A stretch of 64,000 nucleotides of DNA, taken from Oopsacas minuta (lineage: Eukaryota > Animalia > Porifera). The notes under the pieces were generated by a model. It had not been told where the DNA came from. It made no database searches and saw only the letters and a list, made by a program, of their open reading frames with translations. Location of the stretch: positions 1-64,000 of the forward strand of contig JAKMXF010000347.1 of the NCBI GenBank assembly GCA_024704765.1. Direction: 5' to 3'. Below are positions 1-64,000 of the stretch, one piece after another (position 1 is the stretch's first letter; every line of letters starts with the position of its first letter). Both the position numbers and the translations under genes were made by a program.

Positions 1-3000
1 CCAGCTTATACAACATCAAATCACCCAAGGTGATATCCCACAGATATCATCAAACTCCTCATGGGGTAAAATCAATACGCATGAAATTCCTGTGTGTGAT
101 AACAACAAGGAAATAACATTCTTAGCAGACAGCAGCTTGGATTCACTGCAGTTAGAAGATAATATTGAGATAATACAAAATCCTTGGAATAAAGAAGAAG
201 ACGTAGTATGTATTGAAACATTCCAAACTGATAGTTCTGTTGCTATGGATAACACTGGAAATATGTTTGATTGTTTCCCCAGCGGATTTGAATCAATTTC
301 TTCACAAAATAGTACCAAACATTCGAATACAATAAATACTAATATCCATACATTACAATCTAACGAATATTCAAATTTGTTGCATAGAGATGCTTCATCA
401 TTCAAAATACATAACGAGCATACTCTACATATTGCAGAGTGTAATGATAATGATCTAGCTGAGAGTAGAGATATACATGCAGATATACCAAGAGATAATG
501 TAGTTGATAGTAGTGCTAGTAAGAAGAGAGGGACCAAAAGGTAAGTATCTATCATACGGGAATCATAAGCGTACTAGTGTGTTGTCAGCAACCCCAATTA
601 GTATACGTGTACATACATCCTACACCACCACAACCACAATAATACCAAAGAAGAAATGCTAGATACGCCTAAACGGGTAATATCGAGCATCTGTCCTTAA
701 ATCTTCCTCAAAATCGAAATGCTCCTGCATTTTAGCATTCCACACTAGTAGTAATACCCTACATCCCGCTAAATTACAATTATCCCAGTATGCACATATC
801 AAACAGAGATAGAACTGGTGAATTTCACTAAACAAGTTGGATATGTGCATGGAGGTTTCATGCACCTCCATGCACATAACCAAGACTCACAATCAGTAAG
901 TTTGTCTCAACTAAAATTGCTGTACGCGTCTACAGGATTACCAAATGGGAAAATCCCTGTACGGTTTGCAGGTATGGGCTTAAGCGTTCAAAAATAGTCA
1001 GTCAACCGGCGGGTTAATTCTAATCTAGACTCTACTGTATTGTATTTACTTCTAGAGGTGCCGAGTGGATGGTTAGTGTGGATAAGAAGGGAGCAGTACT
1101 AGCATATGAACAAGAACACAATATCATACCAGCGAGTAACACACACATCCCTACAAACCCTAACACACAAGAACTTCATGAGACAGGACATACCAGTATA
1201 AATACAGTAGATATCACTACTAGTAGCTGTAACATACTACATGAACTGAGTAGTGAAGAAAGGAAGGAGGTCATGCGTACAGCTGGTCTATCCTCTTATT
1301 GTTACTTCACACTAATATTCTCAGGTAATATTTGTCCTTGTTGTGTTAGTGTCATTGTTGTGTTAGTGTCATTGTTTCATAGAAACTAATGTTTTGTAAT
1401 AAACCTAAATACAGTGTAATCTAATTGTACAAATCCCCAGGAACAGAATCATCTCCACTAAAGTTAATACTAAATATTTTCGGTTAATCGGGACAAACTC
1501 TGGTAATCAAGTGAGAATTAGTAATTCAATCAGGACTCTAATAAGCTTGGTATATTTGCAAAATTTGGAAAAAATGTAGACTAAATTTGGGATTAATTTG
1601 ACAAGTAAAATTCTCAATATTGATTCACGGAAGGCACTAAACAATTTGTGATTTAAAAGTCTATACATTTGATCGGTTTGGCTCAACAATAGAGTAGTTA
1701 ACTTGCTTTGGGGGACTCTGTGACCGAAAAATAGAAAATGATGCTCTTTAGTATCATTATTAGAAATATCTGGTTAATCGGGACAAAATGGCTGGAACCA
1801 ATGTGTCCCGATTAACTGGAGTCTTTGCGATAACTCAGAAACGTATGAACTTTATCATGGAAATTCTTATATTTTGTTATTTGGTATTTCAACATTTTTA
1901 ACTAAGATTAATAATTAACGTTTTACATGGTTTCAAAGATGGAGCAGTTTTGAATATATTTGGAAATTACGCTAACAAACAGCGTCACTCCCATCTGAAA
2001 TTTTCACAAATGTGGCTTTTGTGAATTCTTACATATCAATAATACATTTATTCAGATGAAAAGCTACAATTTGGTCCATCTTGCCCGGATCCATATTCAC
2101 AAAACACACTTAGCTCAATTGTATTTTGATAATCGTGGCTTGAAGTGTTTGACAGTTATACATAATATTTTCTGAAATAATAGGGGTTACTATTACTATA
2201 TTTTACGTCAAAACACCTCTCTTAGCAACCACAAACTGTGAATAACATTTCTATTCCGTAATTATTTACATCTCCAAAATGGTGACTCTTAGGGACTCCA
2301 ATAGGTCCATAGTGTTGTATAGGTAGAGGCGGAAGATAGGACATGTGTCCACCTGTGACGTAATTGTCCCCACCAATAGCTGTTGACTACAACTATACTC
2401 TGTAAATACCTGCATATAATTACATGTTCAGCCAAAACTAATGTATTTAGACGGGAGCTCCCAACTGAGAGAAATATCTAGAACAAAGAACAGCAGTGAA
2501 GAGATAGAGGGAGTTATGATAGCTCTACAAACAGGAGAGAGTACTGATAACTTTAAATATGTATTCTTAAGCTTTGGAGAATCAGACAATGAGTACAGAG
2601 TGTTCTGTAGAGGATTGTTACACAAGTTATTCTCATCTGAATTAATGTGTTGTGTGTGTTTTGATGCTCAAGAGCTGTTGATTAGTATAATAGGACATTT
2701 ATGTATATCTCATAAGGATGTGTATTCAGGATGGAGTGTTAAGGATGTCAAGGTGAGTATAGGCATTTATTGCATTCAATAGTTAATACAGTAGATGCCG
2801 GATATAAGCATATATTACTAGAAAACGGTTGTCATACACTTCAATATACTTCATACAGATTATAATAACACTCTTAGAGTAATAGTCTAATTTGTTATCA
2901 TTACAGGTATGTGTGTATAATTGGTACAAATTATAGAGTAATATGAGAACAGTTTTCTACAATATTGTTCCTACATCCAACCTATACACTCCCTGGCCAA

Positions 3001-6000
3001 TAGTACTAGAACACCTGCCACAATTGACACATGGCACAAATATGTAGTTTACTTTAGTTGCATAGGGTGAAGATAATTTCAAACATCTGTGAACTTACTT
3101 CAATCATTACTTTTATCATTACAATCACCTTTTTCTGATATATTTTCAGACTATTCAATACATATATTCTCGCAATGTGCCATATGCCACATGTGTCATC
3201 AATGGTATGGCGTTCCAATACTTTTGGCCAGGGAGTGTCTAAATGAAGTGTTTTCATAATCGACACACACACTTTACTACATACCGGATATAAGAATATT
3301 ATGTCCAGTTCTCGACGATGTTCTTATAACCGGCATCCGGTATCTGTATAATGGTGATGTTAATTCAATACAGTAGAATCTCCTGATAACCTCCATTCCC
3401 CGGTTTATACTTTCAAATGCACATGTCCTTAAACAGATATTTTGTGTCTATATGTATAGCACTTCCTCCAATGACTGTTTTTCCAATCATATTTATTATA
3501 AGAATATGCCATAAGGTTGTTGGTTGATTATAAAAATTGGTAAGAAACTTTCTTCTGAGAAACCCAAAATTTTCAATTCATCTAGTGATAATAAGTGTTG
3601 TTTCTTCCAAATTTATCGCAAAAATTGATTACGTATTCAAGAAATTTTCGTAGAATTCTCCACTTCTAGAGGTTACTCTCTCTCTCTATTTTCTATCTCT
3701 AACGCAGTTGCCATATGTATTTCTCCATATACAATATAAGAGATGTAAGATACTCTAGAATTTAGACGAATACAGTCGAGCACTTTTCGTACGTACTCGG
3801 CTTAAGACACGTGTACTATTTTAACAACTCACTTAATAACAATATTTGCATATTAGCAACCTATTTTCAGATCACAATTATAAGATTTCTATTGATTCAG
3901 TTCCCCTATTAGCAACTGAAATTCGTGAAAATACGAGCTGCTAATAAACAAACTCCACTTTACCTAAATGAACTTATCGCATAATATTTCGATCATACGA
4001 AGTATATTTCAATTGCCCTGAAGCTACAAAGGTTGGTCAGATTGATAGGAATAGGCCCAATTACAATCATAATCATTACTAGTGATTTACTTTTGTAATT
4101 GTAGTGAATATATTACTGTATTCGTATTATTATACTGCAATTGAGGGTATAAGCCTTCACACGAATTGTAATTGTATTAACCTAGCAGTTGAGCTGTAAT
4201 CATAATCATAATCATATAACAAATTGTAGTAATCATCATCATCATCACCTGAATGTAATCGACCCCAACCCTGCCGGTTGACTAATGATCACATAATTGA
4301 GTGTGAAATATTGTACTATAAATGATAAAGCTAGTTTCCTGTAGGTAGCTGGGTGGTTGTTGGACTCAGATCATCCACCACAATCATTCCTACAACTAAA
4401 AGAAAGATCAGTTAGCACTGAACACATAACTACACACACATCATCACGAGCTAATGCATACACACGAGCTATCACAGATATATACGAGCTAGTCAATGTA
4501 TACAGTAACATAAGAAGTGCATTAGTTAAAGAGGATATGTTTGATTTATTTTATGAATTGGAGAGTAGAGTTGTTCCTATTTTGTCTGTAATGGAGGGAG
4601 AAGGATTAGGAGTAGACATAGATATTCTCACAGGAATGAGAGATAGCCTCAGTAAACAGATTGACTGTATTGAAAGGGAAGCTCATAGCATTGCACAGAG
4701 ACCTTTCCAGCTGACTAGTCCAGCACAGGTTAGTTGGATTATTATTATGCATTACTATATGATAAACAGCTGACTCCGTTAATTAAGAGAATTTTGTTCC
4801 AAGCAAAAGCAGAGTTACAGATCAACCGAAAATGTGTTGTATTACCGTTACAAGGCACTACTTTGGCCCCTGGCGGTTATATTTAGCCCAAATATTGAAT
4901 TTTCTTACTGTGTCTACTAATACTATTACATAATATAGTGGCTCAGTTCTAAAGCAGACTATTGTAATTAAAGTGTGTCTCTCATAGCTACTTTATATAC
5001 GCGCCATTTCCAGTGGCGGATTTACCATAGGGCTGCTCTGGCTAAAGCGGCGATAATCATTTGTATTGAAAGAATGTAACTACAGTGAGTGTCTCTTTCA
5101 GTGAGGGTCTCCTGGGCCAAAAATTTGTTCACAATATTAACACTTCATTAATAAGCGAAATATGATTGGTCAATACTCGACTGTATAGGCGCTAAACAAT
5201 TGCGATGATGAAAGGAATCTGATTGGTAGACGTAGGCCAATTAGATTCCTCCGTAAAATACATTGATTTGCATGGGCGAGGTGTGAAAAACTCACATATC
5301 TTTTGATACACTAATCTGATCTCTTAAAAATTTCTTATCCAGGGTGCCAGAGTAACTCAGAGGTGACATACAAATTTTGGTCAAGATTGGTCAGTAATCT
5401 CAGAGGAGATATAGCGACACACACTACTCTCTATATATTTATATAATGGAAAAACACTCAAATTGACTGGCTAAACTTTAATCACCAAATGGTGTAAAAT
5501 ATTCACTTTATAAAAGTTTAACACCCTCTTGTGAATTTTGGATCAAGGATGCGGTCGGAGATGAAGGTATTATACGAGTAGATTCAATATTGCACCATTA
5601 TAACTTTGCTAAAAATTCAAGGAAAAATTTGATGACTAATACACCTTTCATTTCAAAGTAAACATATGAAATGAAAGATGCATTATTTACCATAATATAT
5701 GTCATCAAATTAAACCTTCAAATCTGATTGTTCAATGTATTTTGTCACCTTTCTTGGTGAAGGTTTGGAAATATCGCTTCAAAAACCAATACATCGTTAT
5801 CGCAGGGCAATATTACCCTTGTGAAGAAATTTTCAGCTTTAAACACCATATATTTTTTCCGATTTATCTGGACATATACACGTACATACAACAATCTAGT
5901 TATTACCTATAGTTTAAATATTTTGAGCTATTTTAGATTATAAAAGTATTCAACCACTTACCGTATTGAATACCAAAATCTAATTACTCTGATGTATACA

Positions 6001-9000
6001 ATAACTATTAGTTGTATAGCAGAGGATAAGCGTAAACAAGATTCATTAATATCTTAGTTACATGGACGAATATAAATGTAACAAATTATTTGCAATTATG
6101 AAATGGTCGAATACTTTTGTCCTTTAACTGTATGTTGAAAACTTTATTAGAACTTGAGGAGATTTGCCCTTCTGATATAATCTCCTTCTCCCTCTGATTT
6201 GGGTATGAATCCGCCTCTGATCGATCCACTAAATGATTTTACGGGATTGTTCCCAGCGTTAAAATATTCTTTTGTAATTTCTTCACATTTTCTTACAGTT
6301 CCATAATGTCATTGTCTGTTTTTGTGAGAATTTTAGTATAATTGCAAAACATATGTAAAGATGTAAATTATTGTATTTAAGTAAAGTCTCAGATGTTTAG
6401 GCGACAAAATATCTATTTGTCCTGCAAATTATCGAGGGTGTACTGTACTCCCATAGCACAATGGTACAAGAAATCATAAACATTCTGTGCTCATAATAGT
6501 TTAATTCGTAATCATCTCACAATTGCTTCACCTCCAGTCCACACTTTTCGACTTCTAGCTCCCCATATATCAAATCCATGTCTCGAGGTAATAAGCAACT
6601 CACACACACATACACATATTATGCCCATTGTATTGACATGACAATTCAACTCAACATCACTATTGTATTATACGTACTAGCACGAGATTATGTTATTTGT
6701 ATTCTGAATCTCATTGTCCATCAAATTTAACCTCTTAACTTCATGGGGTATAAATATACAATAATTAAAATAAATGTATTTATGATGGCAGATGTTAGCG
6801 TAGAATCACAACCATTAATCCCTGCTAGGAGAATACATTACTCGAAATTACGGAGCTATTTGATCCAATTTGTATCAATCAATGCACTCTGTTTGGGCTA
6901 CATATTATACGGTTGGGTAATCAGCTTCACATCACCTACAGAATCAGAGCTAATGAGTATAGGACTATTCAACACTCTATCATTCTCTCTCTTCTCCTCA
7001 CTATCCTTATTCGGGTTCTCTTCCTTCATTACTAGTCTATTCGCAAAGCAGTGGAGTTGTAAATTCATCTTAATGATAACTACACTCTGCGGTGGACTAG
7101 GATGGATACTAATTATAATATCTAATGATATATACTCTATGATACTAGGAAGGGTATTAACAGGGGTACATATAGGGGCATGCATGGGTCTATCAATGAG
7201 TTACATGGTTGAAGTATGTAATGAGAAGCAGCAGAGGTTCTATGGAGCTCTCATCCTACTGCCGTCTGCTGTAGCTCTTGTGTTCCTTTATTTATTAGCA
7301 AACTATTTCTCTTACAGATGGTTAGGGGTGTTCGGACTTATTGGTATTGTCCTCCAGGCTGTGCTACTCATGTTTAGCCCCCAGAGTCCCACATGGCTCT
7401 TGTACATGGGGTTCAATTTGAGCGCTAAAGAAACGATGATTTGGATACATGGGGAGGATTTTGATGTAGAGGGTGAAGTAAAGAGAATAGAGCAACAAAT
7501 AAGTAAAAGTAATGAACAGAATAGTTATCTTTCTTTATCAGGTTTTTGTCGTTGGAAAACAATTCGTCCTATTTTAATAGCTTGTAGCCTCCAAGGTTTC
7601 AAAGGGTTCAGCGGACAACCTGTGTACTATTCATACGCAGCTTCTCTGTTCTCACGAACCTCTTTCAACCCCGACATATCAGCTCTTCCCTACCCAATCC
7701 TCCTGTCTGTAGGTACATTAATATCAGTCCTACTAGCTAGTCATGTTAGTAGAAAGAAAATACTATTAGTCACAACGTTCATGCAGGCCATCGCTAACTT
7801 CACTTTCTTCCTATACTTCATGTTGAGTACTCATATAACTGTGTGTACTGGATCCGGCAGTATACCATGTGTATTGTTATCTATTTGGCCGATATTGAGT
7901 CTCTGTCTGTACAGTCTATTCTACACGATAGGATGGGGGACTATAGCCTGGACGGTGTATGCGGATATATTCGATCCGAACTATAAGGAAGTATCAGCTG
8001 GTATAGTAACGTTATTCTATGCATTAGTTATGACGTGTATTGTATTCATATTTCCAAACTTCATAGCTAGTTTTGGAGAATGGCCTTTCTTCTTATTGCT
8101 GACTCTAGAGTGTGTAGCTGGATTATGTTTTGAATATTTCATATTCAAATAGTATTACATACAAAACTCGTTTGTAATAGTTTAGATAATTATATGTGTG
8201 TTGTTTATTAGTTGATATTTCACATTCATATACTATACAGCAAGGGTGGCGCGAACGGTAAGGCTAGTTAGGTCATGTTATAACTGACAGATATTTAATA
8301 ACTGCCTCTGCTCTTCTTACTCGGTACCAAATTGATTCTGGAAGACGTTCTGCAAAGGGTGAACCAGATATTGATACCACGACTGGTCCAGTGTAATAGC
8401 CGAGATTATACCCATCCTCAAATATACTCTGGTATAACCTGAGCTAGCCTAGAAAATACCCGGGTATATTCTGGGGCAACTACAATTAAGGTAAGGACGT
8501 ACCAGTTAAAGTCGGCCATAACTGGTCCAGGACCAGTTTAAGCGTGACAACTGCCAATGAGAAGTGACTATTCTCTCACTCATTAAATATACTTAGTACA
8601 ATATTATTCTACTATTAACCCACAGTAATTGTGAAAAGTATCTGATATTTAATTAAAACCCATGGTTATTAATTACAACCGTATATATACGTATAGTTAC
8701 CAACCTAGATATTTAAACCAGTTGTGACCTGGTCAAGTGGTCTGGAAACCTTCTGCCCAGGTTTGACCTGGGTAGATTGCATTAATGGCACGGCGCTGAC
8801 ATATATCATAGGATAGGACATATAAAATTAGTTCTGGTGGAGTGTTTGTAATTTAATTAGCACTAATGTATTCGTATTGGTGTAGACTGTAATTCTATTA
8901 GTCAATATTTTCTATATAATGTATATACACTGATTAATCATATCTTCACACAAGGGGAACCTTCTAAATTATCATAAAGATTAACTTCCACTTGTTAATA

Positions 9001-12000
9001 GGGGTAAACTAGGACATAGAATTCGATTTTAACATTTTTCAATGTATAACAAGATTAGTATAATTCAATTTTATTTATTGAATTCTATCTATTTAATTGA
9101 TAAACACGATAAATACAGTTATGCGACAATTTCAAAATTGCATACCGTAAATCCTTTCCTTGACAACGGACAAACATACAAACAACAATTAAGATTTAAT
9201 AATACAGGTAAAAACTCCCAATATAATACAGTACAATTATTCTCTCAGTATTCTAGTCTTATATACAGAAAATCTAAAACAAACAATGAGATCTCTCTCC
9301 ATTAGGTTTTTAAACGGTATGTACCATTACTGTTTCTTTCCCAATTCTGACCCTTGAGCGGATAAGGTGCTATTATTCCATTTATAGCCGAGGCCAGCTG
9401 TAGCATGTTTTTCTTGACTGTACTCACAGAATCTGTATTCCTGTATATCTTCATATAATCATAGGTTTTCTGAAGATAGCCCCATCTAATCCTTCCTATT
9501 ACTACATATGCAGTTGTCTCGAATCCATCCCCTGGATCATCTGACCTATCTTGTGGACCAATAAACAAGTTGCCAGGTAGCCACGCTAAGAATTGCATGA
9601 AGTCTTCATAACCCTCCGGATATTGGGCTGTTGCATCATGTACAATCGTCCCCGCCTGAATTCCTTTAACTAGAGGTATTACGTTAGGATCTGTATCCAC
9701 ATCAGCTTGTGGGTACAGTTTTATATATTGTGTCCATACAGTACTCATTCCATTGCTTGTATGGTTACTATTCATTATTACTGAATTCCAGAATGTTCTA
9801 ATTGTACTCCAAGGATCGACATGGTGTCGAGCTGTATTTATATAATCATTACCCCCGCAAGGTGTCATCTGGGTTAAATTCTTATTATAACAAGGTAGTG
9901 TTGTTCTGTAAGGCGAATCAGGGCGACCATTGGATGGGTAATCTAGACGTACTCTCTGAGGGGCGTAAGTGGTATCTACCTGACATAAGGATAGGATGAG
10001 GAGACAAGAGGTGAGAAGGAGGTTCATTACTGTACACCTACAGTACAGATCAATAAAGTATTGTAATAAGAATACCGGTATAGGAGCACTTTCCTGGAGT
10101 ATTACCCTCTAACAAAGCTACAAATAGGCCTTTGTATGGTTAAATGGGTAAATGAGTCATGAGTCATGCTTTATGGATAATAACCCGCCAATTATTACAT
10201 GCACATACACTGGCAGGGCATTTTGAGTTGATAATGAGTTGAAACCTGAATGAGGCAACACAAATCAAGAATAAAGGTGTGGAAGTAGGAATATTATTTG
10301 CTCCAAGGATTATGAAATACAAAGGATATGATAGGAACAGCACCGTTACAATACAAAATAATGTGTTCTGACTAGTGAAATGCTTTGAAACAATTTTACG
10401 AGATCCCAGCTTTAGAGTGGATATTATTGGAAAGTTGTATAAACGATGAGAAAGCTGCCAACATGTGTAATATAGTATTCTGGTAGTAGAATTTGTTGCA
10501 TAAACTATCGGTAATGTTCGGATTGACGAGGGCCTACTGCAGGGGTTATTATTGTGCTTAGCATGTCATTACAGCAGCCATGATGATGGAAAAAAAGTGC
10601 TGAACATATGACTCAAATTAGTAGAGGGTCAATATCTGTATTATTGAATCTTAATTGTTGTTTGTGTATTTGTCTGTTGTCAAGGAAAGGATTTACGGTA
10701 TGCACTTTTGAAATTGTCGCATAACTTTATTAAGGAAGTAAATAGAATTCAATAAACTTCGCTAAATATATCGAACATGCTGAATCCGATTTTCACACTT
10801 TTGGATTAATTATATGTAAATTTATTGTTGTTTTTATGAATATAAAGTAAACAAATTATCCAAATCTCAAAATATACGTAGATAGTTGCTCTCAACGGCT
10901 ACAGAGGGGGTTAATCTTACAAAATATTTCAAAAATATATTCCATATACGTATATTTGTGATTTAAATTGTTCTAAATATATCTATATTATAATACTCAA
11001 AGGGGCCGTCAATTTGGAGAATAATAACACCTGGAGGCACAATGCGTCGAGTTCATCGCGAAGCGACGAGCCAAAGGCTCATATTTGTATATTTTTCCTT
11101 CAGCCGTGCCAGCAATAAATCAGTGAAAATGTGTTAAATTCATATCTACAGTTTAAGTTTAGTTATCCTGTGTGTTAATTGAGTAGAATACAATCAATGA
11201 AATATATTTATAAGCAGAAGTGTTAATTGAGATAATCATGTAAGCGATACTATTAAATACGTGAATGCCTCTTAGCATATCACATCAGCAACTGGGAGGA
11301 GTAAGATTGCGTACTCTCGTGAGCTGATATTACAATTAGAGAGCTCTTAGTTACATATTATGCAACGTATATGTAATATCAGGGATGTGAAGAACTTAGT
11401 ACTCTGTAATTGTCATCAAAGGATTGTGTACATAGAGACCTCCTCTCTTATCTGAACTGAATTGTTATTAGTAATATTTCAATTCAGATTAGAGAGGATA
11501 CAGTATTTGTGTATTACAACAGCGTTTATTAAATGCATATTTCGTATATTAGTATTTGAGAATGCAATCTGGAATAAATCAATCGATTACGGCTGAAGGT
11601 ATAAAATAAGAAAAATTATAAATTTACTAATCTTGTTAGACAATTATAAATGTTAAAATCTAATTCTCCGCTCCTGTTTACCCATTTTTAACAAGTGGAA
11701 GCTAATGTTTATGATAATTATCAAATGTTCACCAAAAAGTGTGAAAATATGATTAATCATATGATAAATCAGTGTATATACATTATCCTGAATAATAGAA
11801 TTACAGTCTCCATCAATACAAATACATTACAGAGCTAATTAAATTACAAACATTCCATCAGAACTAATTTATGAATTTATGTATAATTGTAAAACCTACA
11901 ATCTGATTGGGCTAAAATACAGAGGTGTGAAAAGGTGTGAAAATATACACATTAGAAATATTTCAAAATGTCAGACGCACAACTAGATGTCACTACGAGT

Positions 12001-15000
12001 ATCATGCCAAATTCGCTGTCTTAATCTCTAAAAGGTGTGAATAGCAGAGCAAAAACACATAAATATATATGCACTAATTAGTTTAACTTTACCGGGGAAA
12101 TCAGCTGGATTAACACTAACATTTTTGACCGATAAAAGGTGTTCATCTTTCTGAGGTTTTACTGTGGTTTGAAAATTCATTACCCCATAGACCCCAACCT
12201 CAGAGAAATTAAATGCTGGTCACCTTCTCACCTCTTACAATTGGACAGTTTTACAAAGTGAAATATAACTTTTTACTTCTATCCTTGATAATCAGCAGCA
12301 AATACAATACAATGTTCAAGCATCATCTAGAGATATGAAATATTTTATCTTACCAGCTGTAGAGGCTATCATATTTAGACACTGCCTTTGGCTATTAAAG
12401 CAGAAGTGATTTGAATAATAAATACAGTAAACTCCAGTTATAACGAAGTGAAAACGGGACTTCATTCTAACTAGAGTTGCCTGTATTGAGCTGTGATATC
12501 ATATTGTAAATATATTCATAAAACGAGGAGCAGAACGAGCGATTAAACTATTACGTATAGAACTTTTAGAATTTATAACCTCGTTAATACGTACACAAAA
12601 GGACCGTCGAGATTTGTATTCCTTGCCGGAGTATAACAATTGAATATCCATTGTAAGGACAAAATTGTGTAAAATTCCGTTCATCTTAACCGGAAATTCG
12701 TAATAAATGTGTTCGTATTAACGAGGTTTCACTGTATCTTAAAAATATACTGACACAGCCTCCGGTTATGGATATGATAGAATCTAGATGTCTAGATTTG
12801 CTGGGTTAATTGGCTGTTCCGCTGGTTTGGTCAACCAAATGCTGACCAAACCAGATTTTGGCTGGTCACATGAGATGTAGTGTTATGCTACCTATAGCGA
12901 GTTAAATTCAGTCAACTAATAAAGCTAAAATCAAATGTTAATTTAATATCCATGGTGTATCTATACAAGCAAATCAAAACTAACTCAATAGCTAACCTTG
13001 AAGGTGTGTTATGACTAAAATGGTCTCCTATATACTTATTACATTTTTAACCATGGATGGTGGATTGGGTTCATTTATGTTTGATAGAAATTCACCTCTA
13101 ACTCATAGGAAATACCCAAACCAACTAAGAGTGTCACAAAATACCTTTTGAATAACATCCAAGCAGATATCCGAACGCACACATCCATGGTTGAATGTTT
13201 GATAATGATATAGGGAAACCATTTTTGTCATAACAGGTGAGAAACAGCAAACAATGGTTTGAGCATAGTAATAACAAGAGGACAATAATAATAATAATAA
13301 TATAAAAACATAACAACATAGACGTCGCATTGGAATTTCCAAGAATGTCCACACAAAATAAACAATTCATTATAATAGTAAAAGCATTGAGTTATGAAAC
13401 ACAAAAATAACTCAAATAAATTCTCAAATATTTTTAGCTCTCAAGTCATGTGATATACTCTTTAACGTAGAGTGTATCTCAGAGAATCGCGGTCTGGTTT
13501 GCGGATTATATTCCCAGCACTGCAACATCATAGCGTATATAGGTTGAGGTGTACCTGATGGTGCCGGCAGTCTGTAGCCTGTCTCTAACTTCTCAATAGC
13601 TGTCTTAGAATCCATACCTGGATAGGGGGTAGATCCACTTGAGAAGGTCTCCCATAGCAGGATCCCGTATGACCATACGTCACTCTGACATGTGTACAAC
13701 CCCTTGTGAAGGGCTTCAGGAGCTGTCCATTTTATAGGTAGGGGTTTGTTAACAGTACTCATTTGGTACTCCCCCTCGCTTAGCTGTCTACTCATACCGA
13801 AATCTGAGATCTTAACACACTTCCCTTCTCCTATCAGACAATTCCTTGCTGCTAGGTCTCTATGTACACAATCCTTTGATGAAAGATAGTCCATACCTCC
13901 TGCTACATCAAGGATCATGTTAGATAGAATATACTTCTTCTCACGAATACTCTTATTCCTAAGGAATGTTAAGAAATCTCCCCCAGACATTAACTCCATT
14001 ATGATATATATACTTTCTGCCTGCTGGCTTACTCCTATAAATTCTACTATGTTATGATGTCTGTACTGTTTTAGGATTTCTGCCTCTCGCAGGAATTCAT
14101 CCTGGTCTGTGAGTGCATCAGATTTACACATTTTGATAGCTACATGTGATCCTCTAGACCTCATGTAACCCTTGTAAACATATCCGAAATTACCTTTACC
14201 AATTCTATCCATTATGTCTAGATCCTTCTCTGTTATCTCCCACTTATCACCTTCCCTAGTGATAGCTCTGATCAAATAGAATTCACCTATTAATGGTTGT
14301 TTCTCTGCTTGCTGGTGCTCCAGTAGACAGCGTATAGAGAGGAATCCTTGTTTATTAAACATATAAAGTCCATTCTCTTTCTTAACAACAAAGTGTTTGG
14401 TAGCTCCCTTGAACTTCGTAGATATTACAAACCCTTTCTGACCAGAACTATATCTTACCAGATAGTCCCCGTCATATAAGAGGAGCTTCTCTGCTTCATC
14501 GCGGGATATCTCTCCGAAATACCAGGCCTCCAATTCTATCGGTATGTCAGCTGTCCCTCTCCCAGGGTTCATTGGTTCAGGAGGTGTGGTTGGACGGTGT
14601 ACAAGTGGGGGTTTGTCACGCGGAGACTCAGTAAAACTTCCTCCTCTCTTGATAGGGTTCTTACTCACGTCAATACTAGCGGTAGATCCCATGGTTCTGC
14701 CGTGTTGTGCTCGCTGGGGGAATGCTCTGTCTAGGATAGTATTATCATCTAGATCTACACCATCAGTAGCACCCAAGACTCCTTCTACCAGTTTAAGCTG
14801 TATCAGACAAATATCCTGCTTATAACTCTCCATCTGCATTTCTAGCATAATACTAGCGAAGTTCCTACACAGCTCGTTAATATCGAATGGGTATGCAGAT
14901 ATAGGCTTGTGTCCTCCTTGTGTGGATGTGATAGCCTTGTCCATGTAGGTTAGTTCTGTGTGCTTGCTCTGCTTGTTACGCTGGTGCTCTTCGTTAGCTA

Positions 15001-18000
15001 GCTGTAGATCTGCTTTGAGTTTACAAGTAACTTCTCTATTCTGTATTATCAACTGATTTTCTAGAATATCTATAAATTGATGTTTAGGGAGATTCTTGTC
15101 GTATAATAGAGGAGTACGTCGTGTCGGTTCTTCTCCCTTCTCACGGATAACCTGTAGGTACTCTACATCTCCATTAAGAGGACCCCCTAGCCCAATCAGC
15201 TGTCGAATAAGAATTGAATTAGGATCAAGTTTCTGGTGTAATGTAGTAACTAGGTTATCATAGAAGCTGGAGTAATAGTCTGTCTGTAACATTAGTATCC
15301 TTTGAAAGGTGTTAAGTAACACTGGAAGTAGAGACTCATGATGCCACTGTTCGTACACGTCACATGCCCTCAGGGCTAGTACATAAGAGTTGTGTGCTTC
15401 AACCATTTCTCGAGATTTTGTGAGAAATGACTTCTTCATTTTGTCCTGTTTAGCACCGCGTACCATAGCAGTAGAGTACATACTCTTAGCATTATCAACC
15501 TCTTTATGAAGATCACAGTAGTGACGTCTGCTCTCCTCCATCTTACGTGTATAAGTATGTCTCTCTTTCTCTAGATTGCGAGATTGTGTAATGTACAGTT
15601 CTTTAACTGATTTCTTGCTTTTGATCAGGCTTAGGATAGAGGGAATAGTTTCCTTATTTAGTGTTGTTATACTCTGAGCAATAGTATCGATATATTGCTG
15701 TGAAGTATCTATAAAGCTGGGGAATGTAACAAAGGTCTCTCTGCCTATATCCGGCTGAGAGAGAGGAGAGTTAATGGAATGTTTCTCATGAAGATCTTGT
15801 AATGTCTTATAATATGTAGTCTCTATCTTAGTTCTATCCTCCAAATATCTCTTCCAGTTTCTAAGATATGTTATTTCCTCCTCCATCATCTTAGATATCG
15901 TATCTATACCGGATTTATGTGCTAAACTCCTACCGAAGTTCGGTTCAGGCGGTGAGAAGTCATTAACCTCTACTTTCTTAAGAGAGGATCGTCTGTCTTC
16001 TATCGTGGGGGGTAGTAACATATTCTTTGGTACAACTGACTGCATGAGGTATGGATCATTACTGTCTAGGTATCCGAGACCGTCTGACGATGACATGTCT
16101 GTTGTGAAGTAATTATCTTTGGAGAAACTGCCCTGTTTGTGGGGGAAATTGGTGGGAGCACTGTTCTTTGTCGGTTTCTCAGAGCAATTACTAGACACAC
16201 GGACCACATCTGGGAGAGGTGTTATTTCCGGGTTAATCAGAGCGGAATTAGAGGGTGGTTTGATACTAGGAGAGGGTGGTTTGATGCTAGGAGAAGAATG
16301 GGTGGGAACAGAAACCATGGATGGATGAGGTCCGAACATATTGACTCCACCTTTTGGGGGTTTCTTAGGTACTACTGGGGGATTTGTTACTGTTGTCATT
16401 CTAAAGTGTAAAGTTATGAGATTAATAATATGTAACTAGCAGGTGTTAGCCTATACACCGGAATAATACACGGATATACAGAAATACCGATTATACCGAA
16501 GTGTTAATTATACAAAATTGTCCCAAACAGTAAATTAAAAGAATTTTATCGGTTTTATTGAAGTAATTCCGGAAACTACCAAAATCGTGAGATTTATGAT
16601 TTTGTATTAGTTTTCTATGAAAAGAGTAAAAAAAAGGATTATAGGGTAAGTTTGGGGCGAAATCGTAATAGTTGAAAGCACTGGTAATTATCACGGTCTA
16701 ATGAGTTCGTAACAGGAGTTGAATGTAATTCCTTTTGAGTATTGGAAAGAATTGAACCTACGAAGCATATCACCAGTACCACCTCAGAATCCATGAAGAA
16801 CTCAGAGTACAGACCGTGAGTCTCATGTATATGATGATAATGGAAAATAATTTACTTACGATGGGAATTCCCACATACCGTACCACAGAGAATCCTGTGG
16901 AATAGGAATGATAATTTCATTCCCACACAGCAACCCTGAATTCATCTAGCAATACTACAATAATTCTTCCCTAAATAAGCATATAATATTGTAACACTTC
17001 AAGATAGACAAAAACCAATGTGAGTTAGTTAGGGTATTATCCAACTGTATACTGTTAGAGAGGGGGGCGCCTCTTCCCCCACTCCTTTACTGGGACCGTA
17101 TTCACCCATGTATTCTAAGAAAAGCTTAATTTAAACAGGGAGCGCCACACCCACTTATTCATTAGGCATAACACCACTGCGAATAACCTCTAAGTGTAAG
17201 AAAATTTGGGCCAGACTCATTTATACATAACGTGGATTCTGCTTAATCGGGACACAATTTCATTTAGAATTTGAACCCAAAACATAGTAATAATACAGGG
17301 AGCGGACCGACACATCACTTTCAACCTGTTCTCCAGTATCTTTGGGCTTTGTCACGCAATACCAGTTATAAATTGCAAATTCATGTGTGATACAAATGAT
17401 ATTTATGTTTTGTCGGCTTTTTGAAACTCAAATTATGTAGAAGAACACAGAAATAATGAGGCATAAATAATAGCAGTCTATTTCCTATTTTAGGTCCCTA
17501 TCGACTTCAGATATTTTAAAATATTCAGCTGTACTTCTTTTGAAAGGGATGTCCCGCGCCTATAATACAAAATATTTCGGTTTCAGGAGTCGACTGTATA
17601 TCGTAATAGAAAATGTATTGACCTCTGATAACCTGAATGAAACACTGAGTTAGCATATTACCAGAAGTATGTATGCCACATGCATATAGCCACATTAACA
17701 TCACATACTTGCTACACTGAGTGAAGAAAGAAGCGGGACAGTTGGTAATATATAGCTAGACGTATGAATAGAATAACGATGCTATTAGTGTGTGACATAT
17801 ATAATGGGTGTTAAATAATGAAGATAACTTTATTAATTGTATTCTTAATACAGCAGTCTCACTTGTGAATATATATAATGAGACCAAGGATATGTAGTGT
17901 ATAAAACACCATGAGCTCATGAATAGATATCAATTGAGAAACCTATTGGTGGAGAGACCAGCTGGAGCTTTATTCACCAACAAAATCACTAAATGTGTAT

Positions 18001-21000
18001 ACTCTCTAGCTAGCTAGCTTTATATGCTAAAGACTCGGCTTAATAAGGACAGTTCAAACCAGGAGGCCATCTGAATTGAAAGGCAATTTAGTATTCATGA
18101 CGTCATAATGTTAACTTAATTAGTTACTCAACTTGAGTTACGTACATAGTCCATGATGAGACCAGTTAGCGGGCGAACCTTTGTTACATCAATCCTGGAC
18201 ACCAGAAATGTTTTCTCGCTCGCTCCCCGCTCGTCTAGAGAATCAATTCCTGACATATTTTAGTATGTATGTGAAAACTATTGTTTGAAATGTAATGACA
18301 TTTATGTCTGTCATGTTAATCAACAATATAATACTACAGAATTGCGAATTGATTGTCCAGACAGTCCCTGAGGTTGCCAGGTATGATAAGGCTCTTTGGA
18401 ACATGAAAATTTTGTAAATTTAACAATTATTGGTTATTGCAGGTGATTTTGTATTATCGGAAGCTACTTCAGACTAGAAGCGCCAGGTTCCAGTGTATTA
18501 CATTCATTGAGTATGCGGAATCAAATGCTAAACTAAGTAAGCAGAAGAGGTTACTAACGTCTAGTTAGGTTGAGTCATGTCATTCCCTCCAAATATTTAC
18601 AGAGGTACTCTCAGAGACAGGTGTCCTGAGAGGAATATTAGATAACATTAAAGAACTAAGCTAAAATTATAACGAGAATTAGACAATTGCACAGCCTACA
18701 AAACTAAAGCCAATCCACGGTATAGAATTTCATGGACCATGGGTTACTTCAAGTCTATTAAATTTGACTTTGGATTATATTTTTATCGATAAAACAAAAT
18801 CGGGGCATTTTGGCTCGAATAAATGTATTATTGATAGTTAATAAATTACAGAAGTCATATTATCCAACTATTTCCAGTTTGAAATGACGTCATCTGTTTG
18901 GTTAGAAGGGCAATATGTTGTTAAAAATGCACCATTTTTAACCTCTGATAAACGATCACTAGTGCGTCTTCGATTCCAGAATTAATATAAAGTGATTTAA
19001 GGATGTTTATACATGTAATGTAAAATTTTTGTAATTAGAAATTGTCACATAACTGAGTTATATTAGATACCATGGATGGCACTTATTTGGTAAAATCCCT
19101 TAATAACTCGATAATCGCTAGAGTTATTCTTAAATACTTATAATCAATATGTGCTATATACCCAAATTTCCATACCCTTGTAATACATTTTCATACGATA
19201 TCTCAAACCGGTGTGACATAATCGTGATTATGCCCATATTTGGTTATCAAGATTACGCAATGGTGTTTCAAGTTATCGTATGAAAATGTATTACAAGAGT
19301 ATAGGAAGTTTGGTATATTGTACATATTGGTTGGACTTATTTGATAATAACTCTAGCAACTATCGAGTTAAAAGTCGATATTGCCGAAATATGTGCCATC
19401 AATGGTACCTAATAACTCTTTATATATTATACGTATAAACATCCTTAGATCACTTGATATTAATTCTAGGATCGAAGACGCACTAGTAATCGTTTATCAG
19501 GGCATTAAAAGTGGTGCATTTTAACAACATATTGCCCTTCTAACCAAACAGATGACGTCATTTCAAACTAGTAATAGTTGGATAATATGACTTCTGTAAA
19601 TGTATTCATCGTGTTTATCAAGAAAATAGAATTAAAAAAAACTTCACTAAATATATCGAAAATGCTGAATCCGAATATGGTATTGTAAACAACATTTTGT
19701 GAATATTAGTTTACTTTCACGTACATAAAGTAAACAAAATTTAATATTATTGTAGAAATATGCTTTCAATGGTTATACTGAGATAATTGAGCATGCTGAG
19801 TCTGAATTAGATATTGTAAACAACAATTCATAAATATTTGTTCAATTTTGAGGTCATAAGTAAGCTGATTTAAAGATCATAGCAGCATCATGTTTGCTAC
19901 GGTTAAGATCATGAGTTTATGTACTCGATGGCCATACGAAATGTAGACACGAAGTGTTCGGAAACGGCGTATCGCGAGCAAGCAAACCGCGCTCGTATAG
20001 TAGAGATTATAATCCTTTAATTTTACAGGTAAGAGAGATTCTGTTTGATTGGCTACAGCTAGACAAGAAATGCGGGAAATCTCTTTACTTAACTCAGAAG
20101 CAGAGAGCTAAGAGTACTTCAGAACAGGTCCTAGAGTCTTTGAAGAGTACCCACCCTCTCCCCGGCCTAATTCTACAACACAGGAAGTTAAGTAAGCTCC
20201 TTTCCTTTCTACAGTCACTAATTCCTTTCATCATTAATCCTCAAAAGAGGCTGTACCCCTGCTGGCAACAGACTGGTGCTGCTACTGGTAGACTCAGTTG
20301 TAACAGTCCTAACCTACAAGTAATGTTCATTAGAGACACTAGAGATTAGAATGGGTGTTAGACAATAGTCAAGAACTCATACACTTGATTATCTAGGAAA
20401 TTCACTTCATATCCACAGAATTACGGCCACTGAGGGTCTGCAATTATTGTGGGTGTGGGTGGGTGTGTTTGTTTGTTTGTTGTTTGTCCACTTGTATTAT
20501 AATAATTAGGGGGAGATGATCTGCGTATATAATATAGTGAATAACATACATCCTTCTGTTGACGACATAGAAAAAATAATTACATTTGGATAATCGAGTA
20601 TGCTGATTTAATTTTCACACTATCGAATTAATCATATGCAAATTTATTTGTTGTTTTTATGAATATAAAGTAAACAAATAGTTGAAATCTCGAAATGAAC
20701 TTAGAGACTTGCTCACAACAGAGATATAGGGGTAATCAAGTACGCTGAATCCGAATTTCCCATTTTCAAGTTTCAATTGTAAATTTATTGTTGTTTTACG
20801 AATATAAAGTAAACAAATAGTTGAAATATGAAAATATACCTAGAGACTTGCTCTTATCGGTATGGATGGGTATCAAAGGATGCTGATTCCGAATTTCTCA
20901 CATTCAATTCTCTCTTATGCAAATTCTTTACTCTTTTTTGAAAATATAAAAGTAAACAAATAGTTGAAATCTTCATCTATTAATTCAATTTTGCAATTTA

Positions 21001-23815
21001 TACTATGCAAAATTTGAGGCACGAAGTGTCGAACCCTATGCGAACACAGTGTTCTCAAGCCGCGCAACGCGAGCAAGCAAAGCGACTGGTATATGCTAAT
21101 ATACTAAGTCAACCATTTTAGAACTGAGACACTATATTATGTAATTGTATTAGTTGGCACAGTAAAATTTCAATCGTAAATAGCATGAGTGTAAATCTGG
21201 ACATAAGCTTCAGGGCCGCATGGACATTTCCAGATGCCGGAAGGTTTACTATACCAATGACTAGCAGGTATGTGATTTGTATTTATATTCTGTATATAGG
21301 GAGTACCCAAGAAGAGCATACAAGTAGAAGGAGAGGACATAAACATCCGTAGCGTATTCACTAGTCGTAAGAACTATACTCTACTGTCAGTAGATTTCAG
21401 ATCTATAGAGCTTAGAATAGTTGCATTCCTATCTCAAGAAGAATCACTATGCAGCGTGTTTAACAGGAAACAAACAGAATCTGGTAAAGCGTTTTATACA
21501 AATACTTTCATTTCTTAAATTACAGAATCTCATACTGTACAATCCTCGATTTCTTTTCATTTATCCTGGCTACCGACGCAAGCATTGTGATCTAATTCCT
21601 CCCGATTTAACCGGATATCTCAGAGTTTACTTAAATATTTATTTTAATTTCTTACTTTATAACCCTCTGATTTGGTAGGTATTCTCCTGACTTCGTTTGT
21701 ATATGCGTCGTGAGCCATTAATCCAGAATTAATCTCTTTTATTCCTATATTTTACTTATTACAGATTTTCTTTAAGTCCAAAGACAAGCAAAAACGGTTA
21801 AGAATCACCTCATTTGTCAGTGTTAACTCAAAGGCTTTAAGGCAGTGGTTCTCAACCTGGGGTCCGTGGACTCCATAAAATGGATCAAAGAGGTCCGCGA
21901 AAGAAAAAAAGTTGAGAACCAATGCTCTAAGAAATTCACAGATTTTTCCTTTTTTCAGACCTATCCCCCTGGAAAAATAACATTTTGAGTGCCTCCCAGA
22001 GGAATCTATATGAAATACCTCACGAGGGTCCGGCCCTGGTTAGAACTCCAAATTTGGTGTTGCCTCTAAGTGTGACAGTATCGAACTAGGATAAGACATC
22101 GCTCTTCCCGAACTTAGAGTAATTACTATCCGAATAGGGTTTGAATGAAATGAACAGAAACGAATATTTATGTTTTCAGAGTATTACACATTTCTTATGT
22201 GTACTCTTGTCAAGTTTCGTTGGGTAACTAAAAAGCAATCCAATGATACTAGCATGAAGACAGCTTAGAGATAGCTATGCGCAAAATAATATTGTGTACA
22301 ATTGTTAAAATTACGAAATACTAGACCCACCCATTATTCTGCCCATTCTAGAAGATATGAGAGATGTGGTTGGAACTTCGAAATATATCTATTTTCAGTT
22401 AAATGTAGCATATTATATCAATGTATACTGTGTATAGAGATTCCTGAGATACAGAATGGCAGAGACATCTTCACAGAGCTAACAACACGATGGATAGGTA
22501 TACCATACGATACAGTAAGCATAACAGACAGAGAGACCACTAAACGAATGGTATATGGTGTAATATATGGAATAGGTCGAGATAAATTATCTGAGTATCT
22601 TATGGTGACACCACAAGAGGCTCAGGATAGGATAGATAATTTCACAAACACTTTTCCTAAAGTCAAACTATTCATGAATAATGTCAAGAAGATCTGTCAT
22701 AAGTATGGTTATGTTACAACTCTATTGAGAAGGAAGAGATTTTTACCTCATGTAACAGCTGGTAACATTCAAACTAGAATGTATGCAGAGAGACAAGCTG
22801 TTAACTTTGTTGTACAAGGTATAGTATTTGACAAACTTCCCTCCTTGTGTCATGTTTATTCACTCTTTTGTACAGTGGAAGCTGCTTAATCGGGAAAACT
22901 GAGAAGTCAATATTTTGTCCCGTTTAGGCGATTATTTAGATATTCAAGAGTATTTTTCGTGGTCTCTTAACCAGAAATATCTTAATCACCACTACTATAT
23001 ATCATTGCTATAGGGCCTAACAAAATGAGTCGTTGTACTATGCATATAATGTTAAGGTTACGTAAACTATGCAATTTCCTTGTTAGAAAAACAAATCTTT
23101 TACAAGTGATTCTGAATTTATATCTCGATTTCATTAAAAACTTTTGATACCCATAACTAGAATCGCTTAAATGGGATAGAAATCCTAATTAGCAATTATA
23201 CTTTTCAAATTTTCGTTTTATCTGGAATTCTGGATAGAAGTCCCAAGTATTAGCGATAATAATTTTCAAAATATTGGATAATCGGGATAAGAAATCCCGA
23301 TTAACCGATTCGATCTCCCAATTATCAGATGTTATTTGTATGTAAAATATCTGTCCCCAAAACATTGTCCCGTTTAAACGGTTTCCATTGTATTGCAAAA
23401 AGTATGGGATATCACACTTCGCATACCACCAGTCCGCCAATCTCCCCTGGCAACGTTAAGTAAGGTTTGAACTACAAATTTGGGTACTTTAGCTTGGATA
23501 TATAACACTGAATTATCCCTTACAGGTCTAGCAGCAGATCTGTGTAAAGTAGCTATGATTAAGCTATGCAATAGATTCAGTATAGAGACAGGACTTAATA
23601 CTAAGCTACTAGTACAGATACATGATGAGATATTATTCGAGGTAGCAGATCAACAGCTACAAGATACAGTGGATATTGTTTATGAGATATTAGAGAATGA
23701 TAGATTGTTGGAAGGATTTGTTGATTTTATTCTACCACTTGAGGTTAAGGTGTTAACAGGAAAGAGTTGGGGAATAATGCAAGAGATTGTGTATAAGAGA
23801 AAGGAGATGGATTAA
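1..23815 (+). CDS. POLN: DNA polymerase nu (family A), 5' partial, spliced; exons <1-540, 1056-1324, 2451-2752, 4345-4728, 20029-20319, 21300-21483, 22438-22818, 23526-23815
   Basis: All seven introns are GT-AG and the phases join in frame. The product has YFTLIFSDGSSQL, DVKVAGWLLDSD, FQLTSPAQVREILF, WQQTGAATGRLSCNSPNLQGVPK, motif A DFRSIELR, motif B DRETTKRMVYGVIYG, QAVNFVVQGLAADLCK and motif C VQIHDEILFEV. The DGSxQL block and NLQGV favour POLN over POLQ. Confidence 0.85.
2787..3348. mobile_element. Putative Tc1/mariner(pogo)-type MITE with imperfect TIRs
   Basis: Left end tacagtagatgccggatataagca and right end ttataaccggcatccggtatctgta form an imperfect inverted pair with TA at both ends. 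Confidence 0.4.
6743..8152 (+). CDS. MFS sugar-porter family transporter (SLC2A6/8, Tret1-like), intronless, nested in POLN intron 4
   Basis: The 469-aa ORF has about 12 hydrophobic segments and sugar-porter motifs GRVLTG, YMVEVC...RFYG, PQSPTWL (PESPxWL) and GWGTIAWTVYADIF. The likely start is the Met at 6782/6785. Confidence 0.85.
   Translation: MGYKYTIIKINVFMMADVSVESQPLIPARRIHYSKLRSYLIQFVSINALCLGYILYGWVISFTSPTESELMSIGLFNTLSFSLFSSLSLFGFSSFITSLFAKQWSCKFILMITTLCGGLGWILIIISNDIYSMILGRVLTGVHIGACMGLSMSYMVEVCNEKQQRFYGALILLPSAVALVFLYLLANYFSYRWLGVFGLIGIVLQAVLLMFSPQSPTWLLYMGFNLSAKETMIWIHGEDFDVEGEVKRIEQQISKSNEQNSYLSLSGFCRWKTIRPILIACSLQGFKGFSGQPVYYSYAASLFSRTSFNPDISALPYPILLSVGTLISVLLASHVSRKKILLVTTFMQAIANFTFFLYFMLSTHITVCTGSGSIPCVLLSIWPILSLCLYSLFYTIGWGTIAWTVYADIFDPNYKEVSAGIVTLFYALVMTCIVFIFPNFIASFGEWPFFLLLTLECVAGLCFEYFIFK
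8330..8545. repeat. Dispersed repeat, inverted copy of 44215-44480, containing the perfect palindrome aactggtcc-a-ggaccagtt
   Basis: Shared blocks seen as reverse complements or direct matches (atatactctggtataa, cgggtatattctggg, gtcggccataactggtccaggaccagtt). Confidence 0.65.
9060..9208 (-). mobile_element. 5' fragment of a non-autonomous Helitron-like family (same family as 10635-11090)
   Basis: Its reverse complement is near-identical to 10637-10757 (ctgtattattaaatcttaattgttgtttg...gtcaaggaaaggatttacggtatgca). Confidence 0.65.
9302..10027 (-). CDS. Secreted 241-aa protein of unknown family, possible HNH-like nuclease/toxin; intronless, nested in POLN intron 4
   Basis: Clean ORF with a hydrophobic signal peptide (MNLLLTSCLLILSLCQVDT), N-glycosylation sequons (NLT, NHT, NGT) and motif-like blocks ARHHVDPW, WLPGNLFIGP and RSDDPGDGFE. 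The function is inferred only. Confidence 0.7.
   Translation of the reverse strand: MNLLLTSCLLILSLCQVDTTYAPQRVRLDYPSNGRPDSPYRTTLPCYNKNLTQMTPCGGNDYINTARHHVDPWSTIRTFWNSVIMNSNHTSNGMSTVWTQYIKLYPQADVDTDPNVIPLVKGIQAGTIVHDATAQYPEGYEDFMQFLAWLPGNLFIGPQDRSDDPGDGFETTAYVVIGRIRWGYLQKTYDYMKIYRNTDSVSTVKKNMLQLASAINGIIAPYPLKGQNWERNSNGTYRLKT
10635..11090 (+). mobile_element. Non-autonomous Helitron-like element
   Basis: Starts a|TCtgtattatt, followed by a TG-rich tract. Internal subrepeats gctgaatccga..taaatttattgttgttttt recur at 19620-20003, 20436-21100 and 58679-59880. It ends with the GC hairpin gagcc-aaa-ggctc. Confidence 0.6.
12424..12736. mobile_element. Tc1/mariner(pogo/Tigger)-type MITE
   Basis: Ends are ta|cagtaaactccagttataacgaa and ttcgtattaacgaggtttcactg|ta. 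The same terminus occurs inverted at about 27820-27845. Confidence 0.55.
13424..16399 (-). CDS. FER: FER/FES-family non-receptor tyrosine kinase (F-BAR, SH2, kinase), intronless, nested antisense in POLN intron 4
   Basis: 991-aa ORF. It has an FCH/F-BAR helical region (AHNSYVLAL), an SH2 domain (WYFGEISRDEAEKLL..GDYLVRYS) and kinase motifs GKGNFG, VAIK, HRDLAARN, DFG and PIKWTAPE. FER versus FES cannot be resolved for an invertebrate co-orthologue. Confidence 0.92.
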   Translation of the reverse strand: MTTVTNPPVVPKKPPKGGVNMFGPHPSMVSVPTHSSPSIKPPSPSIKPPSNSALINPEITPLPDVVRVSSNCSEKPTKNSAPTNFPHKQGSFSKDNYFTTDMSSSDGLGYLDSNDPYLMQSVVPKNMLLPPTIEDRRSSLKKVEVNDFSPPEPNFGRSLAHKSGIDTISKMMEEEITYLRNWKRYLEDRTKIETTYYKTLQDLHEKHSINSPLSQPDIGRETFVTFPSFIDTSQQYIDTIAQSITTLNKETIPSILSLIKSKKSVKELYITQSRNLEKERHTYTRKMEESRRHYCDLHKEVDNAKSMYSTAMVRGAKQDKMKKSFLTKSREMVEAHNSYVLALRACDVYEQWHHESLLPVLLNTFQRILMLQTDYYSSFYDNLVTTLHQKLDPNSILIRQLIGLGGPLNGDVEYLQVIREKGEEPTRRTPLLYDKNLPKHQFIDILENQLIIQNREVTCKLKADLQLANEEHQRNKQSKHTELTYMDKAITSTQGGHKPISAYPFDINELCRNFASIMLEMQMESYKQDICLIQLKLVEGVLGATDGVDLDDNTILDRAFPQRAQHGRTMGSTASIDVSKNPIKRGGSFTESPRDKPPLVHRPTTPPEPMNPGRGTADIPIELEAWYFGEISRDEAEKLLLYDGDYLVRYSSGQKGFVISTKFKGATKHFVVKKENGLYMFNKQGFLSIRCLLEHQQAEKQPLIGEFYLIRAITREGDKWEITEKDLDIMDRIGKGNFGYVYKGYMRSRGSHVAIKMCKSDALTDQDEFLREAEILKQYRHHNIVEFIGVSQQAESIYIIMELMSGGDFLTFLRNKSIREKKYILSNMILDVAGGMDYLSSKDCVHRDLAARNCLIGEGKCVKISDFGMSRQLSEGEYQMSTVNKPLPIKWTAPEALHKGLYTCQSDVWSYGILLWETFSSGSTPYPGMDSKTAIEKLETGYRLPAPSGTPQPIYAMMLQCWEYNPQTRPRFSEIHSTLKSISHDLRAKNI
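18849..19596. mobile_element. Foldback-type non-autonomous DNA transposon, ~750 bp, with ~350-bp imperfect inverted arms
   Basis: Left cagaagtcatattatccaactat...gaaatgacgtcatctgtttggttagaagggcaatatgttgtt is mirrored by aacaacatattgcccttctaaccaaacagatgacgtcatttc...gataatatgacttctg. Flanks are taaatta and taaatgt. Confidence 0.85.
19620..20003 (+). mobile_element. Degraded copy of the non-autonomous Helitron-like family
   Basis: aacttcactaaatatatcgaaaatgctgaatccga matches 10756-10790; a GC-rich 3' end gcgagcaagcaaaccgcgctcgtatagt is present. Confidence 0.5.
20436..21100 (+). mobile_element. Copy of the non-autonomous Helitron-like family with three internal tandem subrepeats
   Basis: Three copies of gctga(a/t)tccgaattt...aaattt..ttgtt....gaatataaagtaaacaaatagttgaaat, a TG-rich 5' part and a GC-rich 3' part. 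Confidence 0.55.
21843..21924. mobile_element. hAT (Charlie-like) mini-MITE
   Basis: TIRs cagtggttctcaac / gttgagaaccaatg with a degenerate 8-bp TSD (ctttaagg / ctctaaga). Related copies lie at 27846-27929 and about 61647-61802. Confidence 0.7.
22873..23390. mobile_element. Tc1/mariner-type MITE in POLN intron 7
   Basis: Ends are ta|cagtggaagctgcttaatcggga and tgtcccgtttaaacggtttccattg|ta. The ttaatcggga motif recurs at about 1485, 1775 and 17244. Confidence 0.6.
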
Positions 23816-24699
23816 TGAGATGAATTAATGTATTCTGATAGATCTGTATTGTTAATTCTATAATCAATATCCTGTGTAATATTTATTGATTGTAATATGC
23901 TGTATAGAAATACAGTCAAATCTCACTAAGATTTTGTTAGAATTGTGGTTTCCGGTGAGATAAGGCAATTATTAATGAAATTGTATTAGAACCTGCTGTA
24001 CTGGGATATTATAAGACAGGTTGCTTTACAATTAGAATGAAGGGCGGATTTGTATTGGAGTATATAGCACAGAGTTGTAGGCGGGCTAGCCGGGAAATAC
24101 TCCCATTATTACGGACATTAAACTGCTTAGCACAACCCTACAGTGTAAGATTATTGTTTGAATTATCAAGAATTACTTTGAATTGTGGAAGCACCTTTCC
24201 ACCCAGGGCCCCCTGCCAGAGGAGGATCACAGACCCATAAATGGTTGGGGAACATAGGTTGGGGAACTCTGAGTTAGACAACATAGATTGGAACTACAAA
24301 AATATCTACTAGCCATTAAACAATCTTAGATCGCATTTGGTATTATATTAATTTATTCACAACCTATACAAGTTGGCCTAATTTAATATATTTCCATGAG
24401 AAATTCTCTTAAGTACATCAACTTATGCTTCAGCAGTTCTTATTGCTAAAATAGAAATATTCTCTAATGATTATTGCATAAATAAGGTTAATCATATTTT
24501 GACACCTTTGATAATGATAAATATTGTATAATATATGAATTATCAAAAAGTCCATATTTTCATATTTTTATCGCCGAATTTCAAGGAGGAATATACAAGA
24601 AATGATTAGAATAACAAATTGAAACTGATAGCTAATACAGCATAGCAACTAATACTATACAAGGAATGTGAGTAGTTATAACTGGAACTAATTTACATG

Positions 24700-25990
24700 T
24701 GGAAAGGCATTTGACCTAACACATCCGTAATTCCGTGAGAGAATAGTCTCTTAAGAGAGATCAAGGAAATTGAATTATTCCTCGTGCATGAAGGATGGCC
24801 GGTGCACTAAAGACTGTCCAAAGCGTTTAGTGAAGGAAGCCCAATCTAGTAATGACGGATAACCGAAATACAGGAGAAGAGCACCTGAAGATGGTGGTTT
24901 CACCGCGACCATTCAAAAGAAGAAATCAAGAACACATCATGCATCACTGTTGACAATAAATGGGTAGTCAGTTACAGTCCTCTGTTATGCAAGACATTTG
25001 GTGCCCATATCAACGTGGAATATTGCAACTCAATAAAGTCCATCAAGTATGTGTGTAAATATACATCAACAAAGGAACAGACCAGGAAATATTTACACTA
25101 CAGTCAGAAAGAGATGAAATTACTGAGTACCAACAAAGACGCTACATTAGCAGCAACGAAGCACTCTGGAGATTATTTAGCTTCCCGATCCACGAACGAT
25201 ATCCAACTGTGGTACATTTGAGTATTCATTTAGAGAACGGCCAGCGTATCTACTTCACACAAGATAGTTTACACCGACAGTTAGAAGCTCAAGCAAATTC
25301 TACCCCTACTGCATTCTTCAAAGTTTGCCAAAACCTTACCCTATGTCAATGTTCCGAAGTACTACACATGGTACCATAGCACTAAAAGGTTCACACGATG
25401 CACCCAAGGAGCAGAAGTAGAGGGATTTCCTGGAATCAAGGCAAGTGATACTCTTGGCAGGGTGTACACAATCCACCCCAACAACTTTGAGTGCTTCTGC
25501 CTGAGAATGTTGTTACGCCACGTTTATGGTCCTACCATATTTGAAGATTTGAGAACTGTAGATGGACACATTTGTCAGACATACAGAGAGGCATGTAACA
25601 AGAGAGGTCTGCTGGAGGATGATTCCCACTGGATGATACATTAACAGAAGCAGCTGCCACTGACTCCCCGACCAAACTCAGATACCTATTTGCTATCATG
25701 CTAACAACATGTGGATTGCCCAATCCAAAAGAACTGTGGGAAACTCACAAGGACAGCATTTCAGAACATGTGCTCCGTCGGTTTCAGCAGGACAACTCTA
25801 CCATTGAAGCCATACATACTGTAGCCATCTATAGCATTGCACTGCAAAAGCTTGAGGAATTAGTTCTGACCCTCAGTGACAAGTTTTTGTGAGATTTTGG
25901 AATACCATCTCCAGAGTATTCCAATAACACCACCACAAATCGGGACCTCTAGCGAGCAACAAGCTACTGCATTGAAGATCTAGAATCATT
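24700..25990 (+). pseudogene. Helitron Rep/helicase relic with stops and frameshifts
   Basis: Fragments CMKDGRCTKDCPKR...DG*PKYRRR, NVEYCNSIKSIKYVCKY, HLENGQRIYF and GRVYTIHPNNFECFCLRMLLRHVYGPTIFEDLRTVDG...YREACNKRGLLEDD are classic Helitron Rep-region motifs. Confidence 0.9.
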
Positions 25991-28900
25991 TTCCTTGTAT
26001 GTATATTTCGTTTAGAAGTATATGTGTAATACTAATAGTATTCTTGCTTTTATGTTGTATCCTGAGAAATTACTATGTTTATTAATGATAATTGTTGCTT
26101 ACTATACTTGGTAATTATTGTGGTATTCAGATTAATAATTATTGTATATTTCCTGTTTATTTTCAAAGGTTTTTCATGTGACAAATTTGTAACCGATATG
26201 AGTCTGCACTTGTGTGTGCTTCATAGTTCATATAATTGTAAACCAAGAAAATGTGTAAATACTAAGGACCTGTCATTAACAAATGTTCTATGCAAAATTG
26301 AAGATTGGCTACCCTTAGTTACAGTTGTGAAACAAGTCAATGTAGAATATACCTCAAGAGATAGCAACTTGCTAAAACTACAAAATCAATGGAATGTTGC
26401 TACCCTAATGAGTGTTTATTTGAATCCTTTGATCATTTCGTAGAAAAGATAGTAGTTATCCTATTGAGCTTCATGTTAGATTAGTCGTGTATATATAAGA
26501 AGGTAAATTGGACAAAATTCAAACTATGTTATGAAATTAAGTTTAGAAACAGTCAACTCCTGTTATATCTAAGCTCAAGGAACCGTGATAATTCCTCCGA
26601 TATAACCGATGGAATGTTTGTTACTTTAACGGTTTGGGACCATATTTGTACAATTTCACACTTCTATATAAGCGGGTATTTCTATATGCCCAAGTTCAAC
26701 ATAACAGGAATTGTGTTCATATTTTAACTGTAGCAATAATCTTATAAAGAATATTAGGTAATATTACTAAACTATAAACCTAACAACAGCATTACACAAT
26801 TGGAATTTAAATTAGTCAATGAGAATAATTGTTATGATTAATATATCGTAAGAATTTGCCATATCATATTGACAACAGAGCTTTGGCTAGAGAAATACGC
26901 AAAATTGTTGATTATTGTTTCAAAATGTATTGAGTATAGGTTTTACAGTTTCTGCTCTACCGCCCGCATCAAGTTTACCTGTCACATGAATATTGTCATT
27001 ATTTCACCATTTTATCACTGAAATTCACTTTACAATATATTTACTAACTAACAGGTGAATAGTAGTAACAGACCTCTTTTGACACGCTTAACTAACATAT
27101 TTAGAAGTAGAATCATTGAAATATTTCCATGAATTGGACACTTTGTATCATGATGACGTCATAACATAATGAGACATGAAATGCCATTAGATAGACATCA
27201 TGTGGAGCTGAAACAAGTTTCACATTAACAAATGCATTTTAACAGCGATAATGACCTCCACCAAAAGGACAAGCTCCGTATCAAAATTCACAAAAAACAT
27301 TCATTCTAAACAAATAATAAATATTACGTCATAACAGCACGATAACATTCTAATCAAATTGTCAGAGAGTTAATAAATAGAAATTGTGTATTCATTTCTA
27401 TGAATAATTCAATTATCATTTATTGTGCTTTGTTTTCTAACAACTTGAAACCAAAATTGAATGATTATTACGTCATCTAATATCACAATTAGTTACAGTC
27501 AAAAGGTGTTAGAAACAATCCCAATGGAACTCAATTTCTGCAGGACAATACAGATAATAATATACACAATGAATAAATATAAACACAAATATTATAAGAC
27601 ATGCAATCTCGATCATCGAACTCGTTTGGACATGTGACAGGTTCGGATTATCAAGGTTGTGTATTGCACCAATTTTCATATAAACTATGAAATATCTGTT
27701 GAGTCCGCCTATTAGCGAATCGTACAGTAAACTTCTGTTACAAGCAAGCAAGCAGCTATAGCTTCAAAATAATATATTCCACTCCGCTTACAACCAAATG
27801 AAATCATCCACGCGGGGGGCACTTCGTTATAACTGGAGTGTATTGCAGAGGTTCACAACCTAGGGATCAAGGACAGCTTGGCGGTACACGGATGACAGCA
27901 GGGGATTCACGGATGAGTGAACACCACTGAAATACTGATTAATCATATGAAACTACCTGAAATATTGAAGTGTGAAGATTCACTATCTGGTATTTCTTTT
28001 GAAGCCATTTGATTCAAATAATAGCAAACAAAATATATTAGAATTAACCAAATTCAAAATATCAGAAAAAATCGAGAAATTAGAAAATACTTTCGATGTC
28101 ATTAGTTAGACCGAGAGGTGAATTGAATAATATTCGAATGAGCTATTTCACACCTAATTTCAGTGTTCATAAAATTCAGTTTAGAAACAGTCAACTCCTG
28201 TTATATCTATACTTGAAACCTATGTGATTTTCACATGGCAGCTGTATGTTGGGACTTCTCGAGTGGGCTCATCTCGAAATCTGTTTATATTAGCAAAAGA
28301 TGGCAAAACTGCTAACATTGTATATCCACTTGCCTTACAATAATTCATATACAAACACATATATTATCCCGTGAATGCATATAATCTCATCAAATTTCTA
28401 TATCAATGATCAATACTTACGAGTATCGTATATAGAGTTTACAAATTAGATATTACACCTAAATCTGAAAAACAACCTGAAAGACGTGTTAGAATTTACT
28501 GAGACTCAATACAACAAATTAGAATTTCAAGACCGAAATAGCCTTATTATGCAAGAGATAAGTAACGCTTAAGCAATGTACTACCAGATAAGCTTAAATA
28601 TACAAGTGATTAAGAAAATCTAATAAAATAGACGCCTGAAAGGTGAGTTAGGAAATATTATACAAACTACTACTAGGTAGATAAACCACCAAGAGCATAG
28701 AAACATTCAGCACATAAATACTTGCGCAGGAACTGCGTGAAAACCCGCCCTTAGTGTAAATACAGTAATCGAAGCTCAATTTATATAAAACCTAATAAAG
28801 TACATTAGTATAAATAATACTAATACCTCACCTACAAATGAATAACTACACTGAAGAATTGACAAAATGCAATGTTGTACCATCCATGACAAACACTTAA

Positions 28901-28998
28901 ACGAATGCAGAATAGCAATGTAATAGGTTATTTGATTGTTCACTGAGAGCTATTACATGTGGACGCGTAGCGTTCGCGAATTCCAAAAGACAATCGTC

Positions 28999-29072
28999 AG
29001 GGCCGAAGGCCCTAAAAACCATTCAGCAGGAACTAGCAGAAAAAGCCGCCCAGAGGGCGGCGTTACGGCTAA
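28999..29072 (+). terminator. Two GC hairpins followed by CTRR, candidate Helitron 3' terminus
   Basis: Hairpins agggcc-gaa-ggccct (28999-29013) and gccgccc-aga-gggcggc (29045-29061) are followed by ctaa|t at 29069-29072. Confidence 0.45.
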
Positions 29073-29460
29073 TTATTTATGAGTTAGTATTTGAATTTGT
29101 CTAACTCCCTATGACGTAGGATATATATGCATCTCGTCACAGAAGTACTGGGTCTAAATGCCTTTATCGGAGTGACTATGTCTTGCCTATCTTTTAATGG
29201 AAACATATTTCTTACTTTTGGAATTCCCTTTCGTCCCGTTTTTCTTCTTAAATCAGGTGGCTTTATCTTAATTATAGGAGACACTATCTGTTTATCATTG
29301 TATAATGCCTCAGGTATACTATGCTGTCGGACAGTTTCGAGTTTGTACGCAACATAAAGAAATTAAAAGAAAGTATTTATACAAACACACACACAAATAT
29401 ATATACACACACATCTATATAATACAGCTTAATAACTTCTCCCTGAATCAGCTATTCACA

Positions 29461-30171
29461 CTATTTTAGAGGTCTAAGCAGTACACAATCAAACCAAAGA
29501 TTATCTTGCCAATTCGGCACCAAACTCATGAACCTTGAGTGGATTTTCCCATAACTTTCCATCTTTATACACCCAGTGGACACTTCAACCCATTTCTGCA
29601 AATTCTCCTCTTGATACTGGTATATTTTTCCAAGAGCTATTTCTTGTTTGCCCTCTATAGTGTAGAATATATCTGCATTCGGTACGGGACTTGGATAATC
29701 CATTTTGTCTTGTTTTATACGCCAAACAACTTCATAATTTCCTGGGAATACATTTTTAAAACAAACTCCATTTTCCAAATGGCAGACTGTTATTAAGTAC
29801 AGCGGTTTTTGAGAGAGAGTCCCTTCAGTCTGTCCGTCACTTTTATAGTAACGAGGATCATTGACCCATGCTCCACCTATTTCTACACCCGTCACCATCC
29901 TACTCCTCTTCAACAGTTGCCAATAGGCCCTCTTGTAGCAGTCCGGTTTTATCTCAATAACGAATTTATTTATTTTCTCCTGAGAGAATACTTCATGACA
30001 CAATTTCTTCCATAAATGTTGTAGTAGTGCATCATAGTGTAAGCAGGTCAGAGAGAAGTTTAATAGATCTTTGAATCCATTTGCGTGACAGAGAACGTAA
30101 CGAGCTAGAACCTCTGTTATCTCAATTGAAAATATGAAGGGAGGAAAATCTTTTGAATTCACTTCTGCCAT
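29461..30171 (-). CDS. F-box protein with a C-terminal PP2 (phloem protein 2)-type lectin domain, intronless
   Basis: The N-terminus is F-box-like (FSIEITEVLARYV...DLLNFSLTCLHYDALLQHLWKKLC). The C-terminus carries PP2 signature blocks in order: AWVNDPRYY, VCHLE, PGNYEVVWRIK, WVEVSTG and WQDNLWFDCVLLRPLK-stop. Confidence 0.7.
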   Translation of the reverse strand: MAEVNSKDFPPFIFSIEITEVLARYVLCHANGFKDLLNFSLTCLHYDALLQHLWKKLCHEVFSQEKINKFVIEIKPDCYKRAYWQLLKRSRMVTGVEIGGAWVNDPRYYKSDGQTEGTLSQKPLYLITVCHLENGVCFKNVFPGNYEVVWRIKQDKMDYPSPVPNADIFYTIEGKQEIALGKIYQYQEENLQKWVEVSTGCIKMESYGKIHSRFMSLVPNWQDNLWFDCVLLRPLK

Positions 30172-30908
30172 TTTGTAATTCTACTACATAATTCTTGTAT
30201 TTATAGTATTGGGTTGCAATTTGCAAATAAGTGTTAAAACAGGCTTAATTAATTACAACAGGAATTATGCAAATAATTAGCATTTGTATAAGCCAAAAAT
30301 GTTTATGAAATATTTAATATTATAATTATGTTTACGTATAAGTTGTTCAATCTTATAATCTTATTTTTAAATTCTAAATTTCTTTGTTTGGCTGTTATTA
30401 TCTGTTTCAACTTGTGCGGACAGAATTCTATCGATATCATCATCCAAATCCTTATCAGTCTCTTCTACATCTGATAGATCATTTTATGAACTTTTCTTAA
30501 CGGTCTCATCTTCTTTTATCTTTTCCTCTTCCACCCATTTGCTTATTTCTTCATGAGACTTCTCTCTCAGAGATTTTAGGTCCACCACTAGACACGATAT
30601 TGTCTGAGGTTCAGGCAGATTTGTTGTAATGTTTATATCCGAGTTGTCAGAGGTGTGAAATGCTGTAAGTGATAAAGTGGTCTTATTATTGTCCATATTG
30701 CTAGCCATCTTATTAATAATATAATCATAATTGAATTATCATTTACCAAAGCTCTCACTATTCCCCAAGATGATAACATAAAATGGGTCAGAGGATGTAC
30801 AGCGAGTTAATAATTGAAACAGACAACATAGGTTGTGTCGTGGCCAACAGTTGTGTGTATATCAATAGAAACAAGTGAATAATAATTATCCTCCATAAAA
30901 ATCTGTAT

Positions 30909-31545
30909 CTAAATTAGGTATTTATGGACAGCGTATCCAGCTATGAATACAATAGACTGTAGAGTATTTACAGCTGTATCAATATCATCACTTGTATTCA
31001 GTTGTGTTAGATAAGATTCCAAGTTAAGAGAAGTACTGATTTGATTATTGGATACAGTTCTTTCGCTGATGATCTGGAGCAAGGAATTTGTCGAACAATA
31101 GTGGACCATTTCTCGCAGAGACTTGAAACCATTATCGCGAAACCAGTTTTCGCAGGATAATCTGGTTGCATAGATGCCCCGATTATCTTACCACCCTTAT
31201 AAGTATACTCAGATTTTACATGAACCTCATCCATCTGCATAATTACACACCGTTCCATATAATTGAAGTATATTATTGATTGTTGAAGAAAGCATGTAAA
31301 GCATGTAAATTCACTGTCTAAACCTATGTTAGAGTATAATCGTTGAAGAGTTGAGTGATGAGGTAAAGAAATACAGTCCAGAGATTGAAGATATCGGTAG
31401 CATGCTGGCAAAATTAACTGAGATTTAAGTGCCAACACAAGAGTGATAAGATTGTACCTTCGGTGATTTTTGTGTACTAGAAGGTTTTCTAATTGGTTGA
31501 TGGTGAATTGTAGATGAGGTGTGCTGTCGAGCTTGAAGTATTTGA
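30909..31545 (-). pseudogene. P-element/THAP9-type transposase, internally deleted
   Basis: LQFTINQLENL..HRRYN..LALKS...LPHHSTLQRLYS...MDEVHVKSEYTYKGGKIIG..AKTGFAIMVSSL is joined directly to the C-terminal VFIAGYAVHKYL block. The central catalytic region is absent. Confidence 0.8.
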
Positions 31546-31967
31546 AGTACTATTGCGTAATCTTGATAATGACCAAATATGGGCATAATCACAACTGCGT
31601 CACGCCGGTTTGAGATATCGTATGAAAATGTATTACAAGGGTATGGAAATTTTGGGTATATAGCACATATTGATTGGAAGTATTAAGACTAACTCTAGCG
31701 ATTATCGAGTTATTAAGGGATTTTACCAAATAAGTGCCATCCATGGTATCTAATATAACTCAGTTATGTGACAATTTCTAATTACAAAAATTTTACATTA
31801 CATGTATAAACATCCTTAAATCACTTTATAGTAATTCTGGAATCGAAGACGCGCTAGTGATCGTTTATCAGAGGTTAAAAATGGTGCATTTTTAACAACA
31901 TATTGCCCTTCTAACCAAACAGATGACGTCATTTCAAACTGGAAATAGTTGGATAATATGACTTCTG
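31545..31967 (-). mobile_element. Single arm plus centre of the 18849-19596 foldback element
   Basis: Near-identical reverse complement of 18849 to about 19270, abutting the transposase coding sequence. Confidence 0.85.
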
Positions 31968-32129
31968 TTAATTACTATCTATCAATAATAATGAGTAGCG
32001 CATGCGCTGCATTAGGATTGTTGGTAAGTCATATTTATAGATATGCGTCATCATTCCAACCATAGTTACCCAAACTGTTGAATTGAATGTGATTAGATAA
32101 GTTTCGAAACCACATTACGACAAGTGGTC

Positions 32130-34700
32130 ATTGGAATGCTGGTGCATTTATAATGTATGGAAGTAGATATATAAATTTATACCATTCGTTAGATAATTTC
32201 ATTTTGGAAATTGCTGAAAAAGAAACTTCACAAACTGGATCTGATAATATATACCCCAAAAAACGAATAATCTCGGAGAAAGAAGATATCAGCTTCATCA
32301 CATTAGACATCGACAAAGTATGCCTATCAGAAGGTGAATCATTTCAATTGATAGAATCAGATGTACCAACATGGTCAAAACCAGCTGATAATTATATTCC
32401 TAATTCCTTATGCTTTCAAGCAAACTTTAGTTGCTTGTTGATTCAATATAATTTTTCAGATAAGTCAGTGTCAACCTGATTGCTTCTCAGAACCCGAAAT
32501 GAAACAAGTAGAGATGCCTATAATTGACCAGTATGTAAAACTATTGATATTGAAGTCTCACATATATAAGTTAGAGGATAGTGAATATGTTATAATTGCA
32601 GATTATGATCACTCACTACGTTATTATCACTATTCTGTTTGCATGTTTGTCTCTCTGCTCCGGTTCGTAGGGCCCAACACCTTTATTTCGGTTAAGCCGG
32701 TCAAATGGCCTGGTCCTAAGTGACCCTATTAATCGGAGTCTACCGTACATTTACTATTCTCACTACCAAAACTAAACATTATGTATTTCAAGGAACCGTT
32801 GTACTAAACAAAAGGAGAATCATAATTGAAACAAACAGCAATCTATGCGCCAATTGTTATAGTGATACTTGTTCTCATTATCAAGCATTTGAACTCTGTT
32901 CATAAAATGATTGTTTGCAAGTTTGTGAAGCAAACATTCTAGAAGACATAATATATTATTTCCCAAGTCCTAACGATATCTTTCTGTTGACAGATGATAC
33001 TTTTCACAACTTCAAATTGAATAATGATAGGTGGTTATGTTGTTCTTGTTCTTCAAAGTGCAAACAACATTCCAGACTCCATAATATTCTCGAAAATACT
33101 GGATCAAATACACAGAAAAAGTTTGAATATAACACGATATCAACAAGAGCAATACCAACAATCTAGATGAAAGCCAAATAGCAATTTACAACCATCAGCT
33201 CTGCCATGGCATCAATTTACCTTTAAATATGTATCCTGAAGAGAAATTATGTGACTATGGTTTCAAATTCAATGAAGAGGAGAAGCTTAAACTAGAGAAG
33301 GTTGGAATAGTTATCTATTTAGAAAATGATATTAATGAACTCAAAGATTACAAAAGTATATATTTATCATCAATGAACCATTCGCTCGGTCTCAATTTTG
33401 ATTTAGTATGGTGGGTTATTCTACGTATTTAGCCGTTGAAAACAAGTCTTTGCAATTATAAAGGAATTTCAATAAATATTTGGTCTCATATAAGATTGTT
33501 CATTCGATTGCAATCAACTCGTCCCAATTTACCTCCTCCCTAAATTTGCCTGTGCTTGGTAACTCAGTAATTATATTGTAAGTATATAGTTTACAGTTCA
33601 AGATTCAGTGGAACTTGCAATTGCTTGGCAGTCTTCGAAGGTCAGAACAGTTTACTGTTAAACATCAACAACAAGTACTTTGTTCATTACAGTTTGTTAT
33701 ATGATTATAGCGAGTTGATGACCATGTCTAGAAATACTTTGTACGGTTACTTGAGGTATGTATTGTTTAAATAATATTCTTGATAAATTAAAATTCCTAT
33801 ATACATACAATCTAATTCTTCGTTTTACTCTTTAGTGCCAAGAACAGGAAGATTATCAGAATGGGTAGACGAATACATTCCATTATCACATTGTTTATCA
33901 GGCATGGAACGCCTATCTAAGAACAGAAGACATAGATTATGACTCGAACTACATATGTTCAAAGTGTAAAGATCATCCCGATGTGATAATTTTAGATGGC
34001 ATAGCGATGGGAACAATGAAATCGGTACCAGAAGTGGATGCAAAATTCGATCAGGATCAGCAATACCCTATGATCCCATTTTCAGATCGTGTTTTTATCC
34101 CCGACACAGCAATTAGAAAGCAACTCCTTAAATACTGTTCTGAAGGTTTGACAGAAAATACACTAACAGACCTATTGAAGTCTATTCATAAAGAAATGGC
34201 TGATTATATTTTATTTAGTTCCATTAGGACAGAAAATTTAGTGACTATAAGTGAAGAATATATACACGTTAGGAAAGTCTTAAAACTCTTTTGCCATACA
34301 GATCCAATATCAGGAGTATTCCAATTCTCTCTGCTGGAACCGAATGAACGAAAAGCAATAGCTCTTCTTGCCAATGGAAAATCAGCAAGTGAAGATTCCT
34401 TAACAGTATACGTCATAACCATTTTGTATTTATCTTTGAAATGCTACAACTTTTCAAGTTATATACATTATCTATAGAAATTTGAACCACTTCAAGTACA
34501 TTGTGCCCTGTTCGATTTCTCCCAAATTTTAGCATATCAGATTTCAACTATAGTAGAAATAACATAACACTCAAACCCAATATTTGAAATCCTACATCAT
34601 CTTACCTCAGCCAATATTTGAGTAAAATATTCACCCAAGACTTTTTCTTATACTCCAGATTGTGTATACAACTTTGGCGAATATATATTACATTATAACA
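32130..34700 (+). pseudogene. Degraded KDZ (Kyakuja-Dileera-Zisupton)/HMGXB3-like transposase
   Basis: Broken ORFs contain a SWIM-like CANCYSDTCSH, CCSCSSKCKQH, CxC-type GTCNCLAVFEGQNSLLLNINN (about 33608) and YQAWNAYLRTEDIDY..YICSKCKDHPDVIILDGIAMG (about 33895-34015). Confidence 0.65.
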
Positions 34701-35117
34701 AGTAAAGTTCACATAAAAATACAATTTATTCAATTCTGCCTATTTATGGATTCGTATGTGTGTAGTAATATCCATAGTCCAAAGAGGTTATGAACATTGT
34801 GTTAGATCACCAAAATGTCGGACACCCAAGGTTTCAATTGATATTTTGTGAAATTCTCAAAACCACGAAGTTATGTGCTGTGTTACAAATTCTGGAATTC
34901 CAATGTTGTTCAATAGTGCTTAGTTTCGTATATTTGATATTGGAATTCAATCTTGTTTCAGTACTAACATGTATGATGATGCGTATTCGCAATGTCGGCT
35001 CGCAATGCTACTCTGCTGGTTAAGTACTAGCATTGGTATATATACTGGAAACATAACATTTGACGCATATTCTCTACACTTATAACAACAACAACAGCAA
35101 TCATAATTATCATAATA

Positions 35118-35921
35118 ATGTTCAACGATGGATGTACCATTGAGTTCACAGGTAAGGTATTCATTTTTATCGAACTTTTTTCAATATATTTATGTTCATT
35201 GTATCATTTCAGTAAAATTCTAGTAACTCGAAAACAATTTGGCTAGTCATACTTAATTATTGCAAAAGTGAAATATGATAATTCTTGTATATGAAACTCC
35301 ATTCTTTTAGAAGATGAACCACGAATTTTGGCACCGTTCTCTGGCGATGACTCTCCTAATGATTCCCCTACTACTCAGGATTCACCTGGCATACGAGATT
35401 CTCCTCCAGCCTCCTCCAATATTGCCTCTATATTTCCATCAAGAGGTGAGTAGATCATGTATTTTCTTGTATTCTTTGTTGAATTTCGTGGATTATTTCG
35501 GTAACTTCGGCTGTATAAATCATTGCGTATATAGGAACAGTTTCAATTATACGCGTTCTGTTCAATATTATTCTATTTTTTAGGTAAGAAGAGACGCCTC
35601 GCTGAATTAATGGACGAAAAATTTACTGCTATTTCCGCTGACCTTGACGCTAAGTTAGCTAGGAGGGATGATAGGTATGCTGTCATGATCGCGAAGATTC
35701 TTAAACTCGAAGATCAGGTAGATAAGCAAACACAACTCATTGCATCTCAAGATGATGTCATCGGCAACCTCAAGCAGGAAATAACTCGTCTCAAAAGCGC
35801 CAGTATCGCTATAAAGAGTAGGCTAAGGGAGCACTCGAGGAAACTTCAATCGCTAGCTTCAGAATCACTTGCCTTCCTAACTATATTCGGGGAGGACACA
35901 GAGGACGCTGATAATGCATAA
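35118..35921 (+). CDS. Small 3-exon orphan gene (168 aa) with an acidic/Ser-Pro N-terminus, a KKRR motif and a long coiled coil; exons 35118-35151, 35311-35445, 35584-35921
   Basis: Two canonical GT-AG phase-1 introns join in frame to give MFNDGCTIEFTEDEPRILAPFSGDDSPND...SRGKKRRLAELMDEKF...DADNA. Exon GC is higher than in the flanks. Confidence 0.55.
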
Positions 35922-36828
35922 TCCAGAATATATTTAAACATTTCAATTAGATCGTTCTGAAATATTCAATGAACAACCTAACCCACTCATTCTCTCTAAT
36001 TCAATATACAATATATAGAAATTTTGAATTAGTAAATAATAGCCAAAATTTGTATGTTAGTTCAAATATAGAATATTGGCATTGAAATCACCAACAGAAC
36101 CACAACAAAACCAATCACACTTATTCAACTCTGATCTCATTCAATAATTCCACATATTCAACTGTCTAATCTCATTCAATATTTCCGGGATACTAACATT
36201 GACTGACTTGCACTATTATCTTCCCAAATGAATCTGATGTGAGTGTTCTTATAATTATGATCTTTTTTCTATTTATCCTTTATACATGTATATCGTTAAA
36301 ATTTTTTGAATATTTATATAATTTTTATGATAAAATACATATTATTCTTATTATTATTTTCCATATTATAATGATTATGTTTATGCTTATTCTGTATATT
36401 TTATATATTCTTTATATTTGTTGGGTAATTAGATTCAGCATACTATTTATCAAGAGCCATACGTAAATATATGAATGGGGAATCCACCCGCCAAGAGCGC
36501 CGCATTCTAAATTGCAAATTATCCTGTAGTTCTCTCACGAAATATGTCCTCTAACCATACCAGTCAACTTTTGTGACTCAAATCCCTAGAAGGTTTCCGA
36601 ACTTCGCCTGGACACTGGACTACCAAAATTTGTCTCCTCTGCGCTCTCTCGTCATGAATTGCCACGAGATGTCACTAGTTCGATAGTTCCGTTCATTTAG
36701 AGAGACCGTACAGAGAATCCCGGACGGGTTAGCAGCTATACCTAGCACCTAAAGTGGAAGAAACATCTCTCTGACTAGTAGCCATGCTTAACTTTTTTCA
36801 CTAGTAATGAAGAAGAAACTATTCGTAC

Positions 36829-36916
<88 letters not shown>
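36829..36916. repeat. (TAG)n microsatellite
   Basis: About 29 perfect TAG units. Confidence 0.98.
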
Positions 36917-36944
36917 CTGTCTCTTATACACATCTTATATTCCN
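36917..36944 (+). other. Nextera/Tn5 mosaic-end adapter plus N: assembly artefact or junction
   Basis: Exact CTGTCTCTTATACACATCT at 36917-36935, with an ambiguous n at 36944. Confidence 0.97.
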
Positions 36945-37701
36945 AATGCTGCGAGATTCTGGGCAAGCAAAATGAGTCGTTATAAGCGATTTGTCGTTAA
37001 AGCCGATGTCGTTAAATCCAATGTTTACTGTATCTAAAATCATCCAAAATAGTGAAGAATTTCGGGTCACAAATGTTAAGATTTGAATATATTAGTTGAT
37101 TGGCCTATCATAATAATTTTCCTTAACACATCCATCTGATACTTAGTTATTAGTTGACAAAACATGCTAAAATCATGCAAATATATTCTGTGACAATAAT
37201 ATTGAATAAATAGAATATGTATTTTGCCATTTATCATAAAACGCGAGTATAAGAAGATGAATCGTATTTACAAATTTGATGGATAAATTTAGTCTAAAAT
37301 TTGATTACTTTGATGTATCAATAATAGATAATCTCCATGAAGGTCATCAACAAAATCTATGAGATAATAATATGATATGATTATCCCGTAAGAATTTCTA
37401 ACTCACTAATATATATAGACAAACATCAATTTACTTGCACTAACAGAAGGAAGCCAATAGACACTCTCGATAATGATATGGGCCATGGCTCCACTGTTCC
37501 CATCTAATCCTCCCGTAAGCCCCCTGCTACTAATTAAATTTTAAGAAATCCCAGAAAATAAAATTTCTCGGTACGATTTCAGTATTTGAATGAGTATAAT
37601 TATCGAGCTAACGTGTAAGCTTATCGTTAATAGACGGATATAACAGTCATGAGGAATGAGAAGTGATCAGATTAGTAACTTACGAATAGAGAGAGAGTTA
37701 A

Positions 37702-39911
37702 CTAATCCTCCATTGGAACGTTACGGAACAAATAAGACATAGATTCACCGAAATGAATCCTACGAATAGCTTCACTCAACAACAAGCTAACATCCACAAC
37801 TTTAATTTTATCGCACTTGGCTTGATGCTCAAACTGAGGTAGAGTATTAGTGACAATAATTTCGTCTATCAGAGAGGCTTGCAACTTCTCAGGAGAGTTG
37901 GCTGACATAATCCCGTGTGTTCCCACGACAATAACTCTGACGGCTCCTTTCTCACGAAGCAGTGCGGCAGCTGCGACTACAGAGTCCACTTCGTCGAGAT
38001 GGTCATCTATCAGGATAGCGGTCTTACCCTCTACATTACCAATCAGTGTGAGTGGGAGCAGCTGCTTGTCTAGAACGACCCTGCTTGAGAATATTCTCTT
38101 AGGGGGAGAAGCAAACAAAGTAATAGGAGGAGGACTGGAGCGACCGTCTACCATATCATGTGCTTCTGCCATGATGTTTAGATGTCCGTGAATAACTGCA
38201 ATACGAGTACCGAGACGCTCTGCGTAAGAAGAAGCACGCTTGGTGACATTGGGGTTTCTAGCAACAACCACTGACTCAGAAATAATGAGGTTCACCTAAA
38301 AATGAAAGTTTGAGAAATATTCCAAAGACTAATCGCTGATAAATTCATGATTGAAAATAAAAGATATAATAAGGGTCAATTTAAATTATCGTAAATTTAT
38401 AAGCACTTAAGCAAGTTATAATCAAAGAAAAATTATTCCAGAGAAGTTGAAATTAGAATTAGTAAATTTAGTATATGAGTAATAATGAGATATTTCTAAC
38501 ATAGAGAGAGTGTTTTGGATATAAGAAATGTTAGTTCGGTAGATGCTCTGTACCTGTCAGATTTAATTCACCATATAATTATAGTGGTGATTACTGCCTT
38601 ACGCAATCTAATTACGTAATTCAGTATTCACTGAATATGTAACAAAATATCAAATTCAAAAGATTTGGATATATTTACAAAATTAAATATGTAAGAATTA
38701 ATACACTATTTAGTAAAATATCTGATATTTAATATACCTACAGAAGTAAGCATTTATCTAAAAAGTCAACTACGTATCTGTAATGTTCAGATTACGTACG
38801 TGCATGTTACTTAATGTAACTGAAAAGGAATAAACTGAAATACAAACGAGATCTTGTTAATAGATTGTTTAATTAAGAGGGTTTCTAGCTAGCAACCTAT
38901 CTAGTCACGTGAATCATTGGGTAACTGGGGGAATAGGGATGACTAACTAGTAACAGAGGTTGCTGGTTAGAAAACTCTTCGTGTAAATATTAGTGGAATA
39001 AAACTTAGTGTAACAAGTACAAATTTATAGCTTTACTACTTACGTAGTTAGGGCTCACAATCCCGAGATCCCAATCGATTTCACCTTCAGGATTGAATCC
39101 CGGATTTGATTTTTTAATCCCGATCCCGATTTTCAATACAGGGATTCCGACACTAGTAGTAAATTACACAACCGAAGTAAAATAATGCAACATTTTTTCT
39201 TATTTACAGGATTTTAACTATGTCTATTAGAAATATAATAACTCTCGTTATTACCATGTCAGATATAAGAACTCTCCTTATAAAAAGTGATTCTTTACAC
39301 CCTATAAAGGTGAAACTCCGTGAAAGTAATTGATCCTTTTTTCCATGGAATTTGGTCACCAACTGAGTCTATGATATGATATTTTAGCAACAAGAACAGC
39401 ACAGTATTACCTGCTCACTGAGATACTGTATGAGGAAGGGAGAACATCTGAGATTATCTACAGGTACAGAGAAGAACCCTTGCACCTCTCTATCTCTGAG
39501 ATCACTAGTGATGAGGTGAGTAAGTCCTGCCTTACACATCATGCTAGCGACTAGCTTTGCAGGAATAGAGCTCCTCTTCCTCATCTTAGACTGTAGAGCG
39601 TAGTGTAGACAAGGGACTACCCCGATTATACGTCTAGCTCCTGCTGTCTTAGAGGCATAGCAGAGCATCAGTAGCTCCATTAGAGAGTCATTAATGTTAC
39701 CAGAAGCTGTCTGTAAGATGAACACGTCTTTACCATTGAGAGAATGAGGGATATGATCGATCAGAGTTTCTCCAGTATCCTGTATACTTGCTTCTACTAT
39801 AGTGACAGGATGTCCGATACGCTTAGCTATGCGGTTAGATAGCTCTGGATGAGAGGACCCCTCTAGTAAGATGAAAGAGTGAGGACGAGACTCATCAGAG
39901 AAACGTAGCAT
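37702..39911 (-). CDS. PRPSAP: Phosphoribosyl pyrophosphate synthase-associated protein (non-catalytic PAP39/41 type); exons 39911-39411 and 38295-37702, ~364 aa
   Basis: PRPS fold motifs GSSHPELS, DSLMELL, KMRKRSSIPAKLVASMM, VQGFF and THG..S, ending SMSYLFRNVPMED. A phase-0 GT-AG intron gives YLSEQ|VNLII. Catalytic motifs are degenerate (DLRDREVQ, VARNP, IDDHLDE). Confidence 0.9.
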
Positions 39912-40093
39912 CTCTCTTAAGTCCTAACTATTTCACAACTAATAGTATCAGTCAGTAATAGGTAATTATGTTAATTAGGATGGAAAATCGTTAACTGACA
40001 AGTAACCAAGCTCTGTAAGATTTAAATCAGCTGTAGATAATTAATTAATGATCTGAAATAAATCGAATTATTAATACTATCATCATATGAATG

Positions 40094-41512
40094 CTACCTA
40101 ATCTTCCTACTCTTACTAATGTCATCTCTGATACCAGTTAGTTCTCCTGGATAAAGACTAGTGCGGGGTCTGGTACCAGCTACTTGTCCCTTCCTGTTCT
40201 TGAGAGCACGTTTGTATTTCATACGCTGACGTACTCTAGGATTTCTTAGCTCCTTCTTACGTCTTGGAGTAAGGCCCTTATTCTTCTTAATATCATAATT
40301 TATAGGTCTCTTAGTCTCTCCTGTCTCTACAATATTTTCCTCCTCAGTGTTAGTAGTAATATGCTTGTTAGCCTTTTTGAGTTTCTTCCTTTCTTTCCGC
40401 TCCCTCATCATTACGTCATAGAATTCTAATGGAGTCAGAGAGGCATACCTATCCACCTCTGTAGCAGGATTAGGTAAGTTCAGTTCTGTAACTGAGTTTT
40501 TATCAGATACAGTATCAATTAATTCCTGGCTATTTTCTATTGGATTATCTCCGTTGTTTAGTCCTATAGGATTAATATCTGAGCTAATATCTGTATCATT
40601 CAATTTCTGCTGCAGCCATGACTCTAGCTCAGGTTGTAAGTCTTTATTCAGGACAGTCAGCTGGGAGAGGAGAGCTCTAGAAGTCACTAGTCTCTCACAG
40701 ACGGGGTGAGTAGCTACTGCTACACCACTAGCTCTTAGAGACAGATAGAACAGTATGCTACAGCAGTAGGATAGGGATAGGCTAGAGTATGTGTTGAGAT
40801 ATAGCAGTAGGTTACTAGGTGGTTGTGTAATGTTACGAGCTATGGAGAGAGATGGGAGGATGAGAGAGTTGAGTAGAGAGATATGGGATTGGAGGTCTTG
40901 TATCAACTCATTCAATTCAGGAGATTCAGCTAATACTGTGTTATCATCTTTGGTTGTGTCATATGCGGGATCTGGTCTAGAAATAGATAGAGTAGAGAGG
41001 AGATCGTGTGTGAGATAGTCTTTCTCTGTAAGACCAGATGTTAGCCTCTTTTGGAGAGAAAGTGCTTCTCTTTCTTCCTCAAGAGCCAGTTCTGTCTGTT
41101 CTCTCTGTCCTTTCTTCTCATCTCCCACAAAATCTGTGTCATAGAATGTTCTTTTCTTACTGCCCCATCCTACTTCAGCCCCAACACTCTCCTCTGATTG
41201 GTCGGAGAAGTACTCTCTCATCTCTCCGATCTGCTCTTCCGCGTCAGCCTCACTAGAGGACAGGTCTAGAGGGAGGACCTCTTCTCTCTCATGGTACTCC
41301 CCGGAACTTGTCTCCCCCTCAGATGCAGACAGCAGATGATCCTTGAAGTTATCAGCACTTGCTCGCTTCTTTAGATTAGTCGTGCGTGATTGATGATAAC
41401 TGTCAATCTCATCGAGATACTGAGTAGGATCTGTCAGGCCTGGTTCTTCAAGTGGAATGGAGGTAAGTGATGAAACAGCATGAGGTTTCTTGCGAATCCG
41501 ATGCTTCGGCAT
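40094..41512 (-). CDS. UTP3: SAS10/UTP3 small-subunit processome component, intronless
   Basis: Acidic N-terminus, WGSKKRTFYDTD, ESPEL and a C-terminal Sas10 domain (KRPINYDIKKNKGLTPRRKKELRNPRVRQRMKY...YPGELTGIR). The likely start is MPKHRIRK at 41512. Confidence 0.93.
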   Translation of the reverse strand: MPKHRIRKKPHAVSSLTSIPLEEPGLTDPTQYLDEIDSYHQSRTTNLKKRASADNFKDHLLSASEGETSSGEYHEREEVLPLDLSSSEADAEEQIGEMREYFSDQSEESVGAEVGWGSKKRTFYDTDFVGDEKKGQREQTELALEEEREALSLQKRLTSGLTEKDYLTHDLLSTLSISRPDPAYDTTKDDNTVLAESPELNELIQDLQSHISLLNSLILPSLSIARNITQPPSNLLLYLNTYSSLSLSYCCSILFYLSLRASGVAVATHPVCERLVTSRALLSQLTVLNKDLQPELESWLQQKLNDTDISSDINPIGLNNGDNPIENSQELIDTVSDKNSVTELNLPNPATEVDRYASLTPLEFYDVMMRERKERKKLKKANKHITTNTEEENIVETGETKRPINYDIKKNKGLTPRRKKELRNPRVRQRMKYKRALKNRKGQVAGTRPRTSLYPGELTGIRDDISKSRKIR

Positions 41513-42133
41513 ATACGTATATCTAACTGTTAAACCAATTTGGATAAATTCAGACATTTCCGATGATTCAGCGTAACAGCCATTTTCTTAGTGTAGCAAC
41601 AACATGCTTAGTAGTAGAGCCAAGCGACGTGTTCAAAAAATTTCACATCAACACGACACGAACACAAACTCAAAATACGAAACATGAACACAAATACAAA
41701 AATCTCGTTAGAACACGGTTCATGTTCGTGTTGTGATCGCTCAGCTCTAATAGTCAGCCACAATTCTATACACTAAGCAATGGTGGTCACTGAATTTTGG
41801 ACCATGGATTGATTAAATCCCTCAATATTCGCATAGAAAATTCTGTTTGTCGTGATAAAATTAATATGGTATATTTTGACCCGAATAAATGTATTATTGA
41901 TATTTGATAATATACGAATTCTATATCCACAAAGTATTTCCGGGCCGAAATGACGTCATCTGCTTGCTTAGTTACCAATTATATCAAAGAAATGCTCCGA
42001 TATTAAAATGCTATAATGATTAAATTAGTAAATAATCATTTCAGAATTTATACTGGCCAATTTAGCTGTTTCATAATCAAGTTAAAACAAGGTACAAAGC
42101 TTAACTGTGTTCGTATTCGCAAGACTCTACTGT

Positions 42134-42160
42134 ATCTATACTATTAAAACTTAATTAAAT

Positions 42161-42191
<31 letters not shown>
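42134..42191 (+). repeat. Helitron-like 5' end (tctatactattaaaac) followed by (TG)n
   Basis: a|tctatactattaaaacttaatt resembles the 5' ends at 10635 and 58679, and is followed by about 15 TG units. Confidence 0.45.
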
Positions 42192-42195
<4 letters not shown>

Positions 42196-43160
42196 TGCAT
42201 AGATGCCCATAGGATTTCAGTCAGGTCCATATGTTTATACAAAAAGGATGATTCTTACCAAAAGCTAACTCATCATGGGATTATAACGTCATCATGACTA
42301 CAAAACCTTTCAGAATTCTTACTACCCGAGGCACTAAGTGCCTAGATTACTAACCAAAAGCGACATAGCATCTCCAGTGTCACCACAGAAGGCCATTCAA
42401 GTTTAATTTGGATGGATCATGGATAATAAATCTTAAATTTAGCTGTTTAAATAACTTATATATTCTTGCATAGATATGCCACTCTTATTGACTAGATTAA
42501 AATACCTGACATACTAGATATAAACTCCTATCATACAGAGGTTTTTATCTAGTAAACTTGGTTATTACAGGGCATTAGTCGATCGCCAAAATAAATCAAG
42601 AAAATTTTGTGAATATGTGGAATCAGAAGCGTAGCCATGGTGCGGCATATGCGGCACATGCAGCACCTAATTTGCATTCTGACCCCTCAGTGTCTAACGG
42701 TGACGTTGCAAAAATGGGAATTTTTCAAAGTCTCCGTTCGTTACTGAGGTATTAGAATGAGTTGATATAAAAATGACATAAACCTCCTAGGCTAGTAGTG
42801 TTCCAAATAGCATCTCTCTATGTGTGTGAAGTTAGCAGCGTGTTGCAGCAGAAAGTTATGAGCACGACTATACGCATTATATCTCAGTCACCTCTCGGTT
42901 AAGTGTGCTCGAGATGAAATCTCGTATGTATCATTATCTCGTGTGGGGCTTTTCTCATATCCAATAATTAATCTCGATCACACCTACTCTCCTCACAATG
43001 ACGTTGCAAATTTTGTAAAACAAAATCCCCATAGGGAATTTTGTGCACAACTTAACACTTAATATATCAGTCAATTCCCCATCAATTCACATGAAATTTG
43101 TTGAGTACCTCAGCCAAGTGTGGGCTTTTTAATGAGATATGTTAGTGGTTATCTGTATTT

Positions 43161-43427
43161 CTATGTTTGTTTTGTCCCAAAGTACAGTCGAATTTTTAAG
43201 ATCATTTCCCAATAATAATAAGTCTCTTCCTTAGTAGCCAAAACTATAAACAATCCGATGCCCCAGAAAAATCCAGGTAAAAGATGGGGAATTTTGGCCT
43301 TGAAACTGTGTTCAAGTAAATCGCGCCATGCTTCTAGGTGTCGCCAAGGATCATGAAAATTCTTGTTTTTATTGGCTGAAGTAAGCCAGGCTTCAATAAC
43401 TCTTGTCATCATAGTTTGCGTTTTCAT
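43161..43427 (-). CDS. NDUFB3: NADH:ubiquinone oxidoreductase B12 subunit (NDUFB3)-like, 88 aa
   Basis: HDPWRHLEAWRD...PGFFWGIGLFIVLATKEE matches the NDUFB3 signature DPWxRxEAWR...GFxWGxxxF with a single TM helix; the size is appropriate. Confidence 0.65.
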   Translation of the reverse strand: MKTQTMMTRVIEAWLTSANKNKNFHDPWRHLEAWRDLLEHSFKAKIPHLLPGFFWGIGLFIVLATKEETYYYWEMILKIRLYFGTKQT

Positions 43428-44214
43428 GCTGTAGTTTATTTATGTGAAGATTTGTACAAGTTTTTAGTTATATATAATCTATATGTTTATCCCATATGCT
43501 AAAACTCAAAATGATTGTTTGGGGGCCCTACGCCCCTGCCTCACCTATGCCGCACCATCGTGTGACCCTAGCTACGCCTCTGTTAGGGATAATTTTAAAC
43601 TGTCATAAACACTTAAGGATATGGCGAATGTAAACAAATAAAATCCATAATTACCTATTGATCAATTGGAATTTCATGCTCATTATAGTATTGTTTATAA
43701 TTGGGATAATAATCAAGAAAAATTGTAAATACTGTAACATTTTCACTTCGTGATTTAACAAAGGAACTGAGACAACTCTCCAGTTTGCTTGATCTCTAAA
43801 ACAAGTCCTTCAATCGTTGTTCAAGCTAGTTATTTTCCTATAACATAAATGATGGATAATTTGATGGAAATTAGCAAGTGCGCGTAATTATTAGTGATTC
43901 ATAATATGAGTTGCTTATATGTATATCTGAACTCCACTGTACAAATGTGGACTTTATATGATTATATGTAATCTCCTATTTCTTTCCGTTAGCATTGAAG
44001 ACGTAGCTTGTACTTGAGGTATATCAGATAACTTGGTTGAATATGCATCTTAGAACATTTTGGTATATATTAGTAGCGGATCTATCAGTACAGCATGTCA
44101 ATACTCTGTATGAATTTAATGTTTAAAGTTACTTTAAGACAAATGTTTGCAGATAAGTATTTTAATGTATATTATTCTTGAAATTATTATTCAAATAATG
44201 TGAATACGTAGCAC

Positions 44215-44480
44215 TTTAACTGGTCCAGGACCAGTTATGGCCGATTATAACTGCCCCGGCCGACTAGTTATGGCTGACTACAACTGATCCGCTCTTTTCA
44301 TAACTTGTCTGGCCCGCTGTAGCAGCCCCTGTATATACCGGGTAACCGGGTATATTCTGGGCAAACCCAGTTTATACCAGAGTATATTTATTTAAGGACG
44401 AGGTAGAATCTTGGCTGTTACATCGGACCAGTTGTGGTCGTTAAAACTGCTCCGCTCGGACAAGTTCTGGTACCTATAAC
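44215..44480. repeat. Dispersed repeat, inverted copy of 8330-8545
   Basis: See 8330-8545; the palindrome lies at 44218-44236. Confidence 0.6.
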
Positions 44481-46914
44481 CCTTTACAGAATGATCTTCA
44501 GGATCAATATTGGCGCCTACTAAACTATTACTGAGTTATTTATGTATATAAATAATTTCTAAGCCTAATATGTAATAACTGAATCTGGAGGTCTCTCCCG
44601 TAAGGGACTTTCTATACACAATGGTTTAAGTTGTGCACGAAATTCCCTATGGAGATTTTGTTTTACAAAATTTGCAACGTCATTGTGAGGAGAGTAGGTG
44701 TGGTCGAGATTAATTATTGGATATGAGAAAAGCCCCACACGAGATAATGATACATACGAGATTTCATCTCGATTAACCGAGAGATGACTGAGATATAATG
44801 CGTTTAGTTGTGCTCATAACTTGCTGCTGCAGCGCGCTGCTAACTTCACACTCGTCATCTCTCTACGTGTACTGGTTGCATAATTATGACTTGTTTAAGT
44901 GTGCTTGATTTGTTTCGCTGCCAACTTCACACTCATAAATAAACTTACTATGAATGCTTTTACAGCGACCATTGAAATTATCATTATTGTTTTTATATGA
45001 CCACAAAATTAATTCCTTCCAGTTTGATTACATTTTATATGGGTATAATCACCATATACACGTAGTCTTGTTTATTTTAGATAATATTTAGATTTATTGA
45101 GATGAAAATAGATTAGTCAGTCATTTGAAAATGTCACGATGTTCACAATTACTAAGCGTAACTATAGGATGCCAGAATGTCTTGAATATTTATAAATTAA
45201 GTAATTTTACATTCCCCCAAAGTTACTTTTAGGTACGGGCCTGCCCGAAAAATTAGATATAAATACTTGAAATACTCCAACCCCCCTGACATTACGTTCT
45301 GGCTACGACCTGCTCTTCGCTTGCTAGGTCGCTGCGCGACGGGCGGACATATCCTTAAGGCGTAACTCCAGTTAAAAAGAACAAATTTGAACACTTTATT
45401 AGTCCCCTCTTATGCCTTTTCAATGTAAATTAGTTCGGATAAGGAGTACGAATTTTGTCAGGCCCCTAGTGTACTTATTAAGGAGAGTCTACTGTACGTA
45501 TTTAGATTCTATCGTGGATGTGCAATTTAGTATTAGTTTAAATCGTGAGCCACAATCGACAAGATCGTGAGAGCTCGAGAGTTAAGGCCCCTGGAAATCG
45601 TACTTTTTGAGTACATTCCACATCTTCTGTCTTCAGGGGCGTTGATCTCTAATCACTTAATTTTTATTTCCATCTATTCAAATTAAGAATCTCGAGATCC
45701 TGTACTGATTGATGTATGACAATCCTGGACAAATATACATTTTGGCGAAAATCCTGGACAATTGTCACCAAGGAATTATCTATAGGCGTATGATTTTTGA
45801 CGATATTATATTTAGGTGCATACAAATCGAGGATCTTTCCCTATACCATTTGATCTACGCGTATGAAAATTTTTAGAGGTGGAGTGCTAGGAGCGTGCTC
45901 CGAATATCCTGTATAACTCCGTGATGGTCACCCTGAATGAATGAATGCAGTTATTGTAATGCATGATTATGATGATATGGCTTATTAGTTATTAGCATTA
46001 CGTATATAGCATCTCTTGTTTCTCGGTCAGGTGTATATGCTTATAACTAGATTATACAATTTTATGGAATTTATTGTAATAGTAGTGTGAAAAATTTTTC
46101 GAGGAGCATGGCAAATGAAGATTCAGCACTCCAGCAGGGCCGTAAACAAAATCAATAAGGTGCAATCGGCCAAGAAAGTTGACATTATTCAGGTCCCTTG
46201 TAGTAGTAATGTGGAAGCTCCAGTGTTCAGTCACATATAGCACGACGCCACTATAGTGAGGAGTCTGGGCCGCTGCAAGATTACCAGTGGAGTCAGGGGT
46301 AGCCACTAGACAACGAGCTATAATTGCTACCACATTAATTATCTTTCTACTGTCATATAGGGTACCTAGAAACAAATTCTCATAACTGCCTGATACACAT
46401 TTTGTTTGGATTATTTCTGATTGATTGTGCTTTTAGTTTATGAATAAGATGGAGTTACATAGATCAATACAAGATATATCCCGCTGATATTTAGGTGAAA
46501 TAGTATAATATATGAGTGTAAGATGCGAGGGAAGCGAGCCGAAATTTTACATTTTACAATATGTGCCAAGGGGGCATGCCCCGGGGTACGAATTTACCAG
46601 GTGGGGGCAGTAAGGAGTCCCTTTTTAGCCCTGTGTAAGCGGGTTTGAGGACCTTGGTTCCAGAAACACGGGAAATAGGGGATCAATCAAGTGATATAGG
46701 CACTGTTCTATGAAGTCGTTGTCCTGTCACTGGAAAATTGGCCCCCTAGATCATGACACGAATAATGGTCCGAAATTCCATAGAATTTTGGTCATCCGGA
46801 CCAATTTTCCAAGGAAACCAAAATTGCCGTGACAGTCTAATTATTATGTGTATTTTATAGTATCAATATTGATCCAGCAGTAGCTATCTATCGAATCCAA
46901 TATCATTGAAGATT

Positions 46915-49900
46915 ATGTCTAAATATTGCCCGGATATTCAATGTGATTTCTGGGAAGACTTTCCGGATGGACTTCCAGGTAAGAAGTTGAAAAGGTGTCC
47001 TTTTTGTTCAGAAGTATTGATAACAGAAAAACCTGTAATTGACCCCCAACAAGAAGCAGATATATTTGAAGATGCAAAAAGTGAGGAAATTTCTAAATCT
47101 ATTTCTGAACCTGGGGACAGTTTTGTAATTATTGATCAACCACTTTTACATCTACCTACTTCTGCAACACCGTCCGAAACAGAATTGCTAAAAGACAACC
47201 TCTTACAGAATGATAACTCATCTCTCATATCAAAACCCGCGTTAAGTGATGAACCGAACCTTCCAGACAACGAAATTACAGATACTTCTGAGACTGGTGC
47301 ATTTAAACCAATTCAACAATCTGATAATCAAGGTGGGACTGATGCATCTAAACCAATTCCTCAATCTGATAATCAAGGAAAACCTTCAGACATAGAAAGT
47401 GCCGATACTTCTGAGACTGGTGCATCTAAACCAATTCCTCAATCTGATAATCAAGGTGGGACTGATGCATCTAAACCAATTCAACAATCTGATAATCAAG
47501 GTGGGACTGATGCATCTAAACCAATTCTTCAATCTGATAATCAAGGAAAAGCTTCAGACATAGAAAATGCACATACTTCTGAGACTGGTGCATCTAAACC
47601 AATTCAACAATCTGATAATCAAGGTGGGACTGATGCATCTAAACCAATTCTTCAATCTGATAATCAAGGAAGAGCTTCAGACATAGAAAATGCACATACT
47701 TCTGAGACTGGTGCATCTAAGCTAATTCAACAATCTGATAATCAAGGTGGGACTGATGCATCTAAACCAATTCAACAATCTGATAATCAAGGTGGGACTG
47801 ATGCATCTAAACCAATTCTTCAATCTGATAATCAAGGAAGAGCTTCAGACATAGAAAATGCACATACTTCTGAGACTGGTGCATCTAAGCTAATTCAACA
47901 ATCTGATAATCAAGGTGGGACTGATGCATCTAAACCAATTCAACAATCTGATAATCAAGGTGGGACTGATGCATCTAAACCAATTCTTCAATCTGATAAT
48001 CAAGGAAGAGCTTCAGACATAGAAAATGCACATACTTCTGAGACTGGTGCATCTAAGCTAATTCAACAATCTGATAATCAAGGTGGGACTGATGCATCTA
48101 AACCAATTCAACAATCTGATAATCAAGGTGGGACTGATGCATCTAAACCAATTCTTCAATCTGATAATCAAGGAAGAGCTTCAGACATAGAAAATGCACA
48201 TACTTCTGAGACTGGTGCATCTAAACTAATTCAACAATTTGATAATCAAGGTGGGACTGATGCATCTAAACCAATTCTTCAATCTGATAATCAAGGAAGA
48301 GCTTCAGACATAGAAAATGCACATACTTCTGAGACTGGTGCATCTAAGCTAATTCAACAATCTGATAATCAAGGTGGGACTGATGCATCTAAACCAATTC
48401 TTCAATCTGATAATCAAGGAAAAGCTTCAGACATAGAAAATGCACATACTTCTGAGACTGATGCATCTAAACCAATTCAACAATCTGATAATCAAGGTGG
48501 GACTGATGCATCTAAACCAATTCTTCAATCTGATAATCAAGGAAGAGCTTCAGACATAGAAAATGCATATACTTCTGAGACCGGTGATTGTCGACGAATT
48601 CCTCCTTCAGGTGATCAAGGCAAACCTTCTGGGAAAGCTTACATACCGAAAAATGCATCTTCTACAGATAAGTCTCATCCAGAGAAACGAAAAAGGGACA
48701 ATGATAGGGCAAGTGAAATGCCTGAAGAGAATTATGAAGCTCGCAAGAGTAAGAAAGTTGAAGAGAAACAAAAGAAGCAACCTTCTCAACCTGACATTCT
48801 AATCGTAATGAATCCTGATGAGACAGAATATGTCAACATTCAATTCAACACATTAATTCTTAAGGAATACTGGAAGAAAATCGATGCTATTTGTCTCAGA
48901 ATTGGCCATACTTATTTTCATGGTTTTCAGACTTCAATTGTCCGTTTTGCTAAAACCGGTAAGTTTAAAATAAAGAACTATGATATTATCAACATCAGCG
49001 GAAACCTGAAATTTCCAACTAAACTTTTTACAAAAGAATTATACTTCCCATACAAATACTATATTTATTCGAGCGATAAAAATCAGGGCTATGAACACTT
49101 ACATCACAATTATGATTACAATCGTTTTTTTATTTGGAATATTAATCAACAGCCTCTTCAAGCATTTAATAACAATACATATCAACAATTTGACATGATG
49201 ATACTCCCTGAGATTCGCAAAAAAGGAACTTTTTGGGGTTACACGTTACCATGGGGTGAGAAAGATACTCCATTCCGTGATATAACCGATAGAAGACTAG
49301 TGTCACTACAAGCACTTTTACCATCATATTTGGGATGTGGATACTCTCAACCATGTCAAGACTTAGGATATTTTCTTGCCCAATTTACCTGCCTTGTTAA
49401 AACACTCATGTATACTCGTATTCAGCGACTATATGCCAATGTATTTAGATATTGGGATCCTTACGATAATACAATTCCTAAACAATCGGTTATACTTGTT
49501 GAGCTCTGGATTATGACAATTTTTGATAATACTGTCCAATTGGATGCCAAATCCAAAATGTACAGATTCTACCTGGCCTGTTACCTAATACAGCATTACA
49601 AACTGAACAATTATGGTCTAAATATGAAATTATTCAACTTTATTGAAGAATCTATTGAACCTATATTAAGTACTCAAAGTTACATGTTTGACGATTCTAT
49701 TTCTGATCATACCAAATTTGGAATTGAAATTCATACATCAGTAATTGAATTTTTATTTTTAAATTTAATGAAATGCAAATCTCCTGAAATGTTATTGCCA
49801 TTAATCCCAATATACCATGGCATAAGCAATCTACAAGAGCATTCTACTGCATTACATCAGGAACTGAAATATGAGAATAACGAATATTGGGGATTTCCGG

Positions 49901-52900
49901 CTGATATAGAATTATATTGTCAAGATAATATCCTTTTTAACTCTAAAGAACTTCAAAAAGCTCTCGCTTTAGTCAAATACGATACTATTCTCCCTTATAC
50001 TATTGCTATATACTCGCTCAATGAAGCAAATGCTAAGAAAATGTGTAATTACTTTATCAACAATTCAAAGAATTTTCCACTTTCAGCTATCATGAGCGTT
50101 TTATTATTTCGTCTAATACATGCTACTAACTATTATGACAGAAAATTCGATAACTTAATTACAGAGGTTATGAATTCCTTTAACACAGTATACACCTCTA
50201 AATCTCACAATCTAGATGTTAATAACATTAATCGCCTCAATAAATTAACTCTTACCTTTGCATTGAAACTTCCAAAATATTATTTCAACACTGAAAAATT
50301 CGAATTATGTTTAAGTTTAATTTGTCAAGGTCTCACCTATTGTGATACTCATTTAAAGGATACTTCTCTTATTTCCCCAAAAGATCTTAGAGATTTATTC
50401 CATATCTTTGTAATAAAGTGGTATGGTGATAACGTTCCCAGGTCCAATGATCGTTATACTGATTTCTTACAAGAAGTTCAGTTTTGGGAAGATTTTATTT
50501 TCAAATACGCCTTTCCTCCATCTACTAAATGGTTTGATATTGTTGAAACGTTTTTGGTAAATAGGTACAGTGATCAGAAGATATCACAACAATACATAAT
50601 AGATCTATTTATTTATCTTCACGAGAAAGGGAAGTATTCTCCACTCTTACAAGAAATATTTTTGAAGGAACTTAGCAGAAGATTACAAATGGTCAAATCT
50701 ACAGATAAAGAATGGTTTATAAAACGATTATATAATAGTTTAGTTAACACTGGACAACTTGGTAAGGTTATTAATATCTTCAGTAAAATATTGTTAGACG
50801 AAGAAACTAATTTCAATAAGAGTCCAATCCAACATTTTGTTAGTTGGACCTCTTGGGACACTTTCTTTGCGCTTATAGATTTTGATGACATCGATCATAT
50901 CCTTACCAAAGAAGCTAGGGATTTTCTCGATAAAGCTTTGGTCGCATATTCCTCACTATTTCAAGATATCCACGATTTTTCTGTACAACTAGCTGACCTC
51001 AATCTCATAAACATAAATAGCGAACACTTTTCGAAACTCACAGAAGTTTTTCAACGGTCAAAAAGTAGATCTGAACACACAATTCAGGACATACATCAAG
51101 AACTTGAATCTTGTTTGACAATGTCTAAGTGGGTAATAGAGCAAAGAAAACTGCTTACACATTTTCACAATTTTATTGAGCGATTACATAACATAAACAT
51201 CGGAATAATTTCAGATTTTTTGGCTCAAAACTTCGAGGGAGAGCAAATCAAAGATATTTGTATAGCCAAAGATAATTCATTCATATTCGCCAATTCACCT
51301 GAAATAAATGATGTCATTATTTTCCCACAATTTGAAGATATTTGCAGAACGTCTATTTCTCTACAGAACTCTAAAATCGTGCTTAATGTTTTTCAAAAAC
51401 TCATTAATGATACAGGTGGCAAATTTCTGGCGCAATTCAGTATGGATATATTCTACCAAGAAATTTGGATTCCAGCTTTGGATATATCTACTAATATCCT
51501 AGCAAATCTATCTAGTGAAACAATCATCATCTCTGAAATGTGCAAATTCTTTGATTCTAGCAAAGATTTCGATACCATACTAAACGATTTATATCATCTC
51601 CATACTGGTTGTAAGCAATATCAGAATGATCTGAACGAATTCAATAAAGACATCTACATACCATGTGTAGGAAAAATAGTGCTATACTTCAATCTCCAGC
51701 AATACTCTGAAGCTGCAAACCTTATCTTCAAATTGAGAGATGTACTGTCTTTAGTAAGTAACTTTGACATAATCAAAGACATGACAAACATAAAATGCAC
51801 TTATGAAAACAAACAATTGAAAGAAGTAGACGATAAGGTAGGCATTATCGCAATTGACTTAGGAAAACTCTCAGCTTCCAATCTTAAAGTGATACAAACT
51901 ATTATTGATAGAATTGAGTTTATTAAGTGGACCAGGAAGAACATGAAAGATCTGAATGAACTGAAAACTTTCATTGATATATCCTTAACAACCTGTGGAG
52001 GAAATCCAGTGGATATAGACAGGATAACGTGTCTAAGTTCCGTATGTACTAACTTTGCTCCTCTCATATTTCAAGTTGATGAAAACACCAGCTACGAGAC
52101 TCTAATTGCTAGATGTAAACAAGTAATTGAGAGTGTAGAGAGGAACAAAGAGCTAACTGAGCTGCTCAGACAGGTGGGTGAGAATGTTACTTTTTGGGAA
52201 GAAATGAAACAATCTCATGGATCAGTTGAAGAGACAACACTAATGCAGTTAGATAGCATTATCAAATCTGGAGTGTTGTGTTTAAAGGTTGGAGATCATG
52301 GAGATTCACTCAAAGTCTCTGATGTAGTGAGTTTAAGTGTAGACAGAGAAAATGATGAGAAAAGAATTTACACTCTAGAACAGTTGAGAGAGTTTCGTAG
52401 CAAACTTATGCTAGTAGTTAGCAAATTTGAACAACCAGGACTCAATGCCCATACAGATAGTTATGAGAATTCCCAACTCTTTACTCATAAATTAGACACC
52501 ATTACTGAGATTGCAACTATTGTAATCAAATTAGCAGAAAGTGGTAATCAGAGTTACCTCAAGTATGAAATTTTCAATGATGTTGTCGATGTTGAAGATG
52601 ATTTAAATGAAACTAAATTAAAACTTAAGTCCACACTTGATAGTTGGAGAACCAAAGTTGAAGAAGCAAGGAATGCCTATTATTTCCTGAATTACTATAC
52701 AATATCCCAAATAGTTTCTCTACAAAATGGAACCAGATCTTTCATTGAGGATGGTGGGGAGATGGAGCTAGAACAGCTCTACCATCTACTTCGCTTGTTG
52801 AACCACGAAGTGACGAAAGAGGCTATACAAGAAGCTTTGGAAATAGCTGACATTTGTCCTAAACACAAACTAAACACCAGAGTAACTTCAAAGACAGCAA

Positions 52901-55900
52901 GAGATTTTTCCAAGCAATCACTATCTTCAGCAATTTCCACTCAATATTCTCACATCGGCCCAGCAAAACTAAGGACTATTCCTCATCCAATTTCAGTTTT
53001 TAATCCAAGTGAAGCAGAAGTTGATGATTTTCCCGAACATCTTTCCAAGATGGAAACAGAGCTTGCTACGGAGGTAAGCGTTTCTGGTGGTCTGCTGTTG
53101 AAACTGGCTATAGATGGTATCATGGAGATGAAGAAAGACAAACATTCTGTTCTTTCAGAAAAGTCATTATTAGATTGGTGTATGGAACACGAATTAGATA
53201 GCGATACAAAATCAATTGATGGTGAACCACTGTTAGATTCCGATGCCGAATCTCTCCCAATCTCAATCTCTCATACAGAATCAAATGCTGTCGCAACTTC
53301 TCATACAGAATCAACATTTATTGATTTTTATCAATTGAGTAGATTTCTTGAAGAAATATTTCAGTCTTGCGGAGCTAAGATGAAGGCAGAGAGACAGTTA
53401 CCATATAACATGAAGTCAGGAACTCCTAATCTAGTTGTCATTCCCTCAGAAGGAATATTCGAATTCGTTATCTCTCTTTATCTGAGTGATAATGATAAGT
53501 TGCCCTTGCCCTATTTTCATGAAATACTAATTTGTACACCTCAGACCAAACTTGAAGAGATTGAAATATTTTGGAGACGAGCTTTGATGATTCCTGCTAA
53601 ACTGAATATGTATCTATTCTGTATTCTAGGAGTAGAGAATTTACATTACGATGTAGCCGTTTCAGCTGTTTCTAGGCTGAAATTTCACCAACAACAACAG
53701 CGCATGAAGGGAACAGATAGCATCCATGATTACAAATTAGTAATAGTTTGTTCCGAAGAAAAAGAAGAATTCTCTTACATGGCGGCAGCTTTTGAGGATT
53801 GTAAAATACCAATCCTTACCCGTAGCAAGTCAGAAGACGTAAAACGATACATTCATCAGAGACTGTCTCCTGTACTCCGACGTGATATTCATCAAAGCAG
53901 AGAATCTGCTTGGGAAGTAGACAAAGAAAGGTCTAGAGTTAGACTCGTAGTGTCAGATAGTGTGGGTGCAGGTAAGTCCCTCTTTATTCAGAAATTATAT
54001 TTAGACATGTTAAGTCAGAGAGTAGTCCATGAAGATGAGATAAAACAAGCAACAATCACTGTAGCTATTCACGGGAAGCAAGCTTCGGAGGAACATCTAG
54101 CTGAACAACTACTGATTAGGAACATTTGTGGAGTGGCGCATGGAGTAATGTTCCATGTAGATATTGCTTCTACCGTTCAGTGGGGCCTAGAACCAATACT
54201 CTTTAAGTTACTTGTATTAGGTGGTATCAGCAAGAGTACAGGTGAGTTCTGGCACTGTAGACACAAAGATTACTATGTTGTCGAAATAACATTAACCTCT
54301 GATCAGAATGCTTTAGCGAAATTTTCTCAACTTTTTCCAAATGTAAAGTGTGTTCAGCCTTCTGATGCACTTGGAATCACTGCTAATATTGGAACACAGA
54401 CCATTGATTTAGATGAATTAAGAAGTGAACAATATCAGAGAGTTAATGCATATCTGAAGCGTCTTGAAACAGGTCTGAACTTAGATACTTTTGTGTTTCA
54501 ACCATCAGAAACATATGATAGAGTTGGTCACATTGACTGCTTGAATAGATCCTTAAAGTATTGTGGGATAGCCCAACCTTCTTGGTCTGAGGTACGAAAT
54601 TTCACTAGTTTTCTTAATAAACAACTCACAGATTGTGACAATTCTGATTATTGTCAATCTGGAGTAATGGGGAAAGAATGGAAAGGTTTCAAATCATTTA
54701 TTGTAAGATTCATGCTTCACATGTCTAGGGATTTTGCAACACCTTCTCTCGTGTCATATTCCGAAATAGACCCTAAAGATTTGAGCAAGTTTGAGATACA
54801 GAATAAGCGCAGGTGGGAGAATAATTCACATCCATATATATTCTTTAACCCGGATGGACATACTTTGACTTTTCTTGGGTTTCACATTTCAAAACAAGGA
54901 CATTTACTTGATTCAGATAACCCATCAATCGTAATTGAAAATAACATAATGCATCGAAATCTTTTCCAAATCCTAACTGACAACGGAGTTATGCTTCAAG
55001 AGAATTATCATAAACTAGATAAAATGCAAAAGATTTTGAAACTAGGTGGTGTTATGAATATAAGCTGGTTAGCAGATCCAGATCCTGGATATGTTTTGAC
55101 TCTCGACAATACGAGAAAGATTCTAGCCATCCTGATGCGATTCCGTTGCAACATACCAGTAGTGATTATGGGAGAGACAGGCTGTGGAAAGACACGTCTC
55201 ATTCAGTTCATGTGTTCGCTACAAGCTCTACAGACAGGAGCTACTAACATGTTAATACTGAAAGTACATGGTGGTACTACTGAGAAAGATGTAATGACTA
55301 AAGTTGAAGAAGCTGAGGTGCTAGCTATGAAGAATTTCCGTGAGCACGATATTGATACAGTATTGTTTTTTGATGAAGCTAACACTAGTCCAGCCATTGG
55401 TCTAATCAAAGAGATTATGTGTGACAGGAGAATGTACGGTAGACATATTCGTAGCGACATTAGACTACAGTTCATTGCAGCTTGTAATCCTTATCGTAGA
55501 CACACAAAGGAGATGTTGAACAAGCTGAGTACTGCTGGTCTTGGATTCTTCACCAAGGCAAGTGAGGCCACGGATAGACTGGGAGATATTCCCCTACGTG
55601 AGTTAGTATACAGGGTTATGGAGCTTCCTGCTAGTCTGCGTCCATTGGTGTGGGATTTCGGTCAACTTAGTAACCACATAGAGAAGACTTATACACGTGA
55701 GATTGTAGCAAAACACCTCCGAGATCACAACAGTCCAATACAAACACGTGGTGATACAGTAGATGTGATCAGTAATATACTTGCTGGTGCACAGTGCTAC
55801 ATGAGAGAGAGGAAGGATGAGTGCAGCTTTGTGAGTTTGCGAGATATAGAGAGAGCTATGCGAGTCATGCTTTGGTTTTTTGATGTACTTGATTATTTTC

Positions 55901-58900
55901 AACCTGATGGTACAATGTCTGAATACGAATACCAAGGGAATGCTAATTCTGACGATAATAGTAGTGATTCTGAAGTTTCTCTTCAACTTGATTCACATGA
56001 AGATGACTTTCAGAATCTTATTCACATCCATGATATCCTACCTGTTCCTATGATAGTGACAAAAAGTAATCTACAGATGAAGTCAATCAATCAGATTGAC
56101 TACATAACATACAGCCTTATTCTGTCATTAGCTGTTTGCTACAGAGCCAAACTTCAAGAAAGAGAAGAATTTGATATTCAAATTGTAGGGCTTTTTCAGC
56201 ATCCTCTTACGCCAATCAATGATCACTTGATTATACATGAAGAGGTTGACAGATGTCAAAAGCTGATACTAAATGAGATGACTGTAGGAGCTAATATCGC
56301 TAAGAATAATGCTCTAAAAGAGAATGTATTTATGATGTTTGTGTGTATTGAACTTAAGATTCCACTTTTCGTCATTGGTAAGCCAGGTAGCTCCAAATCT
56401 CTTGCAAAATCTATCATTTCCAATTCAATGCAAGGTAGGCGGTGTCCAGACGGAAGTATTCTACAGAACTTCAAACAAATCCAGATTATGTCATATCAGT
56501 GCAGTCAGCTGTCTACTGCAGAGGGAATAATTGGAGTGTTCAAGAGTTGTAAGAACTTGCAACGCAAGACAGGAAGTAACAAGTTTGCCGCATGTGTTGT
56601 CCTGGATGAAGTAGGTTTAGCAGAAGATTCACCACTTCTTCCTCTTAAAGTACTTCATCCTCTCCTTGAAGATAACGATTATGGGTCTGTAGAAATAGAA
56701 AAAATGCCTGAACCAGACGAGCTTATGACAAAAGAAATCCATATCCCAGTGTGTGAGGAAGAAAAGCTGAGGAATATCGAGTTTGATGACATGAAGGATC
56801 GTGTAGCATTTATAGGTATTTCTAACTGGTCTCTTGATCCGGCTAAGATGAATAGAGGAATTATGGTAGCAAGAGGAGATCCTGATGTAGAAGAATTAAA
56901 TGCCAGTGCTAGAGGAATATGTGAATCTAAGAATAACAAAGAATCAATACACAACAATATTGACAAGAAAATCCCTGAACTTGCTAAAGCTTACCACCAT
57001 CTTACTACTGGTGCTGTCAGTACTATAGATGGTAAGAGACGAGATTATTACGGATTGAGAGACTTTTACAGTCTAATAAAAATGCTCGTGTTTATCTGTA
57101 ATGAAACTGACTCTCATTTAAATCGGGCAATATTGGAGCATGCGGTCAAACGAAACTTTGGAGGAGTTTCAGATGTAAACCCAGTTACTGTATTTGATGA
57201 TAAAGTGAAATTACCAAGAGATGATAAAAAAGGTCCAGATTCTTCTCCACTTGGGTTGATCAGAGCAAACCTGACTAATCTTTCTCGCTCTTACCACGGT
57301 GAAACTCGTTACTTACTACTACTCACTGAGAACTATGCTGCTCTTAACATCTTGTTACGTTCACCAGACATGTGGCCGAAACAGCAAGACATTAGAAATA
57401 TCCGTGTCATATTTGGATCTAGCTTTCCATGTGACCAGGAGTACTCTGCAGTTTGTCTTAACATCAATAGGATAAAGGTGTGCATGGAATCTGGTAAAAC
57501 TATTATTTTGTTGAATCTTGAGAACCTCTATGAATCTCTGTATGATGCTCTGAATCAGTACTACATGGAATTGAATAATCAAAGATATGTAGATCTGGGA
57601 TTAGGTACCCATCGAATGAAGTGTCGTGTTCACAACGAATTCAAACTAATTGTAGTTGCAGACACAAAGACTGTACAGGAGAGATTCCCTACTCCTCTAA
57701 TCAATAGACTTGAGAAACATTTCCTAACAATGTCTACGGTTCTGTGTGAAACCGGTGTATTTATATCAAGCGATTTGACTGAATGGGCTAGGAAATTTTC
57801 TGCCCTCGATAAGGATCATTCCATTGGATTTCAAAGGAGTGTGGGAGACTGTTTTATTGGTTATCATAATGACACTCCTTCTTCTATTGTATTTCACGTG
57901 ATGAAAGAGATGTATCAAGATGATACAACCTTTGATTCAGATATTGATAGGAATGCAGTATTCGAAAGAAGTCAAACTTTATTATTAAGGATGGCTACTA
58001 CAGATGCTGTAATACGTGTAAAGAACAGTTCCTTAGTTTATCAGTCTAGCCAGATTATTACAGCATATTTCAAGTTACATTTAAGTAGTCTTGAAGAATA
58101 CCTAAGGCATGTATTAGCTAGTATTTCTATAGATATAACAGGAGCACATCTTACACTCGCTACAACTCATTCAAGACTCCTGACAGAGAGAGATGTAGAT
58201 CAGTTGAAACTACGTCTCTCCACAGATTCAGATACAGATACAATTGAAATAACTAGTCTCTCTCTACAACAGTTCCAGACAGAGCAGCAATACTCCCGTG
58301 AGATTCAGAAGTTCTTGAGAGGGGAAACAGAGATTGAAACAAAGGAAGGTATACACAAAAAGATATTGCTTGTTCAGTGTGAGAGAGGGGCAGACAATGC
58401 TAAACTGATTGCTTGTGCTCGTCATAAGGCAGTAGATGAATTGAAGGATTGGAGAGAAGAGAAGGGAGAATATAAGTTTGAAGTGTTTTTGGTATTCTTG
58501 ATTCAGCTGAGTAGGGAAGCACATGGGAGTAAGTTTATCAGTTTTTGTGGAGGAGACTGGAACATAGTACACATTGATGATATCCGTTCTCTCGACTATA
58601 CAGAGCTACCTCCTATCTCTGATCTGATTGAGAAGCAGATTTATCAACTGTTTGAGGGATATGAAACGGTTAGTTTACCCTATATTATTAAATCTCAATT
58701 GTTGTCTGTTACACTGTTTGTCCGTTGTCAAGGAAAGGATTTACGGTATGCAATGTATATATCGTGTTTATCAAGGGAGTAAATAGAATTCAATAAAACT
58801 TCACAAAATATATCGAACATGCTGAATCCGATTTCCCACTTTTGGATTAATCATGTGTTGTTTGTATTAATATAAGTAAACCAATTAGCCAAATTTCTAA

Positions 58901-61900
58901 ATATACATACAGGCTTGCTCTAAACGGCTACCCAGGGGTAACTACGTACGCTGAACCAGAATTTCGCATTTTAAGTTTCTGATATGTAAATTTATTGTTG
59001 TTTTTATGAATATAAAGTAAACAAATTGTTAAAAATTAATTTATTAATTCTATTTTGCTGCTCGTGTATATGAATTTCTTATTCGCTTGCTGAGTCGGAA
59101 TAAATGTAACCAAATGATGACATAATCAGTGAATGGTTTCATTTATAGAAATTGATATACATAGTTATTTGATTCAGCAATCAAACCTTAATTAACTTTA
59201 TCATTATTTATGGTTGCTGAAGTAAAATATGTAGGAATGTCTCTAATATTCGATCAACAAATGATGCAAATCCACTCATTGCTCACATCATCCTATCAAC
59301 ACATTCCTTTTTGCCACGGGTCACATTCATCGCACAGAATCCATTCCATTTTAGTCCATCACACTCCTATCCCGACCAGCAGAAAATAGCCCTAACTGAT
59401 ACCCAGGAACATACGAGGGTGATTGATATGTTATAGGCCTGATATAGAAGCACTTATGTGTTTCTATGTTAGGCCAAGAATCTATCAAAAGGACAACCAA
59501 ACAGCTACTTAGGTAGCTTGTTAGTTGATGCTGTAGAGAGTGTATGTTTGTTGATTGGCCGGAATCCGCAAATGGTGAAGTACATACCTTTCGTTTTCGT
59601 AGCCCTGCAAAACCCTAAATATAATTTATTACAGCTAGGGTGGATTCCATTGTATCAAGTCATAATTAGAAGTTAAGTTTTAGCGAAAAAGGTATTGACT
59701 TAGATAATAATTGTGATGAGGAATGTTCTCTCCATTAGCGATTGCGTTTTGTATCTGTCGCTTTGTTTAGTCCACTATAATAGGGGGTTAAAGGGGCCGT
59801 CAATTTGGAGAATAATGGATACCACGAGGCGCAATGCGTCGAGTTCTTCACGAAGCGACGAGCCAAAGGCTCGTATAGTATAAAACTACCTAAGTGGATA
59901 TTCCATTTCTTGGTGCAGGCTAAATCCATCATATATGATGCAACTTGTTTCATGCAACAAGGCATACACTGGACTACGCAACAATGCTGCATGAGGAATA
60001 AATTTTTCATGCAGCATAGGTGTATGCAACTCTCAACATACATAATGCAGCTTGGTTGTACACAACTATTTTCCCATCAAGTTTCCCGAACAAATTTGTA
60101 TCAATTTTGTTGCATCTTGTATGATTGGCTTTAAAACTATGTATTCCTTCAATAGGGATTAGAAACATCTCATTCTATGTCTCAGAAAAAGAAATTGAGT
60201 GCCTGCATTCAATCTGCAGCTTCGAAGTTAGACGATAATGATGGAAGTGAAGATCGTATCTTTGATCGAATACGAGATTTCGCCCTCCTTTTGACAGATG
60301 ACAAATATTATGGTAAGATTGGAATGATTCTATTTACGTATACTTTATTTTGTCTACTACCTACCATATTTTTATTATTATTATTATTATTATTATTCTG
60401 TTCTTAGTTAATGACTTCATCAAAACATTATCTCAAAGATTGACTAATCTGTTGAGAGAACAGGCTAATTCTTCAATTGATACTAATACAGACTGGTTAC
60501 TACAGACAGCTAATTGTGGAGAAGACATACGATCATCTGGGACATTCCGTAAAGCTGTAAATCTCCATATTAACAGTACTATTACTCCTCTAATAGCAGA
60601 GCTGATTGCTTGTATAGATAGAAATGGAAATCTAGAGCTAGCTCTCTATAATGAAGAAGTACCAGAATGTATGTTCAATCTCTGGCATGATATATTCAGA
60701 GATGAGCGTCTGCTTGTGTTACAATACAAAGACACAATCTCTCCAAACACACTATTACCTAGAAGGAGAGTTCCTGTATTAAGTGATGGAGCTGGTGGAG
60801 AGTACTTTAAAGCTCATTTTCCTTTCTCTTGGTTGATTAATCAGTTTACGTCCCAAATGTTATCAAAAACTAGGAAACTAGCAGGTAAGACTTTTGACTT
60901 ATGGCAAGAACTTGGCTTAACCCATGAACTTGGTCATAAACTTTTAGTTTTGGTAAATCATGGTATGGAATTTTCAGTTCTGTGTTATTTCTATGACATG
61001 AACGGTTAAACATGGCTTGAACCTATTAAGTTTGTGTCATGAACATGGCATGAACTTTGTGGACACATAATCTGGCAACACTGAATGTTGTATACAACAA
61101 ATTTGCCCTCAAAATTGCATGTACAAAGTTACATCATATATGGTGGACTTTACGAGAAAATGCTTCATACCGTAGTCTGGGGCTACTTTAGCCCAAATAT
61201 CAAAGTTTCAAAGCAACTAGATTAGATTCAGTATTATACTTGAGTATGACTTGCCAAATTTTTAACGAATTTTCAAATATCGGTGGACAATTTCGAATAC
61301 AAATACAATATCTATTCGATACGTAAGGAAATTTCAATATTTGGGCTAAAGCAAACCCAGTGGGCCAAAGTAGCCCCAGTTTACGGTATATTTTTCAGAA
61401 AGACATGTGTTATCTGTGTATTTATTGTGTAGATGGTAGTGGTGGTTGTCTATGGCAGCATTTCGAGGCTACTTTTTATAAAACTCCTTTGGGCGAGAAA
61501 ATTCTTCACAATTTGATGACTAATGAAACTGATCCTCAATTTGTTCTTTTCTATTTGAGAGATTTTATTTATATGAAAATATTTCCACTAAATCAAGATC
61601 AGTATGAGGTATATTAGAATAACCTGACTCACTCATTCATATATTGCAGCGGTTCCCAACTAACCTGGGGTCCTTGGAGCCTTGGTGATCCACGGACGAC
61701 AGCAGGGGTCCACAGGATCTATTGCAGTCTATGGGAGGCGGTTCACAGAATGTGTTAAAATTAGTATAGGGGGTCCACTGGTGAAAATGGTTTGGACCGG
61801 CTGTATTAAAGAGTAATACTTATGTTCTTATTTTATAGATATACGAATATGTCCTGTTATATTATATTCAAAATATCTCTTCACAAATTAAAAGTGAAGA

Positions 61901-63684
61901 AGGAGAAACAGTTTCTAGCAAAGACAAACCTTCTATTCCAAGCATACACTGTGCTTACGAAGACTCTAAGCAGTTATTAGAATTCTTACAGAAAGCATTT
62001 GCTTTGGAAAAAGTTTTAGAAAAGAAATTTATTAAAGTGATTTCAGAAATGGAGAAGAATGTCGATAAGAGATTGAAATATTTAGAACTAGTTTTATTAG
62101 AAGAGATAATCACATTATGTTCCCATAAGAAGGAAAGAACAGCTGGAGAGGAATTAGCTGAGAAATATGTGTGTGAGATTAAGCAGTGGCAACCTTTAAT
62201 GGAGAGAGGATTGAGTATTAATCCAACTGATGAATTCGGTGATGAGCTCCAATTGACTATAAGGTAGTTGTATACATAATTAACCAGATTAGATGAATCT
62301 GTATACATTTTATGTCTGTCTATTATTCCATGTATTAGGAGCGGAGCAAACTAAACACTATTACTTTAAGTTTAGCAATAAGCACGTTTTGTTGAATTTA
62401 TTTTCGAACCTTTTGGTCTCAAAAATAGACATTCCTCGAAACACAATATACATATCATCAAGATGAAATCTTCGAACGGTCTAATTGGTTCCACGCCGAG
62501 GGCGAATTAACAATATTAGCCATATTTCTCATCTTTTCTTTACAAAACCTGCATCTTATTGTTGGCAATCTGAACGCTAAACATAAACAATTTGGTTATG
62601 TGCTCACCTCAGAGTGCCAACAATTGATTATTCTATTCTTTAGAAATAAATGGAATCGCATCCTGGCAGTTCAATTATTCATTTCTCACTGTACTCTCAA
62701 AGTTGGATTCAATGTAACAGAATCTAGTATTAACAGATTATTTATGGTACTGTCATATAGCTGTAATAGATTTTTGAGGATACATTATTGTTCGATAATT
62801 ATTTCTGTAATCTTTACTAGATCCTTGAAGAATGTCCAGATTTCACTTCAGCAAAAGTCATTAACAGTGTAATTAAGATTTTATCAAATTGTTTGAAGAA
62901 AATGAGCAAAGCAATAGGGTAAGAATATTTGGATTATTATTCTATTCTCTGTTTACAAAATAATATTGAAATATCTTCACAACAGAGCTCCTGCACTCAA
63001 CAGACAAAGGTTCAAAGAGCAAGCCACTAGATTCTTCATTTGTATTCTAACCGATCTAACATTCAAATATTTAAAGATTGGAGATAGAAATGAAGATCTG
63101 ATATGTCTGTTAATGGGGTTTGTGACTTTAGACGAGGAGAGTATCAGTCAACTGGTTTCTGACCAAGAAAATATGAATATTTTTAAAAAAGATGGACTTG
63201 ATCCTTCTCCAGCTTTCAGAACTTTATTATTACAGCTATTAATCAGACATAGGTACGTATATACATTTCCTATATTGCAACTAGTGTTATACTTATTTGA
63301 AACTCAAAAATTGCACTAGTACCTATATAGAATGAATTATATAGGCGCAATGAGAGTCATTTTGATTGTGCACCGCGCCGTCGGCTCACCTTGATATTCG
63401 TGCGCCCACCCAGATTCTGCTCCACCATGATTAAAAAGTATATGGCGGGTGGACACGAGGTTATCTCCGCCCACCCTGACTCGGGAGCCTAGTTGTGCCA
63501 CTGACTTAAATTGCTCACTCGAAAATGTATATTTCTGTTCTCTGATTTATAACACTATTTTACTATCTTTAGGCCAGATGTATTTAGAGAAAATATTTCT
63601 GCATATTTGAGGAATACTGTATATAAATATCAGAATCATTTGATGCAGAAAGACTTGTATCTATTGATAGTTCAATCTATTGAG
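46915..63684 (+). CDS. RNF213: RNF213/mysterin-like giant AAA+ ATPase/E3 ligase, 3' partial; exons 46915-58668, 60156-60312, 60408-60884, 61433-61608, 61839-62263, 62644-62746, 62821-62918, 62986-63252, 63573-63684, continuing beyond the window
   Basis: Motifs include SDSVGAGKSLFI, HVDIA, WSEVRNF, GETGCGKTRL, FFDEANT, ACNPYR, LVYRV..LP, VSLRDIER, GKPGSSKSLAK, LDEVGLAE, ISNWSLDPAKMNRG, FGSSFPCDQEY, LYDALNQYY..YVDLGLGTHRMKCRVH and FPTPLINRLEKH. All eight downstream introns are GT-AG and in phase. Confidence 0.93.
47281..48587 (+). repeat. Coding tandem repeat array of 45-bp (15-aa) and 78-bp (26-aa) units inside the RNF213 N-terminus
   Basis: 13 x GGTDASKPI(Q/L/P)QSDNQ and 8 x G(R/K)ASDIENAHTSETGASK(L/P)IQQSDNQ plus partial ends, with 168-bp and 123-bp higher-order periods. 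Confidence 0.97.
58679..59880 (+). mobile_element. Non-autonomous Helitron-like copy (interrupted) in the first RNF213 intron
   Basis: The 5' part matches 10635-10900. The 3' part (ggggccgtcaatttggagaataa...gcgaagcgacgagccaaaggctcgt) matches 11002-11083. Confidence 0.6.
61170..61386. mobile_element. Tc1/mariner-type MITE in an RNF213 intron
   Basis: Ends are ta|ccgtagtctggggctacttt and aaagtagccccagtttacgg|ta. A partial relative lies at about 4843-4900. Confidence 0.7.
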
Positions 63685-64000
63685 GTATCTTGAATTACTT
63701 ACATGTATATCTTCATTTGGAGAATTATCAATTCTACTCTCTTCTAAATAATAGCGCGCTTAGCTTGTTTGCGCTGCGTGGCTTGTGAACACTTGTATTT
63801 CTATGGAACTCGGCACTTTGTGCCTCCAATATTTATTAACAACAAATATTTAAATATCCACCTGCGCTTGCTAGGTCGCTGCAAGAAGGAATATACACAG
63901 TATTTTTTGGAAATTATAATTTTATTATCCATGATCCATCCGAATTCCATTTGATGGCATTTTGTGGTAATCCTGGAGCTGCTACGTGACTTTAGGTTAG

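Follow-up and report, generated by a model that had tools for sequence, protein, structure and literature searches.

The glass sponge Oopsacas minuta carries a genuine nuclear gene, here called F-box-PP2, in which a PP2/Nictaba-type domain is joined to what is probably a divergent F-box. The gene consists of a single exon, is a recent duplicate under constraint, and encodes a likely glycan-sensing substrate receptor of an SCF ubiquitin ligase, a combined reading that we consider reasonably probable and within which the identity of the gene, its fold, the conservation of the family, the history of duplication and the selective constraint have been shown. The F-box-Nictaba architecture itself is known; what is new is its animal (glass-sponge) lineage, which is undescribed.

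The gene and its genomic surroundings

The window, by which we mean the whole 64 kb stretch of DNA analysed, is the first part of a 197 kb contig (JAKMXF010000347.1, assembly GCA_024704765.1) of O. minuta (Hexactinellida). At 29461-30171 on the minus strand, the ORF list contains an uninterrupted ORF of 236 aa with an ATG start and a TAG stop, which is the longest in the surrounding 20 kb, a region of 35% GC (range 32-41%). The assembly has an annotated gene at these coordinates (29461..30171, minus strand; 236 aa plus TAG, single exon, complete), and the protein on record for the contig is identical, so that the intact, intronless frame of the original prediction is confirmed. The second-best database match, at 83% identity, is 'hypothetical protein LOD99_12983 [Oopsacas minuta]'.

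Read data were examined as Logan contigs of four runs from one sample, whose library types are unlabelled; three of the runs look like DNA, and in these the ORF and its unique flanks are covered contiguously at an even depth of ~40-100. Since the closest characterised relatives of the protein are plant proteins, the ORF might be suspected of being contaminating DNA in the assembly, or an insertion that came recently from a plant or alga. This explanation is vanishingly improbable, because the ORF lies within a 197 kb sponge contig and is contiguous with its flanks in the three DNA-like runs, because a paralogue and syntenic orthologues are present in other glass sponges, and because identity to any non-sponge protein is only ~20%. 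Contamination of the Oopsacas assembly is excluded by the host genes on the contig, the even read depth and the glass-sponge orthologues, and the reads, which the original prediction had named as a possible source of doubt, give no sign of it.

The original prediction had placed the gene in a transposon graveyard, between a Helitron relic and a P-transposase relic, and this description holds only in part. A 143-aa ORF at 31007-31438 (minus strand), beside the duplicated segment described below, appears to be a transposase relic, with a borderline match (24.1 bits against a cut-off of 24.6) to the TNP-like RNase H N-terminal domain of P-element/THAP9-type transposases, and high-copy repeats lie at ~27200-28130, 28883-29069 and 32000-32800, where contig depth in the DNA-like runs is in the thousands, as against ~40-100 in unique sequence. 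A Pfam scan of 18 neighbouring ORFs, however, found no Helitron helicase or Rep domain, and normal host genes lie 6-8 kb off on either side, namely a family-A DNA polymerase gene (exons at 19954-23815, plus strand) and a ribose-phosphate pyrophosphokinase (PRPS) gene (exons at 37702-39911, minus strand), both being called genes. Several 'skip' joints among the repeats (e.g. 28342 to 28935) may reflect polymorphic insertions or variants within a repeat family. No terminal inverted repeats bracketing the duplicated segment were found, and capture of this segment by a transposon is not supported.

Domain architecture and predicted fold

The C-terminal part of the protein (~aa 92-236; 29464..29898, minus strand) is a PP2/Nictaba-type jelly-roll domain according to Pfam PP2, VIA-align and Foldseek. 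The Pfam PP2 model (PF14299) matches aa 98-234 with 26.9 bits, above its gathering cut-off of 25, along profile positions 11-148 of 148, and it also matches six of eight sponge family members (best E 5.8e-8). The blocks AW..DPRYY, VC.LEN, W.E..TG and W....WFDCV.L.P, by which the domain had originally been recognised, are indeed present in the ORF and are conserved both within the sponge family and in more distant relatives.

An AlphaFold2 model based on only eight sponge sequences was unusable (pLDDT 56), and the prediction was repeated with 22 aligned sequences, giving a pLDDT of 84.7 overall and >90 over most of the PP2 domain. In the resulting model, three helices at the N-terminus are followed by two helices of the linker and by a beta-sandwich. 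Searched with Foldseek, the model has Nictaba (8ad2) and Cus17 (7yaq), a PP2 lectin of cucumber, as its top PDB matches (E 1.5e-9), so that both the profile match and the structural match expected of a PP2 domain were found. VIA-align likewise aligns it with Cus17 (7vub; Z 17.2, rmsd 2.3 Å, 138 residues), with hinokiresinol synthase, a non-lectin enzyme of PP2 fold (Z 17.1), and with tobacco Nictaba (8ad2; Z 15.6), whereas the next fold class, the CBMs, reaches a Z of at most 12.5, which is 3 to 4.5 Z units lower than the PP2-fold structures. In a shape search of the ESM Atlas, the top match was a rotifer F-box-PP2 cluster, followed by plant PP2. No match to PDB sequences was obtained with the window protein by single-sequence phmmer. 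The sole PDB match of a sponge-only profile was staphylococcal superantigen-like protein 3 (E 0.004, query 142-220), which was taken as a chance match of beta-strands because the structure search ranks PP2 structures first and lists no such fold.

The N-terminus of the protein (~aa 13-61; 29989..30135, minus strand), with model helices at 16-28, 32-40 and 44-61, is probably a divergent F-box homologous to the F-boxes of the relatives, as Pfam, hhalign and AlphaFold2 together suggest; this assignment is supported at the level of the family. Taken as a single sequence, the window protein scores 12.8 bits with the Pfam F-box-like model, under the cut-off of 24.3, and has sub-threshold F-box-like and Elongin_A matches at aa 22-88. 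The F-box-like model is matched by all eight sponge members scanned at E up to 1 (best 2.3e-4; none shown above the cut-off). Family-level evidence is provided by hhalign, in which the sponge N-termini align over 79 columns with the N-terminal regions of eight relatives (probability 97.6%, E 2.6e-12), five of these relatives passing the Pfam F-box cut-offs and the other three, from ichthyosporeans, lying outside that scan. Furthermore, the full-length sponge profile aligns to P0021, P0023 and P0028, which are relatives with bona fide F-boxes. The usual Leu-Pro start of the F-box is replaced by Phe-Ser or Phe-Thr in most sponge members, and the sponge-only profile found no F-box protein among solved structures. 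Between the F-box and the lectin fold, AlphaFold2 and hhalign place a helical linker (~aa 62-91, helices 64-74 and 79-90; 29899..29988, minus strand), and the linker region of the sponge proteins aligns in hhalign with the post-F-box region of the relatives. The F-box plus PP2/Nictaba-fold architecture originally proposed is therefore upheld, with the PP2 domain above its Pfam cut-off and the F-box recognised by profile evidence from the family.

A conserved glass-sponge family

A word search recovered seven further full-length relatives of 242-255 aa with 49-83% identity to the window protein, and one more sponge member, P0018, came from the exhaustive profile search. The orthologues from glass sponges outside Oopsacas, including one from a Vazella transcript, are 49-68% identical to the window protein and single-exon, and the sponge family as a whole is single-exon because every sponge F-box-PP2 gene is a single ORF.

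The closest of these relatives, the Oopsacas paralogue P0002 (83% amino acid identity to the window copy), lies on a contig of 1.06 Mb at a locus whose gene order is common to P0002, P0003 and P0004, the latter two from two other glass-sponge assemblies. In this order, Snf7, an RBR ligase, a kinase, a small (CD225-like) gene and a ~115-aa gene precede F-box-PP2, which is followed by SAM50/Omp85, an MFS transporter, a kinesin-DEP-ankyrin gene and tektin. The family is conserved across Hexactinellida at this fixed chromosomal neighbourhood, and the between-species dN/dS of F-box-PP2 in glass sponges is 0.11-0.26. It also duplicates repeatedly: another glass-sponge assembly (locus L010) contains a tandem pair at 7208-7948 and 10001-10738 with 73% amino acid identity, an internally deleted tandem copy, P0010, is found at 8770-9213 of locus L003, and the window copy is a dispersed duplicate. 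The window gene, once pictured as a lone gene stranded among transposons, is actually a duplicate of a gene at a conserved glass-sponge locus.

The family is transcribed in Vazella, where a Trinity transcript of Vazella pourtalesii encodes a complete F-box-PP2 orthologue. For the window copy itself, transcription is only hinted at by the fourth Oopsacas run, in which ORF contigs are 220-307 deep as compared with 0-60 in the unique flanks, a depth pattern that fits RNA and falls short of proof for this copy. In two runs, 29603-29918 is represented only by a variant that carries 11-12 differences and is 3-4 times as deep as unique sequence, and in another run, the one of uneven depth, a contig over 29914-30171 has 6 differences and diverges just upstream of the ATG. 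These variants may represent an allele, or else a third copy, nearly identical and missing from the assembly.

Duplication and constraint of the window copy

In blastn, positions 29070..30725 of the window (minus strand) match 9433-11722 of L001, the syntenic locus, in three collinear pieces of 87%, 83% and 75% identity. This duplicate of ~1.7 kb starts 17 bp before the small neighbour gene, stops shortly before SAM50 and has a gap of ~530 bp in its downstream part relative to L001. Because 30725-29070 is collinear with L001 9433-11722 including the upstream region, the window copy arose by segmental duplication at the DNA level and is not a retrocopy. A CA/TA-rich simple sequence at 29371-29424 starts about 40 bp past the stop codon, where the ~530 bp homology gap falls.

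The duplicate includes an upstream intergenic region (30172..30483, minus strand) that aligns to L001 9798-10000, the 25 nt preceding the ATG included, and that presumably contains the promoter and 5′ UTR of the F-box-PP2 gene. The ~115-aa neighbour gene was duplicated as well (30367..30708, minus strand); its alignment partners are L001 9450-9797, L003 8288-8632 and L005 9146-9496. The window copy retains 92% DNA identity, yet an in-frame premature stop after codon 74 cuts it to 74 aa, and read-through translation shows that the frame goes on beyond this stop. This gene, which has a Lys-rich patch and an acidic tail and matches no Pfam family, lies directly upstream of F-box-PP2 on the same strand in three glass-sponge assemblies, and it may be a functional partner of F-box-PP2 or just a neighbour.

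The window copy has clearly been kept under purifying selection since the duplication, because its coding sequence is 92% identical to that of the syntenic copy and the co-duplicated intergenic sequence only 78%. In full, the two paralogues share 92.0% identity over the CDS, 77.9% over the intergenic region and 83.8% downstream (Fisher p 3e-7 for CDS vs intergenic), and the CDS contains one in-frame indel of 18 nt, whereas the intergenic sequence has 7 gap events within about 200 bp. Constraint is also indicated by a synonymous excess between the paralogues (p 0.03; dS 0.14), although their dN/dS of 0.53 is relaxed against the 0.11-0.26 observed between species. This ratio is one of the reasons for asking whether the window copy could be a recent redundant duplicate on its way to becoming a pseudogene, whose open frame merely reflects its youth; others are its site outside the ancestral locus in repeat-rich DNA adjoining a transposase relic, the premature stop already present in the co-duplicated neighbour gene, and a 6-codon N-terminal deletion relative to the syntenic copy. 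Such decay is improbable, however, since the coding sequence has diverged by 8% and the co-duplicated non-coding sequence by 22%, and no indel shifts the frame. When 58 random substitutions (the observed count, 8% divergence) were simulated, the ORF stayed open in only 5% of trials, and it would do so less often still at the intergenic rate of 22%. In the trees, moreover, the terminal branch leading to the window copy is shorter than the one leading to its Oopsacas paralogue. Constraint thus remains the preferred explanation for the intact frame.

Distant relatives and origin of the family

Relatives outside sponges are remote. An exhaustive profile search of 1.84 billion representative proteins (E up to 1e-3) yielded 53 proteins, the best non-sponge match having an E of 2e-17 and ~20% identity, and the identified non-sponge relatives are 15-24% identical to the window protein. 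Ten of the closest matches were scanned with Pfam, and PP2 was found in all ten, accompanied by an F-box in seven. The identified sources of the matches are the bdelloid rotifer Didymodactylos carnosus, the green algae Myrmecia bisecta and Klebsormidium nitens, the ichthyosporeans Ichthyophonus, Amoebidium and Creolimax, and a cluster with the blastoclad fungus Paraphysoderma. One further contig is assigned to an animal because laminin-G and fibronectin-III exons adjoin the relative that it encodes. The language-model neighbours of the window protein are rotifer F-box-PP2 clusters, and a word-index search with mixed alignment gave no further relatives. The original prediction, in which the architecture was of plant type and not standard in animals, is right that it is unusual for an animal, but the architecture is not confined to plants, being found also in rotifers, on the animal contig, in ichthyosporeans, in a blastoclad fungus and in green algae. 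The alga-like contig L008, which encodes the distant PP2 relative P0078 (15539-16441), also contains a large ORF for a primase-helicase (D5_N, AEP_C962R, PriCT_2) of a type characteristic of giant viruses; this may be an integrated viral element.

Trees were calculated from a full set of 51 rows of at least 180 aa and from a reduced set of 18 rows, all with an identified taxon. All nine sponge sequences group together with 100/100 support, the stem of their clade measuring 1.6-2.1 substitutions per site, and neither the 51-row nor the 18-row tree contains a supported sister of this clade. AU tests reject none of the three topologies compared, which are animal monophyly (p 0.30), holozoan monophyly (p 0.10) and sponge-plus-green-algae (p 0.15). 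The phylogeny proposed at the outset as a check has thus established the unity of the sponge sequences and leaves their sister group without support.

The gene had been suggested to be either horizontally acquired or a cryptic ancient one. A recent horizontal transfer from plants is excluded by the ~20% identity to non-sponge proteins, the long stem and the conservation throughout Hexactinellida; of the two older scenarios, ancient inheritance with losses and old transfer, the trees leave both standing. Ancient inheritance is favoured because holozoan protists share the architecture and because the sponge locus is conserved. It is also the scenario proposed, with many losses, in a lectin survey of 2019, in which the domain had three metazoan matches (PMC6362431). 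An old horizontal transfer into the glass-sponge lineage from a green alga, another protist or a symbiont would explain that scarcity in the survey, the patchy distribution in animals (hexactinellids, rotifers and one animal contig among the 53 profile matches) and the single-exon structure of all sponge genes, and it agrees with the passing sponge-plus-green-algae clade. We regard such a transfer as unlikely, because the identified relatives share only 15-24% identity with the sponge protein and the sponge stem lacks a supported sister, because the architecture is common to three ichthyosporeans, which are unicellular relatives of animals, because animal and holozoan monophyly pass the AU test likewise, and because the gene occupies a conserved syntenic locus among ordinary animal genes.

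The sugar-binding site

The primary site of Nictaba consists of Thr14, Trp15, Tyr21, Val39, Ala40, Trp41, Asp148, Lys149 and Trp151, with Trp15 and Trp41 as its key residues and with several contacts made by backbone atoms; two of its four hydrogen bonds, the pair that the authors connect with GlcNAc specificity, come from the backbone of Ala40 and Trp41 (PMC11632377). When this site was mapped onto the window protein through an HMM profile and a MAFFT family alignment, without a superposed ligand, four of the six side chains compared were found to be kept, the equivalents of Trp15, Tyr21, Val39 and Trp151 being W102, Y108/Y109, V129 and W221, and the other two were changed (Ala40 to Cys130 and Trp41 to His131). 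Within the sponge family, the Trp41 position is Trp in five members and His in the window copy and three others, Cys also occurring, and the Trp15 equivalent is His in P0008 and P0018.

Glycan binding by the PP2 domain is therefore plausible from the residues conserved, though not assured. The protein could instead be an SCF adaptor whose PP2 domain reads a protein or a small-molecule ligand and no longer binds sugars, a reading that we consider rather unlikely yet deserving of real weight. The replacement of the sugar-stacking Trp41 by His in the window copy and its variability in the family, together with the His at the Trp15 position in P0008 and P0018, would agree with it, as would the use of the PP2 fold by an enzyme, hinokiresinol synthase. 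On the other hand, most of the compared side chains are kept, the hydrogen bonds made by the backbone at the Ala40 and Trp41 positions are independent of side chains, and histidine is also capable of stacking on sugars, so that a sugar ligand continues to be preferred.

Proposed function and significance

A recent duplication at the DNA level (synonymous divergence about 0.14) carried the gene, its upstream region and the small neighbour gene into repeat-rich DNA, where the F-box-PP2 copy has been retained under purifying selection. Its product is predicted to be a small cytosolic protein composed of the divergent F-box, the helical linker and the C-terminal PP2/Nictaba-type jelly roll. The F-box would dock on SKP1, making the protein the substrate receptor of an SCF ubiquitin ligase, and the PP2 domain would select the targets, probably cytosol-exposed glycans containing GlcNAc or LacNAc. 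SKP1 binding, glycan binding and target ubiquitination are suggested here by the homologous F-box-Nictaba proteins of plants and by the analogous FBXO2/6/27/44 of mammals; on these grounds a role as an SCF substrate receptor is most likely, and this receptor probably senses glycans. Selection of targets through their glycans has been demonstrated for the mammalian Fbs proteins, and the F-box-Nictaba proteins of plants are proposed to work likewise (PMC6389600).

The plant F-box-Nictaba proteins (AtPP2-B type, e.g. At2g02360; NpPP2-B10) have the same domain order and a similar size (about 240-300 aa), and both they and the sponge protein pass the Pfam PP2 model. Because both lack a signal peptide, a nucleocytoplasmic location is expected for both. 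The sponge protein differs in its more divergent F-box, its His at the Trp41 position and its glass-sponge host, and the identity of plant PP2 to the sponge model, for which only the solved Nictaba and Cus17 lectin domains were aligned, is 11-16%. Nictaba (8ad2) and Cus17 (7vs6, 7yaq, 7vwb) share the jelly roll (Z 15.6-17.2, rmsd 2.3-2.6 Å, about 139 residues) and the equivalents of Trp15, Tyr21, Val39 and Trp151; they are stand-alone lectin domains without an F-box, whereas the sponge copy has an F-box as well as His for Trp41 and Cys for Ala40.

The rotifer (D. carnosus CAF0761029.1) and ichthyosporean homologues have the same architecture and are the nearest clusters to the sponge protein by language-model features and predicted structure. 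The rotifer proteins exceed the sponge protein in length by about 90-100 aa, F-box and PP2 being separated by a long insert, and their F-boxes are canonical. Neither group has a supported sister relationship to the sponge clade, and all of these homologues are uncharacterised. In the literature searched, there is no characterised F-box-PP2 protein from any animal, papers on PP2/Nictaba being almost all on plants by title, and in the Oopsacas genome paper the term 'F-box' is used solely in annotating its archaeal symbiont. The protein was originally taken as a candidate for an undescribed system; it belongs rather to a known family, in view of the occurrence of the architecture in rotifers, ichthyosporeans, a fungus and green algae. 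That the family might already be widespread and described in invertebrates is borne out for its presence in rotifers, but not, in the literature searched, for the characterisation of an animal member.

The parallel with FBXO2/6 drawn in the original prediction is reasonable. FBXO2/Fbs1, FBXO6/Fbs2, FBXO27 and FBXO44/FBG3 have the same layout of F-box, linker and beta-sandwich as the sponge protein and are SCF receptors for cytosol-exposed glycans, and whole-length Foldseek alignments of the sponge model with Skp1-bound Fbs1, Fbs2 and FBG3 span 269-282 columns. The superposition on 2e31, 3wso and 8zuh is poor (TM 0.33-0.44, rmsd 9-12 Å), however, and PP2 structures fit far better. The recognition domain of the mammalian proteins belongs to the FBA family and that of the sponge protein is PP2; no FBA match to the window protein was found by Pfam at E up to 10. 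Membership in the FBA-type F-box family is therefore rejected, and in its lectin part the FBXO2/6 type is an analogue of the sponge protein and not a homologue.

A broader proposal, which we advance tentatively and regard as unlikely, is that F-box-PP2 is a cytosolic ubiquitin ligase receptor for glycan surveillance that dates back to ancestral eukaryotes, or at least to ancestral holozoans, and that was retained in glass sponges, rotifers and ichthyosporeans and lost in most animals. If this were true, F-box-PP2 would fill the job of FBA-type FBXO2/6/27 in the syncytial glass sponges, where it would mark glycans that are exposed to the cytosol on misfolded glycoproteins, on ruptured endomembranes or on invading microbes, and the repeated tandem and dispersed duplications would reflect an immune or stress role.

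For the study of lectin and ubiquitin evolution and for catalogues of sponge innate-immunity genes, the finding is incremental and provides no new mechanism. F-box-Nictaba proteins have been treated as a plant speciality, with the mammalian FBA-type proteins as their animal counterpart (PMC6389600, PMC6362431). The constrained, syntenic family of glass sponges, with its relatives in rotifers and ichthyosporeans, alters this view, the distribution of the architecture across eukaryotes being wide but patchy, and it offers an animal system for studying whether glycan-directed ubiquitination in the cytosol had one origin or several.
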